Below, piece by piece: positions 1 to 64,000 of a DNA stretch of 64,000 bases (positions within the stretch are counted from its first letter, which is position 1; the number at the start of each line of letters is the position of its first letter). The notes under the pieces are model-generated. The model searched no databases. It worked only from the letters and a program-made list of their open reading frames with translations, and was not told the origin of the DNA. A program made the translations under genes and the position numbers. Source of the stretch: Klebsiella pneumoniae (GTDB lineage Bacteria; Pseudomonadota; Gammaproteobacteria; Eutrophobiales; Eutrophobiaceae); the NCBI GenBank assembly GCA_945878555.1, contig CAMDWI010000010.1:6559-70558 (forward strand), in the 5' to 3' direction.

Positions 1-392
<392 letters not shown>

Positions 393-407
393 TGTATTCG
401 TGTCAGG

Positions 408-436
408 TTGACAATCATCCACAACAGGCATAGCGT
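408..436 (+). promoter_or_regulatory. Possible sigma70-type promoter for the first amidohydrolase gene (TTGACA -35; weak -10)
   Basis: TTGACA at 408-413 is followed 17 nt later by TAGCGT (431-436), a poor -10. The architecture parallels the better promoter at 2688-2716 upstream of the tandem paralog. Confidence 0.25.
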
Positions 437-491
437 CACAAACTGATTAATCCGCAGTTTTACCTGATGTTCCATATCGAGGGGGGGCCTT

Positions 492-2483
492 ATGATATCC
501 AGGTACAGTGGTAAATTTTCTTCAAAATGGGTGGCCAGCTGTATAGGTTTGATGCTGACGGGGGTAACAGGCATCGATGCCTTCGCGGCACCGGCACCGT
601 ATGCTGATACTGTTATCATCAATGGAAAGGTCATCACCGCCGATTCAGACGATATCAAGGCGATAACCATTGCCGAGGCCATCGCGATCCAGGGTGAACG
701 TATCCTCGCTGTAGGCACGAATAGCGAAATCCAGAAGCTGGTTGCCGACTGGACCGAGGTGGTCGATGCGAAAGGCAACACCGTCACGCCGGGTTATATT
801 GATACTCACAATCATATCTACGAGACTTCTACCGGTTTTCCGTGGGTCGTTAAATCTATCCCGGACCTGCTGGAAATCACGGTTCGAGGCAATACACCAC
901 AAGAACTGACCGACAAGGTGGTTCAGGCCGTTGAGGCGCGGGCGAAGCAGATACCGGCGGGCAAGTGGATCCGCATTGCGATGGGACCTCCGGCAATCGC
1001 CGTGCCGGCGATGAACACGGACCTGCTGAATCGTGCGGCGATCGATAAGGTCGCACCTAACCATCCGGTTTTGATCACCACCCGTGGCGGTTCTATCCTG
1101 AATGGTGCGTCTATTGCGGCTATCGAAGCCTATTATGGTAATGACTTGCCGGCCGATTACTGGATGGTTGATAAAGAACGGGGCTGGTCGGGGGATTATA
1201 CTGACTTCGGGCGTTGTACCAGTCTGGATCTGATTGGTACGCAGGATCAGGAGACCTTTAACAAGTACATCAAGGGTTACTTCGAAGTCATGCAGGCGAA
1301 TGCACAGATAGGTGTGACGACATACAAGAGCCATATCCAGTGCGAAGGCGGATTCAGTGCGACCAATCATATGGATCGTAATGACCTGATGCCGATACGG
1401 ATGGCGTGGGACCATCGTTGGCTGCAACCATTCTCTGACAGTATTGCCGAGTCTTATCGACGTATTGGTGATTTTGTAGGTAGTGGTTCCAACTTCTTCT
1501 TCAGTACCGGCAGTAGTGTTGGTGGTATTGATGCCGGGGGTGTGGGCTGGTGTACTTCAATGGTGGCCAAAAGTCCGGAAATCAAGATGCGTGAGCAGTG
1601 CCCACCTGAGCCGGAGGGTATTGATATCAAGGCGATAGATACATCCAATACCGGGGTTGGTACCGAAACGAAGAACCGGGGCCGTCGTACCGAGCATCTG
1701 GTCACGCTGGCGAAGCTGGCAGCGGAAGGTCGTATGACCAACATCCCTGGCTGGCATTCGGCCGGTGATGGTGCAACCGAGATTATGATGAAAACCTACC
1801 TGCATTATATGCCGCCGGAACGCATCAGGATGCTGCGCACCACGAGCGACCATTGCCATTCCGTGACACCGGAAGAGATCGAGAACGCCGCGCGCACGGG
1901 CCATACTTTTTCCTGTGATGCGACCGAAGTCCCGACCCAGGTCATCAAGGAAGGTTACGGTGAAGAATACCTGACCTGGAATGCGCCGGTCGCCAGTATG
2001 ATGAAGGCCGGTGTGAATACCGTTATCAGCCAGTTTGGTATTGAAACCGAATTGCGTGATTCGCCTTTTGAAGACGGAGTAATGTGGTTGACCCGCAAGA
2101 TCAACGGCGAGACCTGGGGTGTACCGGAAGAGGCTGTGCCGGATAAAATGACTTTGCTGCTGATGATGACCCGCCGTGCCGCCTATCCAATCTGGAAGGA
2201 ACATATGCTCGGATCAATTGAACCCGGTAAAATGGCTGATATTGTCATCCTGAATGGTGACTATATGGCCACACCGGTAGAGGAACTCGATAAGCTGACC
2301 TCAGTGATGACGTTGATTGGTGGCAAGGTATCTTACGAAGCCCCTGAACTGCGGGGTAACACATTCCGTTTTAATACGGCAGATGCGAGCTGGACGATCG
2401 ACATGAAGACACCAACGTCAATCTGGCGCTGGACGGAAGTGCCGAAGATCCCGCCGTTCCTGAACGGAGCCAACGGGTACTGA
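492..2483 (+). CDS. Secreted metal-dependent amidohydrolase (Amidohydro_3 / COG1574-like TIM-barrel hydrolase), tandem paralog 1
   Basis: 663-aa ORF with an N-terminal signal peptide (hydrophobic stretch then AFAAPAP). It has the amidohydrolase metal-binding motif VTPGYIDTHNHIYE (HxH) and the C-terminal GSIEPGKMADIVILNGD signature typical of Amidohydro_3 proteins. It has four paralogs in the window. Confidence 0.85.
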   Translation: MISRYSGKFSSKWVASCIGLMLTGVTGIDAFAAPAPYADTVIINGKVITADSDDIKAITIAEAIAIQGERILAVGTNSEIQKLVADWTEVVDAKGNTVTPGYIDTHNHIYETSTGFPWVVKSIPDLLEITVRGNTPQELTDKVVQAVEARAKQIPAGKWIRIAMGPPAIAVPAMNTDLLNRAAIDKVAPNHPVLITTRGGSILNGASIAAIEAYYGNDLPADYWMVDKERGWSGDYTDFGRCTSLDLIGTQDQETFNKYIKGYFEVMQANAQIGVTTYKSHIQCEGGFSATNHMDRNDLMPIRMAWDHRWLQPFSDSIAESYRRIGDFVGSGSNFFFSTGSSVGGIDAGGVGWCTSMVAKSPEIKMREQCPPEPEGIDIKAIDTSNTGVGTETKNRGRRTEHLVTLAKLAAEGRMTNIPGWHSAGDGATEIMMKTYLHYMPPERIRMLRTTSDHCHSVTPEEIENAARTGHTFSCDATEVPTQVIKEGYGEEYLTWNAPVASMMKAGVNTVISQFGIETELRDSPFEDGVMWLTRKINGETWGVPEEAVPDKMTLLLMMTRRAAYPIWKEHMLGSIEPGKMADIVILNGDYMATPVEELDKLTSVMTLIGGKVSYEAPELRGNTFRFNTADASWTIDMKTPTSIWRWTEVPKIPPFLNGANGY

Positions 2484-2531
2484 TTGAGACCCCGGGTAGC
2501 CGGGTCAATAATTCATATTTTTTGCATGATC

Positions 2532-2557
2532 GGGGGCGGTCAGACCTGACCGCTCTC
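2532..2557 (+). terminator. GC-rich hairpin downstream of amidohydrolase 1 (GCGGTCAG-acc-CTGACCGC); no U-tract
   Basis: Inverted repeat cgggggcggtcagacctgaccgctctcc, read directly from the sequence. A related hairpin follows the second paralog (4818-4843). The missing T-run argues against a canonical intrinsic terminator; it may be an attenuator or a REP-like element. Confidence 0.3.
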
Positions 2558-2687
2558 CGGTCGCTTTACCTCAGCTACTGAATTCCTGTGTATTTCAAAG
2601 AGCTTAGCCTGTTTGTATGGATCGGATACGCGTCTTGCAAGATGGATATTTCAGGTCTGAACACACTAATCCCCGGCACCCGGCAAG

Positions 2688-2716
2688 TTGACATTAGAGT
2701 AAAAGACGCATAATGT
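2688..2716 (+). promoter_or_regulatory. Sigma70-like promoter upstream of amidohydrolase paralog 2
   Basis: TTGACA at 2688-2693. The -10 candidates are CATAAT at 2709-2714 (15-nt spacer) or TAATGT at 2711-2716 (17-nt spacer). It lies ~60 nt upstream of the ATG at 2776. Confidence 0.45.
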
Positions 2717-2775
2717 TTAACGTTAATTTCAGTTGGTTGTTTCAAGGGTTTTCCTTTTATTCAGGGGGTACGACG

Positions 2776-4764
2776 ATGTCCGAGTACAGTGGTAAATTTA
2801 ATTCAAAATGGGCAGGCAGCTGTGTTGGCCTGGTTCTGGCTGGCATATTAAGCGGTGGTGTCTCTGCGGCACCTTCCCCATATGCCGAAACAGTCATCAT
2901 CAATGGCAAGGTCATCACCGCAGATTCAGATGACATCAATGCCGTCACAATTGCAGAAGCCGTCGCAATAAAAAATGACAAGATTATGGCTGTAGGCACA
3001 AACGCCGAGATCCAGAAGCTGGTTGCCGACTGGACCGAAGTTGTTGATGCGAAAGGCAATACGGTCACACCGGGTTATATCGATACCCACAATCATATTT
3101 ATGAGACAGCGACCGGTTTCCCCTGGGTTGTCAAATCAATCCCGGACCTGCTGGAAATTACGGTCAGGGGCAAGACACCGGAAGAACTGACCCAGAAGGT
3201 GATACAGGCTGTTGAGGCCCGTGCCAAGCAGATTCCTGCCGGCAAGTGGATACGCATTGCGATGGGACCACCGGAAACGGCTGTGCCGGCAATGAACAAG
3301 AACCTATTGAATCGTGCGGCGATTGACAAAATCGCCCCGAACCATCCAGTGCTGATTACCACCCGCGGTGGTTCCATCCTGAACGGTGCGTCGATTGCTG
3401 CTATTGAAGCCTATTATGGCAACGAACTGCCGGCCGACTACTGGATGGATGGCAAGGAGCGCGGTTGGTCTGGTGACTATACCGACTTCGGTCGTTGTAG
3501 CAGTCTGGATCTGATAGGTACGCAGGATCAGGAGACCTTTAACAAGTATATCAAGGGTTACTTCGAGGTTATGCAGTCGAATGCGCAGATAGGTGTGACC
3601 ACCTATTCCAGCCATATCCAGTGCGAAGGCGGTTTCAGTGCGACCAATCATATGGATCGTAACGACCTGATGCCGATCCGTATGTCCTGGAACCATCGCT
3701 GGTTACAGCCGTTCTCTGACAGCATTTCCGAGTCCTATCGCCGTATCGGTGACTTTGTCGGTAATGGTTCTGACTTCTTCTTCAGCACCGGTAGCAGCGT
3801 AGGTGGTATCGATGCCGGTGGTGTGGGCTGGTGTACCTCCATGGTTGCCAAGAGCGATGAAATCAAGATGCGTGAACAGTGCCCTCCGGCACCGGAAGGC
3901 ATCGAGCTGAATGCGTGGAAGAACCGCCCGGCGGATGATCCGAGTATTGCCGCAAATCGTGGCCGTCGTACCGAACATCTGGTAACACTGGCAAAGCTGG
4001 CAGCAGAAGGTCGTATGAGCAACATCCCTGGCTGGCATTCAGCTGGTGACGGTGCTACCGAGATCATGATGAAGACCTACCTGCATTATATGCCACCGGA
4101 ACGCATCAAGATGCTGCGTACCCAAAGCGACCATTGTCATTCGGTAACACCGGAAGAAATCGAGATTGCTTCCCGCACCGGTCATACCTTCTCCTGTGAC
4201 GCGACCGAGGTCCCGACCCAGGTTATCAAGGAAGGCTACGGTGAAGAGTATCTGACCTGGAACGCACCGGTTGCCAGTATGATGAAAGCTGGTGTTAATA
4301 CAGTTATCAGTGAGTTCGGTATTCAGGGTGAGTTGCGTGATTCCCCGTTTGAAGATGGTGTTGCCTGGTTAACCCGCAAAATCAATGGCGAGACCTGGGG
4401 TGTGCCTGAAGAGGCTGTGCCAGATAAAATGACACTGTTGCTGATGATGACCCGTTGGGGCGCCTACCCGCTGTGGAAGGAAAATGCTCTGGGTTCGATT
4501 GAGGTTGGCAAGCTGGCTGATATCGTTATCCTCAACGGCGATTATATGGCCACTCCGGTTGAAGAGTTGACCAAGCTGACATCAGTAATGACATTTATCG
4601 GTGGCAAGGTGTCCTATGAGGCCCCTGAACTGAGAGGCAATACCTTCCGGTTCAATACCGCAGATGCGAGTTGGACGATCGACATGAAGACACCAACGTC
4701 AATCTGGCGCTGGACGGAAGTGCCGAAGATCCCGCCGTTCCTGAACGGTGCCAACGGGTATTGA
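2776..4764 (+). CDS. Secreted metal-dependent amidohydrolase (Amidohydro_3-like), tandem paralog 2
   Basis: ORF 2713..4764. I prefer the ATG at 2776 (MSEYSGKFNSKW...) because it aligns with the start of paralog 1 (MISRYSGKFSSKW...). It has a signal peptide and the HxH motif VTPGYIDTHNHIYE. It is about 85% identical to paralog 1 overall, and the last ~33 codons are almost identical at the nucleotide level. Confidence 0.85.
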   Translation: MSEYSGKFNSKWAGSCVGLVLAGILSGGVSAAPSPYAETVIINGKVITADSDDINAVTIAEAVAIKNDKIMAVGTNAEIQKLVADWTEVVDAKGNTVTPGYIDTHNHIYETATGFPWVVKSIPDLLEITVRGKTPEELTQKVIQAVEARAKQIPAGKWIRIAMGPPETAVPAMNKNLLNRAAIDKIAPNHPVLITTRGGSILNGASIAAIEAYYGNELPADYWMDGKERGWSGDYTDFGRCSSLDLIGTQDQETFNKYIKGYFEVMQSNAQIGVTTYSSHIQCEGGFSATNHMDRNDLMPIRMSWNHRWLQPFSDSISESYRRIGDFVGNGSDFFFSTGSSVGGIDAGGVGWCTSMVAKSDEIKMREQCPPAPEGIELNAWKNRPADDPSIAANRGRRTEHLVTLAKLAAEGRMSNIPGWHSAGDGATEIMMKTYLHYMPPERIKMLRTQSDHCHSVTPEEIEIASRTGHTFSCDATEVPTQVIKEGYGEEYLTWNAPVASMMKAGVNTVISEFGIQGELRDSPFEDGVAWLTRKINGETWGVPEEAVPDKMTLLLMMTRWGAYPLWKENALGSIEVGKLADIVILNGDYMATPVEELTKLTSVMTFIGGKVSYEAPELRGNTFRFNTADASWTIDMKTPTSIWRWTEVPKIPPFLNGANGY

Positions 4765-4817
4765 TAGCTGCAGCAGGTTAGTCAGGATGTATAACTAACT
4801 CCCATGTGTTAACGATT

Positions 4818-4843
4818 GGGGGCGGTCTGTAAAGACCGCTCCC
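4818..4843 (+). terminator. GC-rich hairpin downstream of amidohydrolase 2 (GGGGGCGGTCT-gtaa-AGACCGCTCCC); no U-tract
   Basis: Inverted repeat read from the sequence; it is related to the 2532-2557 element. There is no T-run, so terminator function is uncertain. Confidence 0.3.
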
Positions 4844-4874
4844 AAATCGCATTTAGGTGATCGGGGTAATTTGT

Positions 4875-5309
4875 ATGAAAAATTTTGGTCAGTTCACTCT
4901 CTGTACAGTTGCGGTAATGCTGTTCGTCCTTTTACCGTTACGGCTGGTATGGTCTGCTGATGAAAATGCATCAGTGGCCCAGGTCTATCTGGAGTTTGAT
5001 CCTGCGACCGGTCAGTTTGTCTCAGTGCCAGCAACGGCTGAAAACAGTCCGGACGGTGCAAATGGAATGGGTGGTAGCACAGCCCCTCATGCTGCAACAG
5101 CCACACCGGATGCAGCGGGTGCTTCTTCTGCAACGGGTACGGCTGCTGCTGTCACTGCTGCACCGCAATCCCAGGCTGCGGCTGACGGAACTGCCGCCGT
5201 GGACGCATCTGCTCCTGCTGCGGGTGGTCTTTCACCGGTGCTGATCGGTGCTGTAGTCCTGATTGCACTGGGTGGAGTTGTAATGATGATGCGGAAGAAA
5301 ACCGCGTAG
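4875..5309 (+). CDS. Small secreted/anchored protein, amidohydrolase-associated family member A (signal peptide, YLEFDPATGQF motif, Ala/Thr-rich linker, C-terminal TM + RKK tail)
   Basis: ORF 4857 (GTG)..5309. I prefer the ATG at 4875 (MKNFGQFTLCTVAVMLFVLLPLRLVWSA is a good signal peptide). The mature part starts with ...VAQVYLEFDPATGQFVSVPA. An Ala/Thr/Gly-rich low-complexity region follows, then the hydrophobic segment VLIGAVVLIALGGVVMMM and an RKKTA end. The same architecture and motif recur in the ORFs at 29990-30370 and 43270-43644. An Ala-rich ORF can be a frame artefact, but the family recurrence argues that this one is real. Confidence 0.6.
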   Translation: MKNFGQFTLCTVAVMLFVLLPLRLVWSADENASVAQVYLEFDPATGQFVSVPATAENSPDGANGMGGSTAPHAATATPDAAGASSATGTAAAVTAAPQSQAAADGTAAVDASAPAAGGLSPVLIGAVVLIALGGVVMMMRKKTA

Positions 5310-5383
5310 TACAGGTAGTATTTGGCTTTTCTCCAGTGCTGCGGTATGTAGTACTGTAAAAACCAGAAAATTTGAGATACGAC

Positions 5384-5417
5384 CACAATGCCGGCACATG
5401 CCGGCATTGTGCTTTTA
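5384..5417 (+). terminator. Probable rho-independent terminator (perfect palindrome CACAATGCCGGCA-c-ATGCCGGCATTGTG followed by CTTTT)
   Basis: Read directly from the sequence. A 13-bp perfect stem with a short T-run lies ~75 nt after the stop of the small ORF. Confidence 0.5.
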
Positions 5418-5532
5418 ATGACTCCCACCCGACTTTCTGTCGGGTCCACTGTCTGATCACGTGGAGATAGAAATCTATACCGGATAACTTATACTGCCTG
5501 CCTTGATTGAAAATCCGGGTCCGGACGGGAAA

Positions 5533-6615
5533 ATGAACAGCTTGGTAGTAAAACTGGTCCTCGTAATCGTGGTTACGCTGGCAGTAGTGTCAGATATTCC
5601 CCGTCTCGGCGCACATCCACTCAGTCTCAGTTACAGCAGCTTCCGACTGGAGCAGAAACAGGTTGTAGCTGTCTATCGGCTGCCAATTGATGATATGGAT
5701 CTGTTGCTCAGGCTGGATAGCGACATTGATGGTGTAGTAACGATTGAAGAGGCTCGCCGGGCCAGTGAAGCGATACTTGAATATCTGCAAAACTGGACCA
5801 GAATATCCATCAACGGTGAAACAGTCAGTCCACAGTTGCAACTACTCGATATCTGGCAAGATAACGAACAGTTTCCCTATGTGCAGATTAGCGTTCTGTA
5901 TCCATCAGACAACGTCATTATCAAGCTGGACGCAAATGTTAATGTATTGACTGATCTGTATAAATATCATCGTAATCTCGCCGAGTTCATGCTCGGTGAT
6001 CAACGTGAGGAGCATATTTTTTATCTGGGTAATACCTGGACCGGCACTCGTGAGCTGCAACGAACATGGAGTGATGCAGGTCAGTTTATCAAGCTGGGTA
6101 TAGAGCATATATTTGGCGGATACGACCATATTCTGTTCCTGCTGGGTCTGCTATTGGTCGCAGGGAGCCTGCGCAGGCTGGTTGTCATTGTTACATCATT
6201 TACCGTGGCACACAGTATTACGCTGGCATTAAGTGCATTCGGGGTGGTACAACCTGCGGCACAAATGGTTGAGGTGATAGTTGCGCTCAGTATTGCCTGG
6301 GTGGGTCTGGAAAATATGGTTTTCAGCAATTTCAGATACCGCTGGATACTTACGTTTATTTTTGGTCTGGCCCATGGATTTGGTTTTGCCTCCGTGTTGC
6401 AAAATATGAATCTGCAGCGCGAGGGATTGCTGATGGCGCTGCTAACGTTTAATCTGGGTGTAGAAATCGGTCAGCTGTTGATAATCGCTGTATTCTGGCC
6501 CGTGTTGCAACAGCTTGCCAGGACCCGACAACGTGACCTGATCGTAAGGCTTGCCTCGATGGTCATCCTGATATTCGGAACATTATGGTTAGCGGAGAGA
6601 TTGAAATGGTTTTGA
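5533..6615 (+). CDS. HupE/UreJ-family membrane protein (putative metal-ion transporter) with an N-terminal periplasmic extension
   Basis: ORF 5503 (TTG)..6615; I prefer the ATG at 5533 (MNSLVVKLVLVIVV...). The C-terminal half has several TM segments and HupE/UreJ-like motifs (GGYDHILFLLGLLL, then ...GLAHGFGFA...). The N-terminal ~170 aa is soluble. Confidence 0.5.
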   Translation: MNSLVVKLVLVIVVTLAVVSDIPRLGAHPLSLSYSSFRLEQKQVVAVYRLPIDDMDLLLRLDSDIDGVVTIEEARRASEAILEYLQNWTRISINGETVSPQLQLLDIWQDNEQFPYVQISVLYPSDNVIIKLDANVNVLTDLYKYHRNLAEFMLGDQREEHIFYLGNTWTGTRELQRTWSDAGQFIKLGIEHIFGGYDHILFLLGLLLVAGSLRRLVVIVTSFTVAHSITLALSAFGVVQPAAQMVEVIVALSIAWVGLENMVFSNFRYRWILTFIFGLAHGFGFASVLQNMNLQREGLLMALLTFNLGVEIGQLLIIAVFWPVLQQLARTRQRDLIVRLASMVILIFGTLWLAERLKWF

Positions 6616-7388
6616 TGGATACAATCAAGAGAACAGCGACGATGTGGCTGGGTATGACTGTGCTGGCTTTTTTAATGACAGCAAATTGTTCGGCATCCGA
6701 AGTCATATTGACGGCAGACGGACTGAATGTGACCTTGAAACAAATCCAGCGGATACAGCTGGAAAATGACAAGGCCGATGCGGTAGTCCGGGCAGAAGGC
6801 CTGTATCAAATGGGTGTGCTGGTCAAGGATCTGGCCGCCCTGCTCAGTGAGGAAGTAGCCCTTTATGATTCCCAACAAGGAGGGTTGATAAACCTCGCCC
6901 TTGAACGGACAAAGGAGTTGGGGTTTGAGATCCGCTGGCTGGAGGAAAAGAAGCGGTTTATCTACGATGGCAAGGCGTTTTCGGAATCGCTAAAGCTTGA
7001 TCCTGAAGGTACCCATGCCGGCGAGAGTGCCTATTTGATACTGGAGAGCGAGTTTGTCGTTGCTGTAATTGATGATGAGTCAGGATTGCAGCAGGCAGCC
7101 AAACGCAAGACAGAATATATGCAGCGATATCCGGATCATGAAAGGGCCGCCGAGGTAGGGTTGTTACTGGCGATTGATTATCGGGACCTTTGGCGTCATT
7201 ACAAGTCAGTCGCAGATGCAGCAAACGAATCCCGATACCGGGAACTTACCCGGCAGCAATTTCAGCACATGATGGAAAAGTATGCCGGCGCCAGACAGGC
7301 GAAGATAGCGCAGGGTTTGCTCGCGCGATTTGAAACTGAACTGGCACTGCCTGCAAACGATCCGGTTGGGGAATCGGCAGCGGAATAG
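6615..7388 (+). CDS. Hypothetical secreted protein
   Basis: In-frame ATG at 6615 overlaps the upstream TGA (ATGA). It gives the signal peptide MDTIKRTATMWLGMTVLAFLMTANCSA. The alternative ATGs at 6585 and 6606 lie further upstream and would overlap the upstream gene. I recognise no family. Confidence 0.45.
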   Translation: MDTIKRTATMWLGMTVLAFLMTANCSASEVILTADGLNVTLKQIQRIQLENDKADAVVRAEGLYQMGVLVKDLAALLSEEVALYDSQQGGLINLALERTKELGFEIRWLEEKKRFIYDGKAFSESLKLDPEGTHAGESAYLILESEFVVAVIDDESGLQQAAKRKTEYMQRYPDHERAAEVGLLLAIDYRDLWRHYKSVADAANESRYRELTRQQFQHMMEKYAGARQAKIAQGLLARFETELALPANDPVGESAAE

Positions 7389-7473
7389 TCCGGTACGGTC
7401 CGGTGGTTTGCCCGCCCAAACCTTTTGAGCTAGTATCATTTACGGTGGTTTTTTCTATGAACGCGGGGGACAA

Positions 7474-8058
7474 GTGCTTCTATTGAACAGTTACGGTCTG
7501 CGAGCCGTCATGTTGCCTATCTTTATTTGTGGAGTGGTTTTGCTGGCACTCTCGTTATGGTTGCGCCCGGTGTCACAGGCTGAGCAGGCCGCGATGGATC
7601 AGGATTATGAGCGCGCGCTGTCACTATATGCAGTGGCTGAGGCACGCATCAATCAATCAGGCCTGACCCGACGGTTATTCAACGATAGCTACGATGCTGT
7701 ACTCGTCAACCAGTTCCGCATTCTTTATCGTCTTGACAGACTCGACCAGTTACTGGAAATAGCGGCGGCCCATGCCGATAGCGCGGCTGCCCGCTTCTGG
7801 AGCGGTGCCGCACTGTTTGCCCGCGCTGTTGCAGAGACCGAGAAGGAGGCCCAGATTGCATGGCTGGGTCGGGCGAGGGAAGAATTCCGCAGTGCCTTGC
7901 AACTGGTACCAGATGACTGGGATGTAAAATATAACTATGAACTGACCGAGCGTCTGCTGGCGGAATTGCGGGACAAGCCATCACCCCCTGATCAAATCAT
8001 GGAACTGTTGCGGCCGAAACCGAAAGAGGGTGCACCACCCTCCCGACCTGTGGGTTAG
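7474..8058 (+). CDS. Hypothetical membrane-anchored protein (Bat-cluster associated; possibly BatC/TPR-like)
   Basis: GTG start preceded by GGGGGA. The N-terminal TM is LPIFICGVVLLALSLWL; the rest is predicted helical. It sits immediately upstream of the VWA-MoxR-DUF58 cluster. The TPR assignment is only by position and composition. Confidence 0.4.
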   Translation: MLLLNSYGLRAVMLPIFICGVVLLALSLWLRPVSQAEQAAMDQDYERALSLYAVAEARINQSGLTRRLFNDSYDAVLVNQFRILYRLDRLDQLLEIAAAHADSAAARFWSGAALFARAVAETEKEAQIAWLGRAREEFRSALQLVPDDWDVKYNYELTERLLAELRDKPSPPDQIMELLRPKPKEGAPPSRPVG

Positions 8059-8077
8059 GTAACGGATCATCACAGCA

Positions 8078-9091
8078 ATGCCAATGCAGTTTCTCCGGCC
8101 CGAGCTGGCAATCTGGTTACTGCTGTTACCGCTGGTTGGGGTGTTATGGCTATTATATGTTCGGGACAAGAAAAGGTTCAGGGTGCAGGCTGGGTTTGGC
8201 CAGTCACTGCAGGCACAATCCAGCTTCAGCACCGGCCGTAATGAAATCCTGGTGCTGGTCGCGGCGTTTATTGCGGTCACAGCCATAGTACTTGCTGTCA
8301 TGCGTCCGCAGTTGTACCTGGACCGATCGCTGCCAGAGTATGAAAAGCAGGATCTGGTGCTGATCCTGGATCGGTCTGCATCAATGCAGGCACGTGATGT
8401 ACCACCTTCGAGATTCGCCAGGGCGATACAGGAGATCAAGGCTTTTCTTGGCGAGAAGCCGCCGGAGATTGAACGGGTCAGTCTGGTCGGCTTTGCAGGG
8501 ACCGCGATCACACTGTCACATCTGACACGTGACCTGGACACCTTGTTTTTTTTTCTTGACTGGACTGGTGAAGACCCCCGTGTGTATTACGGTACTGATC
8601 TGACCGCGGCGCTGACCAACGCGCTGGAGCTGGTAAAAAAGGACGAGGAACGCGGGAAGGAAACCGTCCCGGCCCGCAAGATTTTTCTGGTGCTGTCCGA
8701 CGGTGATGATCACAGTGAAAAGCTGGTGTCCATGCTGGACCAGCTGCAGCGTAACCAGATCCGGGTGCACAGCATTGGTATAGGATCGGAAACTGCCGTG
8801 CCTATGCCAATTGCGGAAGAAGGTGGAGAGACACAATATCTCGAGGATGAGGAGGGTAACCAATTGACCACACAATTTGACGAATCGACGCTGCGGATGG
8901 TGGCAGACATGACCGGGGGACGTTTTTTCCGTTCCACCACCGGCCATGAACTGGCGGATTTTATCGCCGAGATTGTACGTCAGGAAAAACGTCAGATCGG
9001 ATTCAAACGTTCAGAGGAGTTTATGGACCTGCACATACCCCTGTTATTACTTGCCAGTCTGGCCTCGATTGTTCTGCTGGTGAAAATATGA
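8078..9091 (+). CDS. VWA-domain membrane protein (BatA-like)
   Basis: Two N-terminal TM segments, then a VWA domain with the MIDAS motif LVLILDRSASMQ. The stop overlaps the moxR start (ATGA at 9088-9091). Confidence 0.75.
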   Translation: MPMQFLRPELAIWLLLLPLVGVLWLLYVRDKKRFRVQAGFGQSLQAQSSFSTGRNEILVLVAAFIAVTAIVLAVMRPQLYLDRSLPEYEKQDLVLILDRSASMQARDVPPSRFARAIQEIKAFLGEKPPEIERVSLVGFAGTAITLSHLTRDLDTLFFFLDWTGEDPRVYYGTDLTAALTNALELVKKDEERGKETVPARKIFLVLSDGDDHSEKLVSMLDQLQRNQIRVHSIGIGSETAVPMPIAEEGGETQYLEDEEGNQLTTQFDESTLRMVADMTGGRFFRSTTGHELADFIAEIVRQEKRQIGFKRSEEFMDLHIPLLLLASLASIVLLVKI

Positions 9092-10116
9092 GTACTGCAA
9101 GCACTGCAGCAACAATCACCCCGGCCGCTGCGTATGATTCCATTACGATGCTGGAGCGGGAAATTGCCAAGGTTATCGTTGGACAGCATCTGCTGGTACG
9201 CCGCCTGCTTACCGGCCTGTTTGCAGCTATCCCTTATTCCTTTACCGGGGGCAAGGTCAAGACCGGTTGTGGACATGTGTTGCTGGAAGGTGTCCCGGGT
9301 GTGGCAAAGACACTGACGGCCACCACGCTGGCTCATACAATATCGGCACAATTCCAGCGTATCCAGCTGACGCCTGATATGTTACCTGCCGACATTATCG
9401 GGACACGTATTTACGAGTCGAGTACGTCCAGTTTCCGGATTGAAAAGGGACCGGTATTTACCAATGTGTTGCTGGCCGACGAGATCAACCGCGCCACCTC
9501 CAAGACCCAGAGCGCCCTGCTTGAGGCCATGCAGGAACGCCAGGTCACTTTGGCCGACTCGACGTTTGAACTTGCGGATCCCTTCTGGGTGCTGGCTACC
9601 CAGAATCCGGTTGAACAGGAAGGTGTGTACAGCCTGCCCGAGGCGCAGCTGGATCGTTTTTGCATGATGCTGCGGGTTGGATACCCCGGTGCCGCCGAGG
9701 AAGTGGAAATGTTGCACCACCGTTTCCAGTCGCTGGATCTGGACCACCGTCTGACCACAGCCCAGGTAACTGAAACGCGGACGATGATCCGGGACACGGT
9801 CCATGTGGATGACAAGATCATGGAATATATCGTCCGTCTTGGTCGTGCTACCCGTGATCCTGGTGAAGCCGGTCTTGCCGATGTACGTGAAATGGTATTA
9901 CTCGGTATGTCACCACGTTCCTACCAGCACGTGCTCGCTCTTGCCCGGGTCAATGCCTTCATGAGTGGTCGTGATTACATGTTGCCGGCTGATGTGAAGG
10001 AAATTTTCCCGGATACCGCCAGACATCGAATTGCGAGGACAGTCAGGGCAGAGGTGGAAGGGATTGAGACAGACATGATTATCGCCAGGTTGCTGGATGC
10101 AGTACAGATCCCCTGA
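9088..10116 (+). CDS. MoxR-family AAA+ ATPase
   Basis: Walker A LEGVPGVAKT and Walker B LLADEINRA; length (342 aa) and motifs are typical of MoxR/RavA-class ATPases. It is followed by a DUF58 gene, as in canonical MoxR operons. Confidence 0.85.
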   Translation: MSTASTAATITPAAAYDSITMLEREIAKVIVGQHLLVRRLLTGLFAAIPYSFTGGKVKTGCGHVLLEGVPGVAKTLTATTLAHTISAQFQRIQLTPDMLPADIIGTRIYESSTSSFRIEKGPVFTNVLLADEINRATSKTQSALLEAMQERQVTLADSTFELADPFWVLATQNPVEQEGVYSLPEAQLDRFCMMLRVGYPGAAEEVEMLHHRFQSLDLDHRLTTAQVTETRTMIRDTVHVDDKIMEYIVRLGRATRDPGEAGLADVREMVLLGMSPRSYQHVLALARVNAFMSGRDYMLPADVKEIFPDTARHRIARTVRAEVEGIETDMIIARLLDAVQIP

Positions 10117-10128
10117 CAGGAATGCACA

Positions 10129-11010
10129 GTGCTGCCTGATCACCTGATTAGTGACCTCCGCTATATGGAGATATATACAGGACGGCGGTTTCCGAACCTG
10201 CGGGCGGGCTCCTTTCGCAGCAGGATGCGTGGCCCCGGTTTTGATTTTGATGAACACCGCGCCTACCGTGCCGGTGACGACGTGCGCCGGATAGACTGGA
10301 ATGTGACCGCACGACTGAATGCACCTTATGTACGCGAGACACATGCCGAGCGAGAACTGAACGTCATGATAGCCGTGGATGTCTCTCGCAGCATGATGCT
10401 GGGTACCGGTAAATATTCGAAAAAGGAGATCCAGTTGTTGCTGGCCGGGTGCCTGGTTTTTTCCTCATTGTCGGATCAGATCAATACCGGATTTCTCTCA
10501 TTTAGCGATCGGGTGCATGATTTTTACCCGCCGCGTCGGAACCGTGTCCAGGCCTGGCGGTTTCTGGAGCAGTTATGGGCGATGCAGCCGTCTGCAGGCG
10601 AGACAGGCATATTGTCGGCCGTCAGACATCTGGACAGCCATTTCCGCCAGGAAGGAGTCGTCTTTCTTATCTCCGATTTTCTGACGGCAGAAAATCTCGC
10701 TGAATCCCGCGAGTTAAAGATACTGGCAGCCAGACATGACATTATCGCGGTTGTTATTGAGGACGCGCTCGAACTGGAATTGCCTGGCGGTAATGCAGCT
10801 GTGGAGTTAAAGGACATGGAGACGGGACGGCGCAGGCGGATTGGATTAGATGCCTCCCAGCGGCAGCGTTATGCAGAGGCGATGCAACAACGCCGTCAGC
10901 AGCTGGTGGATGCGTTCTACCATGTCCCGATGGATTATGTGTTTGTGCGCTCGGACCAGCGCGCAGTGGAGTCATTATTGAACCTGTTTGCAGTGAGGAG
11001 GCGGATGTGA
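10129..11010 (+). CDS. DUF58-family protein (MoxR-associated, VWA-like)
   Basis: GTG start. The characteristic DUF58 N-terminal region is present (FDEHRAYRAGDDVRRIDWNVTARLNAPYVRE). It lies immediately downstream of moxR. Confidence 0.75.
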   Translation: MLPDHLISDLRYMEIYTGRRFPNLRAGSFRSRMRGPGFDFDEHRAYRAGDDVRRIDWNVTARLNAPYVRETHAERELNVMIAVDVSRSMMLGTGKYSKKEIQLLLAGCLVFSSLSDQINTGFLSFSDRVHDFYPPRRNRVQAWRFLEQLWAMQPSAGETGILSAVRHLDSHFRQEGVVFLISDFLTAENLAESRELKILAARHDIIAVVIEDALELELPGGNAAVELKDMETGRRRRIGLDASQRQRYAEAMQQRRQQLVDAFYHVPMDYVFVRSDQRAVESLLNLFAVRRRM

Positions 11011-12011
11011 AATTGACAGTGATGTTATCCGGTGTAGTGAGCCTGTTGTTACTGCTGGGCGGACCGACTGTGGCGCAACAGGCAGAGGCACCTGTGCTAC
11101 CGGGCGCAACAACCGACACGAGCAATGCCAACAGCCCGGTTCAGGTGCGACAGTGGGTAGATCGTACCGCCATTTTTCCCGGTGACAAGGTCAATTATTA
11201 TCTGGAAATCTCGGCCGCCCCTAACGTGGACATACTGTTGGATGATCTGGATGCCGGCCTGATCGAGTTGACCGGACTGGAATTCGTCAATATGGAACAG
11301 CGAACAGACGAGATTGATGGCACGCGTACCCGTCTGGTACATTATGAATTTACCACTTATGACCTGAACACACCGGTCATGCAGATAGGTGGCCAGACGG
11401 TGCGTTATTATTCCCGCAGCAATACCGCACAGTCCGGCTCTCCGGAGGGCGAAGTGGTGCTTCCACCCACGGCCGTATCATTACGCAGCACGCTCGCCGC
11501 CGAACCGCTACGGTCGAGGCTGCGTGACGGTACATCAACTGTCATAACCGCCGCCGATACCGGCTGGGTTTCAATAACCGGTCTGTTGCTGATATTGTTA
11601 TCAGCATTGCCGGTGGGAGTCTGGGCGATCAGCTGGTGGCGTCAACGGACCGAAGCCGTGCGGCAACAGGAGCAGGTCCATGCAACCGTGGTAGCTGAAC
11701 AAGGTGTCCTTGAGACCTTGCGTAGTGTGCGTTCTGAGAATGAGCCAGAGCGCCGGGCCGGGTATGATCAACTGGACAAGGTATTGCGCGACTGGCTTTT
11801 ACAATCAGGTGTCAGTCAGGGCACGACATGGACTTCAGGTGAGATGGCGCGTAAGTTGGCAGGCCACGGGCTGACGATGCCGGTGGATCAGTTGGTCGGC
11901 GTTATGGCGGATTGTGAACAGGCACGTTATGGCAGGGCTACCGATTTACCGGATGCCGGCCGCTTCCAGACCGGCGTCGAGCTGGTCCGGAGACTGTTGA
12001 TCGCGCAGTGA
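11007..12011 (+). CDS. Hypothetical membrane protein of the Bat-like cluster (possibly BatD-like)
   Basis: GTG start at 11007 preceded by GAGGAGG, overlapping the DUF58 stop. It has a signal peptide (MKLTVMLSGVVSLLLLLGGPTVAQQ), a periplasmic domain, one TM (ITGLLLILLSALPVGVWAISWW) and a cytoplasmic tail. I recognise no catalytic motif. Confidence 0.5.
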   Translation: MKLTVMLSGVVSLLLLLGGPTVAQQAEAPVLPGATTDTSNANSPVQVRQWVDRTAIFPGDKVNYYLEISAAPNVDILLDDLDAGLIELTGLEFVNMEQRTDEIDGTRTRLVHYEFTTYDLNTPVMQIGGQTVRYYSRSNTAQSGSPEGEVVLPPTAVSLRSTLAAEPLRSRLRDGTSTVITAADTGWVSITGLLLILLSALPVGVWAISWWRQRTEAVRQQEQVHATVVAEQGVLETLRSVRSENEPERRAGYDQLDKVLRDWLLQSGVSQGTTWTSGEMARKLAGHGLTMPVDQLVGVMADCEQARYGRATDLPDAGRFQTGVELVRRLLIAQ

Positions 12012-13027
12012 TGCCGCTGATCTTCCTCGAGCCACAGTTTATCTGGGTGCTGCCGTTACTGGCCATCCTTGGTCTGCTCTGGCGATTTTTCCGCAGGTCG
12101 AATTATATAGCGATAACGACACTCACGTGGCTGGATCCTGTTGTAGACAAAACCTCACTCTGGCGGCGTCTGCCTTCCATACTGATATTGCTGGCAACCG
12201 TGCTGATTGTGCTGGCGTTGATGGGCCCGGTTGTACCCTACACTGAACAGCAGGTCGAGTCCGAGGGACTGGATATTGCGATTGTGCTTGACCTGTCTGC
12301 CAGTATGCAGGAGGTGATGGACCGCAAGGAACCGCCACCCGGAACCCGGGTGGACCGGCGACTGGAAAAGATGACGATGGAGCAGGAAGGCAAGACCAGA
12401 CTGGTTACAACGCTGGATGCCTTGCGATTGTTTATTAATAGTCGGCGCGAAGACCGGATTGCCCTCATCGTATTTTCAGACAATGCCTATGTGGTCAGTC
12501 CATTAACCTTCGATTATGACTATTTGCTACAGTATCTCGATATGATCGATGCGAATATCCTGCAGGGCGAGGGCATGACCGCCATTGGTGACGGTATTGC
12601 ACTTGCAAATTACCTGCTTGACAGACAACGCGAGGACCCGCCACGTAGCCAGGTGATTGCTGTCTTTACTGATGGTGAGCACAACATTGGTCGGGAACCG
12701 GTCGAGGTGCTGGGCGAATCGAATGCAGTCGGCATACGTTTCCATGTAGTCGGGGTTGATCTGGAGGAGAAGATCAAGAGTAATGAGCCGGTCAAAAATC
12801 TGATTGGGGCAGTAACAGGCTATGGCGGGCGGTATTTTGATGCGAATACCGAGAGCGAGTTATTTGAGGCATCCAGGACTATCTCCGGCCTGGAGAAGGT
12901 CCAGCTGGTCAGTCGCGAGTACGTTCGCCATTCCCCCGTGTTTCACTGGTTTGCCTTGCCCGCTGGCCTGTTAGTGCTGATGGCGTTTGCCTTGAGAACC
13001 AACTCTTACTTTACCGATTTCACCTGA
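12011..13027 (+). CDS. VWA-domain membrane protein (BatA/BatB-like)
   Basis: Starts ATG at 12011 (or GTG at 12008) and overlaps the upstream stop. N-terminal TMs, then a VWA domain with IAIVLDLSASMQE, and a C-terminal TM. Confidence 0.75.
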   Translation: MPLIFLEPQFIWVLPLLAILGLLWRFFRRSNYIAITTLTWLDPVVDKTSLWRRLPSILILLATVLIVLALMGPVVPYTEQQVESEGLDIAIVLDLSASMQEVMDRKEPPPGTRVDRRLEKMTMEQEGKTRLVTTLDALRLFINSRREDRIALIVFSDNAYVVSPLTFDYDYLLQYLDMIDANILQGEGMTAIGDGIALANYLLDRQREDPPRSQVIAVFTDGEHNIGREPVEVLGESNAVGIRFHVVGVDLEEKIKSNEPVKNLIGAVTGYGGRYFDANTESELFEASRTISGLEKVQLVSREYVRHSPVFHWFALPAGLLVLMAFALRTNSYFTDFT

Positions 13028-13255
13028 GGTCACATTTAATTCATAATCCGGGTATTGATGATTTACGGGGATAGACGCCGGTTATTATTAAATTAAATTT
13101 AAAAAAATCAATTACATAGGATTGTTTTTATCAGATGTGCATCCATGGTTTACAGTGTTTTTCAAAAAATGGCGAGCCGATTATAAATAATGGTAAACTC
13201 CAAAAACCGATGTAATAGTCGGTATTTTTGTCCAGATTGATGTAACCGAAGGGGA

Positions 13256-14398
13256 ATGACCAAAATGAATATCAGATCCACAATACTTAAAGCAGCCGCG
13301 CTGCTGCTGTGCCTGACGCTGGGCAACGCGTATGCGCAAAACGGCGAAGGAGAGGATAATGATCGTCTCGAACGCGTGGGCCCGACCATGTGGCGCGTGC
13401 GTCCAACCGAATCGCCGTATGAAAACTGGTTTGCCGCCAACAAGGACAAGATGCCGCATTATGCTGGTCTCTTGATCCAGGATGCCCGTACCGAACCGCT
13501 TAACCAGCGTTGGGAGCAGTTTGGTGTTAACGGTTTGTACATCAAGATGGCCGACTACCAGATCACAGATGGCTGGTTGCTGGAAATTCCGGCAAAGGGC
13601 GAGATGAAACCACAGCGGCACATGTTTGAGGCTGGTCTGTATTTCTTCGGCGGCCCGGGCCATATTATCCTGCAACAGGAAGGCAAGCGTCCGCAGCGGG
13701 TGGATTTCAAATATCGCACGCTGTTCTCGGTACCGATGAACGTCCGTTACCAGATTTTTAACGATAGTGACAAGCCGGTGCGTATGGTGGCTGTAACCAG
13801 CTTCCCGTTCATGTTGAATGCGACCAACAGCGAGAAGTTCGTCTGGGAAAACGATTTTGCGTTCACTGATCGTTATGACGCCGAAGAAGATTTTGCGACC
13901 TACAGCGAACATACCGGTGCCAATGACACAGTCACCAACGTCGTACCGGATGCGGTTGAATTTGAACTGGATTCCTACGACCATCGTGGCAAGGGTACAA
14001 CGAACATGCACTGGAAGATGGCCGGTAACTCGGTACTCGACATGCACGTATCAGAAATGCCTGCCGGCGTGTTCAAGAAGGCCCACCGCCACAGTTCAGA
14101 CGCCTTTATTCTGTTGACCTCAGGCAAGGGTTATTCAATCACCTGGCCAGAAGGTCAGTATGAAAAACGGGTACGTGTAGACTGGCAGGAAGGAACAATC
14201 TTTGTTCCACCAATATACTGGTACCATCAGCATTACAACCCGGAACCGGAAGGTTCGGCACGGTATATGGCGATCAACGCACCACCGATCGTTGTAAACC
14301 TGGGTCTGCGGTTCAACGACCAGCTTGAGACTGATTTGCCTGAAGTCGAGGCCGAGTTCAAGGCTGAAGTCGAGAAGCGCAAGAACAACAAACAGTAA
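13256..14398 (+). CDS. Secreted bicupin-family protein (two cupin domains; paralog of 17742-18857 and 41675-42895)
   Basis: The signal peptide (MTKMNIRSTILKAAALLLCLTLGNAYAQ) is unusual for a cupin dioxygenase. The C-terminal cupin has the motifs KKAHRHSSDAFILLTSGKG and IYWYHQHYN. Overall it is collinear with the other two bicupin ORFs. Confidence 0.7.
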   Translation: MTKMNIRSTILKAAALLLCLTLGNAYAQNGEGEDNDRLERVGPTMWRVRPTESPYENWFAANKDKMPHYAGLLIQDARTEPLNQRWEQFGVNGLYIKMADYQITDGWLLEIPAKGEMKPQRHMFEAGLYFFGGPGHIILQQEGKRPQRVDFKYRTLFSVPMNVRYQIFNDSDKPVRMVAVTSFPFMLNATNSEKFVWENDFAFTDRYDAEEDFATYSEHTGANDTVTNVVPDAVEFELDSYDHRGKGTTNMHWKMAGNSVLDMHVSEMPAGVFKKAHRHSSDAFILLTSGKGYSITWPEGQYEKRVRVDWQEGTIFVPPIYWYHQHYNPEPEGSARYMAINAPPIVVNLGLRFNDQLETDLPEVEAEFKAEVEKRKNNKQ

Positions 14399-14421
14399 AT
14401 CTGTAACAGTTGTTCAAGATA

Positions 14422-14454
14422 GGCCATGCCGGTTTAACCGGCATGGCTTTTTTT
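14422..14454 (+). terminator. Rho-independent terminator (GGCCATGCCGG-tttaa-CCGGCATGGC + T7)
   Basis: Perfect 10-bp stem followed by TTTTTTT, read from the sequence 24 nt after the bicupin stop. Confidence 0.8.
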
Positions 14455-14726
14455 ATGTCCGCTCATCTAGCAGGTAAATGTCAGTGCATGCCCGCGCAGC
14501 ACAAAGGCAGAATACTCTTCGCAAAACGGCAAGGAAATAAAACACGGGCTGATTAGTGTATTGTTGCTTATCTACTACAGTGTCAATTATAACTTGATTT
14601 TCAGTCACAATAGTTGTAATTTCATGCGTCTGTATTATTTATACGTCATTAATGAGGCCAAACCGGAACCACCGGTCTGGTGAAATGGCGGTTAGATTTT
14701 TTTTATAACCAAAGAGGGGAAGTACT

Positions 14727-17450
14727 ATGCCCATAACATCTAGCTTTAAATACCGGACCGTGCTCGGCACAGTGATCGCCACTGTACTGGGTGTCAGCCC
14801 GAACCTTTCGCAGGCCCAGGCACTGGAAGAAATTGTGGTAACCGCCCAGCGCCGCGAGCAGTCCTTGCAGGAAGTCCCAATTTCAATCGAGACCTTCAGC
14901 GGTGCCCAGATTCAGGAACAGGGCTTCCGTAATATGGAAGACATCTCGACCTTTTCACCTGGCGTGTTTGTACAGTCCGGTGTGCAGGATCAGCAGGTAT
15001 CAGTACGTGGTTTCGGCACCATCGGTAACTCTCTTACTCTTGAGCAGGCTGTTCCAATCTTCCTCGACGGCATACACTATGGTCGTCAATCCCAGATCAA
15101 GACCGCGTTTCTTGACGTGGATCGCGTTGAAGTACTGAAGGGACCGCAGCCGGTATTCTTTGGTCAGAGCGCCTCTGCTGGTGCGTTTAACATCCGCAGC
15201 AAGGGACCAACCGATACCTGGGAAGGTGATGTCAATCTCGAACTCGGCAACAACGGCACGTTTGAAGGCAGTGCCGGTGCCGGTGGCCCAATCAATGATA
15301 CCTGGGGTATCCGAGTCGCCGCTGTCAAGGAAGTATCTGACGGCTTTCTGACCAATGCCATTACCGAAGACAAGTATCCGCGTTATGACTATCGTGGTGG
15401 AAGAATTACCCTGGCTTACACCCCTAACGAGGATTTCGAGGCTATCTCCAAATTTGATTATTCCAGACTGCGCAACGGTTCCGAAGCGGTTCTGGGTTGT
15501 CTGACTGATGGTACCCTGGTGCATGGTCGGAATGGACCATTCAATACTACTACGGGTGCGTTTGTAGCACCAAATGCCATAACTCCAGGTTCTGATCAGG
15601 CCATCTGGGATGATGCTCCCCGTGGTGTAGGCATGAACATACCGCATCTGCCTATTTCTGAAGACTGTTTTGAAGGTGATGTGGGTCTGAGTAACGAAGG
15701 TCCTTACTTCCAGCCGCCGGATACTATCCGCGAGCAGGAAATGGTTCGTGGGTTTCTGGATGTACGTGAAGCCGCTAACGGGTTTGCCTCCGTGGGTGAA
15801 GATGGTATCGAAGGTTTTGATACCGACGGTATCCTTGGCAAGGACTTTACTGATGCCTGGAGTGGCAACCTGAACCTGATCTATACGCTGGGTAACGATA
15901 TAGAGATCAACTGGCTGACCGGTTATAACTCCTACTGGCGCAGCTCGGTCAAGGACAACCGTCATGTACCTTTCCTGACCAACTATCAGGGCCGTGAAGA
16001 AAACTTTGATCAGTGGAGTTCAGAGTTACGCTTTACCTCCCCGACCGGTGGCACCATAGAATGGATGGGTGGTTTCGCCTGGCAGGATACCGCGAAGGAT
16101 AACTACTCTTCCAGTCTGCGTCCGAACTCATTCCGTGGCCAGCGCTTCAATTATCTGTGGGAAGATGTGACCTGGTTGAACGCATTTGCAACCGTTACCT
16201 TTAATTTCATGGATGACAAGGCCTCGCTGGATATCGGTGCCCGCTATTCGGATATCGAAAAAGATGTCTTTATCACCGGTTATACATCTCAGTGGATATA
16301 CGATGTTGAACCAGTATCTGAAGCGCGGAGAGTCAGGGTCAATGCAGCAGATGCGAGAATCTATACCGAGGGTGCCAACCTGAGCAATCTGTGGACCGTA
16401 CCTTTCCGTGCCTCGCGTAACGTTCCTCTGGAATGGTTCCCGTCGCGTGCCTCCGCTGTTGGTCTGACCGCGCCTGATTTCACCACCAGACTGTGTGATG
16501 AAGTGGATGATTGTGCGCCGCTGACAGAGAATTTTTCAGACAGCTTTATCGATCCGACCATCACCCTGCGTTACCGCCTGAACGATGATCACTCATTGTT
16601 TGCTCGTTTTGCCGAGGCCGCCAAGGCCGCCGGTTACGATACCGGACAGACCTCTATCCCGGCCAACCTGGATGAGATGCGGTTCGAAAATGAACTTGGC
16701 AGATCATTTGAAATCGGTTCAAAGGGTACCTTGTGGGACAGCCGTGTCAGATACGACGTGGCGCTGTTCAGGACAGACTTTATCGACCTGCAGTTGTCGG
16801 GTCTGGCACCTTTGTCAAATGATGAGTCAACCTCGGTCAGTCTGAATGCCGGTAAACAGCGTGTACAGGGTCTGGAGTTTGCGTTCCAGGCAGCGGCTAC
16901 CGACAATCTGACACTTGGTGTCCAGGGCGCGTTGATGGATGGCGAGATGGTCGAGTTCGACGGTTCCGGCTGTAACGAGACCGAGTTGTTCAACACAGTC
17001 TATGGCCTTAACACGCCGGGAGTACTGCCTTGTGTACTGGATACGCCGGACGGCGAAGACTTCGAGCGTACCGATCGATCAGGTACCGAGGCCCCGCGTA
17101 CACCGGACTGGAAGTTTGTGGGTGATGTCCGTTATACACTTCCGGTTTGGGATAATTATGAGTTCCTGTTTATCGCCAAGGGATATGTCTCGGATGGTTA
17201 CATTACCGCACGTGACTCGTTCTCAAGCACCGTCAAGTACAACCAGCATGGTGACCTGAACCTGCAGCTCGGTTTTGGTCCCCAGGACGGCACCTGGAAG
17301 TTGACCAGTTATGCGAACAACATCTTCGAGGCAAGGGAGTCGTATAATCCCGAGTTCGATCTGGCCCCTGGTGGTCTTACGACCGTACAGGTCACGCGGT
17401 CAAACTTCATGACCTATGGTGTCAGGTTTAACTACAACTTTAGTGAGTAA
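14727..17450 (+). CDS. TonB-dependent outer-membrane receptor
   Basis: 907 aa. It has a signal peptide and a plug-domain N-terminus (ALEEIVVTAQRREQSLQEVPISIETFSG) typical of proteobacterial TBDRs. The C-terminal Phe-containing beta-strand ends ...RFNYNFSE. The RBS is GAGGGGAAG. Confidence 0.9.
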   Translation: MPITSSFKYRTVLGTVIATVLGVSPNLSQAQALEEIVVTAQRREQSLQEVPISIETFSGAQIQEQGFRNMEDISTFSPGVFVQSGVQDQQVSVRGFGTIGNSLTLEQAVPIFLDGIHYGRQSQIKTAFLDVDRVEVLKGPQPVFFGQSASAGAFNIRSKGPTDTWEGDVNLELGNNGTFEGSAGAGGPINDTWGIRVAAVKEVSDGFLTNAITEDKYPRYDYRGGRITLAYTPNEDFEAISKFDYSRLRNGSEAVLGCLTDGTLVHGRNGPFNTTTGAFVAPNAITPGSDQAIWDDAPRGVGMNIPHLPISEDCFEGDVGLSNEGPYFQPPDTIREQEMVRGFLDVREAANGFASVGEDGIEGFDTDGILGKDFTDAWSGNLNLIYTLGNDIEINWLTGYNSYWRSSVKDNRHVPFLTNYQGREENFDQWSSELRFTSPTGGTIEWMGGFAWQDTAKDNYSSSLRPNSFRGQRFNYLWEDVTWLNAFATVTFNFMDDKASLDIGARYSDIEKDVFITGYTSQWIYDVEPVSEARRVRVNAADARIYTEGANLSNLWTVPFRASRNVPLEWFPSRASAVGLTAPDFTTRLCDEVDDCAPLTENFSDSFIDPTITLRYRLNDDHSLFARFAEAAKAAGYDTGQTSIPANLDEMRFENELGRSFEIGSKGTLWDSRVRYDVALFRTDFIDLQLSGLAPLSNDESTSVSLNAGKQRVQGLEFAFQAAATDNLTLGVQGALMDGEMVEFDGSGCNETELFNTVYGLNTPGVLPCVLDTPDGEDFERTDRSGTEAPRTPDWKFVGDVRYTLPVWDNYEFLFIAKGYVSDGYITARDSFSSTVKYNQHGDLNLQLGFGPQDGTWKLTSYANNIFEARESYNPEFDLAPGGLTTVQVTRSNFMTYGVRFNYNFSE

Positions 17451-17485
17451 GCAATAATCACAAGTAGTACGAAGTAATTAGATTA

Positions 17486-17518
17486 GCCGGGGCATGCCAA
17501 GTGCCCCGGCTTTTTTTT
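17486..17518 (+). terminator. Rho-independent terminator (GCCGGGGCA-tgccaagt-GCCCCGGC + T8)
   Basis: A strong GC stem followed by TTTTTTTT, directly after the TBDR stop. Confidence 0.85.
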
Positions 17519-17741
17519 GCGTATTAACATGGGCATGTCCCGCCATCCAGCCAAGTCTGCTTGATGCAGACACACCGTCCGGCTATAATCTTCAGGCTGA
17601 TAATGTCATCCATAACAAGACATTATGCACACTGAAAATCATCCCTTTCCCGTCCGGAACGATGATATTTCTCCAAGGTCAGCACTAGTCTGTACGGTCT
17701 GGTGCCTGCCGTTTAATCCAGAACAGAACGAGGAAGTACTC

Positions 17742-18857
17742 ATGGCCAAAGACGCAATTGTCTCCGAAGAAATGGCGAAAAAATTCGCCAGTGAAAAGGA
17801 AACTCCCTACACCCGCTGGGTGAAAAATGAAGGCCTCGATATCATCGACGCCATGTATGTCCCTGATCTGTATAACGTCGAATTGAAGCCCTGGGCCAGC
17901 CGCAACGGCCACGGTGTATTTATCAACCATGATGCGTCCAGGACCACGAATGACTCTTACGTTTGTGAAATCGACCCGGGCCAGAAACTGACCCCGCAAC
18001 GTCAGTTGTTCGAAGAAACCATCATGATACTGAGTGGCCGCGGTTCAACCACGGTCTGGAACGATGCGGGCAAGAAGGTATCATTCGAGTGGCAGGCAGG
18101 TTCGCTGTTCGCTGTGCCGCTGAATACCTGGCACCAGCACTACAATGGTTCCGGCAAGGAAAAGGCACGTTTTATCTCTGTGACCAATCTGCCGCCGATT
18201 ATGAATATCTATGAAGACCCGAACTTTATCTTCAATACCTCTTATGACTTCAAGGGCCGTTTCTCCGGTGAGGCGGACTACTTTGCAGCCAAGCAGGAGA
18301 TGAGTGGTCTGTTACTGGAGACAAATTTTGTGGCCGATGCGGTAAATCTGCCGCTGATCGAGGCGAAGGAGCGCGGCGCAGGTGGTGGTCATATCCGTTT
18401 CAATTTTGCGAAGAGCTCGCTGAATAGTCATATCTCCGAATTTCCGGTCGGTACCTACAAGAAGGCCCATGCACACGGCCCAGGCGCATACGTGATCACA
18501 CTGGCAGGCGAAGGCTACTGTCTGCTGTGGGCGGAAGGCGAAGAGCCAAAACCGTATTACTGGAAGAAAGGCACACTGATTACCCCACCAACGATGTGGT
18601 ATCACCAGTGGTTCAATACCGGCACCACACCGGCACGTTATCTGGCCTACAAGTACGAAGGCGTTGCAATTCGTAATTCACAGGGCGTACCCAAGGCCTG
18701 GATTAGCCGTCGCATTGGCGGTCATCAGATTGACTATGCGGATGAGAGCCGTCAGGTACGTACCATGTTTGCCGATGCACTGGCAGCCAAGGGTATGACA
18801 CCGAAGATGGATGCCGCCTACGAGGCTGAAAAGGCAACATTACCACCGCTGTCATAA
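17742..18857 (+). CDS. Bicupin-family protein (cupin-type; gentisate-1,2-dioxygenase-like architecture), cytoplasmic paralog
   Basis: ORF 17625..18857. I prefer the ATG at 17742 (MAKDAIVSEEM...) because it is preceded by GAGGAAG and aligns with the N-terminus of paralog 41675-42895. The cupin motifs are WHQHYN, KAHAHGPGAYVITLAGEG and MWYHQWFN. There is no signal peptide. Confidence 0.7.
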   Translation: MAKDAIVSEEMAKKFASEKETPYTRWVKNEGLDIIDAMYVPDLYNVELKPWASRNGHGVFINHDASRTTNDSYVCEIDPGQKLTPQRQLFEETIMILSGRGSTTVWNDAGKKVSFEWQAGSLFAVPLNTWHQHYNGSGKEKARFISVTNLPPIMNIYEDPNFIFNTSYDFKGRFSGEADYFAAKQEMSGLLLETNFVADAVNLPLIEAKERGAGGGHIRFNFAKSSLNSHISEFPVGTYKKAHAHGPGAYVITLAGEGYCLLWAEGEEPKPYYWKKGTLITPPTMWYHQWFNTGTTPARYLAYKYEGVAIRNSQGVPKAWISRRIGGHQIDYADESRQVRTMFADALAAKGMTPKMDAAYEAEKATLPPLS

Positions 18858-18865
18858 TCAGCTTT

Positions 18866-20494
18866 ATGGCTGATACACAGGTATTAATTGTCGGGGCAGG
18901 CCCGGTGGGCCTGACCCTGGCAATCATGCTGGGCCGACTTGGTGTGCGCTGTACACTGATAGAACGTAATCCGGCACCGTCCGGTCTGCCGAAAATGGAA
19001 CGCTGTAATGCCCGTACGATGGAGATCTACCGGCGCCTGGGTATAGTTGATCAGATCCGCAAGGCTGGCCTGCCAGAACACTGTCCCATGGATGTCTTTG
19101 TCGTCACCCGTCTGGTGGACGAGCCTATCCTGCGATTGCCCTATCCATCCGTAAAGGAATGCAAGGCGGACATTGCAGCACATAATGACGGTACACGGAC
19201 ACTGGAACCGTATCAGCTGATATCCCAGTACACGCTGGAACCGCTGCTGAAATCAATCGCTGAAAATGACCCGAACATCGATGTGCGTTTTGGTCATGAA
19301 TTTGTCCGGTTTGAGGACGAGGGCGATCATGTCATCACCCATATAAAAAAGACCGACGGGACTAAGCTGACCATCAGTGCGGATTATCTGGTCGGTTGTG
19401 ACGGTGGCGCCAGCCCGGTGCGCAAGCAGATGGGTATCAAGCTGGCAGGTGATGGTGAAATGTTGTCCCTGTATCAGGCGCTGTTCCGTTGTGACGACCT
19501 GTATGAACGTATCCCTATCGGCAAGGGCCGGCATTACCACGTGTGCGATGCCCAGTCCGGATTTATTATCGTGCAGGACGACACCCGTCACTTTACCCTG
19601 CATGCCGTGGTAGAGGACGAGTCGGAAATGCCGAAGTTGTTTGAAAGGTTGGTAGGCATGCCGATCAAATACGAGACGCTTTTTATCGGCAAATGGACGC
19701 AGCGCCTGCTCGTTGCCGACAAATACGGTGAAGGTCGAGTATTTATTGCCGGTGACTCTGCCCATCTGGTGATCCCTACCGGTGGTCTGGGTATGAATAC
19801 CGGTGTGGGTGATGCAACAGATTTGGCCTGGAAGCTGAAGGGAGCACTGGAGGGCTGGGCAGGCGAACATCTGCTTGCCTCCTACATGAGCGAACGGCTC
19901 CAGATTGGTATCCGCAACGTCAAGGCGTCAGGACGAGCCAATGAAGGCCGCTATCGCTGGCGTTCGGCCTATAAACCGGAGATTCGGGATCAGACACCTG
20001 AAGGTGCGAAGATCCGTGCCGAGGTGGCAGAAATCGCGAATATCGAGCAACGTAAGACCAACGAAATTCTCGGTATCGAGGCCGGATATCGTTATGTCGA
20101 TTCCCCGCTGATCTGGCCGGCAGCCGGTAAGGGGCCCGACCCGGATGCGCAATATTATATGCCGACCACCTGGCCCGGCTTTCGCCTGCCACACGTCTGG
20201 TTAAAAGACGGCAGCGCCATCCATGATCGGTTAGGCAAGGGCTATACGCTGCTGCGTTTTGACCAGGACCGCCATGATTTTTCAGAACTGGCTGCCGCGT
20301 TCCAAAAGACAGGCGCGCCATTCGAGCAGCTGAGTCTGGATGATGCACATGCGGTTGAGGTCTATGAGGGTTACACGCTGTTGTTACTGCGCCCCGACCT
20401 GCACATCGTCTGGCGTGGTAAGGAAGCACCCGGCGATCAACAATGGCTGGTCGATGTCGCCACCGGCCACCGTCTGCCGCCTGTGCTGAACTGA
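18866..20494 (+). CDS. FAD-dependent aromatic-ring monooxygenase (PheA/TfdB/MhpA-type flavoprotein hydroxylase)
   Basis: 542 aa. It has the N-terminal dinucleotide-binding motif LIVGAGPVGLTLA, a DG-type motif (GCDGGASPVR) and the GD motif IAGDSAHLVIPTGGLGMNTG, all typical of group A flavin monooxygenases. Confidence 0.8.
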   Translation: MADTQVLIVGAGPVGLTLAIMLGRLGVRCTLIERNPAPSGLPKMERCNARTMEIYRRLGIVDQIRKAGLPEHCPMDVFVVTRLVDEPILRLPYPSVKECKADIAAHNDGTRTLEPYQLISQYTLEPLLKSIAENDPNIDVRFGHEFVRFEDEGDHVITHIKKTDGTKLTISADYLVGCDGGASPVRKQMGIKLAGDGEMLSLYQALFRCDDLYERIPIGKGRHYHVCDAQSGFIIVQDDTRHFTLHAVVEDESEMPKLFERLVGMPIKYETLFIGKWTQRLLVADKYGEGRVFIAGDSAHLVIPTGGLGMNTGVGDATDLAWKLKGALEGWAGEHLLASYMSERLQIGIRNVKASGRANEGRYRWRSAYKPEIRDQTPEGAKIRAEVAEIANIEQRKTNEILGIEAGYRYVDSPLIWPAAGKGPDPDAQYYMPTTWPGFRLPHVWLKDGSAIHDRLGKGYTLLRFDQDRHDFSELAAAFQKTGAPFEQLSLDDAHAVEVYEGYTLLLLRPDLHIVWRGKEAPGDQQWLVDVATGHRLPPVLN

Positions 20495-20678
20495 AGCTGA
20501 ATAACTGTTCTGAATTGCGCTAGAGTTAGGAATCAGCCGTCTGGCTATAATCGTTCAAGACACGCTGTGAATACATCCATGTACGCTCGGGCGCCGCATC
20601 CATGCGGCTAACGGTCTTTCACAATTATAGCCAGACGGCTGATGTAACCGTTAGACTGAAACAGTTATTTAGTATCTG

Positions 20679-21410
20679 CTATTTCGCGCCAGGGGCCGGC
20701 TCATACGGACGACCCGCACGCCGACACCAGCGCTCCCAGGCCCGCTCGAACGTATAGGGACCACGGCGTTTCAGGATGGCATCCACCTCACCCTCACTCA
20801 GAAATGTAATCTCACCCAGCATACTGGCCTTGAATTGCAGCTCCGCATTCACTTCCAGATAGATCGCGCTGAATACTACCTCGCGTACTGAATGACCAAT
20901 GACGACACAACCATGCCCGCGCATCAGAGCCGCCCGGTTGCTACCCAGACTGACAGCCAGATCGCGTCCCATCGCCATATCGCTGACCAGCAGTGTAGTG
21001 TCGCCGAAATTGGTTCGAGAGTCCCAGATGGGTACATGGGAGCCCATGCCGGCACACATATGCAGCAACGGTTTCAAACTGGTCCCGGTGACACCGTAAG
21101 GGATGACATTCGGGCTGTGGTTATGGACCACGGCGGTGACCTCTGGTCGTGCCTCATAAATCGCGCCATGGATATGACGTTCGGCATACGGGTCCATGCC
21201 GCGCGCATCTATCGGTTTGCCTTCCAGCGTGAATTCAATCAAATCACTGACTTCAATACATTCAGGTGCACGTGAGCGAGACATGATATAGCGATCCGGG
21301 TATTGCGGATGGCGTATGCTGATATGTCCGAAAGAATCGACCACACCCTCCTTCGCAAGTATATGGTTGGCGGTGACCAGTTCTTCCAGCGCAGCATCAA
21401 TCAGAGTCAT
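20679..21410 (-). CDS. Class II aldolase/adducin-family protein
   Basis: 243 aa, matching the class II aldolase N-terminal-domain pattern (ANHILAKEGVVDSFGHISIRHP...HGAIYEARPEVTAVVHNHSPNVIPYG). Confidence 0.7.
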   Translation of the reverse strand: MTLIDAALEELVTANHILAKEGVVDSFGHISIRHPQYPDRYIMSRSRAPECIEVSDLIEFTLEGKPIDARGMDPYAERHIHGAIYEARPEVTAVVHNHSPNVIPYGVTGTSLKPLLHMCAGMGSHVPIWDSRTNFGDTTLLVSDMAMGRDLAVSLGSNRAALMRGHGCVVIGHSVREVVFSAIYLEVNAELQFKASMLGEITFLSEGEVDAILKRRGPYTFERAWERWCRRAGRPYEPAPGAK

Positions 21411-21507
21411 AAATCATTCCATCAGGTTATTGTTTCAGGATGTGGTGTATCAGAATTCAGTATATTTAATGCGATGGATTTCGCAACCGCTCAGGACATG
21501 AAGATAC

Positions 21508-22209
21508 TCAACCCTGTACCTTGACCCTGATTTTGCCAAGTCCGTCGATACTGCCGATCATAACGTCACCTGGCAGCACCGCACTGACCCCTTCTGGTGT
21601 GCCCGTCATGATCAAATCGCCAGGCTGCAGACCCTCGTAACGCGTGAAGTGGGCAATTATCTCCGGCACCGACCAGGTGAGCTGGTTGATATTGGAAGAC
21701 TGACGGATCTGGCCGTTAACATCCAGACTTATCGCCGCGGCTGTCATTCTGCCGGTTTGTTCAGCCGGTAGTATCGGACCTATCGGCGCGGAATAGCTGA
21801 ACGATTTACCGGACTCCCAGGGTTGTCGATTGCTGCACGCCTCCAGCTGCAGGTCGCGGCGTGTCATATCCAGGCCAACCGCATAACCATAGATATGATC
21901 CCACGCATCGGCCTCGGCTATATTGCTGCCGCCCTGGCTGATGGCGACGACCAGTTCTATCTCATGGTGGAAGTTCCTGGTCATCGGCGGATAAGGAATT
22001 GATATTTCGTCAATCCCCGCCTCTACCAGCGCACTGGCAGGTTTCATGAAAAAGAACGGCGGTATCCTGCCGGGATCCATGCCCATTTCCCGGGCATGGG
22101 CCGCATAGTTTCGGCCTACGCAGATGATCCGGTTGATCGGAAAGCGTTCAGCCTTGCCAATAATCGGAAGACTGTGAATTCTGGCGGGTGGCACAACATA
22201 GTCGGGCAT
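21508..22209 (-). CDS. Fumarylacetoacetate-hydrolase (FAH) family protein (e.g. fumarylpyruvate hydrolase or 2-keto-4-pentenoate hydratase type)
   Basis: 233 aa with the FAH-fold signature RIICVGRNYAAHAREMG...FFFMKP...EIELVVAI; the size matches short FAH-family hydrolases. Confidence 0.75.
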   Translation of the reverse strand: MPDYVVPPARIHSLPIIGKAERFPINRIICVGRNYAAHAREMGMDPGRIPPFFFMKPASALVEAGIDEISIPYPPMTRNFHHEIELVVAISQGGSNIAEADAWDHIYGYAVGLDMTRRDLQLEACSNRQPWESGKSFSYSAPIGPILPAEQTGRMTAAAISLDVNGQIRQSSNINQLTWSVPEIIAHFTRYEGLQPGDLIMTGTPEGVSAVLPGDVMIGSIDGLGKIRVKVQG

Positions 22210-22286
22210 GGTCTACTCCAGGACAATTTCTTTAAACGGTTTTTTTGGCCCGGCATTATAAACCAGAGTGTTTGATAGACATACAA

Positions 22287-23327
22287 TCAATATGTCTGAA
22301 ACACTTGCTCAAGTCTGGTGGCGGCTACCTTGTGGGCGAGTGCCAGCATCAATAAAATTCTGGCCTTTTGCGGGGTCAGGTTATCAGCCGAGGTGAAACC
22401 CCGTCCAGTCTGAACCCTGCCTTTGCCACCCCGATGGCTCATTATCACAGCGATACCCTTATCACGGGCCGAGGCCAGTGCGATTTCCATTGCAGGTGAA
22501 GCAGACCCTGTCGCAAAACCGGCAACAATAATCCCCCGGGCACCGGCGGCGACAGCGGCCTCGACCAGCTCCGGTCCAGCATCCGCGTAGACATATACGA
22601 TATCAACGCGGGGCAGGTCAGCGGTTACGCGGACATCATCCAGCCGGAATTCACTGTTAGCAGTATGGCGCCCATAGGGCATCCGGTAAAAGCGAATCTG
22701 ATCGGGGTCGGTCAATCCGAGCACGCCGAGGTCACCGGAATTCCAGGTTTCGGTACGATAGCTGATGGTCTTGGTCACGTCGCGTGCCGCGTGGATCATA
22801 TCTCCCGCGACCAGCATGACACCACGACCACCTGCCTCCGGATGGGCGGCCACACGGATCGCATCGAACAGATTGCGTGAGCCATCCTCACTTAATGTAC
22901 CCCGTTGCCGTTGCGCACCGACAACAACAACCGGTTTGTCGGTATCGAGCACCAGATTCAGGAAGTAGGAGGTCTCTTCAGAGGTGTTGGATCCATGGGT
23001 GACGACGATACCGTCTATGTCCGGATTCGCATTCAACTGCTGCATGATGACCTTCGCCAGATCGATCCAGTTCTGGATACTGATTTCAGAACTGCCGATA
23101 CGGACGTAGTCGTGTACCTCGATATTGGCCACTGTGCCCAGCTGCGGGATCTGCGTCATGACGGTTTCCACTGACATACGCCCATCCGGTGAATTTGCGA
23201 TTGTGCCACCGGTCGCAATGATCTTTACCAATGGCCTGTCGGTGTTGTCCTGAGCGCGTGTAGGCGGCATGGCAAAAATTGTTATCGATAGCAACAACGT
23301 GGACAGCCTTGCAATATACGGTCTCAT
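22287..23327 (-). CDS. Periplasmic L-asparaginase (type II family)
   Basis: ORF 22287..23384. I prefer the ATG at 23327 because GGAGG lies 6 nt upstream on the minus strand. It gives the signal peptide MRPYIARLSTLLLSITIFAMPPTRAQ. The asparaginase threonine motif VKIIATGGTIANSPDG and a conserved GIVVTHGSNT... block are present. Confidence 0.85.
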   Translation of the reverse strand: MRPYIARLSTLLLSITIFAMPPTRAQDNTDRPLVKIIATGGTIANSPDGRMSVETVMTQIPQLGTVANIEVHDYVRIGSSEISIQNWIDLAKVIMQQLNANPDIDGIVVTHGSNTSEETSYFLNLVLDTDKPVVVVGAQRQRGTLSEDGSRNLFDAIRVAAHPEAGGRGVMLVAGDMIHAARDVTKTISYRTETWNSGDLGVLGLTDPDQIRFYRMPYGRHTANSEFRLDDVRVTADLPRVDIVYVYADAGPELVEAAVAAGARGIIVAGFATGSASPAMEIALASARDKGIAVIMSHRGGKGRVQTGRGFTSADNLTPQKARILLMLALAHKVAATRLEQVFQTY

Positions 23328-23555
23328 AAACGCCTCCGATAAACGGACCAGACTGCATCCAGGTTTAATGTGAGTATCGATCAACAGATTATCTGATTTT
23401 ACGACTGGTTCCTATCCTCAACTCCTTCAACGGTTTGCTATCAGCATACGCATACCATCTGTATGCCCGCTTTAATTAATGATAATCTCTGGTATTAAAT
23501 TAGCAACCGATCTGACCCGGCCGGGTCAAAGAGACTATAACAACAGGAGGGCAGG

Positions 23556-24560
23556 GTGGTGATGAACAATCCGATTTTTGACCGGTGGACCCCGATACTG
23601 GCCAGACAGGTAATATTGTTGATCGGACTGGCTGGCAGCAGTGCACAGGCCCAGAATAGCGCTGAGCCTGTAGTGATACAGCTACAGGACAGTCAACTGA
23701 CGCGAGACGTATTTGATACCCGGTTCGGAATAGCCGTACGTATGTTGGCAATGCGTCAGGGTATCCAGTACGACGGTAAGGACCAGGAAAAGACCAACAC
23801 GTTACGCAAGCAGTATCTGCGTCAGCGTGCCAGTGAACTGGTCATGTTACAGCAGGCAGAAAAGCTGGGTGTTGTAGTGGACGAGGCCCAGCTTGACGCA
23901 GCAGTTGCAGATTTTTATCACAAGGCAGGCGAAGGCAAGGATCCGAAGCAGGCGCTGCGACAGGTGGGTTTTAGTGATGAATCAGGATTAAGGGACTATT
24001 TACGTGAAATGGAGCGGATACGACTGGCCACAGACAAACTGCGTGACCAGATCATCGTGCCACCCGGCGATGTGATGACGATGCATCATGATCTCGCAGA
24101 CCAGCTGGTCACGCCAGAGCAGATTTGCATGCGCCAGATAGCGGTGGCAGATGAACAGACTGCCCGTCAGTTGCTGGACAAGTTGAAAAGTGGCGCCGAC
24201 TTCGAGACGTTGGCGAAGGAAAACAGCACAGATAAAAAGACCGGTGCGAAAGGTGGTGACATGGGTTGTTTTGAAAAAGAGGGCATGATTGCCCGCACCG
24301 AATTTGAAAATCTGGCGTTTACTGCAAAACAGGGTGAAGTCGCCGGGCCGGTAAAGTCAGAGTTTGGCTATCACCTGATACTGGTCTATAACCGGATAGC
24401 GGCACACACGCCTACACTGAACGAGGCCTACGCCGATCTGGAACTGGAGATACGTCATGAGAAACTGCCCGATGTGCTGGCCGAGCTTATTGATGCGAGT
24501 GGCGTGCAGACCTTTCCGGATCGGCTGGGTATAAAGGAATCACAACCTGCTGAAGAGTAA
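23556..24560 (+). CDS. Periplasmic parvulin-type peptidyl-prolyl cis-trans isomerase (SurA/PpiD-like chaperone)
   Basis: Signal peptide, then an N-terminal chaperone-like helical region and a C-terminal PpiC/parvulin domain (ADFETLAKENSTDKKTGAKGGDMGCF...SEFGYHLILV). Confidence 0.75.
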   Translation: MVMNNPIFDRWTPILARQVILLIGLAGSSAQAQNSAEPVVIQLQDSQLTRDVFDTRFGIAVRMLAMRQGIQYDGKDQEKTNTLRKQYLRQRASELVMLQQAEKLGVVVDEAQLDAAVADFYHKAGEGKDPKQALRQVGFSDESGLRDYLREMERIRLATDKLRDQIIVPPGDVMTMHHDLADQLVTPEQICMRQIAVADEQTARQLLDKLKSGADFETLAKENSTDKKTGAKGGDMGCFEKEGMIARTEFENLAFTAKQGEVAGPVKSEFGYHLILVYNRIAAHTPTLNEAYADLELEIRHEKLPDVLAELIDASGVQTFPDRLGIKESQPAEE

Positions 24561-24581
24561 TTACCTGGAATAAAAAACAAA

Positions 24582-24619
24582 AGGCCTGGATAGTGTTACC
24601 TGTCCGGGCCTTTTGTTTT
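24582..24619. terminator. Bidirectional rho-independent terminator between convergent genes
   Basis: AAAAAACAAA-AGGCCTGGA-loop-TCCGGGCCT-TTTTGTTTT has an A-tract on one side and a T-tract on the other of a 9-bp stem. It sits between the PPIase stop (24560) and the tctB stop (24646). Confidence 0.75.
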
Positions 24620-24645
24620 CTGCCAACTAAACGGCAAGTACAGGA

Positions 24646-25164
24646 CTAGAATATCGAGTAACCGTTCCAGACCTGGTAGACCAGACCCTTGTTCAGGGCG
24701 ATGCTGAATACCTGTTCAAACAGCAGATAGATTGCAACGGTAACACTGACCGAGATGGTAAGAGATAGCCCCAGTTTTTCCTCGGCAACCATATGCAGCA
24801 GCATGAACATGAATATCATCATGCCGGCGTAATGGCCAACCAGAAATATCAGAACCAGCAACAATATCATCCAGGCAAAAAAACCGGCCACTCCATTAAA
24901 CTCGGTATATTTGCCAGTGATCATTTTATTGAATGCGAGTGCGATATCAGCAAATCCTGCCGCCTTGAACGACTTTTTTATCTGTATCGCAATCATAATC
25001 AACATCGGCACCAGGATGACAATCGGCGTCCTGGCCGAGACGAAGTCATAAGTCAGTGCCGAAGCAAAGGCACCTGCCATTAATGCGCCGATAAACAGGA
25101 TGAAACACAGGTCCAGTGCGGCCATGTGCCTGTCGGCCTGACCTTCTTTATGGTTATTTTCCAT
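24646..25164 (-). CDS. tctB: Tripartite tricarboxylate transporter small membrane subunit (TctB-like)
   Basis: 172-aa protein with 4 predicted TM helices. Its start overlaps the stop of the upstream tctA by 11 nt. The family is poorly conserved, so I assign it by size, topology and position. Confidence 0.55.
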   Translation of the reverse strand: MENNHKEGQADRHMAALDLCFILFIGALMAGAFASALTYDFVSARTPIVILVPMLIMIAIQIKKSFKAAGFADIALAFNKMITGKYTEFNGVAGFFAWMILLLVLIFLVGHYAGMMIFMFMLLHMVAEEKLGLSLTISVSVTVAIYLLFEQVFSIALNKGLVYQVWNGYSIF

Positions 25165-26668
25165 TTGCTGCCTCTTTTTTCTCTTGTATCAGTTTCCAGA
25201 TATTCCAGGCCATGAACACGACAGTGAATATCGCCAGCGTCAGTGGTACCGGGTCAAAGATGAAGTACGGGCCGGACAGCTGGAGCGCCAGATACAGGTT
25301 CTTCTCGATGGCAAATCCGAGAACGAAACCTATCAGCAGTGCAGCGCGCGAGTAACCCAGTTCCTTCATCAGGTAACCCACGATACCAAACACAACTGCC
25401 ACACCGATATCAAACCAGGCATGGTTGATTGCATACGCACCGGTCACAATCGTACAGATCAGTACGGGGACGATGATCTTTGCGCGGATAGCGGAGACCC
25501 GGGTCAACGGATTAATCAGGAACATGCCTCCGGCCATACCAAACAATGCACCTATCCAGATGGTATGGATCATGACAAACACAAGGTCAACATGGTCTGT
25601 TACCATCTTCGGACCGGTTTCAACTCCCATGATAAAGAAGCCTGCCAGCAGGATAGCCATTGACGAGCTGCCTGGTATACCGAACGCGAGTGTTGAACCC
25701 AGCGCACCGCCCTCAACACCGTTGACCGAGGCCTCCGGCGCGATGACACCTTTAACATTACCCTTGCCAAAGGTGTCCTTGTCTTTCGATATCTGTTTGG
25801 CATGGGCATAGCCTATAAATGAGGCCGATGCGCTTCCAAGTCCCGGGATAAGACCGAGGACAACACCAATTGCACTGCTGCGCATGACGATATTCCAGTT
25901 TGCAAAAGCGGCCCTGACGCCCTGAAATATCTGTTTCTGGGTTTCCCTGGCACTTAACGGAGCGCGATCCACCTTGCCGACCAACGATCCGCTTTTTGAC
26001 CATAACTCAAACATTTCGGATATGGCGAACAGTCCCAGAATGACGGCCACCAGGTCAACGCCGTCATGCAAGGCCAAAAGACCAAATGTAAAACGTTCCT
26101 GGTTGGTGACGTTGTCCAGTCCAACCATCGCCAGTAACAGGCCGGCCATTGCGGCGATGATACTCTTGAACAGATCCCCTTCTCCCAGTACCGATACAAA
26201 CGAGAGTGCGAGGAGGACAAGTACGAATATTTCAGCTGGGCCAAACAACAAAACAATGTAACGTAGCGCAGGAAGCAGCAAGGCGATGACCACGCAACCA
26301 AACAGGGCACCCAGGAAGCAGGCCGTCATGGCTGCCCCGACGGCGATACCGGTTTCACCCCTTTCGCGCATCGGTGTACCGTCAAACAAGGTTGGCACGC
26401 TGGTTCCGGTGCCAGGTATGCCAAACAGGATCGCTGTCAGACCACCACCTTGTGCCACGGTAGAATGTGCTCCGATCAGGAAGGCAACGCCAGTGGCCGG
26501 TTCCATCGTGTACAGAAACGGTATCAACATGGCCATCGCAAAATGTCCGCTCAGTCCCGGAATAACGCCGACGATAAACCCGAATATCGCACCACCCATC
26601 ATGTACGGTAATACATCCAGACTTATTGCCTGGAAGAACCCGCTGATCATCCCCTCAACTATACCCAT
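25154..26668 (-). CDS. tctA: Tripartite tricarboxylate transporter permease (TctA family)
   Basis: 504 aa and polytopic. The N-terminal motif GAIFGFIVGVIPGLSGHFAMAMLIPF and the internal repeat ...GIPGSSSMAILLAGF are typical of TctA. Confidence 0.85.
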   Translation of the reverse strand: MGIVEGMISGFFQAISLDVLPYMMGGAIFGFIVGVIPGLSGHFAMAMLIPFLYTMEPATGVAFLIGAHSTVAQGGGLTAILFGIPGTGTSVPTLFDGTPMRERGETGIAVGAAMTACFLGALFGCVVIALLLPALRYIVLLFGPAEIFVLVLLALSFVSVLGEGDLFKSIIAAMAGLLLAMVGLDNVTNQERFTFGLLALHDGVDLVAVILGLFAISEMFELWSKSGSLVGKVDRAPLSARETQKQIFQGVRAAFANWNIVMRSSAIGVVLGLIPGLGSASASFIGYAHAKQISKDKDTFGKGNVKGVIAPEASVNGVEGGALGSTLAFGIPGSSSMAILLAGFFIMGVETGPKMVTDHVDLVFVMIHTIWIGALFGMAGGMFLINPLTRVSAIRAKIIVPVLICTIVTGAYAINHAWFDIGVAVVFGIVGYLMKELGYSRAALLIGFVLGFAIEKNLYLALQLSGPYFIFDPVPLTLAIFTVVFMAWNIWKLIQEKKEAANGK

Positions 26669-26769
26669 AGTGCAGTCCCTGTTTTAAGTATGTAACTGGA
26701 AGTGAAATCATCATAAGAATTAACTGAAAAATCTCCCCCGACGAAATTGAAATATGATTCTGATTAATC

Positions 26770-27837
26770 CTATAACTGGCCGTTAATCGCCTTCACGAAA
26801 AGATCCTTGATGTCCGGGGGCATGTTCGTGGCGTTATTGGTAATTTCATGGATCTCCGCACCCGAGGCGTAGTCAAACAGCCTGCCGGTACGCAGGCCCA
26901 GTGCAATCAATTCAGGGTCATGCATCGCCTTGTCAAAAGCGTCCCGCAGGAACGCCAGTCTGTTTTCCGGTGTACCGGGTGGTGCGGCAACTGATCGGCC
27001 AACTGCAATCAGTGCATCCCAGGCCTTGAGGATTTCACGAGTGCGCTGGGGATTGTCGGTAATATCTGCAAATTCAAAAACGGCCGGTACATCCGGAAGC
27101 GCATCCATTCGCTTGCTGCCACTCTGCAACATAACAATCTCGGCACCGCCATCAATACCTTCTTCTGCGCTACCGTATGACCCCCATGTACCTTTGATGT
27201 TACCGCGCAGCATTTCCTGGCGCACGACGGATGAACTGTCAAAACCATGAATGATCTCCACATTCATTTTAAATGCCTCTTTGGTGATCACGGCATCTAC
27301 ATAGGTACTGCCACCAAGTCCCGTCGCGCCAATCTTCACAGGGGCAGGACTCTTGACGATATCTGCAAATGTATTAAAGCCGGCCGCCTTCGACATGACC
27401 AATACGCGTGGGTCAGCGACGATGCGCCCGAGGTACGCGAACTTATCAAGCTCGTAATTGGCACCTTTGACGCCAGCCAATTCGCTGGTTACCAGCGCAC
27501 TGCCATTGATCATGCCGATAACCAGACCGTCATTCGGTGCTATGTAAAGTTCATTGACACCTTTCATGCCACCGGCACCGGGAAGGTTTTCTACATCAAC
27601 ACGCGCACCGGTGTATTTCCGCAGGTACGGTGACAGCAAACGGGCGTATTCATCATAACCACCACCCGGTGCATAAGGAATAATCCAGGTAATAATCTGT
27701 CCCTTGAAGAAGGCAGCCACATCCTCGTTTTCATCGTGGACTACACCCTGGTTTCTGATCGTACCAACCACGAGTAATACACCGATCACAGCAAAGATCG
27801 TGACGAGACTGATCGCAATTTTCTTGTTCATAGGCAA
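26770..27837 (-). CDS. tctC: Tripartite tricarboxylate transporter substrate-binding protein (TctC/Bug family)
   Basis: 355 aa with an N-terminal anchor/signal. The motif IIPYAPGGGYDEYARLL matches the conserved Bug/TctC N-lobe (PGGxxD). It is divergent from the amidohydrolase at 28069. Confidence 0.8.
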   Translation of the reverse strand: MPMNKKIAISLVTIFAVIGVLLVVGTIRNQGVVHDENEDVAAFFKGQIITWIIPYAPGGGYDEYARLLSPYLRKYTGARVDVENLPGAGGMKGVNELYIAPNDGLVIGMINGSALVTSELAGVKGANYELDKFAYLGRIVADPRVLVMSKAAGFNTFADIVKSPAPVKIGATGLGGSTYVDAVITKEAFKMNVEIIHGFDSSSVVRQEMLRGNIKGTWGSYGSAEEGIDGGAEIVMLQSGSKRMDALPDVPAVFEFADITDNPQRTREILKAWDALIAVGRSVAAPPGTPENRLAFLRDAFDKAMHDPELIALGLRTGRLFDYASGAEIHEITNNATNMPPDIKDLFVKAINGQL

Positions 27838-28068
27838 AACCCTGGATTATCGAAATATAATAATTATGAGAGTGGGACTTATTTTTGTCTGAATGATACA
27901 CATTAAAACAAACTCAAGCCAGCATATCACGGTAGCCAAATAGGGAAAAGTGAGGGAATCTGGTGAATAGGGTTTGCCGCTTACCGGGTGTGAGGACTAG
28001 AATAATTTCAGTAAAATTGTCCAGTATATATTCTGTAACATCGCATCGAATCAGAGGAGCAACAATAG

Positions 28069-29937
28069 ATGAAAATTTCGAGGGGGAGAGTCGCGACTTT
28101 AATGGCTACCGTTGCTTGTGTCGTGATGCCTGCAATAGCCGCCGCCCAGCCACAGCTGGTCATGAATTATGCTGACACCGTACTTTATAACGGCCAGATA
28201 ATTACGGCAGACGACGCCTTTTCCATCAAGGAGGCGATTGCCATACGCGATGGCAAGTTTCTCGCCGTAGGCAAAACCGACGAAATCATGCCGCTGGCAG
28301 GTCCTGAGACCCGCAAGATAGACCTGCAGGGGAAGTCGGTGACACCCGGTTTTATATATTCGGATGGAGATAATGCGGTTCCCGGTGGTGATCTGGTCAA
28401 GGATTCACAATGGAACGGCACGATCCAGGGGCAGATTGGTGGAGATACACTGGAACAGATTGAGCAGACCATCACCCACATTGCCGAGAATGAGGCGCTG
28501 CCTGGCGAGATCGTCTTTATCAAGACGGCAGATAACTGGGCCGGCAAGATACTGGAGACCTGGAACAAGGATACGCTGGACGAGTTATCCCCGAATAATC
28601 CCACCCTGCTTTTACCCGATTGTTGCTATGCAATAGCGAACAGCGCCCTGATTAAGTTGATGCTGGAAAAAGGATTCCCACCCGATCACCTGCATCTGAT
28701 GAAGGATGCTAACGGCAATATTACTGGTCAACTCGGGGCGAACGCCGTTGGTTTTGTCGGTCGCGAGCTACGCCCGTTTCCGCCACCGGAATGGATACAG
28801 GAGAATGGCGTCAAGGCAGCCAGGGAGATGATTAAGGAATACGCTGCTGAAGGAATTACGCTGGCGACTGGGCATATGACCGGACTGACAGTGCTGATCC
28901 TGAACCACCTTTTCAAGGACGGAACGCTGGCGATGCGTGTACACCCGGCACTCGATCTGATGCGTCAGAATGCCTTCCCGGAGCGGACGCTGGGCCGGGT
29001 GGGAAATCTGATGGACTTTGCCTTGTCTGATAAACGTGGGCCGATGGTACAGATTGTCGGTACAGCTGTGGGGCCACACACTGGCGCACCCGATGCCGCC
29101 ATCGGTCTGATGACGCTGGAGGCGAAGACCAACATCCTGCCGGAACTCGGCAAGAACGCACACGGTTATGACCGCTGGAGTGGTCAGTTCTTCAACGACA
29201 AGGGCACAATGCAACTGACCGACGAACAACGCAAGGACACCGAATACCATAACTTTATGCTCGCACGCCAGTACGGATATAACGTGAATGGTGTTCATAA
29301 TATGGGTAGCGGTGGCATCATGCTGTCAATGGAGCTGATCGTTGCGGCAGAAGCCCAGAAGCAGCTGTATGAACCAAATCTGTCGAGGGCACAGGCACTG
29401 GATCATAACATCGACTGGATGCCGGAGAATTTTGAATATTTCAAACAGCACAAGGAACTGCTGACAAAATATCTGCGGGTCGGTGTCAGCCTGAGTACCG
29501 CAATGAGACAACGCGATGCGAAGATGTTTGGTTATGAAGACGTCGTTTCCGCCCAGTATGGTTGGGACGGTCTGGAACGTATGGCACCGTTACGTTCGCT
29601 GTTGGAGGCCGGTATTCCGTTTCATATAGAAGGAACAGACCCGAAGAACAAGCCATTGTCCATTGTTAAGGACGCGGTCACGCGTATTGACCGCAAGGGC
29701 AGGGTTGTTGCCCCGCAAGAGGCATTGACGCGTGAGCAGGCTATCATGGCGATAACCCGTTGGGGTGCCAGGTTTATCAGTGCGGAACACCTGTTTGGCA
29801 CGATTGAGGCCGGGAAATATGCCGACCTCGTTGTATTTGATGGCGACGTGATGAAAGCGCCAATCGAGCAGATTGATCAGATCCGTCCGGTGTTGACACT
29901 GGTGGGTGGCGAGGTCGCCTTCGAAGCCAAACCGTAA
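28069..29937 (+). CDS. Secreted Amidohydro_3-like protein lacking the canonical N-terminal HxH metal motif
   Basis: 622 aa. RBS GAGGAG; signal peptide ending AIAAAQP. It is collinear with the other amidohydrolases and keeps the C-terminal GTIEAGKYADLVVFDGD signature. At the position of ...PGYIDTHNHI it reads ...PGFIYSDGDNA instead. Confidence 0.8.
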   Translation: MKISRGRVATLMATVACVVMPAIAAAQPQLVMNYADTVLYNGQIITADDAFSIKEAIAIRDGKFLAVGKTDEIMPLAGPETRKIDLQGKSVTPGFIYSDGDNAVPGGDLVKDSQWNGTIQGQIGGDTLEQIEQTITHIAENEALPGEIVFIKTADNWAGKILETWNKDTLDELSPNNPTLLLPDCCYAIANSALIKLMLEKGFPPDHLHLMKDANGNITGQLGANAVGFVGRELRPFPPPEWIQENGVKAAREMIKEYAAEGITLATGHMTGLTVLILNHLFKDGTLAMRVHPALDLMRQNAFPERTLGRVGNLMDFALSDKRGPMVQIVGTAVGPHTGAPDAAIGLMTLEAKTNILPELGKNAHGYDRWSGQFFNDKGTMQLTDEQRKDTEYHNFMLARQYGYNVNGVHNMGSGGIMLSMELIVAAEAQKQLYEPNLSRAQALDHNIDWMPENFEYFKQHKELLTKYLRVGVSLSTAMRQRDAKMFGYEDVVSAQYGWDGLERMAPLRSLLEAGIPFHIEGTDPKNKPLSIVKDAVTRIDRKGRVVAPQEALTREQAIMAITRWGARFISAEHLFGTIEAGKYADLVVFDGDVMKAPIEQIDQIRPVLTLVGGEVAFEAKP

Positions 29938-29956
29938 GGTTCAGAGAGGTCGAACA

Positions 29957-29992
29957 GGCCCTCACTTCCATGCGGGAGTGGGGGCTTTTTTA
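29957..29992. terminator. Terminator-like imperfect hairpin followed by a T-run, between convergent genes
   Basis: CCCTCACTTCC-atgcg-GGAGTGGGGG then CTTTTTTAT. It lies between the stop of 28069-29937 (+) and the stop of 29990-30370 (-). Confidence 0.45.
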
Positions 29993-30370
29993 TGTTGGTG
30001 ATTTCCTGAAAAACAGGCTGGCCAGGCCAAGACTGAACAGCATCAATACAGCCGTGAAAGGGGCCTTCATAGACTGTAACGGCAAAACTGGCTGTGTACC
30101 CGCAGCGCTGGTTATAGCAGGGGGCTCAAGACTTCCAGCAGAGGGACCACTGACTGCTTGTGCATTGGAGTCCGGTTTTGTTGTCGTATATTTACCAGTA
30201 ACCGGGTCGACATAGATCAGGTAGGCGGGTGTATCACGATCACTTGCAGCCGCCGGGCGTGGATAAATTGCGCCACACAATACCAGCAGCATCACCGACA
30301 GAAAAACAGCTGTCTGGACTACTCTGGACGAATGCTGTCCGTTATCAACAGACAGAAAGATCAAGCTCAT
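29990..30370 (-). CDS. Small secreted/anchored protein, amidohydrolase-associated family member B
   Basis: 126 aa. Its ATG overlaps the TGA of the upstream amidohydrolase (ATGA at 30367-30370). N-terminal signal/TM, then ...PAYLIYVDPVTGKYTTTKP, a Ser/Ala/Pro-rich linker, the C-terminal hydrophobic segment FTAVLMLFSLGLASLFF and a basic RK tail. Confidence 0.65.
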   Translation of the reverse strand: MSLIFLSVDNGQHSSRVVQTAVFLSVMLLVLCGAIYPRPAAASDRDTPAYLIYVDPVTGKYTTTKPDSNAQAVSGPSAGSLEPPAITSAAGTQPVLPLQSMKAPFTAVLMLFSLGLASLFFRKSPT

Positions 30371-32220
30371 TGCGCTGCCGATTCCCAGAGTTTGGCGTCA
30401 AATACCAGTTTACCCCCGATATAGGTCAGATCAATACCAAGCTTGTCGATGTCGGAATCCGCGACTGCTACAAAATCTCCATTGAGTACGCTGATATCAG
30501 CCCATTTCCCGGGTTCCAGCGAACCCAGTTCATCTTCTTCCCCGATAAATCGCGCAACATTGATCGTCAGCATCTTCAGCGCGGTCATCCGGTCTATCGC
30601 CTGATCGGCACCCCATACCTTGCCATTATGGTCGGTACGTGTCACAAACCGTTCTATCAGCCAGGTGGGATGGTTATGCGGATCGGTCCCTTCAATGTGC
30701 AAACTGTAGCCGCGAGCCAGCAGGTCCTTGACCGGCTGCATCGTGTGCATTTTTTCGCCATATTGAGATTCCAGCAACGGGCGACCGTTGACCGACATGC
30801 GCTGGTCGAAGATCTCCGGGCTGAGCGCCATGGCGACATTGTCCCGGTATTTGTCGATCAGGGGATAGTTCGACTCATGCCAGACCAGATTGTGATCAAA
30901 GGCATTCGGCTTGCGTGCCTTGAAATACGGCTTCACACTGGTATTGAAATTGTCGATGGCGAGCAGGTTGGTCCGCAGGGCCGCGCTACCCATGTTGTGG
31001 TTCCCGCTCATATTCCAGCCGTATTTCAACAGCAGGCTGACAGTATTGTAGTCGGTCTGGGCCTTCAGGTCGTCCGTCATATCGTCCCAGGTCAGGCCGG
31101 TCCAGACCTCGCCGGTCCATTTGTTCAGCCCACGTGGTGTACCACCAATCTCCGGGTCGACCTTCTCCTTGTCATCGATGGTCAGCATGCCGAACTGGCT
31201 GTTGGAACCGTCATCGACCGGGCCGGTGGCAGCACCCACGATCTTCACCATCGGGCCGCGTACCGCGTCTGTCAGCGCAAAATTGACCAGATTGCCGACC
31301 CGTTTCAGATACTGTTCTGCGAACGGATTCTGGCGAATGAAGTCATGTCCCGGATACACACGGATATCGAGCTTGCCATCATGAAACAGCGAGTTCAGCA
31401 GACTGGTGGTCAATCCACTCATATGACCGGTTATTGTCGTCACACCCACGGAGAGATAGCCGCGCAGTACAGCAACGGTTTCTTCGTGTGCCTTTTCGAT
31501 ATATTCCGGGCTGGGCCAGGGCCTGACCTGCCAACCGATAAATCCGGCAGCCTGCTGGAACAGCTGTCCTGTCGGTTTGCCGTCGGCGTCCTTGACGACA
31601 CCGAACATATTCGGGTCCAGACCGGATTCCATAGCACGCTCCATCATGGCACTGTTTACGACTGCGACGGAGTCATTATAAAACAGCGCAATCGGATGGT
31701 CCGGGGATACCTCATCGAGGTCATTTGCGGTCCATTCCTCCGCCTGCCGTGGTGAGGCCTTGGGCATGTTAATGAATACCGGTTCTTCGGGTCGTGCCTT
31801 CGCTATCACCTCGCCGATAGAGTTCAGTAACTCGTCCATTTTTGCGCCGGTGATACGTTCTGTCGAGAGGGCACCGTCCACCTGGGTCATCTTGTAGATA
31901 TCACCCGCCGGTACGGCGCTGTCGCCGTCGTTATAGATAAAACCTGGCGTAACGGTCCTGCCCGAGAGGTCGACCTTTTGCGTCTGTGGACCGGCCAGTT
32001 CGAGTATCTCGATTGTCTTGCCTGTAGCAAGCACACGACCGTCACGTACGGCAATGGCTTCGGTAATCGTATTGTTTTGATCCAGTGTCAGCACCTTGCC
32101 GTTGAACATGATCAGTTCAGGATATTTGATCAGGATTTGGGGCTGGGCATGGCCAACAGTGTTATACAAGAAAAACAGCAATATTGTAGTAATTGATAAC
32201 TTTACTGATGGTATATGCAT
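30367..32220 (-). CDS. Secreted Amidohydro_3-like protein lacking the canonical N-terminal HxH metal motif (paralog of 28069-29937)
   Basis: 617 aa with a signal peptide (..YNTVGHAQP). It reads ...PGFIYNDGDSAVPAG in place of HxH. The C-terminal signature GSLEPGKWADISVLNGD is present. It is about 50% identical to 28069-29937. Confidence 0.8.
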   Translation of the reverse strand: MHIPSVKLSITTILLFFLYNTVGHAQPQILIKYPELIMFNGKVLTLDQNNTITEAIAVRDGRVLATGKTIEILELAGPQTQKVDLSGRTVTPGFIYNDGDSAVPAGDIYKMTQVDGALSTERITGAKMDELLNSIGEVIAKARPEEPVFINMPKASPRQAEEWTANDLDEVSPDHPIALFYNDSVAVVNSAMMERAMESGLDPNMFGVVKDADGKPTGQLFQQAAGFIGWQVRPWPSPEYIEKAHEETVAVLRGYLSVGVTTITGHMSGLTTSLLNSLFHDGKLDIRVYPGHDFIRQNPFAEQYLKRVGNLVNFALTDAVRGPMVKIVGAATGPVDDGSNSQFGMLTIDDKEKVDPEIGGTPRGLNKWTGEVWTGLTWDDMTDDLKAQTDYNTVSLLLKYGWNMSGNHNMGSAALRTNLLAIDNFNTSVKPYFKARKPNAFDHNLVWHESNYPLIDKYRDNVAMALSPEIFDQRMSVNGRPLLESQYGEKMHTMQPVKDLLARGYSLHIEGTDPHNHPTWLIERFVTRTDHNGKVWGADQAIDRMTALKMLTINVARFIGEEDELGSLEPGKWADISVLNGDFVAVADSDIDKLGIDLTYIGGKLVFDAKLWESAAQ

Positions 32221-32528
32221 GACTGCGCCCCCCGGTTGTCAGGCTACTCAGATATGAAAGTTTGAAGGGCAGGTCTCGCCCCGCCACGAGACGATTGTAT
32301 GCCCTTGATAACTCGAGAACAGTAAGCATCATAATTTGACATGCCAGTCAGAGGCAAGGCCGCAATTTACGATAAATTTACGCAGGATTTGCTGGCGATT
32401 TGCTATAGTTGACACTGCATATCATGTTTAATAGTATCGTTGAACTGATCAGCCTGATTTATATCAAAAGTAATGAACTTATATCGTCCATTAAGCAATG
32501 TGTCCTGACGGGGGAACGAGTGTATAAA

Positions 32529-33476
32529 ATGAATTTCAAGAAGCTGTTTGCCAGCATCATTTTACTGGCGGTCTCAACATCCCCGACTTTTGCGGCCTTT
32601 CCGGAAAAGGATATCAAGGTCATTATCGGTGTCAGCCCGGGTGGCGGTTTTGACACCTATATGCGCGCACTTATACCGATACTCGAAAAGTATCTGGGTA
32701 ATGATGTAAATGTGCTGCCAATTAATTCGCCGGGTAGTGGTGGCAGGCGCGGCGCCCTTGAAACATTCAAGGCCAAACCGGACGGTTATACCATCGGCAT
32801 GTTTAATATGCCGGGTGTATTGATCCCGCAGTTAACGGAAAAAGATGTGGGCTATGATCTGGAAAAGATTACCTGGCTGGCCACTCTGGGTAACGACCCG
32901 TATGCATTTATCGTCAACAAGAACAGTGATCTGAAAAGTTTTGAGCAGGTTCTGGCACAAAAGTCGCCCATACTGTTTGGCGCGACCGGCCCATCATCAA
33001 CCTCCTATGTTGCCACGATAATAATGAATGAAACACTGGGTATCCCATACGAAGTGGTGACCGGGTACACCGGTAGCAGTGAATATGCGATGGGTGTGAT
33101 GCGGGGAGATGTGGTTGCCGCATTACTCAGCATGTCCACCGCGCGTGGTTATATCAAGTCTGGTGACGTGAGGGCACTGGCGATGATTGGTATGAAGAGC
33201 ACGGGTCCGGGGATTGCGGATGCCGACAGTCTGGGCAAGCCTGATCTCGGCAAACTGAATGTAGTCCGTATGATAGGCGCGCCTCCCGGTTTGCCGGCAG
33301 ACATCCGGGCTATCTATGAAAAGGCCTTTATGTCAGCGATGGCGGATCCTGAGTTTACCAAGTGGCTGGAGGCTACCGGAAATGATGCATCGCCTGCCGG
33401 TGGGGAGGCAACATCTGCGACCGTGAGTGGACTGGTCGAGTTCTACAATAAATATATAAATGTGTTGAAAAAGTAA
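32529..33476 (+). CDS. tctC: Tripartite tricarboxylate transporter substrate-binding protein (TctC/Bug family), second copy
   Basis: ORF 32409..33476. I prefer the ATG at 32529, which gives the signal peptide MNFKKLFASIILLAVSTSPTFAAF. The motif VIIGVSPGGGFDTYMRALIP is present. Confidence 0.8.
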   Translation: MNFKKLFASIILLAVSTSPTFAAFPEKDIKVIIGVSPGGGFDTYMRALIPILEKYLGNDVNVLPINSPGSGGRRGALETFKAKPDGYTIGMFNMPGVLIPQLTEKDVGYDLEKITWLATLGNDPYAFIVNKNSDLKSFEQVLAQKSPILFGATGPSSTSYVATIIMNETLGIPYEVVTGYTGSSEYAMGVMRGDVVAALLSMSTARGYIKSGDVRALAMIGMKSTGPGIADADSLGKPDLGKLNVVRMIGAPPGLPADIRAIYEKAFMSAMADPEFTKWLEATGNDASPAGGEATSATVSGLVEFYNKYINVLKK

Positions 33477-33565
33477 ACCAGGTTCACGCGGTCACCCTAC
33501 AGTTGTGCCTCGACACAATTTGTCACTCCGCATTTCTATAAACCCGGACACACGGAAACAAACTG

Positions 33566-35059
33566 ATGCTAGAAGTATTGCTTGGCGCAACTGCTGATAT
33601 TTTCACGCTGAGAACCCTGTTATTCCTGCAACTCGGAGTGTTTGCAGGGTTGATCGTCGGTGTTATACCCGGGCTCGGCGGAACAACGGCACTCGCTATC
33701 CTGATGCCTCTCACATTCGGGATGGAACCTATCGATGCATTTGCCATGGCGGGTGGCATCATGGGATCTGTAGGCGCGGGTGGGGCTATCACGGCGATCC
33801 TGATTAATGCGCCTGGTACTGCACCGAATGCGGCGACCTGCCTTGATGGTTATCCGATGGCCCGTCAGGGACGGGCCGCAGAGGCGCTTGGTGCCACATC
33901 TACTGCCTCACCGCTCGGCGGCCTGTTTGGCATGGTGACCTTGTTAATGGTGTTGCCATTTGCCAAGGAGCTGGTGCTGATGTTCAGACCGCCGGAGTTT
34001 TTCCTGCTGGCTGTGTTTGGACTGATATCAATAGCACTGTCTGACACCCGGAATATGATCAGGGGGTTGGTCACTTCCTGTGTGGGGCTGATGCTGGCCT
34101 TTGTTGGCTACGACTCTGTCAGTGGTGGTGACAGGTTCACGCTCGGCTCTGACTACCTGTGGGACGGTATTCCGCTGGTCCCGTCGTTGATAGGCCTGTT
34201 TGCGATGACCGAGATGATACGTCTGACCATATCCGGTGGCAGTGTGGCGGCAGATGCAGACTCTGTCCAGTTGGATGGGATCATGAAGGGTGTGTGGGCA
34301 ACATTTCGGCACTGGAAAGTTGTGTTACGCGGCTCGATCATCGGCACGATAGTAGGCGCAGTACCCGGTGCCGGCGGGACAGTTGCGACTTTCATCTCCT
34401 ATTCTTCGACGAAAAACTCGGACCCGCACCCGGAGACGTTTGGTACGGGACGTATTGAGGGCGTAATCGCGCCGGAGGCCGCAAATAATGCCAAGGACAG
34501 CGGTGCGCTGTTACCAACACTGGCCTTTGGTATCCCGGGCAGTTCAGAAATGGCGGTATTTCTGGGAATTCTGGTTTTACACGGTATGCAGCCGGGACCG
34601 ACGATGCTGCTGGAGCATGAACGCGAGATTTATGGACTGATTATAGCGTTGACCCTGAGTGCTGTCCTGTCTGCTGTGCTGGCGCTGGTACTGATACGCT
34701 GGCTGGCACTGATAACATTGGTTAAAGGCCAGATCCTGGCACCGATAGTGATTATTACCAGTCTGGTCGGTGCCTATGCTATTGATTCGCGGCCGGGTGA
34801 TGTGATGGTTGCAGCGGGCATGGGTGTTATTGGTTATCTGATGGTGCGCTTCCATTATCCACGCCTGCCTCTGGTGATAGCACTGGTACTCGGAGAGACC
34901 GCCGAGCGTGGCTTTATGCAGTCGATGATGATAGGCCGGGGTAGCTGGGGCATTTTTGTCTCCTCGCCTGTCTCCATCATTATGGTGTTATTGATCGTAA
35001 TAAGCTTGTTGTGGTGGTTGGTACCTGTGACCCGGAACTGGCTGCGAGGGGAGAAATAA
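33566..35059 (+). CDS. tctA: Tripartite tricarboxylate transporter permease (TctA family), second copy
   Basis: 497 aa and polytopic, with GLIVGVIPGLGGTTALAILMPLTFGM and GIPGSSEMAVFLGIL repeats; it is homologous to 25154-26668. Confidence 0.85.
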   Translation: MLEVLLGATADIFTLRTLLFLQLGVFAGLIVGVIPGLGGTTALAILMPLTFGMEPIDAFAMAGGIMGSVGAGGAITAILINAPGTAPNAATCLDGYPMARQGRAAEALGATSTASPLGGLFGMVTLLMVLPFAKELVLMFRPPEFFLLAVFGLISIALSDTRNMIRGLVTSCVGLMLAFVGYDSVSGGDRFTLGSDYLWDGIPLVPSLIGLFAMTEMIRLTISGGSVAADADSVQLDGIMKGVWATFRHWKVVLRGSIIGTIVGAVPGAGGTVATFISYSSTKNSDPHPETFGTGRIEGVIAPEAANNAKDSGALLPTLAFGIPGSSEMAVFLGILVLHGMQPGPTMLLEHEREIYGLIIALTLSAVLSAVLALVLIRWLALITLVKGQILAPIVIITSLVGAYAIDSRPGDVMVAAGMGVIGYLMVRFHYPRLPLVIALVLGETAERGFMQSMMIGRGSWGIFVSSPVSIIMVLLIVISLLWWLVPVTRNWLRGEK

Positions 35060-35060
35060 T

Positions 35061-35522
35061 ATGAGTACACAACGTACAGGCAGGTTTATTAATATGCTGC
35101 CTTCATTATTGCTCGCCGCATTTGTGCTCGCCTATCTGGTCACCGGATACCAGACACTGGAGGCAGAGTCGCGTCAGGTGCCAATTATGACTGCCTGGAT
35201 TACCCTTTTCTTGCTGGCGCTGGATTTGTTTACCAGTTGGAAGGGTGGGAATGAGGAGAACCATAAGAAGACTGAGGTAGACCTTCCCCTGTTTATCGAG
35301 CTCCGGGCACCGCTGTCTCTGTTGGCGCTCATCGTAATGATCTACTTTGTCGGGTTCTATATTGGTGGCAGCATCTATCTGGTGCTCGCCTTGTGCTGGT
35401 TGGGTGATCAGAAGCTGCGGTTTTCTATCATTACAACAGTAATTACATTTTTGTCCATCTATCTGTTGTTTGAGAAGGGCTTGTCGTTTCAGCTGTTTCG
35501 GGGCGTCCTGTTAGCCAGTTGA
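35061..35522 (+). CDS. tctB: TctB-like small membrane subunit, second copy
   Basis: 153 aa with 4 TM helices. It starts 2 nt after the tctA stop (TAATATG). Confidence 0.55.
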   Translation: MSTQRTGRFINMLPSLLLAAFVLAYLVTGYQTLEAESRQVPIMTAWITLFLLALDLFTSWKGGNEENHKKTEVDLPLFIELRAPLSLLALIVMIYFVGFYIGGSIYLVLALCWLGDQKLRFSIITTVITFLSIYLLFEKGLSFQLFRGVLLAS

Positions 35523-35572
35523 TGCGGTACGGGGTGGTCAGGACAGGTTCCTGACCACCCTCGTGCAAACTA

Positions 35573-37069
35573 CTACTTATCGACTACGAAATAACCACCT
35601 TTGATAGCCTGGTCCCACTGCTCAAATACGGCTGGACCTACCCCGAATTTCACCCCATCGACAAACTCACCTGACATGTAGCCGTGTGTGCCGTAGGGAT
35701 ACTGTGTTAGTGACACCCTGGGTGCCGGCTGCATCTTTTTAAACAGGGGGATGATCACTTCTTCGTAGACATCCCGGCTGTGGTCCCGGCTATGGGCGGT
35801 GATCTGGAACATGATCGGCGGTACCGGTTTTACCCCGGCGCCTTTCAGTTCGGTTTTAAGCCCGACATAGTGTTCAACCATAGTCTCGGTCTCTTCCTCG
35901 TCCAGATTCAGCCGTTTTGCGGTGACACGTGCGGCCTCGCGTAATGAATCTTCGATGTCATGTGTGACCACATATTCAGCCTTGAATTCAGGGCGGGGCT
36001 GTACATCGCCCCAGTCCTCAAGGATGTCTTCCATGATCATCGGTAGCCGCATCATTGCCTCCGGGCCCTCCTGGCCCAGCAGTTCTGGACCGACATAGCG
36101 CGCATCATCACGCCAGCTGCGTATATACAGGTCGTTAAACGGGTCAGTACGCGACTCCAGACCATAGTCATCAACGACACGTTCATATCCATCAATCTTG
36201 CCCAATTCACCGCCCCAGGCATGTTTGGCGCGATTGATATAGCCAAACGAGGAGTTTTCCACGGCCAGAACACCGGCGATATTCGGTACGCGTTGTGACA
36301 GCATCATCGTGAATGGACCGCCGGTTGAGTGGCCATGTACATAGACGGAGTATTCGCCTTCAGGAAAATGCTTACGCATGACCGCGATACCGCCCTGCTC
36401 AAATGCAATCGGCCATCCGGCCATCCGGTTATAGAAGTTTGTTCCCGGCTTTGCCCTCGCCAGTGTGCGAATGCCATAACGCGGACGCTGTTCATGGTCT
36501 TCAACGATATCGTACTGGTCGCGCGTGATGTATTCGCCCTGTAACCAGATGGGGGTGCGGACCTCGAGTGAATACTTGTGATGGTCATAAGCGGTCACGT
36601 TCCTGCCCGGCCAGTCCCGGCTCTCTGTATGGAAGGCATGGCGCCCGGGGTAACTCATGCTGATGACCTTATAGCCAAGTTTGCGCGCAAGCAGACTGGC
36701 CTGACGGTGCATCGACTTGAAATCACCCGAACCACCGTGTAACAGATATATGCCTATCTTCTTGCCATCTGCACCGGTGGGTATTTTTGATGGGTCTTCA
36801 GGTTCATGTACCGATATACCAATGTCCCAGTCCATACCTACTGCATTTATGCGTACGATGTCCTCAACATATCCCTTCTCACCGCCCTTCAGTGGCAAAT
36901 CAGGACGAGACATGAAATTCCGAATCATGGCCTGGGTGTCCTCTTCTGCAATATCGCTGGGTGGCACATAGCGTTGGGCAAGGGTGGGTAGGGACAGGGT
37001 AATAATTATCAATGAGCAGAGTACCCTGGCCAGGGAGGGCCATAATACTGCTTTGGGTTGATTGGACAT
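35573..37069 (-). CDS. Secreted alpha/beta-fold hydrolase
   Basis: 498 aa with a signal peptide (..LSLPTLAQ). It has the nucleophile elbow VHGHSTGGPF (GxSxG) and an HGGSGD block typical of alpha/beta hydrolases. Confidence 0.7.
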   Translation of the reverse strand: MSNQPKAVLWPSLARVLCSLIIITLSLPTLAQRYVPPSDIAEEDTQAMIRNFMSRPDLPLKGGEKGYVEDIVRINAVGMDWDIGISVHEPEDPSKIPTGADGKKIGIYLLHGGSGDFKSMHRQASLLARKLGYKVISMSYPGRHAFHTESRDWPGRNVTAYDHHKYSLEVRTPIWLQGEYITRDQYDIVEDHEQRPRYGIRTLARAKPGTNFYNRMAGWPIAFEQGGIAVMRKHFPEGEYSVYVHGHSTGGPFTMMLSQRVPNIAGVLAVENSSFGYINRAKHAWGGELGKIDGYERVVDDYGLESRTDPFNDLYIRSWRDDARYVGPELLGQEGPEAMMRLPMIMEDILEDWGDVQPRPEFKAEYVVTHDIEDSLREAARVTAKRLNLDEEETETMVEHYVGLKTELKGAGVKPVPPIMFQITAHSRDHSRDVYEEVIIPLFKKMQPAPRVSLTQYPYGTHGYMSGEFVDGVKFGVGPAVFEQWDQAIKGGYFVVDK

Positions 37070-37289
37070 GACAAAACCTCCAGAGTATGAATTTTACGTG
37101 CAAATTTACAGCATCAGTCTAGATAAGTTTGGAGGAGCCGACAACCATCCGGACAAAGAAACAGGGATACAGATCAGATAAACAGGATTTCAGTAGAAGT
37201 AATGAATGAGGCAGGATTTAAATGCAGTGGGTATCTGCAAAAATGGCTCTCGCTGGCAATCAGACGATTGCCAGCGAGAGGTAACAGTG

Positions 37290-39905
37290 CTAGTTGTAGT
37301 TATATCTCAGCTGGATTCCGTAAGTCCGGAAAGAGTTCGAACTGATGGTTTCGTAAAGTATCGGATCCGGTAACAAATCAAATTCCGGGTAGTATTTGAT
37401 TCTTGGTTCGAGCAGGTTACGTCCGTATATGGACAGTTCCCAGGTATCATCCAGGTCAGCGATGCCCAGGCTGAGGTTCAGGTCGGAATGGGTCGGCATG
37501 CGGACAATCTGATCGAAGCTTTCGATATTGGTTACATAGCCGTCTGAATACTTGAACCGCCCGTTAAAGGTCATCTTGTAGCTGTCCAGGATCGGCCACC
37601 AGTAATCTGCGCCGATGGTGAACACCCATTCTGGCAGGCGTGGCAGTCTCTCTCCGGTACGGTCGATGGTATTTTCCAGGTCGTCATTTCCAACCAACGC
37701 AATCGACTCAGCAGCGCTGATACAAGGCCCACTATCGGCATTCACGGATTCAAAGGTGGTACAGCCCGCGTTGCTAAAGCTTCGCATCTTTCCGTCATAG
37801 ATGGCACCGTTAAAGCTCAGTGTCAGGCGGTCGGTAGCGGCAGCTAACAGGTCTGCCTCAAGGCCCTGTACCCGCAATTTGCCAGCGTTGACAGTCTGAC
37901 TGGCTACACCTGTATTGGTGACTACAGCGAGAGGCAGGGTAGTACCGATTTGCAGATTGTCGACGGTGGTACTGGAGGCCGAGACACCACCACGGGCGCG
38001 GCCGTCCCAGAAGGTTCCGCGTGCGCCAACCTCATACATGGTTGTCTTTTCCGGACCGAATACAAAGTTTTCCGGTTGCGGTGTACTCTTCAGTTCGACC
38101 TCGAACCCACCAGCCTTAAATGCTTCGGCATATTTGGCATACAGCGAAACATCTTCCATCGGGCGATAACGCAGTACAACCTGGGGATCGAAGAAGGTGC
38201 CGTCGTTCGTCGCGTCATTACGTGCGACACCGTCGGCTGGTGCATTGCGTTCCGGTGTCATCCCGATCGGGGTAGCGCCGACAAACCGTGAGTAGTTCGG
38301 GGTGGCAGTCAGACTGCGGAAGCGGTTATGAGTGGTCTCATTCGGTATGACAAATGGAGTTCCCGGTGCAAGTGGGTCGTCAAAGATCCACTCCTGAACG
38401 AACTGGATCTGTCCGCCGTGTTTTTTAACATCGGAGTAACGACCACCCAGGTCCAGTGACATCTTGTCATCAAAGAAGTTGAACGTTAGTGCCGCGAAGC
38501 CGCTGAGCCACTCTGCATCCTCGAATCCGACCGGATTACGTGCGGGCCTACGTACATTCGAACGCAGACCGATGGTCTTCAGGTCGAGGTCGTTGTTGTG
38601 ATAGTAGGCACCAATCATCCATTCGATCATGCCCCCGGTCGGCGAGCTGAGCTTCACTTCCTGACTCCACTGATCCAGAAATTCGGAACGGAAGGTGTAG
38701 TTCGACAGGAAGTATTGACCGCTGTTGTCTTCAGAGTTTTTGCGGACATAGCGGCTATAACCGGTTGTGGAACTCAGTTCTATATCGTTTGCGAAGGTGT
38801 ATCTCAAGTCGAGATAGCTGTCCCACGGGCTCAAATCGTCATGGGCCTCGATACTATCCGGACCCTGTGAACCCCAGGGCGAAGTGCGCATGTAGTCGGG
38901 AAGGAATCCGGACAGGTCGATGCTGGTCCTGTCTGAAGAGTTCAGGAAGACGAGCCCGTCGACTGCCGGATTCAGATATTCGAGAGACGGACGGATACCC
39001 CATTCGCCGAATTCTGCCGGTATCGGCTGGAAGTTTGCATTACTTAGCCCCGTTATTAACGTATGTCTTGCATAGCGTTCGGTTGGGATAGGATTCATAT
39101 CAGAGCCGATGCTGCGCGCGACCGCATTACCCTCTCCCTGGGTCTGCTTGTTGGCCATCTGGAATTTGGCAGTAGCCTGAAAATTTTCCGCTGGTGTCCA
39201 TTGAAGTATCGCCCGTCCCATGAATACCTGATATTTCGGGAAGGTATCGCCGGTAAGGATGTCTTTCATATAACCTGAGGATCGATCATATTTTCCGGCC
39301 ACGCGTATTCCCAGGGTATCGCTGATAGGGCCACCGACACCAAACTCAACAGCATTCTTGTCCTGGTTACCTGCTTCAGCACGTAGATTGCCTTCCCATG
39401 TAGAGGTAGGCTTACGCGTAGTAATACTGAATGCGCCGGCATTCGCGTTCTGTCCGAAATAGATCGGTTGGGGGCCGCGCAGGATTTCCACCCGCTCAGC
39501 GTCCAGAAATGCAGCCAGTATTTGTCCTGACCTTCCAAAGTGGATGCCATCAACAAAGGTAGGTGCAGACTGTTCCAGGGCCTGGTTGTTTCCAGCAGTA
39601 CCCACGCCGCGAATTGTGATATTAATTCTGTCTTGTCCCGCATCAATCGTGGCGCCAGGTGAAAACTGGGTAAGGTCTACCATGTCCCGGAAACCCTGTT
39701 TATCAATTTCAGCGCCGGTGAATGCCTCGATGGATATTGGCACTTCCTGAAGTGATTGTTCACGACGCTGGGCCGTTACGACAATTTCTTCCAGTGCCTG
39801 AGCCTGAACCTGAACCGATGGCACCGAGATAATTGCGCAGATGGCAGCGCCAATAATGGAACAGAATCTTGAACTGGATGGCTTTAGAAGCTTAGCCATA
39901 GACAT
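37290..39905 (-). CDS. TonB-dependent outer-membrane receptor (paralog of 14727-17450)
   Basis: 871 aa with a signal peptide. The plug-domain N-terminus is ALEEIVVTAQRREQSLQEVPISIEAFTG and the C-terminus ends ...RYNYN. Confidence 0.9.
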   Translation of the reverse strand: MSMAKLLKPSSSRFCSIIGAAICAIISVPSVQVQAQALEEIVVTAQRREQSLQEVPISIEAFTGAEIDKQGFRDMVDLTQFSPGATIDAGQDRINITIRGVGTAGNNQALEQSAPTFVDGIHFGRSGQILAAFLDAERVEILRGPQPIYFGQNANAGAFSITTRKPTSTWEGNLRAEAGNQDKNAVEFGVGGPISDTLGIRVAGKYDRSSGYMKDILTGDTFPKYQVFMGRAILQWTPAENFQATAKFQMANKQTQGEGNAVARSIGSDMNPIPTERYARHTLITGLSNANFQPIPAEFGEWGIRPSLEYLNPAVDGLVFLNSSDRTSIDLSGFLPDYMRTSPWGSQGPDSIEAHDDLSPWDSYLDLRYTFANDIELSSTTGYSRYVRKNSEDNSGQYFLSNYTFRSEFLDQWSQEVKLSSPTGGMIEWMIGAYYHNNDLDLKTIGLRSNVRRPARNPVGFEDAEWLSGFAALTFNFFDDKMSLDLGGRYSDVKKHGGQIQFVQEWIFDDPLAPGTPFVIPNETTHNRFRSLTATPNYSRFVGATPIGMTPERNAPADGVARNDATNDGTFFDPQVVLRYRPMEDVSLYAKYAEAFKAGGFEVELKSTPQPENFVFGPEKTTMYEVGARGTFWDGRARGGVSASSTTVDNLQIGTTLPLAVVTNTGVASQTVNAGKLRVQGLEADLLAAATDRLTLSFNGAIYDGKMRSFSNAGCTTFESVNADSGPCISAAESIALVGNDDLENTIDRTGERLPRLPEWVFTIGADYWWPILDSYKMTFNGRFKYSDGYVTNIESFDQIVRMPTHSDLNLSLGIADLDDTWELSIYGRNLLEPRIKYYPEFDLLPDPILYETISSNSFRTYGIQLRYNYN

Positions 39906-40087
39906 ACCCCCTTTTGATTTGTTAAATAGGCAACAGTGTTGTTAGTACAACATAAATTACAATAATACAACTGTCAATGCGAATACAAAAGCCCCCCGGA
40001 GGTAAATTCCCCCGTTATTCCTTATTAACTCAAGGAATCTGGATAACGTATTAGCACTACGGGGGAGCTTGTGTCGTTCAGTGGCGT

Positions 40088-41590
40088 TTATACCTGACCC
40101 AGAGCGGCGGTAGAAGGGAATACCAGTGATTTGATTACAACGGGTACGGCACCGGAGGTCGCTATCATCGCACCGATGTCGATAAAATCGAATTCCTTCA
40201 GTCTGATACCATCAATCGACACGACAGGGTTTTGCAGGTCACAGTCTGAGTGGCAATGCAGGCCTATCAAGCCGCCCACATCGCCTTCATTGACCAGTAC
40301 CAGAGGTGTGTCGGCAGAGAGCACCGCTGACATACCCTTGATCACACCACGACAGAACGCATCCAGTCGCGCGTAGGTTGCGGAACCCTCCCACCGGAAA
40401 CAGACCGCCACAGTCCGGCTACTGTCTGTCAGTTCCGAGCGGACCAGCGCCTCTGATACCGCATGGGCAATATCATCTATGACCAGCGTCTCGGTCTGCA
40501 GCGGTAAATCCGGGATAATGACCGGCATATTACGCAATGGCAGGCTGGCACCGGCAGAAACATATATGGTGTTACCACTGACCTGGATGGTGTACTGCGA
40601 GGCACCGATAACCGTGGCTCGTATACCTTGGGCAGGTATGGCCAGCCTGGGTCCCCAGTTTTCTGCACGTTTTCTCACTGCAGCGGCAAGCAGCGGTCCG
40701 AGATCCCCGAAATGACCACTCTCTTTACCGTAGATATATTCTGACACTCCGCCAGAAAAGGTCATGATATCCGGTATGACACGCGTGTCTTTAAGCGGCG
40801 CCAGACGTAACAGCGCGCTTGCTGCCTCGTCCAGTGGCGCGGCCCCCATCGCCTGCATTACGCAATCTGCCATCCGTTCAACCAGTGTATTGAGCTGGTT
40901 CGGGTTCAGTTGTGTACCAATTTCAATGTCGATACCTGCCTCGCTGGCAAATCGTCGGCCTGCCTCTTCCAGCCGGTAGACCCGGCCGTTTTCATCCACA
41001 CAGATAATACGTGCACCGACATCAATAACAGTCATGTCTGCGATATGGCCGGCATGACAGACCGAAATCTTCGACGTTCCCCCGCCGATATCGACATTCA
41101 TGACCCTGACATTATCACTGCGGGACATATCAACCGCACCGGAGCCGTAGGCTACCAGCGTAGTCTCCAGCGCGTCACCGGCACTGACGGCAACAAACTT
41201 GCCTGCCTGATTGGCAAACAGTTCACCTATGGCGCGGGCATTACTGCGTCTGACCGCGACCCCTGTCAGTATCAATGCGCCGGTGTCAATCTGATCCGGT
41301 AACAGGCTGGCGAGCTGATACTGCTGGCTGATAAACCGCCCCAGCGCATCTGCGTCTATGGTCGTTTCATCAGAGTAGGGTGTCAGCAACACCTCGGATT
41401 CGAATTCGACTTCACGTTTTGACACCAGATACCGGTTCCCGAATCGTTCCATCGTAATCCGGGAAAAAATGATGTGTGAAGTCGAGGATCCGATATCGAC
41501 ACCAACACTGAGCAGTTCGATCTCGTTTTCCTGTTCCAGTGTGCGACCGGCATTTGTGAAAATGATGGTATCGGTTGAAATATCTGACAT
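40088..41590 (-). CDS. EutA-like ASKHA-superfamily protein (ethanolamine-utilisation reactivase family), orphan
   Basis: 500 aa. The N-terminus LLSVGVDIGSSTSHIIFSRITM and the internal block VMNVDIGGGTSKISV...GARIICVDENGRVY align with the E. coli EutA motifs (LLSVGIDIGTTTTQVIFSRLEL; LNIDIGGGTANYALF). I see no eutBC genes in the window. Confidence 0.6.
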   Translation of the reverse strand: MSDISTDTIIFTNAGRTLEQENEIELLSVGVDIGSSTSHIIFSRITMERFGNRYLVSKREVEFESEVLLTPYSDETTIDADALGRFISQQYQLASLLPDQIDTGALILTGVAVRRSNARAIGELFANQAGKFVAVSAGDALETTLVAYGSGAVDMSRSDNVRVMNVDIGGGTSKISVCHAGHIADMTVIDVGARIICVDENGRVYRLEEAGRRFASEAGIDIEIGTQLNPNQLNTLVERMADCVMQAMGAAPLDEAASALLRLAPLKDTRVIPDIMTFSGGVSEYIYGKESGHFGDLGPLLAAAVRKRAENWGPRLAIPAQGIRATVIGASQYTIQVSGNTIYVSAGASLPLRNMPVIIPDLPLQTETLVIDDIAHAVSEALVRSELTDSSRTVAVCFRWEGSATYARLDAFCRGVIKGMSAVLSADTPLVLVNEGDVGGLIGLHCHSDCDLQNPVVSIDGIRLKEFDFIDIGAMIATSGAVPVVIKSLVFPSTAALGQV

Positions 41591-41674
41591 AGGGATGGTG
41601 GTTATTCGCTGGTGGTAGTTGGAAAAATCCCGGGGACGTATCAGGAGACTGTCCCCGGGACATGCATAGACAAA

Positions 41675-42895
41675 TTATTTCTTGTAGACGTAGTCCTTGT
41701 ATTCTGGCGGAACGTCATACAGTGACTGGTCCATACGGGTGGTATCGCCCTCTTTCGCGAGGATACCTTCGTACTCCTTGCGCAGATACGGGTCTTCCAT
41801 CCAGTACGGGATGGCGGTACCGCCCTCTGGCAGTTCCATGCCGGTATAGTCCATGTGTTTCTCTCCGGGAGGACCCGGGTCACGGCCGGGATTGTGCGGG
41901 CCGAACCAGGCGGTCAGTCGTAACGGCTCCTTCGAGGCGCTGAAATGCTGGTGATACCAGCGGGCTCCGCCAGGTGCGGCGGTTACCATGCCACCGGGTA
42001 TATAATCTATGCGACGGACCTGATCGCCATTGCCGTCCTTCCAGGGGGTGGGTCCCAGATGTTCTGGCCAGGTATAGGTGTAACCCTTGCCTTTCAGACA
42101 GATCAGGATCGCGGCGGAGGTATGCGCATGCGCCTTTGAGTAGCGCCCACCTTCGTGCTGACCAATCCAGAAATAGAAGGAGTTGCGTGTCATGTGCGGT
42201 TCGATGCGGCGCCAGCCCGGTGAGCGGCGGTTATCCAGCGGCAGGTCGCAATTGATGGCGTCCGGGATAAAGTTGGTGCGACGCATGGCCAGTCCGCGTA
42301 CAGGGTCAGTTTCAACATCGGCCTTGTACTTGTAAAAATCGTCCTCGGTGCTGAAGCGGTCGGAAAATACGAACGGGTTATTGAACACCGCATCAATATT
42401 CTGCAAGGAATTAATTACTACCGGTGCGGTTGTGCCTGCCTGCATCAGCGCAGGTGTATTGGTAGCATTCACTATCCGGTGCCAGGCATTCATCGGAATC
42501 GAGAATAACGAGCCTTTCTGCCATTCAAAGATATGTTTTTTGCTTTCCAGGCCATCCAGCCACACCTCGGTTGACCCGCGACCTTCGACGACCAGATAGA
42601 TCTTCTCGAACATGTGGCGTTCCGGGTTCAGTGCGCCAGCGGCAGGAATTTCAACGGCATAACCGCCCCACTTGCCTTCGGTACCATATAACTGGATGTA
42701 GCAGCCCTTGCCACCCACCCGTTTCCAGGGTTTTAAAGGTAGTTCGCGTATATCGCGAATACCGAGCTCACGGAATACCGGGATGCCTTCGGATTCCATG
42801 AATGTATCGTAAGCCAACGGCAGTTTTTTGAACTTGCCGAATCCTGCCCGTTTGCCTTCGGTCGGTTCGACCCAGGGTTTATGCTCGTCTGACAT
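41675..42895 (-). CDS. Bicupin-family protein (paralog of 17742-18857)
   Basis: 406 aa with the cupin motifs SKAHAHTSAAILICLKGKG and RWYHQHFS. Its N-terminal 100 aa is collinear with 17742-18857 (..LVVEGRGSTEVWLDG vs ..MILSGRGSTTVWNDAG). Confidence 0.7.
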   Translation of the reverse strand: MSDEHKPWVEPTEGKRAGFGKFKKLPLAYDTFMESEGIPVFRELGIRDIRELPLKPWKRVGGKGCYIQLYGTEGKWGGYAVEIPAAGALNPERHMFEKIYLVVEGRGSTEVWLDGLESKKHIFEWQKGSLFSIPMNAWHRIVNATNTPALMQAGTTAPVVINSLQNIDAVFNNPFVFSDRFSTEDDFYKYKADVETDPVRGLAMRRTNFIPDAINCDLPLDNRRSPGWRRIEPHMTRNSFYFWIGQHEGGRYSKAHAHTSAAILICLKGKGYTYTWPEHLGPTPWKDGNGDQVRRIDYIPGGMVTAAPGGARWYHQHFSASKEPLRLTAWFGPHNPGRDPGPPGEKHMDYTGMELPEGGTAIPYWMEDPYLRKEYEGILAKEGDTTRMDQSLYDVPPEYKDYVYKK

Positions 42896-43161
42896 GAATT
42901 ACTCCATTTGAAGGTGACAAATTTAAACAGGGTTGGATGATACCTAGTAAGTGAGTTTATTTCCAGTTTACAGCGAAATCCGTTCAATCTTTCATTCAGC
43001 TCCTGATAAAAAAAGGCCTGACGCTACAGCCGGGTAAAAAAAGATGGTTACGACTTTATCACCTGGTCAGAGTGGAATCCTGGATTAATAATCCGGACAC
43101 CCAATCCGGAGACAACAAGCCTGATCCGTGCGAAATTCTTGCACAATGTTGATCTTAGTAA

Positions 43162-43189
43162 TTTATTGACACTCTTATTTTTTTATACT
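43162..43189 (+). promoter_or_regulatory. Possible promoter upstream of the small-protein/amidohydrolase pair (weak)
   Basis: An AT-rich block holds TTGACA (43166-43171) and TATACT (43184-43189), but the spacing is suboptimal (12 nt). Pairing the -10 with TTTATT at 43162 instead gives 16 nt. It sits ~80 nt upstream of 43270. Confidence 0.25.
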
Positions 43190-43269
43190 AGGTTAGCCCG
43201 CTGATAACGGGTTGATATTGTTGTCTGGTATAACCTGTATTTGCAGCGGTATTGAGGGGAACGAGAGTT

Positions 43270-43644
43270 ATGGGCAGGGTCATGTTTATGTTACAGATAA
43301 CAGTATTGTTGATACTGCTGTCTGGCGCCGCCAGTGCATCGGATGGTGATGTCGATTACTCCTCGCCTTACATCACTGTTGACCCCAAGACGGGTCAATT
43401 GATCACAGTAAACCCCGGGCCACGTCTAAAGACTCATTCAGCCGAGGACATGCCGGGGATGTCACAGATGGAGACGGAACAATCACCAGCCCAAACCAGT
43501 CCGGTTGCAAGTCAGCCTGTTGCAGACCAACCGGCAACAGCGACAGACCCTAAACAATCCGGCTTTATCGCCATTGTTGTGGTTGGACTGCTGGTTTTCG
43601 CAACTATGGCATACCGGCGATTAAGGCACCGTCAGCCGGGCTAA
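43270..43644 (+). CDS. Small secreted/anchored protein, amidohydrolase-associated family member C
   Basis: ORF 43252 (TTG)..43644. I prefer the ATG at 43270, which has GAGGGGA 9 nt upstream. Signal peptide MGRVMFMLQITVLLILLSGAASA, then ...SSPYITVDPKTGQLITVNP, a Pro/Gln/Ser/Thr/Ala-rich linker, the hydrophobic segment FIAIVVVGLLVFATMAY and an RRLRHRQPG tail. Confidence 0.65.
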   Translation: MGRVMFMLQITVLLILLSGAASASDGDVDYSSPYITVDPKTGQLITVNPGPRLKTHSAEDMPGMSQMETEQSPAQTSPVASQPVADQPATATDPKQSGFIAIVVVGLLVFATMAYRRLRHRQPG

Positions 43645-43717
43645 CCGAAACAGCCATTTTTTCCTGTACACAAGCAGAATTATTATTTCAGTTTAATTAT
43701 CAGGGGGTAGTCAGATT

Positions 43718-45934
43718 ATGAACAGATACAGATTTTTCCCGGCGATGCTAGCATCGACCTTACTGGCAGCGATGCTTGCACCGGTAGTACCGGCGCAGAC
43801 TACCGCGACCGTACCAAGTGAGCTCGTCAGTTATCCGGAGACGATTGTCGTCAACGGCAAGATATACACGATGGATAACAAGTCGGTCTTGTCGAATGAT
43901 CCAGGTACGGTAGTCGAGGCAATGGTCATCCGTGGTGGCAAGGTCTTCGCGACCGGGAACCGTGCCGACATGATGAAGTTTGCAGGTCCGCAGACCCGTG
44001 TTATTGACGTAAAGGGCAAGACAGTCATACCGGGCATCATCGAAACGCATGTACACCCCGAAAGTACGATGAATGCAGTCCGCCTGTTCGAGGCAGAACG
44101 GGATCAGTATTCATTACCGCCAGGTCTCCATACTGCGATCCTGTTGCCAAGTGACAATGCAGCGGATACCTACGCAGCCGTGGCCGAATTTATCAAGAAA
44201 TATCCACCGGAACCGGGCGAATGGGTCCACATCCGTCTGGTTGAAAATCCCGATACCAATTACCCTGATATAGGTGCTTTGACGAACGGTATTTATAATG
44301 ATTTTCTGACCTTGGGTGAATTCAGCAAGGCCATACCGAATAACCCGGCCACGCTGGCCAGTGGTACCACGCCAAGCGCGATTGAGCAGCCTGGTCTGGT
44401 TGTTCGGGTACGCCTGGCCGATGATGGCAAGGCGAAGATGGAGCCGTTGAGTGTACCGCAGGCGCTGAAAGAACTGACCAATCCTGCGGTCTATGCGGAC
44501 GCACAGGATCCGTTCCGTCAGTTGTTCAAGGAAAACGCCGACAAGGCACGTGAAGATTCCTATCACGCCCACCTTGCACAGGGTTGCGGATATTCTGAAC
44601 TGTACCCGCACCATATGCAGCATTGCAGTCACAGAAATATCCTCCTGAATCAGAAGGGTCTGGACAAGACGCTGGAGTCCTGGCCGGGCTTCAAGGTTGC
44701 AGCGAATGACATGACCGGCCTTAGCAAGTTAGGCAAGGAAGGTGACAGAGGTATTGTGGGTGGAGTATTCCAGGAAAGTGGTGCCTGGGAGCGGGTGATC
44801 AATCCGCCAAGGATGCCAAGGCAGTTGACCATGGACCTGCTCGAAGGTGCGCTGAAAATGTACACCAGTGCCGGTGTGACCATGCTGGCGTCCAGCGTGG
44901 AATACGGCACAGCCATGACCGCTGTTTATGACCTGCTGCGCCGTGACAAGCGTCTGCCGGTCAGGTGGGGTTATGGGTTTGAAATGTTCAGAAGCCCGGT
45001 GATGTACCCGAACAATGCGCTGACAGTGGTCGAGATGGGTGCGCACCACGGCTCTATCGATACGAATGAATGGTTCTGGCCGATGGGTATCACCGACGGC
45101 GGTGTGGGTGACTCCCGTCAGGTGGCCTGTTTCGGCGATGATTTGCCCGGTCCCGAGATGTTAAAGAGCAGGGAGTTATGCTGGGAAGAAGACGCCTATC
45201 GTATCAAGAAGGTCCTGCAGCCAGCATTGATGACAGGCTGGCGTCCATTCAGTCTGCATTCATTTGGCAGCGAGGCGTTCAGAAAGCATGTGGCCTGGAT
45301 TGAAGAGGCCAGGGTAATGGGTCGTATGTCAATGGATGATATCCGTGCCTTACGTATTGGCTTTGCCCACGGTGGTGCTATCGGCAAGGTGCCCGAGGTT
45401 GTTGAGTTGATGAAGCGTTACAACCTGTATGTGCCTATCCAGCCGAATGACGTATCAGCCTCGCTGACCCAGGTGAAACGCTACGGACCGGAAGGCCTGG
45501 AGTTTCTGGCCCCGACCAAGACATTGCTTGAGGCCGGTGTACATATCGTCGGCGAGACCGAGTACAGTCATCCGCGCCCGGACATCTATTTCAATGCGCT
45601 GGACATGTTTGTAAATCGCCGTGTAAGACATGAAAGCATGCCGAAGGGTGAAGGCGAGATAGTGATGCCGGAAGAGGCTGTCAGCCGAGCAACCGCATTG
45701 CGCCTGTATACCAGCAAGGCAGCAGAGTGGCTGTTTGCCGAACATGTGGCCGGAACACTGGAGCCGGGCAAGTTTGCTGACTTTACCGTGCTGGAGCGCG
45801 ATTACTTTACGGTACCCGCAGATGAAATCCTGGACAACAAGGCCATCATGACACTCGTTGGTGATCAGATTATCTATCAGGATCCTGAATACAAGCCGGG
45901 AATTGCCACCGCGAATGCGACGGCGGCACAGTAA
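43718..45934 (+). CDS. Secreted metal-dependent amidohydrolase (Amidohydro_3-like), long form
   Basis: 738 aa. RBS GGGGG; signal peptide ..LAPVVPAQT. The HxH motif is VIPGIIETHVHPES and the C-terminal signature is GTLEPGKFADFTVLERD. Confidence 0.8.
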   Translation: MNRYRFFPAMLASTLLAAMLAPVVPAQTTATVPSELVSYPETIVVNGKIYTMDNKSVLSNDPGTVVEAMVIRGGKVFATGNRADMMKFAGPQTRVIDVKGKTVIPGIIETHVHPESTMNAVRLFEAERDQYSLPPGLHTAILLPSDNAADTYAAVAEFIKKYPPEPGEWVHIRLVENPDTNYPDIGALTNGIYNDFLTLGEFSKAIPNNPATLASGTTPSAIEQPGLVVRVRLADDGKAKMEPLSVPQALKELTNPAVYADAQDPFRQLFKENADKAREDSYHAHLAQGCGYSELYPHHMQHCSHRNILLNQKGLDKTLESWPGFKVAANDMTGLSKLGKEGDRGIVGGVFQESGAWERVINPPRMPRQLTMDLLEGALKMYTSAGVTMLASSVEYGTAMTAVYDLLRRDKRLPVRWGYGFEMFRSPVMYPNNALTVVEMGAHHGSIDTNEWFWPMGITDGGVGDSRQVACFGDDLPGPEMLKSRELCWEEDAYRIKKVLQPALMTGWRPFSLHSFGSEAFRKHVAWIEEARVMGRMSMDDIRALRIGFAHGGAIGKVPEVVELMKRYNLYVPIQPNDVSASLTQVKRYGPEGLEFLAPTKTLLEAGVHIVGETEYSHPRPDIYFNALDMFVNRRVRHESMPKGEGEIVMPEEAVSRATALRLYTSKAAEWLFAEHVAGTLEPGKFADFTVLERDYFTVPADEILDNKAIMTLVGDQIIYQDPEYKPGIATANATAAQ

Positions 45935-45990
45935 GTTCAGTATGGCAGCGTTCAGAGGTATCTGAACGCAGGTAGTAAACAGTAACATCA

Positions 45991-46044
45991 GCCCGCCTGT
46001 GCCGGACAGCAGTTAACTCCGGTGCAGGCGGGCAAATGTTTGTT
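45991..46044 (+). terminator. Possible terminator (GCCCGCCTG ... CAGGCGGGC with a large loop, then AAATGTTTGTT)
   Basis: Two 9-bp GC-rich arms 25 nt apart with an inner CCGG/CCGG pair; the weak T-run lowers my confidence. Confidence 0.3.
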
Positions 46045-46269
46045 AAGGGTGGGGAGCGTTGATGCTGTGGCCTGGAATTACATACCACAGCGTGTAGAGC
46101 TGACAGGCAGATGGCGATATAAATCCTGCTGTGATTCCGACCGTAATTTGTTGCCCCCTGTTGTTTCCCTGGATGAAAGTCGCTGATTGTCTGTGGTCGC
46201 CCCTTGGTGAGGGTGCATCAGGGTTTTACAGGCTAACGTAATAAAAATTTTTAACAGGAGATTGATCTG

Positions 46270-47289
46270 ATGTCGATGACGACTGAACAGCAGCCTGCTG
46301 CCGACCTGCCGAAGCTGGAGCAGGTGCATGACAGTATCGTTGCACTTGAGAATGAGGTCCGGAAACGTATTGTGGGTATGGACAAGGAGATGGATCAGAC
46401 CCTGATTTGTCTGTTTGCCGGTGGTCACATCCTGCTCGAAGGTGTACCTGGACTCGCCAAGACCCTGTTTTTCAAGACACTGGCCGAAGCGGCAGATGTC
46501 GAGTTTCGCCGTATTTCGTTTGCAGCAGATCTGTTACCCAAGGACATTATCGGAATCGAGCATTTTGATTTTGCCACCAAGAAGCTGGAGCTGGTGGTCA
46601 AGGGGCCGCTGCATACCAACTTCCTGTTAACGGATGAATTGAACCGTGCCCGTACCAGCTCAAAGGGTTCTGTACTGGAGCCGATGGAAGAAGGCCAGGT
46701 TACGACGGAGTTGGGGGGGACCTATAAACTGAAAGAACTGTTTATGGTAATCGCCACCCAGAATCCGGTGGAGGAAGAGGGTACCTTCGGCCTCGGCAGG
46801 GCAGAAAAGGACAGATTTCTGATGATGGTACCGCTCGGCTATCCCTCGCCGGAAGACGAGGAGACCATCATTACCCGCTACGGAGTTACGGGTGGTATGC
46901 CGGTTATCAAGCCGGTCATCCATGAAAAAGAAATACTGGCAGCACGCAAGGCCATCCGTTCCGGTGTGCATGTCGAGCCGTCAATCGTGCATAAAATCCA
47001 GCAGATCCTGAATGAGACCCGCCCGGAACGTACGGGGATAACCAGTATAAAACAGCTGGTTCAGCGTGGTGGTGGCGCGTCTCCCCGTGCTGGCCTCAGC
47101 ATGATCCAGGCAGCACGCGTCCATGCCGTATTGCAGGGTAATGCGTTTGTCCGACCGGATGATATTGCTGCCGTTGTATTACCGATATTGCGTCATCGTC
47201 TGGTCTTCAAGCCAGGTGAAGTTGAACTGGAAGAGACGGAAGTTCGCCTGCACGAAATTATTGATGAAATAATCAGCAAGGTGCTCTGA
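46270..47289 (+). CDS. MoxR-family AAA+ ATPase (second copy)
   Basis: RBS AGGAG. Walker A LEGVPGLAKT and Walker B LLTDELNRA. 339 aa; paralogous to 9088-10116. Confidence 0.85.
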   Translation: MSMTTEQQPAADLPKLEQVHDSIVALENEVRKRIVGMDKEMDQTLICLFAGGHILLEGVPGLAKTLFFKTLAEAADVEFRRISFAADLLPKDIIGIEHFDFATKKLELVVKGPLHTNFLLTDELNRARTSSKGSVLEPMEEGQVTTELGGTYKLKELFMVIATQNPVEEEGTFGLGRAEKDRFLMMVPLGYPSPEDEETIITRYGVTGGMPVIKPVIHEKEILAARKAIRSGVHVEPSIVHKIQQILNETRPERTGITSIKQLVQRGGGASPRAGLSMIQAARVHAVLQGNAFVRPDDIAAVVLPILRHRLVFKPGEVELEETEVRLHEIIDEIISKVL

Positions 47290-47291
47290 CC

Positions 47292-48191
47292 TTGGATAGC
47301 AAGCAACTTCTGTTGCAGATCCAGCGTCGGCCCGTCACCTTTGTGCCGGGCAAGAAGGTAGTTAGCATACTGCCTGGCGAGTGGACCAGCCCGTTTTCCG
47401 GCAAGGGGTACGAGCCGATGGGCTATCGTGACTTCCAGCTGGGTGATGATCCGCGCCGGATTAATCTGACCGCCTCTGCAAGACGGGGAATTCCGACCAT
47501 TGTTGAACGTGTCGCGCTGCGTGATTTTAATGTCATGGTTGTGGTCGATGGCTCACCGTCAATGCGGGTGCGGGACAAGATGGAGACCCAGATCAGCGCG
47601 GTCGCGCTACTGTTGTATTCTGCCTGGCAGGCTGAAACTACCTTCAGCTTCGGTATCCGGACTGAAACCGGTATACGCAGTTTTGGCCTCGGTATCGGTT
47701 CGCGCCATTTCTATCATCTTTACCGCGCATTATGGCACTTTTATTCCGGTACCGATGACGGACGCATGAAGGGTGTGCGGGTTCCGTTGAACAGTTGTCT
47801 GCCACCAAATGCGATGCTGCTTTATTGTTCAGACTTTCTTGAGGGCGACGGCAAGCTGATTGATATGGCAAGGTTATGGCGTTCAGTGCAACGATATGAC
47901 TTTATACCCGTAATCATCCAGGATGAACTTGAGTACAGCTTCCCGGACTTGCCTTCGAGTACATTCATACCCTTCTCCAATCCTGAAACCGGTGCAAGGG
48001 AAGAGATCTGGATATCACCGAAAATCGCACGTGACATACGCTCGGTCCATCAGGCGCGTTTTGCCGAGCTTACAGGCATGATGGCATCACGTGGACTCAG
48101 TCCCCTGCATTTTGATTCGGCAAATGTTGAAACACACAGCCGGGAGATTGATCGGTATTTCCGTAAACGCAAGGGCCGGAATGCGGCATGA
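47292..48191 (+). CDS. DUF58-family protein (second copy)
   Basis: TTG start 2 nt after the moxR stop. The DUF58 N-terminal pattern is ...GYRDFQLGDDPRRINLTASARRGIPTIVERV. Confidence 0.65.
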   Translation: MDSKQLLLQIQRRPVTFVPGKKVVSILPGEWTSPFSGKGYEPMGYRDFQLGDDPRRINLTASARRGIPTIVERVALRDFNVMVVVDGSPSMRVRDKMETQISAVALLLYSAWQAETTFSFGIRTETGIRSFGLGIGSRHFYHLYRALWHFYSGTDDGRMKGVRVPLNSCLPPNAMLLYCSDFLEGDGKLIDMARLWRSVQRYDFIPVIIQDELEYSFPDLPSSTFIPFSNPETGAREEIWISPKIARDIRSVHQARFAELTGMMASRGLSPLHFDSANVETHSREIDRYFRKRKGRNAA

Positions 48192-49918
48192 ACAGGATCT
48201 TGTCCGCGCTGGATAGGGTCTCCCTCAGGCTGATGCTGCTACCGGCACTCGCTGTAATGTTTATATGTGGCTTTATCTTCATAGCATCGCTGGGTGGCAC
48301 TGCCGGACATCTGGTCCGCTTCGAGCCACAGCAGTCCGGTGATTTGCCAGCGGATCAGCAAATCGGCGGCTGGGCCAGTCTGGACAAGGACAGCTATATC
48401 CTCGGTGAGCAGGCCGGTTTCAGCATTCGCATTCTGTATCGACCGGCTGCTGTCATCCCTGACTTTGATACCTTCAAACGTAACATCGGCTTTCTGCCGT
48501 TCGATCAGTTAAATTCCAGCGAAACTGAGCACGATATTGGCAAGGGGATCCGCGAGTATAGACTGGAATATACCCTGCATGTGATCGGCGCGAGAAAACC
48601 AGGCAGTTATCCGTTTAATCCCGCCGTGCTTCCGTATTCAAATGCCGGGGCCACAGGCAGTGATCTGCACACACTGAGGATCAACCGCCCGGAACTGCGT
48701 ATCGGCTCGCTCTATCACTGGGATGCGGGACTGATACCATTGCGACCGATCCGCGGTCACATACTGGAACAGCAAGCCTTGCGTCAGTCAGCCATGCTGG
48801 CAGGCGCTGTGGTGTTGTTGAGCATGCTGGCATTTTTACTCTGGCGATACGGAAGGCGCCGTCAACTGCATGAAATGAGCAGCGCTGAACAGCTCTGGTT
48901 CCAGTTCAGGCAACCGCGAGACCCGGCGATGGACAACCGGTCCGTGATGCTGGCATATGAACGGATCTTTACCCGCCTCTTGCAAGAGCAGATATCGATG
49001 GATCCGGAAATGTTCTGGTCCGGTCATCAGCCCGCAGATGATGCCTGGTGCGGCAGTGTCGATCAGGCGAGGACGCTGTTATGGCGTTTGTATCAGCCGG
49101 GAGAAACAGTGGATGACGATGTTCGTCTCATGCATGTATTACTGGCAGACAGGCTTGCTCTCAGTGTAGAGGAACAAAGACTGGTCGTTGAGCAACAACC
49201 TTCATTGATCGAGCGACTGAAGTTGCAACAGTCGGTGGCAACGGTAATTATCATTACAGGCATTAGCGGAGTGTCCCTGCTGGCACTTGCGGTGACGCCT
49301 GACATGTGGCTTGCCTCTGAGGTACGTAATTACAACCAGACTGTTGACCTTATCAATGCGTCCCATGGTTACGACGAAGACCTGTTGCTGGAATTACAGT
49401 CTTTTGCGGCAACTGCGGAGATACCGGAGATCCGGGCAGCGGCTTTTTATAATAGTGGCACGACCCGGGCCAGATACAGTTTTGCTGACAGTGGTCCTGC
49501 GGTCCAGTCCCGGATACTCGAACTGGTGTTTCAGGCAGAGACGGCGGAAGACCTGATGCAGACACTGTTGCTGAGTGAGATGTCTCCTTCGGAAGAAGAC
49601 GTGGTCAAAATGATGATAGCGGCAGCCGAGAAATTGTTGCAGGCCGAACTCGATCTTCAGGCGGCCACACGTGGACTGCGGGCCAGTGACGATGTCCTCA
49701 GAAATCTGGAACTGGTTACACGTTGGCGTCACGCGATTCTTACCCGTCTGTTGCAGTTACGTGAATTGTTCAGTACGAAGCCTGGCGAGGCGGGTGATGA
49801 AGAGATAATTTCAGATCAGGGTGTCGTTGATATTATCAACGCAAAGATACCGGAAGAATATGACGATGCCGAGATGGCCAAAGACAACAGCCACTACATA
49901 ATCTTTGAGCGGTTCTGA
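48188..49918 (+). CDS. Hypothetical membrane protein of the second Bat-like cluster (BatD-like topology)
   Basis: The ATGA overlaps the DUF58 stop. N-terminal TM, then a ~190-aa periplasmic segment, a central TM (AGAVVLLSMLAFLLWRY) and a long helical cytoplasmic domain. This is the same topology as 11007-12011. Confidence 0.5.
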   Translation: MNRILSALDRVSLRLMLLPALAVMFICGFIFIASLGGTAGHLVRFEPQQSGDLPADQQIGGWASLDKDSYILGEQAGFSIRILYRPAAVIPDFDTFKRNIGFLPFDQLNSSETEHDIGKGIREYRLEYTLHVIGARKPGSYPFNPAVLPYSNAGATGSDLHTLRINRPELRIGSLYHWDAGLIPLRPIRGHILEQQALRQSAMLAGAVVLLSMLAFLLWRYGRRRQLHEMSSAEQLWFQFRQPRDPAMDNRSVMLAYERIFTRLLQEQISMDPEMFWSGHQPADDAWCGSVDQARTLLWRLYQPGETVDDDVRLMHVLLADRLALSVEEQRLVVEQQPSLIERLKLQQSVATVIIITGISGVSLLALAVTPDMWLASEVRNYNQTVDLINASHGYDEDLLLELQSFAATAEIPEIRAAAFYNSGTTRARYSFADSGPAVQSRILELVFQAETAEDLMQTLLLSEMSPSEEDVVKMMIAAAEKLLQAELDLQAATRGLRASDDVLRNLELVTRWRHAILTRLLQLRELFSTKPGEAGDEEIISDQGVVDIINAKIPEEYDDAEMAKDNSHYIIFERF

Positions 49919-49927
49919 CAGGGCAGT

Positions 49928-50992
49928 ATGAACGCGCTGGCAGCGATAGTTGAATCAATCAGTTTCGCTACTCCCGAACTGGCGCTTTTGATATTGCCGC
50001 TGGTAATGATATTGATATGGCAGTTGTATGGGGATCGGAGGCTCGGTGCCCTGCAGCTTACCGGGCTTGAATATCTGGCAGGCTCCGGCATACGCAACAG
50101 CCAATCCAGAAAACGGTTACAGGTTGCGATGCGGTGCGTGATGGTTGCCGGGCTGGGACTCTTGCTCGCCGGGCCTGTTTATCGCTCCGCCACACCACTG
50201 TTTTCCCAGGATACCAGGGTATTACAAAGGAATTTTGTGGTGGCGTTTGATATGTCACCGTCGATGAATCTCCCTGCCAGTTCGAAAGGTTTTGGTGGTG
50301 ATGATTTGAAGGAAGGTGATGGTGGTGTTACCCGTTATGAGATGGCCAGAGATGCATTTCACGATTTTCTGGACAGGTTTCGGGGCGAGCGATTTGGACT
50401 GATCCTGTTCAGCACCGAACCCTTTTTTGCACGCTGGCCGACGATTGAGACGGAGAACCGTTTTGATGAGGTGCTGGAAAGCATACGACGTGGGTCGGGT
50501 ACCCAGCTGGAGGCGTTTTCCTCACTGACAAATATTGACAAGGGTTTGCTGATGGCACGCAAGGCCTTTAATGGAGAGGAAGGCGCGATCATCCTGATTT
50601 CAGATGCAGAGGACGATCTGGAGAACCTGGGGCGTGGTGTGCGTAGCCTGCGCCAGGCCGGAATTCGTTTATATACACTGGGGGTTGGAATACCGGACGA
50701 TATCCTGGCAAGGATATCGCAGGAATTTGCCGCGGACCCGGGTTTCCGGATATTCCGTGCAGATTCCGGGCAGGACATGGAAGAGGCCTATCGTGTTGTC
50801 AGCGAGATTGAGGAGTCGCCACAGTTTGTTGATGAGACCCGGGTCTTTGAGACGGATTTACGGGCCCCGTTAGCTGCACTACTCGCAATAATTGCGGTCT
50901 TGTTGCTAGTCATCAATGAAGTTATGTTCCATCAGACTGTTAGCATGAAACTATCATCCCGCCCTGTACTGAAGGTCAGCGATGGGTTTTGA
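49928..50992 (+). CDS. VWA-domain membrane protein (BatA-like, second cluster)
   Basis: N-terminal TMs, then a VWA domain with MIDAS FVVAFDMSPSMN, and a C-terminal TM (LAALLAIIAVLLLVI). Confidence 0.75.
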   Translation: MNALAAIVESISFATPELALLILPLVMILIWQLYGDRRLGALQLTGLEYLAGSGIRNSQSRKRLQVAMRCVMVAGLGLLLAGPVYRSATPLFSQDTRVLQRNFVVAFDMSPSMNLPASSKGFGGDDLKEGDGGVTRYEMARDAFHDFLDRFRGERFGLILFSTEPFFARWPTIETENRFDEVLESIRRGSGTQLEAFSSLTNIDKGLLMARKAFNGEEGAIILISDAEDDLENLGRGVRSLRQAGIRLYTLGVGIPDDILARISQEFAADPGFRIFRADSGQDMEEAYRVVSEIEESPQFVDETRVFETDLRAPLAALLAIIAVLLLVINEVMFHQTVSMKLSSRPVLKVSDGF

Positions 50993-51953
50993 TTATCCCT
51001 GGGTCCTGGCCCTGTTTGCAATGCTCGTACCACTGGTATGGGCGATGCGCAAGAGCGGGACAGTGACCAGGACAATACTGCTGAAGTTCCGCAGTGCGCC
51101 ACCGACATCCCGTTATTTCAGGTTGCGTAATCTATTTACCATTCTGTTTACTTCTGCGCTGGTGCTTGTCGGTGCAGGTCCGTATATCGAACCACAACAG
51201 ACAGCTGACTACCTGTTTCTGGTTGATACCTCACGCAGCATGCATGCACGCAACTCCTGTGACGAACCGACGTTTCTGGATCGCGCAAAAAATGTCATGT
51301 TCGATGTGATGGATGATGTACCCGAAGCCAGATTCGGAATCGTGGCCTTTGACAGGCTGGCTTTCCCGGTAACACAGCTGACCTTTAATCACAGTTATCT
51401 CCGCTCTGCCATCAATAACGGTGTGTTTGTAGGCATGACCTACCGGGCGACTGACACGGATCTGTTCAACGCACTAAAAGTGATTGCTGCCAAAAAGCAG
51501 ACCATGCCGGAGTTGTATGGAAATGTCGAATATGCCGTGCTGATAAGTGATGGTTATCTGGATGAAGAGGACTGGCGACAGAATATGGAACAGCCAATGA
51601 AGGACCTTTTGGCGTCCGGTATTACGCTTCTGGTCGTTGGTGTGGGTAATCCTGTCGACACACCAATCCCGGTAACGGATATTGATGAGGTATGCAGTGA
51701 TGCCCTGACTGAAATCGATGGCAAGACCATCCGGATCCCGTTGCGCAAGGATATCCTGCAGACTATCGCTGCAGGCGGGCAGGGTGAATATTTTGATGAG
51801 ACGACCACGGGGGAGCTGGTCAACTATCTGCGTGGCCGAACCCTGAAACAGGCGACCGATGATGTGCAGTTCGGAACCGATCAGCGTAAAAATATCGGAC
51901 TGATGTTTTTGTATCCGGCAACGCTGGCGCTGGCCGGTTTGTTACTTCTGTAG
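50982..51953 (+). CDS. VWA-domain membrane protein (BatB-like, second cluster)
   Basis: Overlaps the upstream gene by 11 nt. VWA MIDAS motif YLFLVDTSRSMH, with N- and C-terminal TMs. Confidence 0.75.
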   Translation: MGFDYPWVLALFAMLVPLVWAMRKSGTVTRTILLKFRSAPPTSRYFRLRNLFTILFTSALVLVGAGPYIEPQQTADYLFLVDTSRSMHARNSCDEPTFLDRAKNVMFDVMDDVPEARFGIVAFDRLAFPVTQLTFNHSYLRSAINNGVFVGMTYRATDTDLFNALKVIAAKKQTMPELYGNVEYAVLISDGYLDEEDWRQNMEQPMKDLLASGITLLVVGVGNPVDTPIPVTDIDEVCSDALTEIDGKTIRIPLRKDILQTIAAGGQGEYFDETTTGELVNYLRGRTLKQATDDVQFGTDQRKNIGLMFLYPATLALAGLLLL

Positions 51954-51973
51954 AAAGTCAGGTAGCCGCCGGT

Positions 51974-53332
51974 CTACGGACTCCGACCTGCAGCCCTGAA
52001 TTCGGGTATTGTTTCATTCAGAATGGCCAGAATGGCAGTGCGGTCTACCGTATTTAGGTGGGTAAACTCATCCGTGTCCTTGTTCTCGAGGATCGTAGCC
52101 AGTCTCTGATAGATATGCTGTTTGACCAGAACAGGCAGATTATCAAATGCAGCTGAATAGATCAGATAACTGAGCGGATAACGGAATAATCTGGTTTTCA
52201 GGTCAAATTCGCGCAAGGAACGCCCCTGACTGTCACTCGGACCGAGTCCGGTGAACCATTCCGCATAAGCGGGATTACCTTCTAACGTGTCTGTCAGTGG
52301 TACCTCATCTGCCATCAACAACGCCCCGATCAGTGGTGCGGAAATATCATTTATTAACCGGGCAACAACCTCAGGGATTTTATTAATGTCCTGTCCGGAC
52401 CCCGCCAGTAATTCCGGGTTTCCGTTCAGTGCAGAGCGAATGTCATAATTGACCCGTGTAATCAGGTTCTGTACTTCAACCTGATGTTCAATCACCATCA
52501 ATGCGACAATATCACTGGTTTTAGCGGGATACGGATCGGTATTCAGCAGTGTATCCAGACTTGTGACGTTGCCGATTCGCAGGCTCTCCAGCTGGAACAG
52601 GTCAGCAGGGTCATTTACGGCGATATTACCCAGATGAACCTGTTTACCGTGTTTGCCGGTCACATACCATCCGCCCCATCGGCTTTCCAGCGGGGTAGAG
52701 GTGTCTGTGAGTATCCAGCCTTCATGCGATACCAGATTACCATTCGCACCGGTATAACCTGAACCGAGGATAAAGCGAGGTACACCTCCTCCCGTCATTG
52801 AATAGGAATCGTGACAACGCAGACACTGGCCGGTTTCTTGTACAAACCGGGGGGTCGACTCTGCGTTCTGCTCAAGTGTATAAAATACCGGACCCAGATG
52901 CGGATCCATCGACGCAATTTCGAGCACACCCGATCCGGGCACCATTGCGATATAGGTTGTGTCGTTAAAATAGATGGCCCGGGGCGTTTTCGGTGTGATA
53001 TTCGCGATATTCAGACTGGTACGGGAAAATACCAGTACTTGTGAGGCTGGACTGATCTTTAGTGATTCCAGCAGAGCATCCAGGTAACCCCTGTCTGCAT
53101 GAAATTTCAGTCCGGAATTATTACCTGTTTCAATTGTGGCTATCGGATCGGTACGTGCTGTACTTGAATAACGCATGACACCGTACTCGATATCACTTTC
53201 TGTGTCGGAGTCAGACCCATACGGTGAGGAGGAGTTATCATTTGATTGTCCTGCCACAGGGAGTCCGCTCAGCAACAGTCCCATCGACAGGAAGATTGAC
53301 ATCATTCTTGAATAGCAGGTATCAGGTGTCAT
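51974..53332 (-). CDS. Hypothetical secreted protein with a single CxxCH heme-binding motif
   Basis: ORF 51974..53380 (TTG). I prefer the in-frame ATG at 53332 (MTPDTCYSRMMSIFLSMGLLLSGLPVAGQ is a signal peptide), but the start is uncertain. The internal motif GQCLRCHDS reads as CxxCH. It is immediately downstream of, and co-oriented with, the cytochrome c gene. Confidence 0.5.
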   Translation of the reverse strand: MTPDTCYSRMMSIFLSMGLLLSGLPVAGQSNDNSSSPYGSDSDTESDIEYGVMRYSSTARTDPIATIETGNNSGLKFHADRGYLDALLESLKISPASQVLVFSRTSLNIANITPKTPRAIYFNDTTYIAMVPGSGVLEIASMDPHLGPVFYTLEQNAESTPRFVQETGQCLRCHDSYSMTGGGVPRFILGSGYTGANGNLVSHEGWILTDTSTPLESRWGGWYVTGKHGKQVHLGNIAVNDPADLFQLESLRIGNVTSLDTLLNTDPYPAKTSDIVALMVIEHQVEVQNLITRVNYDIRSALNGNPELLAGSGQDINKIPEVVARLINDISAPLIGALLMADEVPLTDTLEGNPAYAEWFTGLGPSDSQGRSLREFDLKTRLFRYPLSYLIYSAAFDNLPVLVKQHIYQRLATILENKDTDEFTHLNTVDRTAILAILNETIPEFRAAGRSP

Positions 53333-53459
53333 CAGTATAAATGGGTCAGGACAAACCGGTTTATCGGGGTATCTATACAAGACCGGCCTGACAGGTATCG
53401 CTCCTGCAGGCCGGTTTGTGTGTCATCGCCAAGTCTCCGGTCAAGAGACTTGTGTCCGC

Positions 53460-53774
53460 TTATTTGCCTCCGGAGAGGTATTCAGCCAGATGCTCGATAT
53501 CTTCATCAGTCAGTGTGCTAGCCATCGGATTCATGGTCGGCCCTGCACGTTCGCCGCTACGGAAAGCAGTCAATTGTGTCTGAATATAGGCTTTTTCAAG
53601 CCCTGCCAGCTTGGGAAACATTTCCGGCGCCTGGCTGTCACCCGCAGGTCCGTGACAACCGACACATCCCTTGGACAAATAGGTAGCTTCACCAGCAGCG
53701 GCGTCCGCCTGTACAGTAGATATTGCAGAGACGGTAAGTAGTCCTGACATAAACAGAACGTGTATGCTTTTCAT
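53460..53774 (-). CDS. Class I c-type cytochrome (mono-haem, c-551/c-552-like)
   Basis: 104 aa with a signal peptide. The heme-binding CxxCH is SKGCVGCHG, with a downstream Met ligand candidate (GPTMNPM). The size is typical. Confidence 0.8.
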   Translation of the reverse strand: MKSIHVLFMSGLLTVSAISTVQADAAAGEATYLSKGCVGCHGPAGDSQAPEMFPKLAGLEKAYIQTQLTAFRSGERAGPTMNPMASTLTDEDIEHLAEYLSGGK

Positions 53775-54293
53775 CAGATTTCCTCAGTAATGTAGTTCAA
53801 AAAATTTGGTCCGGTACATCAGTAGGCTGCAAATTGCCTAACCCCTGTCCAGTTCATCAATTAGGCTGTTACAGCTCCAATCAGTTCATGACAAACCTGC
53901 TTTTTTTTGTTTATCAGGTCTGCCTGCAACTACGCCGGGTAATATTCTACTTTATCATGCACGGATTAAACAGGGGGTATCCCGGTCTGTATCACAGGAT
54001 TGTGACCTGGGGTGGAGAATTACCCTGTTCAGGTGTTTTTACGCATTCTGGACAGTTCCTCCTGTCAGATATCATCTTTGTCCCATAAATAATGGTTGCT
54101 AAAGAATCTGGCGAGGTCGTAGTATTTGCGAGGCAAAATTACACTGGCTGGATCTATATAAACAGGTTCAGTTTTTTTAAGTGAGGTGAGGCGCCTTGAA
54201 TCGCAAATATTGGGGGGCAGCGTACACAGATTTTGCAGAGGCGGGTCCGGGTGAGACCTGGCCATCTGAATATCATTCTACGAGGAGGGAGTT

Positions 54294-55265
54294 ATGGGAT
54301 TAATGGGTAAAATAAGCGGTCATACCGCAAAAAGGGGTGTTTTTTCAGCATTTTTATTGACAACTTGTGCACTGTCGGTATTTCTGAGTACCAACGTGTC
54401 AGCCCAGTTGACACCTGACAGACTGGATTCCGCAAATCGTGCCAACAACGAGGATCAGACTCCGCGCGATCCGATCCAGATTGCCAGCAATATCTGGTGG
54501 GTTGGTCATTCGGAAGTCGGTTCATTTCTGATAACTACCTCGGAAGGCCTGATCCTGATGGACACTACGTCGCCTGAACACGTGACATGGGTAATCGACA
54601 GTATCAAGAAGGCCGGTTTCAAACTTGAGGACATCAAGTATATTCTCAATTCACATCCTCATGCAGAACATATAGGAGGCCTGGCCCAGTTCAAAAAGGT
54701 CGCACCGAATGCAAAGGTAGTAACCTCGGCAGGAACAGCGGCAATCATTGCCAGCGGCGGTAAAAGCGATTTTCGCAATATGATGCAGGGTGATGAGGGG
54801 GCGGAATACTTCGAGCCGGTTCAGGTGGATGCCACGATTGGTGATATGGAAGAGATAAAACTCGGTGATGTGACCCTTGTTGCTCATATTACATCAGGCC
54901 ATACCCCAGGAGCCACAACCTGGACGATGAAGGTCATGGACAACGGTAAGGAATACAATGCTGTTTACATGAGTGGCATGTCAGCCTCGGGCGTCGACCG
55001 CGGCCCACTTATAAAGAACGAACTTTATCCGGAAATAGCAGATGACTTTGAAAAATCCTTTGCACATCTGAAGACGCTGCAGTGTGATTTCTATTTGTAT
55101 GCACGTGCGTCATCAATTGATCTGGACAAGAAAGTCGCCCTGAAAAAAGAGGGCAGCACCGCCGAAAATCCGTTTATTGACCCGGCAGGCTGCGCACATT
55201 ACATCAATTTTTATGAATCCAGATACAGAAAGCAGCTTGAAGAGGAACAGGCTGCCAAGATGTAG
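54294..55265 (+). CDS. Secreted metallo-beta-lactamase-fold hydrolase (subclass B3-like)
   Basis: RBS GAGGAGGGAG with a signal peptide. The motif NSHPHAEHIGG is an HxHxDH-type variant with Glu at the Asp position. Downstream His motifs are VAHITSGHTPGATTW. Confidence 0.7.
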   Translation: MGLMGKISGHTAKRGVFSAFLLTTCALSVFLSTNVSAQLTPDRLDSANRANNEDQTPRDPIQIASNIWWVGHSEVGSFLITTSEGLILMDTTSPEHVTWVIDSIKKAGFKLEDIKYILNSHPHAEHIGGLAQFKKVAPNAKVVTSAGTAAIIASGGKSDFRNMMQGDEGAEYFEPVQVDATIGDMEEIKLGDVTLVAHITSGHTPGATTWTMKVMDNGKEYNAVYMSGMSASGVDRGPLIKNELYPEIADDFEKSFAHLKTLQCDFYLYARASSIDLDKKVALKKEGSTAENPFIDPAGCAHYINFYESRYRKQLEEEQAAKM

Positions 55266-55374
55266 TCAGGACCGTGTCATTACGGGAAGATAGATGGAAA
55301 AATCCTGACTGCAGCGGCCTCGTGCCGCTGCAGTCAGTTTGGAACAGGCAAAAGTACAGGAGCCGGGGGTGCGT

Positions 55375-55899
55375 ATGAGCATATACAACACAGTAAAAAG
55401 CATTACAGGAATACTTCTGGCGTTCGGACCCGTGCTGGTGTGGGGGCATGCCCAGTTACTCGTGGCTCCAGCACCGGATGATCCGACACCAACAGCCTTT
55501 GTTTCACCCCTCCCTCGGGAAGATAACGTTCGTATGAAGGACTTGTTGCCGTGCGGTGGATTTCGCTCACAGCCGCCGGCCAGCGTAAAAGGGGAACCGC
55601 AGCGGTCATATACCACGGGTTCTACCATACGGGTACAGTGGAAGGAAACCAATGACCATACTGGTGTATGGCGTATCGATTTATCTGCAGATGAAGAAAA
55701 ATCATGGCAAGTCCTGTTCAATATGAAGGATGGTGCTGATGGGGAAATCAGTGAAGAAGCGCCAAAGTATTACTGGGCAGATATTACCCTGCCCTCCGGG
55801 ATAAAGTGTAAAAACTGCACGTTTCGCCTCACCCAGTCAATGGGGGAAATTGATGATGGAAATGACTATTTCTCCTGTGCGGATATCACAATAAATTGA
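55375..55899 (+). CDS. Small secreted hypothetical protein (predicted mature N-terminus begins with His)
   Basis: ORF 55339 (TTG)..55899; I prefer the ATG at 55375, downstream of AGGAG/GGGGG. Signal peptide MSIYNTVKSITGILLAFGPVLVWG; the predicted cleavage site VWG|HAQ leaves a His at +1. I recognise no family. Confidence 0.5.
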   Translation: MSIYNTVKSITGILLAFGPVLVWGHAQLLVAPAPDDPTPTAFVSPLPREDNVRMKDLLPCGGFRSQPPASVKGEPQRSYTTGSTIRVQWKETNDHTGVWRIDLSADEEKSWQVLFNMKDGADGEISEEAPKYYWADITLPSGIKCKNCTFRLTQSMGEIDDGNDYFSCADITIN

Positions 55900-56222
55900 C
55901 GAATGTATGAGTCGGATGAAATGACTTTTCGCCCGGGACTATCAGGTGGTGCAGGTTAATATGCAGACGGGACAGCGTCCGCTCAAATCCATTATTGTTT
56001 GATTTGGATCAAAAACGGAATTGCTTGTTTATATATACTTTAGGCTGGGCATCTTCAGCAAAACACACCAGACAGATGCTAAGATGTTGAATTGTATATA
56101 AAATTTGTTTTTCTGAACCTGTCTGCTTCTCATCGAAATGTGATAGCAGCTTAGTGAACAACTATAAAATATGTAGTAGACTGGTCGCGATTTATTCAGT
56201 AACAATTTTGGAGGGGTTTTAC

Positions 56223-58655
56223 GTGAGATTACGCCTTACTTTATTAGGCCTTTATTCTGTATTTTCCGTGGCAGGGGTGCAGGCGCAGGAGACACCAGCG
56301 GCTGAAAATTCGATTGCTTCATACCGTTCTGTTATGGATCGTTATTGTGTTACCTGTCATAACGAAACCCTTAAAACGGCAAACCTGATGCTCGACAAGG
56401 CCGATATAAACGACCTGAATGTTGAGCCGATGGTGTGGGAGAAGGTGTTGCTTAAAATGCAGACACGTTCCATGCCGCCGGTCGGTATGCCCAGGCCAGA
56501 TGAGTCGTTTTATATCGGATTTGGTGAACATCTTGAACGTGAACTTGATCTGGCCAATCAGGCTGATCCAAACCCAGGCAAGACTGTCTCTGCCCATCGT
56601 CTGAACCGTACTGAATATACCAATGTAATCCGCGACCTGCTGGCAGTTGATGTTGATGGTGCCTCTATGCTTCCTCCGGACAATTCGGGTGGTTTTGATA
56701 ACCTTGGCGATCTGTTATCGGTATCACAGGTGCTTATGGAGAAGTATATGGCTGCGGCACGGCAGGTCAGCCGTCTTGCTGTAGGTGACCCGACAATCGA
56801 CACGGACGTACATGAATACGTCGTATCCCCGTTCCTGCTCCAGAACGAACGGATGAATGAAGATCTGCCGTTTGGTACTCGAGGTGGTATAGCTGTAAAC
56901 CACCTGTTCCCGCTTGAAGGTGAATATGAGCTGAATGTTCGGCTGCTGCGTACCGATGGCACCGGTCTGGTCATAGGTATCGATGAACCACATCAGCTGG
57001 ATGTACGTGTAGATGGTAAGCGAGTTCAGTTGTTAACCGTAGGTGGTAAAAACGTAGCTCTTGCAATGGGTGCAGGGCGTGCAGACAAGACCCCGCCGGT
57101 ATTTGAGCAGGCCCAGTATGAACGTACGGCTGATGATGTGCTGAAAGTGCGATTCCCGGTCAGCGCAGGGGCGAAGTCGGTACAGGTAGCATTTCTGGAA
57201 GAGAATTTCGCCTGGGAAGGCCAGATACCCCAGCGTTCATATGATAGCTACATGAAATCCAGAATGGAGAATGATTACCAGCGCGCATGGACCGAACCTT
57301 CGGTCTCGAGCGTCACCATCACCGGGCCGTTTAATGTCAAAGGTGCCGGAAATACTGCGAGTAGGGAAAAAGTATTTATCTGTAACCCCAAAACCAGTAA
57401 AGCCGAGTCGGCGTGTGCAGAAAAAATAATCGCCAACCTGGCACGCAAGGCATTTCGCCGTCCGGTCAAGGATGCCGATATCAAACCGCTGATCTCGTTA
57501 TATGAACAGGGTGCCAAAGAGGGTGGTTCGTTTGAGTCAGGGGTACAGATGGCAATTGAAGGTCTGCTCGTCAGTACGGAGTTTCTGTTCCGTATCGAGC
57601 GTGAGCCTGCCAATGTAGCAGCCAACCAGAATTATGAGTTGAGTGACATCGAACTTGCATCACGATTGTCATTTTTCCTCTGGAGCAGTATCCCTGATGA
57701 AGAATTGCTGAAGGTCGCCGAGCAGGGCAAGCTTGGCAAGCCGGCGGTTCTGGACCAACAGGTCAAGAGAATGCTTGCTGATGAGCGTTCTACAACACTG
57801 GTAAGTAATTTTGCCGAACAGTGGCTGCTGTTGCGTAACCTGCCGCATACGGAAAAGAACCAGGAAATCTTCCCACAGTTTGACGAAAACCTGCGTAAGG
57901 ACTTCCAGAAAGAGACGGAGTTGTTCCTTGGCAGTATCTTCCGCGATGATCGTTCGATACTCGACTTGTTCAGGGCAGATTACAAGTACCTGAACGAAAG
58001 GCTGGCTCGCCATTACGATATCCCGGATGTCTATGGTAATCGTTTTCGCCGCGTATCTGTCTCGGATATAAATAAACAGGGGCTTTTAGCACAGGGTGCT
58101 GTACTCGCGATCACCTCCTATCCAAACCGCACCTCGCCGGTATTACGAGGAAAATGGGTTCTGGAGAATATTATGGCAGCGCCGCCACCGCCGCCACCGA
58201 CTGTGATACCACCACTACAGGAATCTGATGACAAGGGTAAGGTTATGTCGATGCGTCAGGCAATGGAGAAGCATCGCGCCAATCCGGTATGTGCAGTGTG
58301 CCACAATCGTATGGATCCTATAGGATTTGGTCTGGAGAATTTCAATCCGATAGGCCAGTGGCGTACCGAAGATGCCGGTAGCCCGATAGACTCGTCTGGT
58401 ATGCTACCAGACGGAACCAAGTTCCAGGGGCCAGCAGAATTGCAGAAGGCATTGTTGAACCAGTCTTCGGTCATAGCGAGTGCATTTACCCAAAAACTGC
58501 TGACCTATGCATTGGGGCGTGATATAGCCTATTACGATATGACATCAGTGCGCAAAATTGTGCACGAGTCCAAAGCGAGTGATTACAGGTTTTCATCAAT
58601 AGTTACCGGAATTGTTAACAGTTTACCATTTCAGATGAGGAGGACGGGCTCATGA
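56223..58655 (+). CDS. Large secreted multi-DUF protein with an N-terminal CxxCH (Planctomycete-type DUF1595/DUF1587/DUF1592/DUF1588/DUF1585-like; alternatively PSCyt/DUF1549/DUF1553-like)
   Basis: ORF 56154 (GTG)..58655. I prefer the GTG at 56223 with GGAGG 8 nt upstream, which gives the signal peptide (M)RLRLTLLGLYSVFSVAGVQAQE. The N-terminus has the heme-like motif DRYCVTCHNETLK. The block HRLNRTEYTNVIRDLL is, as far as I recall, the hallmark of these Planctomycete-type families. The family name is from memory. Confidence 0.7.
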   Translation: MRLRLTLLGLYSVFSVAGVQAQETPAAENSIASYRSVMDRYCVTCHNETLKTANLMLDKADINDLNVEPMVWEKVLLKMQTRSMPPVGMPRPDESFYIGFGEHLERELDLANQADPNPGKTVSAHRLNRTEYTNVIRDLLAVDVDGASMLPPDNSGGFDNLGDLLSVSQVLMEKYMAAARQVSRLAVGDPTIDTDVHEYVVSPFLLQNERMNEDLPFGTRGGIAVNHLFPLEGEYELNVRLLRTDGTGLVIGIDEPHQLDVRVDGKRVQLLTVGGKNVALAMGAGRADKTPPVFEQAQYERTADDVLKVRFPVSAGAKSVQVAFLEENFAWEGQIPQRSYDSYMKSRMENDYQRAWTEPSVSSVTITGPFNVKGAGNTASREKVFICNPKTSKAESACAEKIIANLARKAFRRPVKDADIKPLISLYEQGAKEGGSFESGVQMAIEGLLVSTEFLFRIEREPANVAANQNYELSDIELASRLSFFLWSSIPDEELLKVAEQGKLGKPAVLDQQVKRMLADERSTTLVSNFAEQWLLLRNLPHTEKNQEIFPQFDENLRKDFQKETELFLGSIFRDDRSILDLFRADYKYLNERLARHYDIPDVYGNRFRRVSVSDINKQGLLAQGAVLAITSYPNRTSPVLRGKWVLENIMAAPPPPPPTVIPPLQESDDKGKVMSMRQAMEKHRANPVCAVCHNRMDPIGFGLENFNPIGQWRTEDAGSPIDSSGMLPDGTKFQGPAELQKALLNQSSVIASAFTQKLLTYALGRDIAYYDMTSVRKIVHESKASDYRFSSIVTGIVNSLPFQMRRTGS

Positions 58656-59986
58656 TAATTTTCAAAAAGGCGATACCCAGGCGTACATTTTTGCGTGGTT
58701 TGAGTGCCTCGGTCGCATTACCGATGTTGAGCGCAATGGTACCGGCACTGGCGAATCCGAACGATCCTGCCAGCAAGATGCCGATTCGTGTTGGATACGT
58801 ATATACACCGAATGGCATAATCCGTGACAGGTGGACGCCTAAGGTCGCGGGCGCCAATTATGAAATGACCGACATCCTGAAACAGTGGGAGCCGTTCCGT
58901 GACCAGATGCTGGTACTCAGCCATATGGATAACGGTGCTTCCGAGAGCGTCAGCGGACACTCGGGTGGAAGTTCGATGTTCCTGACCGGTATCGAGCCGA
59001 ACAAGTCATTAAGCGAAGTTCGATGCGGAATTTCAGTGGATCAGGTTATTGCAGCCGAATTCGGCAAGCACACACCGCTTTCCTCGTTACAGGTTTGTAT
59101 CGAGAATGCTGCAGAACTTGCTGGCCAGTCTGCTGCCGGGTATAGCTCGGCTTATACCAACACCATATCCTGGGCCAGCCCGACTACCCCATTGCCGATG
59201 GAACATCGTCCTCGTGAAGTTTTCGAGCGTTTGTTTGGTGATGGTGGTACTGATCCTGCGGCCCGCCAGAGCCGTTTGAGCAGACAGCGCAGTATTCTCG
59301 ACTTTGTTCGAGAGGATATGGCAAGGGTAAACAAGACACTCGGGATGGAAGACAGCGCCAAGTTGAGTGAATATCTTGATGCAGTTCGTGGCGTGGAATT
59401 CCAGATTCAGAAGGCAGAAGCAAAAACAGATATGGAGTTGCCAGAAATGAATCGTCCAGTGGGTATCCCTGCCCATGGGGATCATCTCAAGTTAATGTAT
59501 GACCTGTTATTACTGGCGTACCAGACCGATATGACCCGGGTATTTACCTTTATGGTGGCCCGTGAATACAGTGAAATGGTATTTACCCATCTCGGTCACA
59601 AAGACCCCTACCATCCGCTGACACACCATCGCGGTGATCCGGTCAGGAAACGCCAGGCTGGTGAAATTGATGTATACCACGCCTCATTGTTTGGCGAGTT
59701 CCTGGGCAAACTGAAGGCAGCCAAGGATGCAGACGGTTCCTCAATGCTGGATAACTCGCTTCTGGTTTACGGTGCGGGAATGGGTGATGGTGACGTACAC
59801 AGCCAGTGGAACATACCAGTTGCGTTAATCGGTGGCGCTGGCGGCATAAAGGGTGGGCGTCATATAGCTTACAAGCAGGGTACACCGATGTGTAATCTGC
59901 ATGTGACTATGCTGAACAAACTGGGCATGCCTACAGAGACGTTCGGGAAGTCTTCCGGAGAGCTTGATCTGAGCCTTTCCGCATAA
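58652..59986 (+). CDS. Tat-signal protein, DUF1552-like (HxxSHH-family; alternatively DUF1501), partner of the upstream multi-DUF protein
   Basis: ATGA overlap with the upstream stop. The N-terminus IPRRTFLRGLSASVALPMLSAM is a twin-arginine motif with the LPxLxAM pattern I associate with DUF1552. The internal motif YHPLTHHRGDP resembles the DUF1552 HxxSHH motif. 444 aa. Confidence 0.65.
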   Translation: MIIFKKAIPRRTFLRGLSASVALPMLSAMVPALANPNDPASKMPIRVGYVYTPNGIIRDRWTPKVAGANYEMTDILKQWEPFRDQMLVLSHMDNGASESVSGHSGGSSMFLTGIEPNKSLSEVRCGISVDQVIAAEFGKHTPLSSLQVCIENAAELAGQSAAGYSSAYTNTISWASPTTPLPMEHRPREVFERLFGDGGTDPAARQSRLSRQRSILDFVREDMARVNKTLGMEDSAKLSEYLDAVRGVEFQIQKAEAKTDMELPEMNRPVGIPAHGDHLKLMYDLLLLAYQTDMTRVFTFMVAREYSEMVFTHLGHKDPYHPLTHHRGDPVRKRQAGEIDVYHASLFGEFLGKLKAAKDADGSSMLDNSLLVYGAGMGDGDVHSQWNIPVALIGGAGGIKGGRHIAYKQGTPMCNLHVTMLNKLGMPTETFGKSSGELDLSLSA

Positions 59987-60012
59987 CAGTAGATATTTAA
60001 AGAGGTTATTAG

Positions 60013-61833
60013 ATGAGCATGAAGGGGAAACGTTTGTCCGGTTGGGTGGCTCCATTACTCGTACTGTGTTCAGCAGCCAGTCTGGCTGCTGAACCTGATT
60101 ACCGCCTGGTTGAATCTGCGCGAAATCAGAACTGGCAGCAGGTGCAGGAACTAATCAAGGACAAGGCAGATGCAAGGTCTGCGCAACCAGACGGGGCGAC
60201 AGCGTTGGCCTGGGCTGTTTATTGGGATAATCTTGAAACAGTTAACCAGTTGATTGCAGCTGGCGCGGATGTGAATGCTGCGAATGACTATGGTGTAACT
60301 CCGTTGAATCTCGCTTGCAAGAACCGCAACCCCCAGATCGTGAAGGCCTTGCTAGAGGCGAAGGCAGATCCGAATATTGCGCTCTGGAGTGGTGAGACAC
60401 CGCTGATGACGGCTGCACGTACAGGCGTTGTCGAGGTTGCACAGTTGTTACTGGAACATGGTGCCAATATCAATGTTCAGGAACCAAAGCGTGGCCAGAC
60501 CGCATTAATGTGGGCTATCTCTTTCCGAAATCCGGAAGTGGCGAAGTTGTTGATTGATAAAGGTGCAGATGTTGCGCTCAAGACCAGAAAATATCAGGAA
60601 GCAGGTTACGCACCTATGGTGCTGGAGGCCTATGCTGGAAATGTTGAAGGCACTCCCCAGGGTGGTTATACCGCATTGATGTTTGCTGCCCGTGTAGGAG
60701 ATATGGAAACCAGTAAGTTATTGCTGGCGCATGGCGCAGTCATTAATGAATCCTCCGTTGAAGAGGGCCCGGCGCTGGTTATTGCCAGTGCGGGAGGATT
60801 TGAAGACCTTGCCTTGTATCTGCTTGAACAAGGTGCGGATCCCAAGAGTGCTGATAGTAATGGCATGACCTCTTTGCACTATACAATGCGAGATGGTCTC
60901 AAGCTGTTACACGGATATGAGATTGTCGCCGCCACCAGGGTATGTGGATATGCGGCTGATTCCCGTTGTAAACCGATTGAGACAGTTAGTCCGGAAGAAC
61001 TAGAGAAAGCAAATACACCAGGTTCAGGTCTGTATATCGTTGAAGGTACGGTAGACACGAATAATAATAACGACGGTGAAAGTATGACCGACGAAATTTT
61101 ACCTGGTGGCAATATGTATGAACTGGCAGAGGCCTTGCTGGCAAAAGGAGCAGACCCGGATGCGGAGATGAAGTATCCACCTTCCAGGTTACGTATGGAC
61201 AGTTTGCCCTGGCTAAATCTGGAAGGTGCTACACCTTTCTTTCTGGCGACAGCATCACTGGATACCTCTGCAATGGAGATGTTGCTGGAACACGGTGCAA
61301 AACCATTGGTTTCAACCAGACCCAATCCCGCCGTGCTGGAAAAACAGACGAAGGTCTACGCTGACGATAACCAGATTCTGGGTAACGGTTCTTCATTGAT
61401 GGTAGCTGTAGGTCTGGGTAAGAAGAATGACTTTACTCCTACGGAAGAGAAGAGTGCGCTTGATAGTGCCAAACGACTGGTTGCCCTGGGCGCAGATGTT
61501 AATGAAGCCACGGCTACGGGCTGGACAGCATTACATGCCGCTGCCTTTGTGGGTGCAAATTCGCTGGTCAGTTATCTGGTGGATCAGGGTGCAAAGGTCA
61601 ATGTTCAGACCGGTTGTGGACGCACACCATTAAGCCTTGCGCTGGGAGTAAGCGTAATTGGTCTGCTTGACCGTACTGTGCCGCATGAGTCTACAGCAGA
61701 CTTGTTAAAGTCGCTCGGGGCCGACGATGCAAAGGCCTCTGCGCCTGCTGGACAATGTGTGCTTGGCCGAGGTGGTCTGGAAGTTGATATCGAGTTGAAG
61801 AAGCAGATTGAGCAGGCCAAGAGCCAGCTTTGA
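60013..61833 (+). CDS. Secreted ankyrin-repeat protein
   Basis: RBS AAGAGG. Signal peptide MSMKGKRLSGWVAPLLVLCSAASLAA. There are at least 8 ankyrin-type repeats (e.g. GATALAWAVYWDNLETVNQLIAAGADVNAANDYGVTPLNLACKNRNPQIVKALLEAKADPN) with a non-repeat insert around residues 290-370. Confidence 0.8.
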   Translation: MSMKGKRLSGWVAPLLVLCSAASLAAEPDYRLVESARNQNWQQVQELIKDKADARSAQPDGATALAWAVYWDNLETVNQLIAAGADVNAANDYGVTPLNLACKNRNPQIVKALLEAKADPNIALWSGETPLMTAARTGVVEVAQLLLEHGANINVQEPKRGQTALMWAISFRNPEVAKLLIDKGADVALKTRKYQEAGYAPMVLEAYAGNVEGTPQGGYTALMFAARVGDMETSKLLLAHGAVINESSVEEGPALVIASAGGFEDLALYLLEQGADPKSADSNGMTSLHYTMRDGLKLLHGYEIVAATRVCGYAADSRCKPIETVSPEELEKANTPGSGLYIVEGTVDTNNNNDGESMTDEILPGGNMYELAEALLAKGADPDAEMKYPPSRLRMDSLPWLNLEGATPFFLATASLDTSAMEMLLEHGAKPLVSTRPNPAVLEKQTKVYADDNQILGNGSSLMVAVGLGKKNDFTPTEEKSALDSAKRLVALGADVNEATATGWTALHAAAFVGANSLVSYLVDQGAKVNVQTGCGRTPLSLALGVSVIGLLDRTVPHESTADLLKSLGADDAKASAPAGQCVLGRGGLEVDIELKKQIEQAKSQL

Positions 61834-61874
61834 TTTTACTCTCGTCAGCAGTCCATCAGGACTGATTGAGAAAA

Positions 61875-61899
61875 GGCACCCGGTGGGTGCCTTTTTTTT
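61875..61899 (+). terminator. Rho-independent terminator (GGCACCC-ggt-GGGTGCC + T8)
   Basis: Read from the sequence 40 nt after the ankyrin-gene stop. Confidence 0.8.
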
Positions 61900-62023
61900 C
61901 CCAGGAAGTATTACGGGGGTAAATTGACTGTAACGGTATGAATGATATATGTTTGGAAAGTATCTGCAGGCTGTACAAGGCGCGACACAGGTTATGATTT
62001 AAATACATGCAGGAGCGGGGGCA

Positions 62024-64000
62024 TTGAACAGGTTTTTCACCACAATCATCACCGGTATTGCCGGCGGCGTATTAATTGTTGCATCCGGAACGAGTCAGGC
62101 ACAACAGGCCTCTCCCTATCGTGCGTTACTCGACAAATATTGCGTAAGTTGTCATAACGAAACCCTGAAGACCGCAGGCCTGATGCTGGATAAGGTGAAC
62201 GTGGATGATATCAGCCAGAATCCACAAGTCTGGGAGCGCGTGATTATGAAGCTGACATTACGCGCCATGCCACCTGTAGGTATACCTGTTCGTCCTTCCG
62301 AGGATGAATATGACTCCATGCTCACCTATCTTCAATCCGGCCTCGATCATCTGGCTGAAGAGAATCCGGAGCCAGGCCGTGTGACCGTACACAGGCTGAA
62401 CCGGACAGAATATGCAAATGCCATCCGTGATCTGTTGGATATGCAGGTAGATACCACAAAGATGTTGCCCCCTGACAATATTGGTCAGGGGTTTGACAAT
62501 ATTGCAGAAGTACTCGCGGTGTCGCCGCTGCTTATGGAACAGTACATGTTTGCCGCAGGCAGGATCAGCCGTCTTGCCGTCGGACCTGCGGAAATGCAGC
62601 CCGCCAGTGAAACCTACAATATACCTGATACGTTCCGACAGGATGCCTATATGGGTGAGGACCTTCCATTTGGTTCCAGAGGAGGTTCGGTCATCCGCCA
62701 TCACTTCCCGATGGATGGTGAATATACCGTTAGCATCAAAATGCACAGAAGCATGGAAGGTTATATCCGCGGGATACAAAACGAACACAAGCTCGATGTG
62801 CGTTTGAATGATCAGCGTATTGGTATGATGAGTATAGGTGGCAAATTTATTGCCCGTTCAGGTCCCTTGTTCAATGAAAGCCAGAACCCGCAGTACGCAG
62901 GTGACCCCGAGCAGACTGGTTATGAATTTACGGCGGATGAAGAACTGGTATTGAAATTTCCGGCCAGCGCAGGTACCCATACACTGGGCGTTACATTTGT
63001 AGATGAATCAGTCAAACCGACCGGGATTATGACACCAGCATTGCTGTTACCCGATATTGGCCATTACAAGGGGGGTAATCCAGCGGTTGCCAGCGTTACT
63101 GTCAGCGGTCCCTATCAGGTCAAGGGTCCCGGTGATACACCGAGCCGTAACAGGATATTTACTTGCAAACCCGGGTCCACTGCCCCGGACAAGGACAAGC
63201 AGGCCTGTGCACATAGCATACTCGCAATGTTGGCGCGTCAGGCCTATCGTCGACCGGTAAATGATGAAGACATGGCTGATCTGATGTCACTATACAATAC
63301 CGGGGCGAACGAAAAGGGTTTTGAAAGCGGAATTGAACTGGCCTTGCAAAGTATTCTTGCCGGTCCCGAATTCCTGTTCCGGGTTGCGCAGGACCCAGCT
63401 GGTGTGACTGCAGGTACAGTTTATCCAATCAGTGATATTGAGCTGGCTTCCAGACTTTCATTTTTCCTGTGGAGTACCATCCCGGATAAAGAATTACTGG
63501 ATCTGGCTGAGCAGGGCAAGTTGCGTGAGCCGGGTATCCTCGAGGAACAAATTCGCCGGATGATGGCAGATACCCGCTCGGGTGCCTTGATAGATAATTT
63601 CGGAGAACAGTGGCTGGTGTTGCGTAATGTGGATATCGCTGCGCCACATCCGAATATCTTCCCTGAGTTTGATAATGAACTACGAGAGGCGTTCAAACAG
63701 GAAACCCGATTGTGGTTTGAAAGCATGATTCGCGAGGATCATAGTATTCTGGAGATGCTTACCTCGAACTATACATACGTGAATGAGCGTCTCGCGCGTC
63801 ATTACGGTATTCCTGACATATATGGCAGCCGGTTCCGTCGCATAAGTCTGGATGGTCTGGAAGAGCGCAAGGGATTGCTGGGCAAGGGCAGTCTGTTGCT
63901 GGCCACCTCGTATAACAACCGGACTTCACCGGTTTTGCGCGGCAAATGGGTACTGGAAAATCTGCTGGATATGCCACCACCGCCGCCGCCTGAAAATGTC
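62024..64000 (+). CDS. Second copy of the large CxxCH multi-DUF protein (paralog of 56223-58655); 3' end beyond the window
   Basis: The frame is open from the stop at 62000-62002 to the window end. I propose the TTG start at 62024 with AGGAG 8 nt upstream; the signal peptide is ...FFTTIITGIAGGVLIVASGTSQAQQ. The translation is collinear with 56223-58655 (LLDKYCVSCHNETLKTAGLMLDK...; HRLNRTEYANAIRDLL...; SFFLWSTIPDKELLDLAEQGKL...). Confidence 0.7.
   Translation, partial: MNRFFTTIITGIAGGVLIVASGTSQAQQASPYRALLDKYCVSCHNETLKTAGLMLDKVNVDDISQNPQVWERVIMKLTLRAMPPVGIPVRPSEDEYDSMLTYLQSGLDHLAEENPEPGRVTVHRLNRTEYANAIRDLLDMQVDTTKMLPPDNIGQGFDNIAEVLAVSPLLMEQYMFAAGRISRLAVGPAEMQPASETYNIPDTFRQDAYMGEDLPFGSRGGSVIRHHFPMDGEYTVSIKMHRSMEGYIRGIQNEHKLDVRLNDQRIGMMSIGGKFIARSGPLFNESQNPQYAGDPEQTGYEFTADEELVLKFPASAGTHTLGVTFVDESVKPTGIMTPALLLPDIGHYKGGNPAVASVTVSGPYQVKGPGDTPSRNRIFTCKPGSTAPDKDKQACAHSILAMLARQAYRRPVNDEDMADLMSLYNTGANEKGFESGIELALQSILAGPEFLFRVAQDPAGVTAGTVYPISDIELASRLSFFLWSTIPDKELLDLAEQGKLREPGILEEQIRRMMADTRSGALIDNFGEQWLVLRNVDIAAPHPNIFPEFDNELREAFKQETRLWFESMIREDHSILEMLTSNYTYVNERLARHYGIPDIYGSRFRRISLDGLEERKGLLGKGSLLLATSYNNRTSPVLRGKWVLENLLDMPPPPPPENV

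Follow-up and report, generated by a model that had tools for sequence, protein, structure and literature searches.

The stretch of DNA analyzed here (the window, 64,000 nucleotides) carries one complete gene of the DUF1592 family and ends inside a second reading frame that resembles it. This raises the questions of whether the second copy is an intact gene, whether it opens a gene unit of its own and what such a unit might do. Our explanation, which as a whole has a probability of about 0.8, is that an intact paralogue opens a second three-gene unit, or triad, and that the products of the unit may form a periplasmic redox module. The features on which the argument is based are collected in Table 1.

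Table 1. Positions of the genes and signals at the end of the window
Feature	Position	Strand	Remarks
Small secreted LPMO_10/BIM1-like protein, first in the cluster	55375..55899	+	context only
Unit 1 gene 1, first DUF1592-family paralogue	56223..58655	+	810 aa from GTG 56223 used by gene callers
Unit 1 gene 2, DUF1552 (HXXSHH) protein	58652..59986	+	444 aa, twin-arginine signal
Unit 1 gene 3, ankyrin-repeat protein	60013..61833	+	606 aa, Sec signal peptide (predicted periplasmic); Ank families, lowest E 1.7e-58
Intrinsic terminator at the end of unit 1	61868..61899	+	stem 61875-61881/61885-61891, loop ggt, T8 61892-61899
Promoter-like TTGACT-N18-TATGTT between terminator and second gene	61924..61953	+	9/12 match
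Shine-Dalgarno AGGAG, 8 nt 5' of TTG start	62011..62015	+	AGGAG and TTG invariant in L109 and L026
Second DUF1592-family gene, first 659 of 808 codons	62024..64000	+	ORF, paralogy, Pfam, full-length product P0252, contig L108
Domain content of second gene in window	62024..64000		Sec signal peptide, N-terminal CxxCH cytochrome c module, PSD3, CBM-like beta-sandwich, PSD5, PSD4, PSCyt3 start

An intact and anciently diverged second paralogue

Translation of the plus strand from 62024 yields 659 codons with zero stops and stays open to the window end; an in-frame TAA is located at 62000-62002, and downstream of it the earliest possible start is the TTG at 62024. The initial annotation had described this frame as collinear with 56223-58655, and a BLASTP comparison bears this out: the window part of the second copy aligns collinearly with 56223-58652 with 303 of 630 identities (48%, E = 0), and all quoted motifs lie within the alignment (YCVSCHNETLKTAG, HRLNRTEYANAIRDLL, FRVAQDP versus FRIEREP, SFFLWS...EELL..AEQGKL, RLARHY..G.RFRR and GKWVLENL..PPPPPP). 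A longer reading frame for the first paralogue opens at 56154. Pfam domains were counted only above their gathering thresholds, and the second copy reaches 81.7 bits for PSD3, 60.0 for PSD5, 153.9 for PSD4 and 49.3 for PSCyt3, the last being cut by the window end at position 45 of the 98 of the model. The first copy contains PSD3, PSD5, PSD4, a full PSCyt3 and in addition PSD2. The Pfam matches for the N-terminal cytochrome module fall below the gathering thresholds.

The continuation of the gene is found on contig L108, which is identical to the window from 61678 to 64000 (100%, 2,323 nt, 0 mismatches) and runs 1.57 kb beyond its end. On this contig the frame continues without interruption to a TGA at the window-equivalent position 64450. 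The full-length product P0252 (808 aa) matches the window translation at 659/659 residues and contains all five Pfam domains in the order PSD3-PSD5-PSD4-PSCyt3-PSD2, each above the gathering score, with PSCyt3 (121.7 bits) and PSD2 (74.7 bits) both complete. This tail, past the window end, also harbors PSD2 and, inside PSCyt3, a second CxxCH motif (HRANPVCSACHKLMDPIGF). C687, C690 and H691 are invariant among 44 homologues, and the two haem-attachment motifs of the large protein are strictly invariant. P0252 and an exact copy of the first DUF1552 protein are encoded on one 124 kb contig.

At 62024-64000 the window contains the initial 82% of an intact gene with 808 codons. This gene is a second paralogue of the one at 56223-58655 (810 aa), and the two diverged anciently. 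Both paralogues have the Sec-exported architecture of group III of the "planctomycete-specific cytochromes", consisting of an N-terminal class-I-like CxxCH module, PSD3, a CBM-like beta-sandwich, PSD5, PSD4, PSCyt3 with the second CxxCH and PSD2. Together with the gene order of the second unit described below, we regard this as practically certain. There is nothing unusual about the second copy within its gene family, which is uncharacterised and very widespread and comprises 10,803 clusters at 50% identity (E <= 1e-30).

The last 149 codons are located outside the window, so that the window alone would also be compatible with a decaying pseudogene or a truncated remnant of a duplication, but this has virtually no weight in view of the full-length product, the unbroken frame on L108 with complete PSCyt3 and PSD2, a dN/dS of 0.068 against a 95.5%-identical relative, the retention of 106/106 invariant residues and at least 15 cluster members with >=90% identity, most of them 808 aa long. 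The frameshift or truncation that the initial annotation had named as the sign of a pseudogene is absent, and provided that the genome of the window matches L108 beyond 64000 a pseudogene is ruled out. Hardly any more credible is a recent tandem duplication or an assembly artefact caused by a repeat: the two copies lie on one strand, share one architecture and are 3.4 kb apart, but their amino-acid identity is only 47-48% (47% over 788 aa for the full-length second product), and the DUF1552 and ankyrin partners of units 1 and 2 are equally diverged (46% and 36% identity, respectively). The phylogeny that had been proposed along with the assignment as a second paralogue places the two copies in separate deep clades, each with positional orthologues in other genomes, and each copy is nearer to these orthologues in other MAGs than to its neighbor.

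A unit of three genes

A DUF1552-like partner of 440 aa with a Tat signal had been suggested to follow downstream of the window, and such a gene is present on L108. It begins 81 nt past the stop of the second large gene on the same strand, matches the Pfam family HXXSHH/DUF1552 with E = 6.4e-91, shows the twin-arginine sequence RRTFLKG together with a literal HSMSHH motif, and its counterpart in the closest relative has 448 aa. The corresponding motifs of unit 1 are RRTFLRG and HPLTHH, and here the stop of the large gene and the start of the DUF1552 gene share 4 nt (ATGA). The pattern RR[TS]F[LI][KR]G occurs in 40/40 DUF1552 proteins examined. Furthermore, a DUF1552 gene adjoins the large cytochrome gene in all of 65 metagenome loci, and it is present in distant lineages too.

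In the literature, group III PSCyt3 genes (with PSD4 and usually PSD2/3/5) have been described as paired with DUF1552 in Rhodopirellula and freshwater Verrucomicrobia, with nothing known about the function of these families (He et al., 2017, PMC5615132). This description names the pair alone, and three more distant lineages (loci L110-L113) indeed keep the pair of DUF1592 and DUF1552 genes and have no ankyrin gene. Thus, an ankyrin partner is not universal for the family, and the core chemistry must be able to proceed without it. Nevertheless, it seems improbable to us that the pair is the whole functional unit in the clade studied here and the ankyrin gene an incidental neighbor. In 84/84 assessable units of this clade, which span Gammaproteobacteria, Acidobacteriota and diverse metagenomes, an ankyrin gene encoding a signal peptide lies next to the pair, and it is found in four different orientations, which indicates that the adjacency persisted through rearrangements. 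The signal peptide was present on 36/36 orthologues and paralogues examined, and the divergence of the ankyrin protein follows that of the cytochrome (Spearman 0.80).

For the second unit the ankyrin gene was seen only in L109, a collinear relative with 86-90% DNA identity. The second large gene opens a second three-gene unit composed of the di-haem protein, a Tat-exported DUF1552 protein (on the 100%-identical contig) and a Sec-exported ankyrin protein (in the 86-90%-identical relative), a conclusion we hold jointly with that of the intact paralogue and just as firmly. Judged from the conserved neighborhoods, the recurring unit in this clade is the triad of cytochrome, DUF1552 and ankyrin genes, not the pair. 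The initial annotation had spoken of tandem arrays of pairs in genomes where the families are expanded; the expansion is evident, with at least 3-6 distinct copies in most related MAGs sampled, but what is repeated is the triad. Tandem units can be separated by a gene for a TonB-dependent receptor or a PQQ-type propeller.

The terminator assumed to end the first operon before 62024 is real as well (61875-61899), but this operon has three genes, in which the 606-aa ankyrin gene follows the DUF1552 gene and precedes the terminator. In detail, the hairpin GGCACCC-ggt-GGGTGCC, followed by T8, is found 41 nt past the ankyrin stop, it folds with a dG of -23.9 kcal/mol (z = -4.9; 0/200 shuffles fold as well) and it is 100% conserved in L109. 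An upstream A-run makes the terminator symmetric, and a simple terminator scanner missed it, probably because this A-run pairs with part of the T-run. Between terminator and second gene, both hexamers of the promoter-like sequence are conserved in L109. As a scan of the region returned 10 sites compared to 10.8 expected from shuffles, the site is no evidence on its own, and it might at best hint at a separate transcription start for unit 2. A search for riboswitches and regulatory RNAs from 53300 to 64000 found none, apart from one chance match to a miRNA (E 0.42).

Possible function of the unit

The predicted model of DUF1552 has an alkaline-phosphatase superfamily fold, including the alpha/beta core of this superfamily, at moderate confidence (mean pLDDT 62.9). 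Residues H278, D284, H321, H325, H326, H383 and H417 form a His/Asp set that is invariant in the family. No Ser, Thr or Cys is conserved at >=97% within residues 97-112, a paralogue-specific segment, and PNG or PVG replaces the acidic residue after strand 1, with positions in both cases assigned from the secondary structure of the model only. Even at E up to 10, DUF1552 showed no Pfam similarity to Sulfatase, Phosphodiest or DUF1501, PDB searches with single sequences and profiles gave no significant match for the large protein or DUF1552, and NCBIfam has no model for either of them. For the helical core of the large cytochrome there is no solved structural relative.

Our best guess, which is a tentative one, is that the unit encodes a periplasmic redox-enzyme module whose three products would meet in the periplasm. 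DUF1552 would act as an alkaline-phosphatase-fold scaffold and carry a catalytic centre built from the invariant His/Asp set; as it would be exported in the folded state by Tat, it is probably loaded with its metal or cofactor in the cytoplasm. The large protein may bind the substrate or a partner via its beta-sandwich and helical body, and its two c-haems could relay electrons between the DUF1552 centre and soluble cytochromes or the respiratory chain. By analogy with the periplasmic ankyrin proteins needed by the catalases KatB and KatA, the ankyrin protein might serve as a scaffold or a haem-handling helper. Paralogous units would then serve different substrates, imported by TonB-dependent receptors wherever such receptors interrupt the arrays. 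The known enzymes of the alkaline-phosphatase superfamily are hydrolases, transferases or mutases and not redox enzymes, which counts against such a module.

A non-redox hydrolase similar to sulfatases, phosphodiesterases or phosphonate hydrolases, in which DUF1552 performs chemistry of the alkaline-phosphatase type and the large protein only binds the substrate or anchors the complex, is unlikely in our opinion. The segment 97-112, the expected nucleophile site as judged from the secondary structure of the model, lacks a conserved Ser, Thr or Cys, DUF1552 has no link to the alkaline-phosphatase clan at the sequence level, and a subunit with a purely structural role would hardly account for two strictly invariant haem-attachment motifs. 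In addition, the 25 most frequent families in 109 flanking genes include neither sulfatases nor GH families, and the sulfatase and polysaccharide context suggested for Verrucomicrobia is therefore unsupported in this clade. The flanks are heterogeneous, with no single family accounting for more than ~10%, and the remainder of the window contains no haem or PQQ biogenesis genes bearing on the mechanism.

It is also rather doubtful that the cytochrome donates electrons to a copper monooxygenase-like protein, a role suggested for Cellvibrio Cbp2D towards LPMOs, or accepts them from neighboring PQQ-type dehydrogenases. The cluster is headed by an LPMO_10/BIM1-like gene, whose product has an invariant G|HAQLL junction after the signal peptide and a predicted, invariant N-terminal His, and a PQQ propeller gene is located between units 2 and 3 in relatives, among them a contig with 87% identity. 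Furthermore, DUF1587/PSD3 also occurs in Cbp2D, whose c-type cytochrome domain reduces LPMOs (PMC8981238). However, the LPMO-like gene is syntenic in close relatives only and absent from 80/80 more distant metagenome loci, so that it counts only as context of the module and a role as LPMO redox partner is rejected as the general function; PQQ propellers make up just ~10% of the flanking genes, and neither variant explains the obligatory DUF1552 partner.

Comparison with known systems

The PSCyt and PSD domains were reportedly defined by Studholme and colleagues in 2004. Like the group III pairs of PVC bacteria, the units described here combine the same Pfam architecture with an adjacent DUF1552 gene, several paralogues per genome and a predicted periplasmic location. 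In contrast, the host is an uncultured gammaproteobacterium and not a PVC bacterium, and the neighbors are PQQ propellers, amidohydrolases and TonB receptors instead of sulfatases. Each unit of this clade adds a periplasmic ankyrin gene, which is unmentioned in the earlier description (PMC5615132).

The group II arrangement of PSCyt2/PSD1 (DUF1549/DUF1553) and DUF1501 likewise places a large multi-domain c-type cytochrome beside an uncharacterised family, but the Pfam families differ throughout and no group II genes were seen in the window or the loci. DUF1501 proteins probably also have a Tat signal and a sulfatase-like fold. Compared with S1 sulfatases, NPP phosphodiesterases and phosphonate monoester hydrolases of the alkaline-phosphatase superfamily, DUF1552 shows 9-14% identity without similarity at the HMM level, it has no conserved Ser/Thr/Cys candidate for a nucleophile, and its conserved set is rich in His, including HxxSHH.

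Cbp2D of Cellvibrio japonicus is not known to have a DUF1552 partner. With the composition CBM2-X158-FN3-X183-DUF1587-X132 it is a candidate LPMO electron donor and, like the proteins studied here, is secreted and multi-domain, with CxxCH cytochrome domains, a carbohydrate-binding module and DUF1587/PSD3, but it is not annotated with PSD4, PSD5, PSCyt3 or PSD2 (PMC8981238). A DUF1592 protein with CBM2 has also been reported from Cellvibrio. The LPMO-like neighbor found here, in contrast, is lineage-specific.

A signal-peptide ankyrin gene beside the gene of a periplasmic haem protein is also found in AnkB-KatB of Pseudomonas aeruginosa, Cj1386-KatA of Campylobacter jejuni and the ank-katE operon of Leptospira, and a requirement of a periplasmic ankyrin protein for partner activity or haem loading is known only for catalases (PMC7567364). 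The ankyrin proteins of this clade differ in their size of 500-610 aa, and their partners are a c-type di-haem protein and DUF1552 rather than a catalase; the likeness to AnkB is one of a shared repeat type.

As it stands, the finding is a correct annotation, namely a second intact paralogue within an already known two-gene association. Its wider relevance lies in a very large family with no function assigned and with no solved structure for the large protein or DUF1552. It is speculative, and on balance doubtful, that the pair in this clade of Gammaproteobacteria and Acidobacteriota has become an obligate three-protein periplasmic machine, made of a nucleophile-less alkaline-phosphatase fold with a His-rich metal centre, two c-haems and an ankyrin assembly or scaffold factor. 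If true, arrays of such units with TonB receptors and PQQ-type dehydrogenases would be the oxidative equivalent of polysaccharide-utilisation loci, working without glycoside hydrolases, and would process imported organic matter. The question is sharpened by three points: the predicted alkaline-phosphatase-superfamily fold of DUF1552 without a conserved candidate nucleophile, the addition of an ankyrin protein throughout one major clade, and the helical core of the cytochrome without a solved relative. Together these define a concrete, putative three-protein complex that is open to expression and assay.

Reading frame and partner of the second cytochrome gene

Within the window, the second large DUF1592-family gene (gene 2, Table) is a stretch of 659 stop-free codons. 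Downstream of an in-frame TAA, no codon before its TTG could serve as a start; an AGGAG precedes the TTG at 8 nt, and a Sec signal peptide is predicted at the N-terminus (MNRFFTTIITGIAGGVLIVASGTSQA, followed by QQ). BLASTP aligned the product collinearly with that of the upstream copy, gene 1 (56223-58652; 303/630 identities, 48%, E = 0), and every motif quoted in the initial annotation for this collinearity is present in the alignment. The Pfam matches in the window part of gene 2 (PSD3, PSD5, PSD4 and positions 1-45 of 98 of PSCyt3) are all above gathering scores, gene 1 shows this domain order as well, with PSCyt3 complete and PSD2 in addition, and all membership tests assign gene 2 to the PSCyt3/PSD group III family. 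The frame of gene 1 opens at GTG 56154 (+) and gene callers start at GTG 56223 (+), so that the product has a normal signal peptide (MRLRLTLLGLYSVFSVAGVQA); translation of the additional 23 codons is improbable.

Gene 2 had also been described as following the terminator of a first operon. The terminator was found 41 nt past the preceding stop, with a hairpin of -23.9 kcal/mol (z = -4.9; 0/200 shuffles fold as well). A consensus terminator scanner did not pick up this terminator (61875-61899), a miss probably explained by pairing between an upstream A-run and some of the T-run, and no Rfam elements were found in 53300-64000. The reading frame, BLASTP, Pfam and terminator results therefore confirm the earlier observation with one correction, namely that the first operon contains three genes, including an ankyrin-repeat gene.

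P0252, an 808-aa protein that clusters with the best homologue at 90% identity, equals the window translation of gene 2 in 659/659 residues and shares a contig of 124,011 bp with the exact DUF1552 protein of unit 1. Contig L108, which encodes P0252, matches window 61678-64000 at 100% identity (2,323 nt, 0 mismatches) and extends 1,571 nt further. Here gene 2 stays open up to its TGA, with the second haem motif (HRANPVCSACHKLMDPIGF) and complete PSCyt3 and PSD2 domains in its tail, followed by an 81-nt spacer containing AGGAGG and by the twin-arginine partner gene that had been predicted. The partner passes the membership tests for the DUF1552 family (Pfam E = 6.4e-91), contains HSMSHH and is 46% identical to the DUF1552 protein of unit 1. 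Neither a frameshift nor a truncation was found, dN/dS of gene 2 against the 95.5%-identical relative L026 is 0.068, and 106/106 family-invariant positions are kept in its window part. For the strain of the window, a pseudogene and the lack of a partner are therefore excluded.

Table. Positions of the features discussed (window coordinates unless a contig is named)
Feature	Position	Strand	Remark
Amidohydro_3 paralogues	492-2483, 2713-4764, 28069-29937, 43718-45934	+	four, 620-740 aa
MoxR-type AAA ATPase/DUF58/VWA operons	8078-13027, 46270-51953	+	two, paralogous
Secreted protein	51974-53380	-	468 aa, CLRCH motif, no Pfam family
Mono-haem cytochrome c	53460-53774	-	104 aa, CVGCH
Secreted metallo-beta-lactamase	54294-55265	+	before unit 1
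Small secreted LPMO-like protein	55375-55899	+	before unit 1
Gene 1, DUF1592 cytochrome	56223-58655	+	810 aa
DUF1552 gene, unit 1	58652-59986		start overlaps upstream stop by 4 nt
Ankyrin-repeat gene, unit 1	60013-61833		606 aa, signal peptide
Terminator stem GGCACCC/GGGTGCC	61875-61891		
Terminator T8	61892-61899		
In-frame TAA	62000-62002		
AGGAG	62011-62015		
Gene 2, DUF1592 cytochrome	62024-64000	+	TTG start, runs past window end
TGA of gene 2	64450		window-equivalent, on L108
DUF1552 gene, unit 2	64531 (start)		window-equivalent; L108:2854-3894
TonB-dependent receptor genes	L001:321-3179; L002:6830-9775		between units 1 and 2
PQQ-type propeller gene	L002:15588-17393		between units 2 and 3; orthologues in relatives

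The three-gene unit and its paralogues

A 74 kb syntenic contig with an 87% identical orthologue carries genes for cytochrome c, a B3-type metallo-beta-lactamase and an LPMO-like protein, and then three DUF1592-DUF1552-ankyrin units, the second and third of which are separated by a PQQ-type propeller gene. The relatives L001 (78% identical) and L002 (75%) have the same order, except for an inserted TonB-dependent receptor gene; at this position window 61834-62023, L109 and the P0002 contig hold only a 190-nt terminator/promoter spacer, and the site is an insertion/deletion point inside the array. In L109, which is collinear with the window at 86-90% DNA identity, the spacer keeps the terminator hairpin, TTGACT-N18-TATGTT, AGGAG and TTG, being overall about as conserved as the coding flanks, and unit 2 is completed by a signal-peptide ankyrin protein with 72-74% identity to its positional orthologues in L001 and L002.

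The recurring unit in the clade of the window is the triad of cytochrome, DUF1552 and ankyrin genes. Among 25 genome loci the ankyrin gene is located directly downstream in 30/30 assessable DUF1592-DUF1552 units; the 80 metagenome loci (44-53% identical) have DUF1552 behind DUF1592 in all 65 cases with room, and 54/54 of their assessable units adjoin an ankyrin gene. In both sets, every unit whose two flanks are visible has one. Adjacency survives rearrangement, as the ankyrin gene of the metagenome loci (L036-L107) is co-directional downstream in 33 units, divergent upstream of the cytochrome gene in 16, convergent downstream in 4 and co-directional upstream in 1. Sec signal peptides are present in 36/36 ankyrin proteins and RR[TS]F[LI][KR]G in 40/40 DUF1552 proteins examined. 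Furthermore, the three genes diverge in a correlated manner over 38 complete units (Spearman 0.69-0.80, to which shared species phylogeny contributes), and they agree on the nearest neighbour in 26-27 of these. A triad universal across the family is ruled out by L110-L113, four loci of three more distant lineages (DUF1592 proteins 33-37% identical to those of the window), which keep the DUF1552 partner and gave 0 matches in a motif scan for the ankyrin gene vs 6 in the positive control.

A neighbour-joining tree of 38 copies places gene 2 with L026, the unit behind the TonB receptor of L001 and unit 2 of L002, and gene 1 with unit 1 of L002 in a different deep clade near Acidobacteriota sequences. 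These separate clades rule out a recent duplication and argue that the window copies are ancient paralogues in conserved positions; only this coarse conclusion is drawn because the tree is unbootstrapped. Together with the sequence identity and the common Pfam order they bear out the designation of gene 2 as a second paralog. The proposed expansion of the families in such genomes is also borne out, most sampled MAGs having a minimum of 3-6 distinct copies (fetched loci only). The closest genomes are uncultured Gammaproteobacteria, Candidatus Eutrophobius among them. Two CAMBTO01 contigs (L016, L018) labelled 'MAG: Klebsiella pneumoniae' carry units typical of environmental gammaproteobacterial MAGs, and probably the label is wrong or the bin contaminated.

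Genes surrounding the units

In the 109 non-module genes that lie up to 4 kb from units, the Pfam families are led by PQQ-type propellers (10) and amidohydrolases (8; Amidohydro_3 is the second commonest neighbour in other genomes), followed by TonB-receptor plug (5), CarboxypepD_reg and SGL/Vgb-lyase propellers (4 each) and dienelactone hydrolase (3); sulfatase and glycoside hydrolase families are absent from the top 25. The window itself contains four Amidohydro_3 paralogues and two MoxR-type operons (Table). Just upstream of the cluster lies a mono-haem cytochrome c gene, syntenic in relatives, next to that of the 468-aa secreted protein. The metallo-beta-lactamase (NCBIfam subclass B3, 256.3 vs cut-off 240 bits), whose synteny with the cluster extends to close relatives (P0002 contig, L027, L109), is an environmental B3 homologue, with no activity implied.

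The LPMO-like gene is confined to close relatives; its product matches LPMO_10 (above gathering) and a BIM1-like family in Pfam and reaches 70 vs cut-off 75 bits for NCBIfam 'SCE4755 family polysaccharide monooxygenase-like'. The predicted cleavage between G and HAQLL is invariant in three orthologues with diverging signal peptides, and therefore the mature protein would have an N-terminal His like copper histidine-brace proteins. The propeller that separates unit 2 from unit 3 reaches 332 vs cut-off 480 bits for methanol/ethanol dehydrogenase and matches 'acido-empty-quinoprotein' far under its cut-off (293 vs 650 bits), so that it may not bind PQQ.

Protein anatomy and possible function

P0001, a protein 98% identical to gene 2, is modelled by AF2 (mean pLDDT 80.9, pTM 0.76) as an N-terminal helical cytochrome module, a beta-sandwich (~residues 190-370) and a large helical region from ~373 to the C-terminus. 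Invariant in 44 homologues are C40/C43/H44, M82 (MPP context), C687/C690/H691 and the Cys pair C381/C395. In L110-L113 the N-terminal half has a Pfam CBM60 match between PSD3 and PSD5, which agrees with a CBM-like sandwich, and sometimes PSCyt1. Many distant members in an exhaustive representative search match only from ~residue 355 on, which makes the helical C-terminal half the conserved core.

The DUF1552 protein, with its Tat signal, is modelled with an alkaline-phosphatase-type fold. Across 80 sequences of both paralogue clades it conserves H278, D284, H321, H325, H326, H383 and H417, as well as D130, D217, D234, E305 and several Arg. Secondary structure suggests residues 97-112 as the expected place of the superfamily nucleophile, and no conserved Ser, Thr or Cys was found there in the same sequences. 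This segment differs between the window paralogues (GHSGGSS vs GGTHARPCAA; GHSGGSSMFLTG vs GGTHARPCAAYLTG in a comparison of L108:2854-3894 and window 58652-59986), with the distal His/Asp set invariant, and could be a specificity determinant.

The unit thus encodes three proteins with export signals, namely a large protein with two invariant c-type haem-attachment motifs, a DUF1552 protein with an invariant His/Asp set and an ankyrin-repeat protein. We tentatively assume, with a probability of roughly 0.3, that they constitute a redox-enzyme module in the periplasm. The Tat-exported DUF1552 protein would supply a metal-dependent catalytic centre, the di-haem protein would bind substrate or partner and relay electrons, and the ankyrin protein would serve as scaffold or haem-handling helper; paralogous units would act on different substrates. 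The helper role follows ankyrin proteins of P. aeruginosa and C. jejuni, on which the activity of catalase depends, probably because they enable haem to bind (PMC7567364). The main alternative, a plain hydrolase whose accessory subunit has no redox role, seems unlikely; a cytochrome acting as LPMO donor or PQQ acceptor is quite improbable and is unsupported as a general function. Ankyrin is absent from the part of the supplementary text of He et al. (2017; PMC5615132) that was searched, and the literature searched contained no paper that ties PSCyt proteins to ankyrin partners or gives a function, absence there not being proof. For this very large family (10,803 clusters at 50% identity, E <= 1e-30), the clade-specific ankyrin partner and the predicted DUF1552 fold are useful leads.
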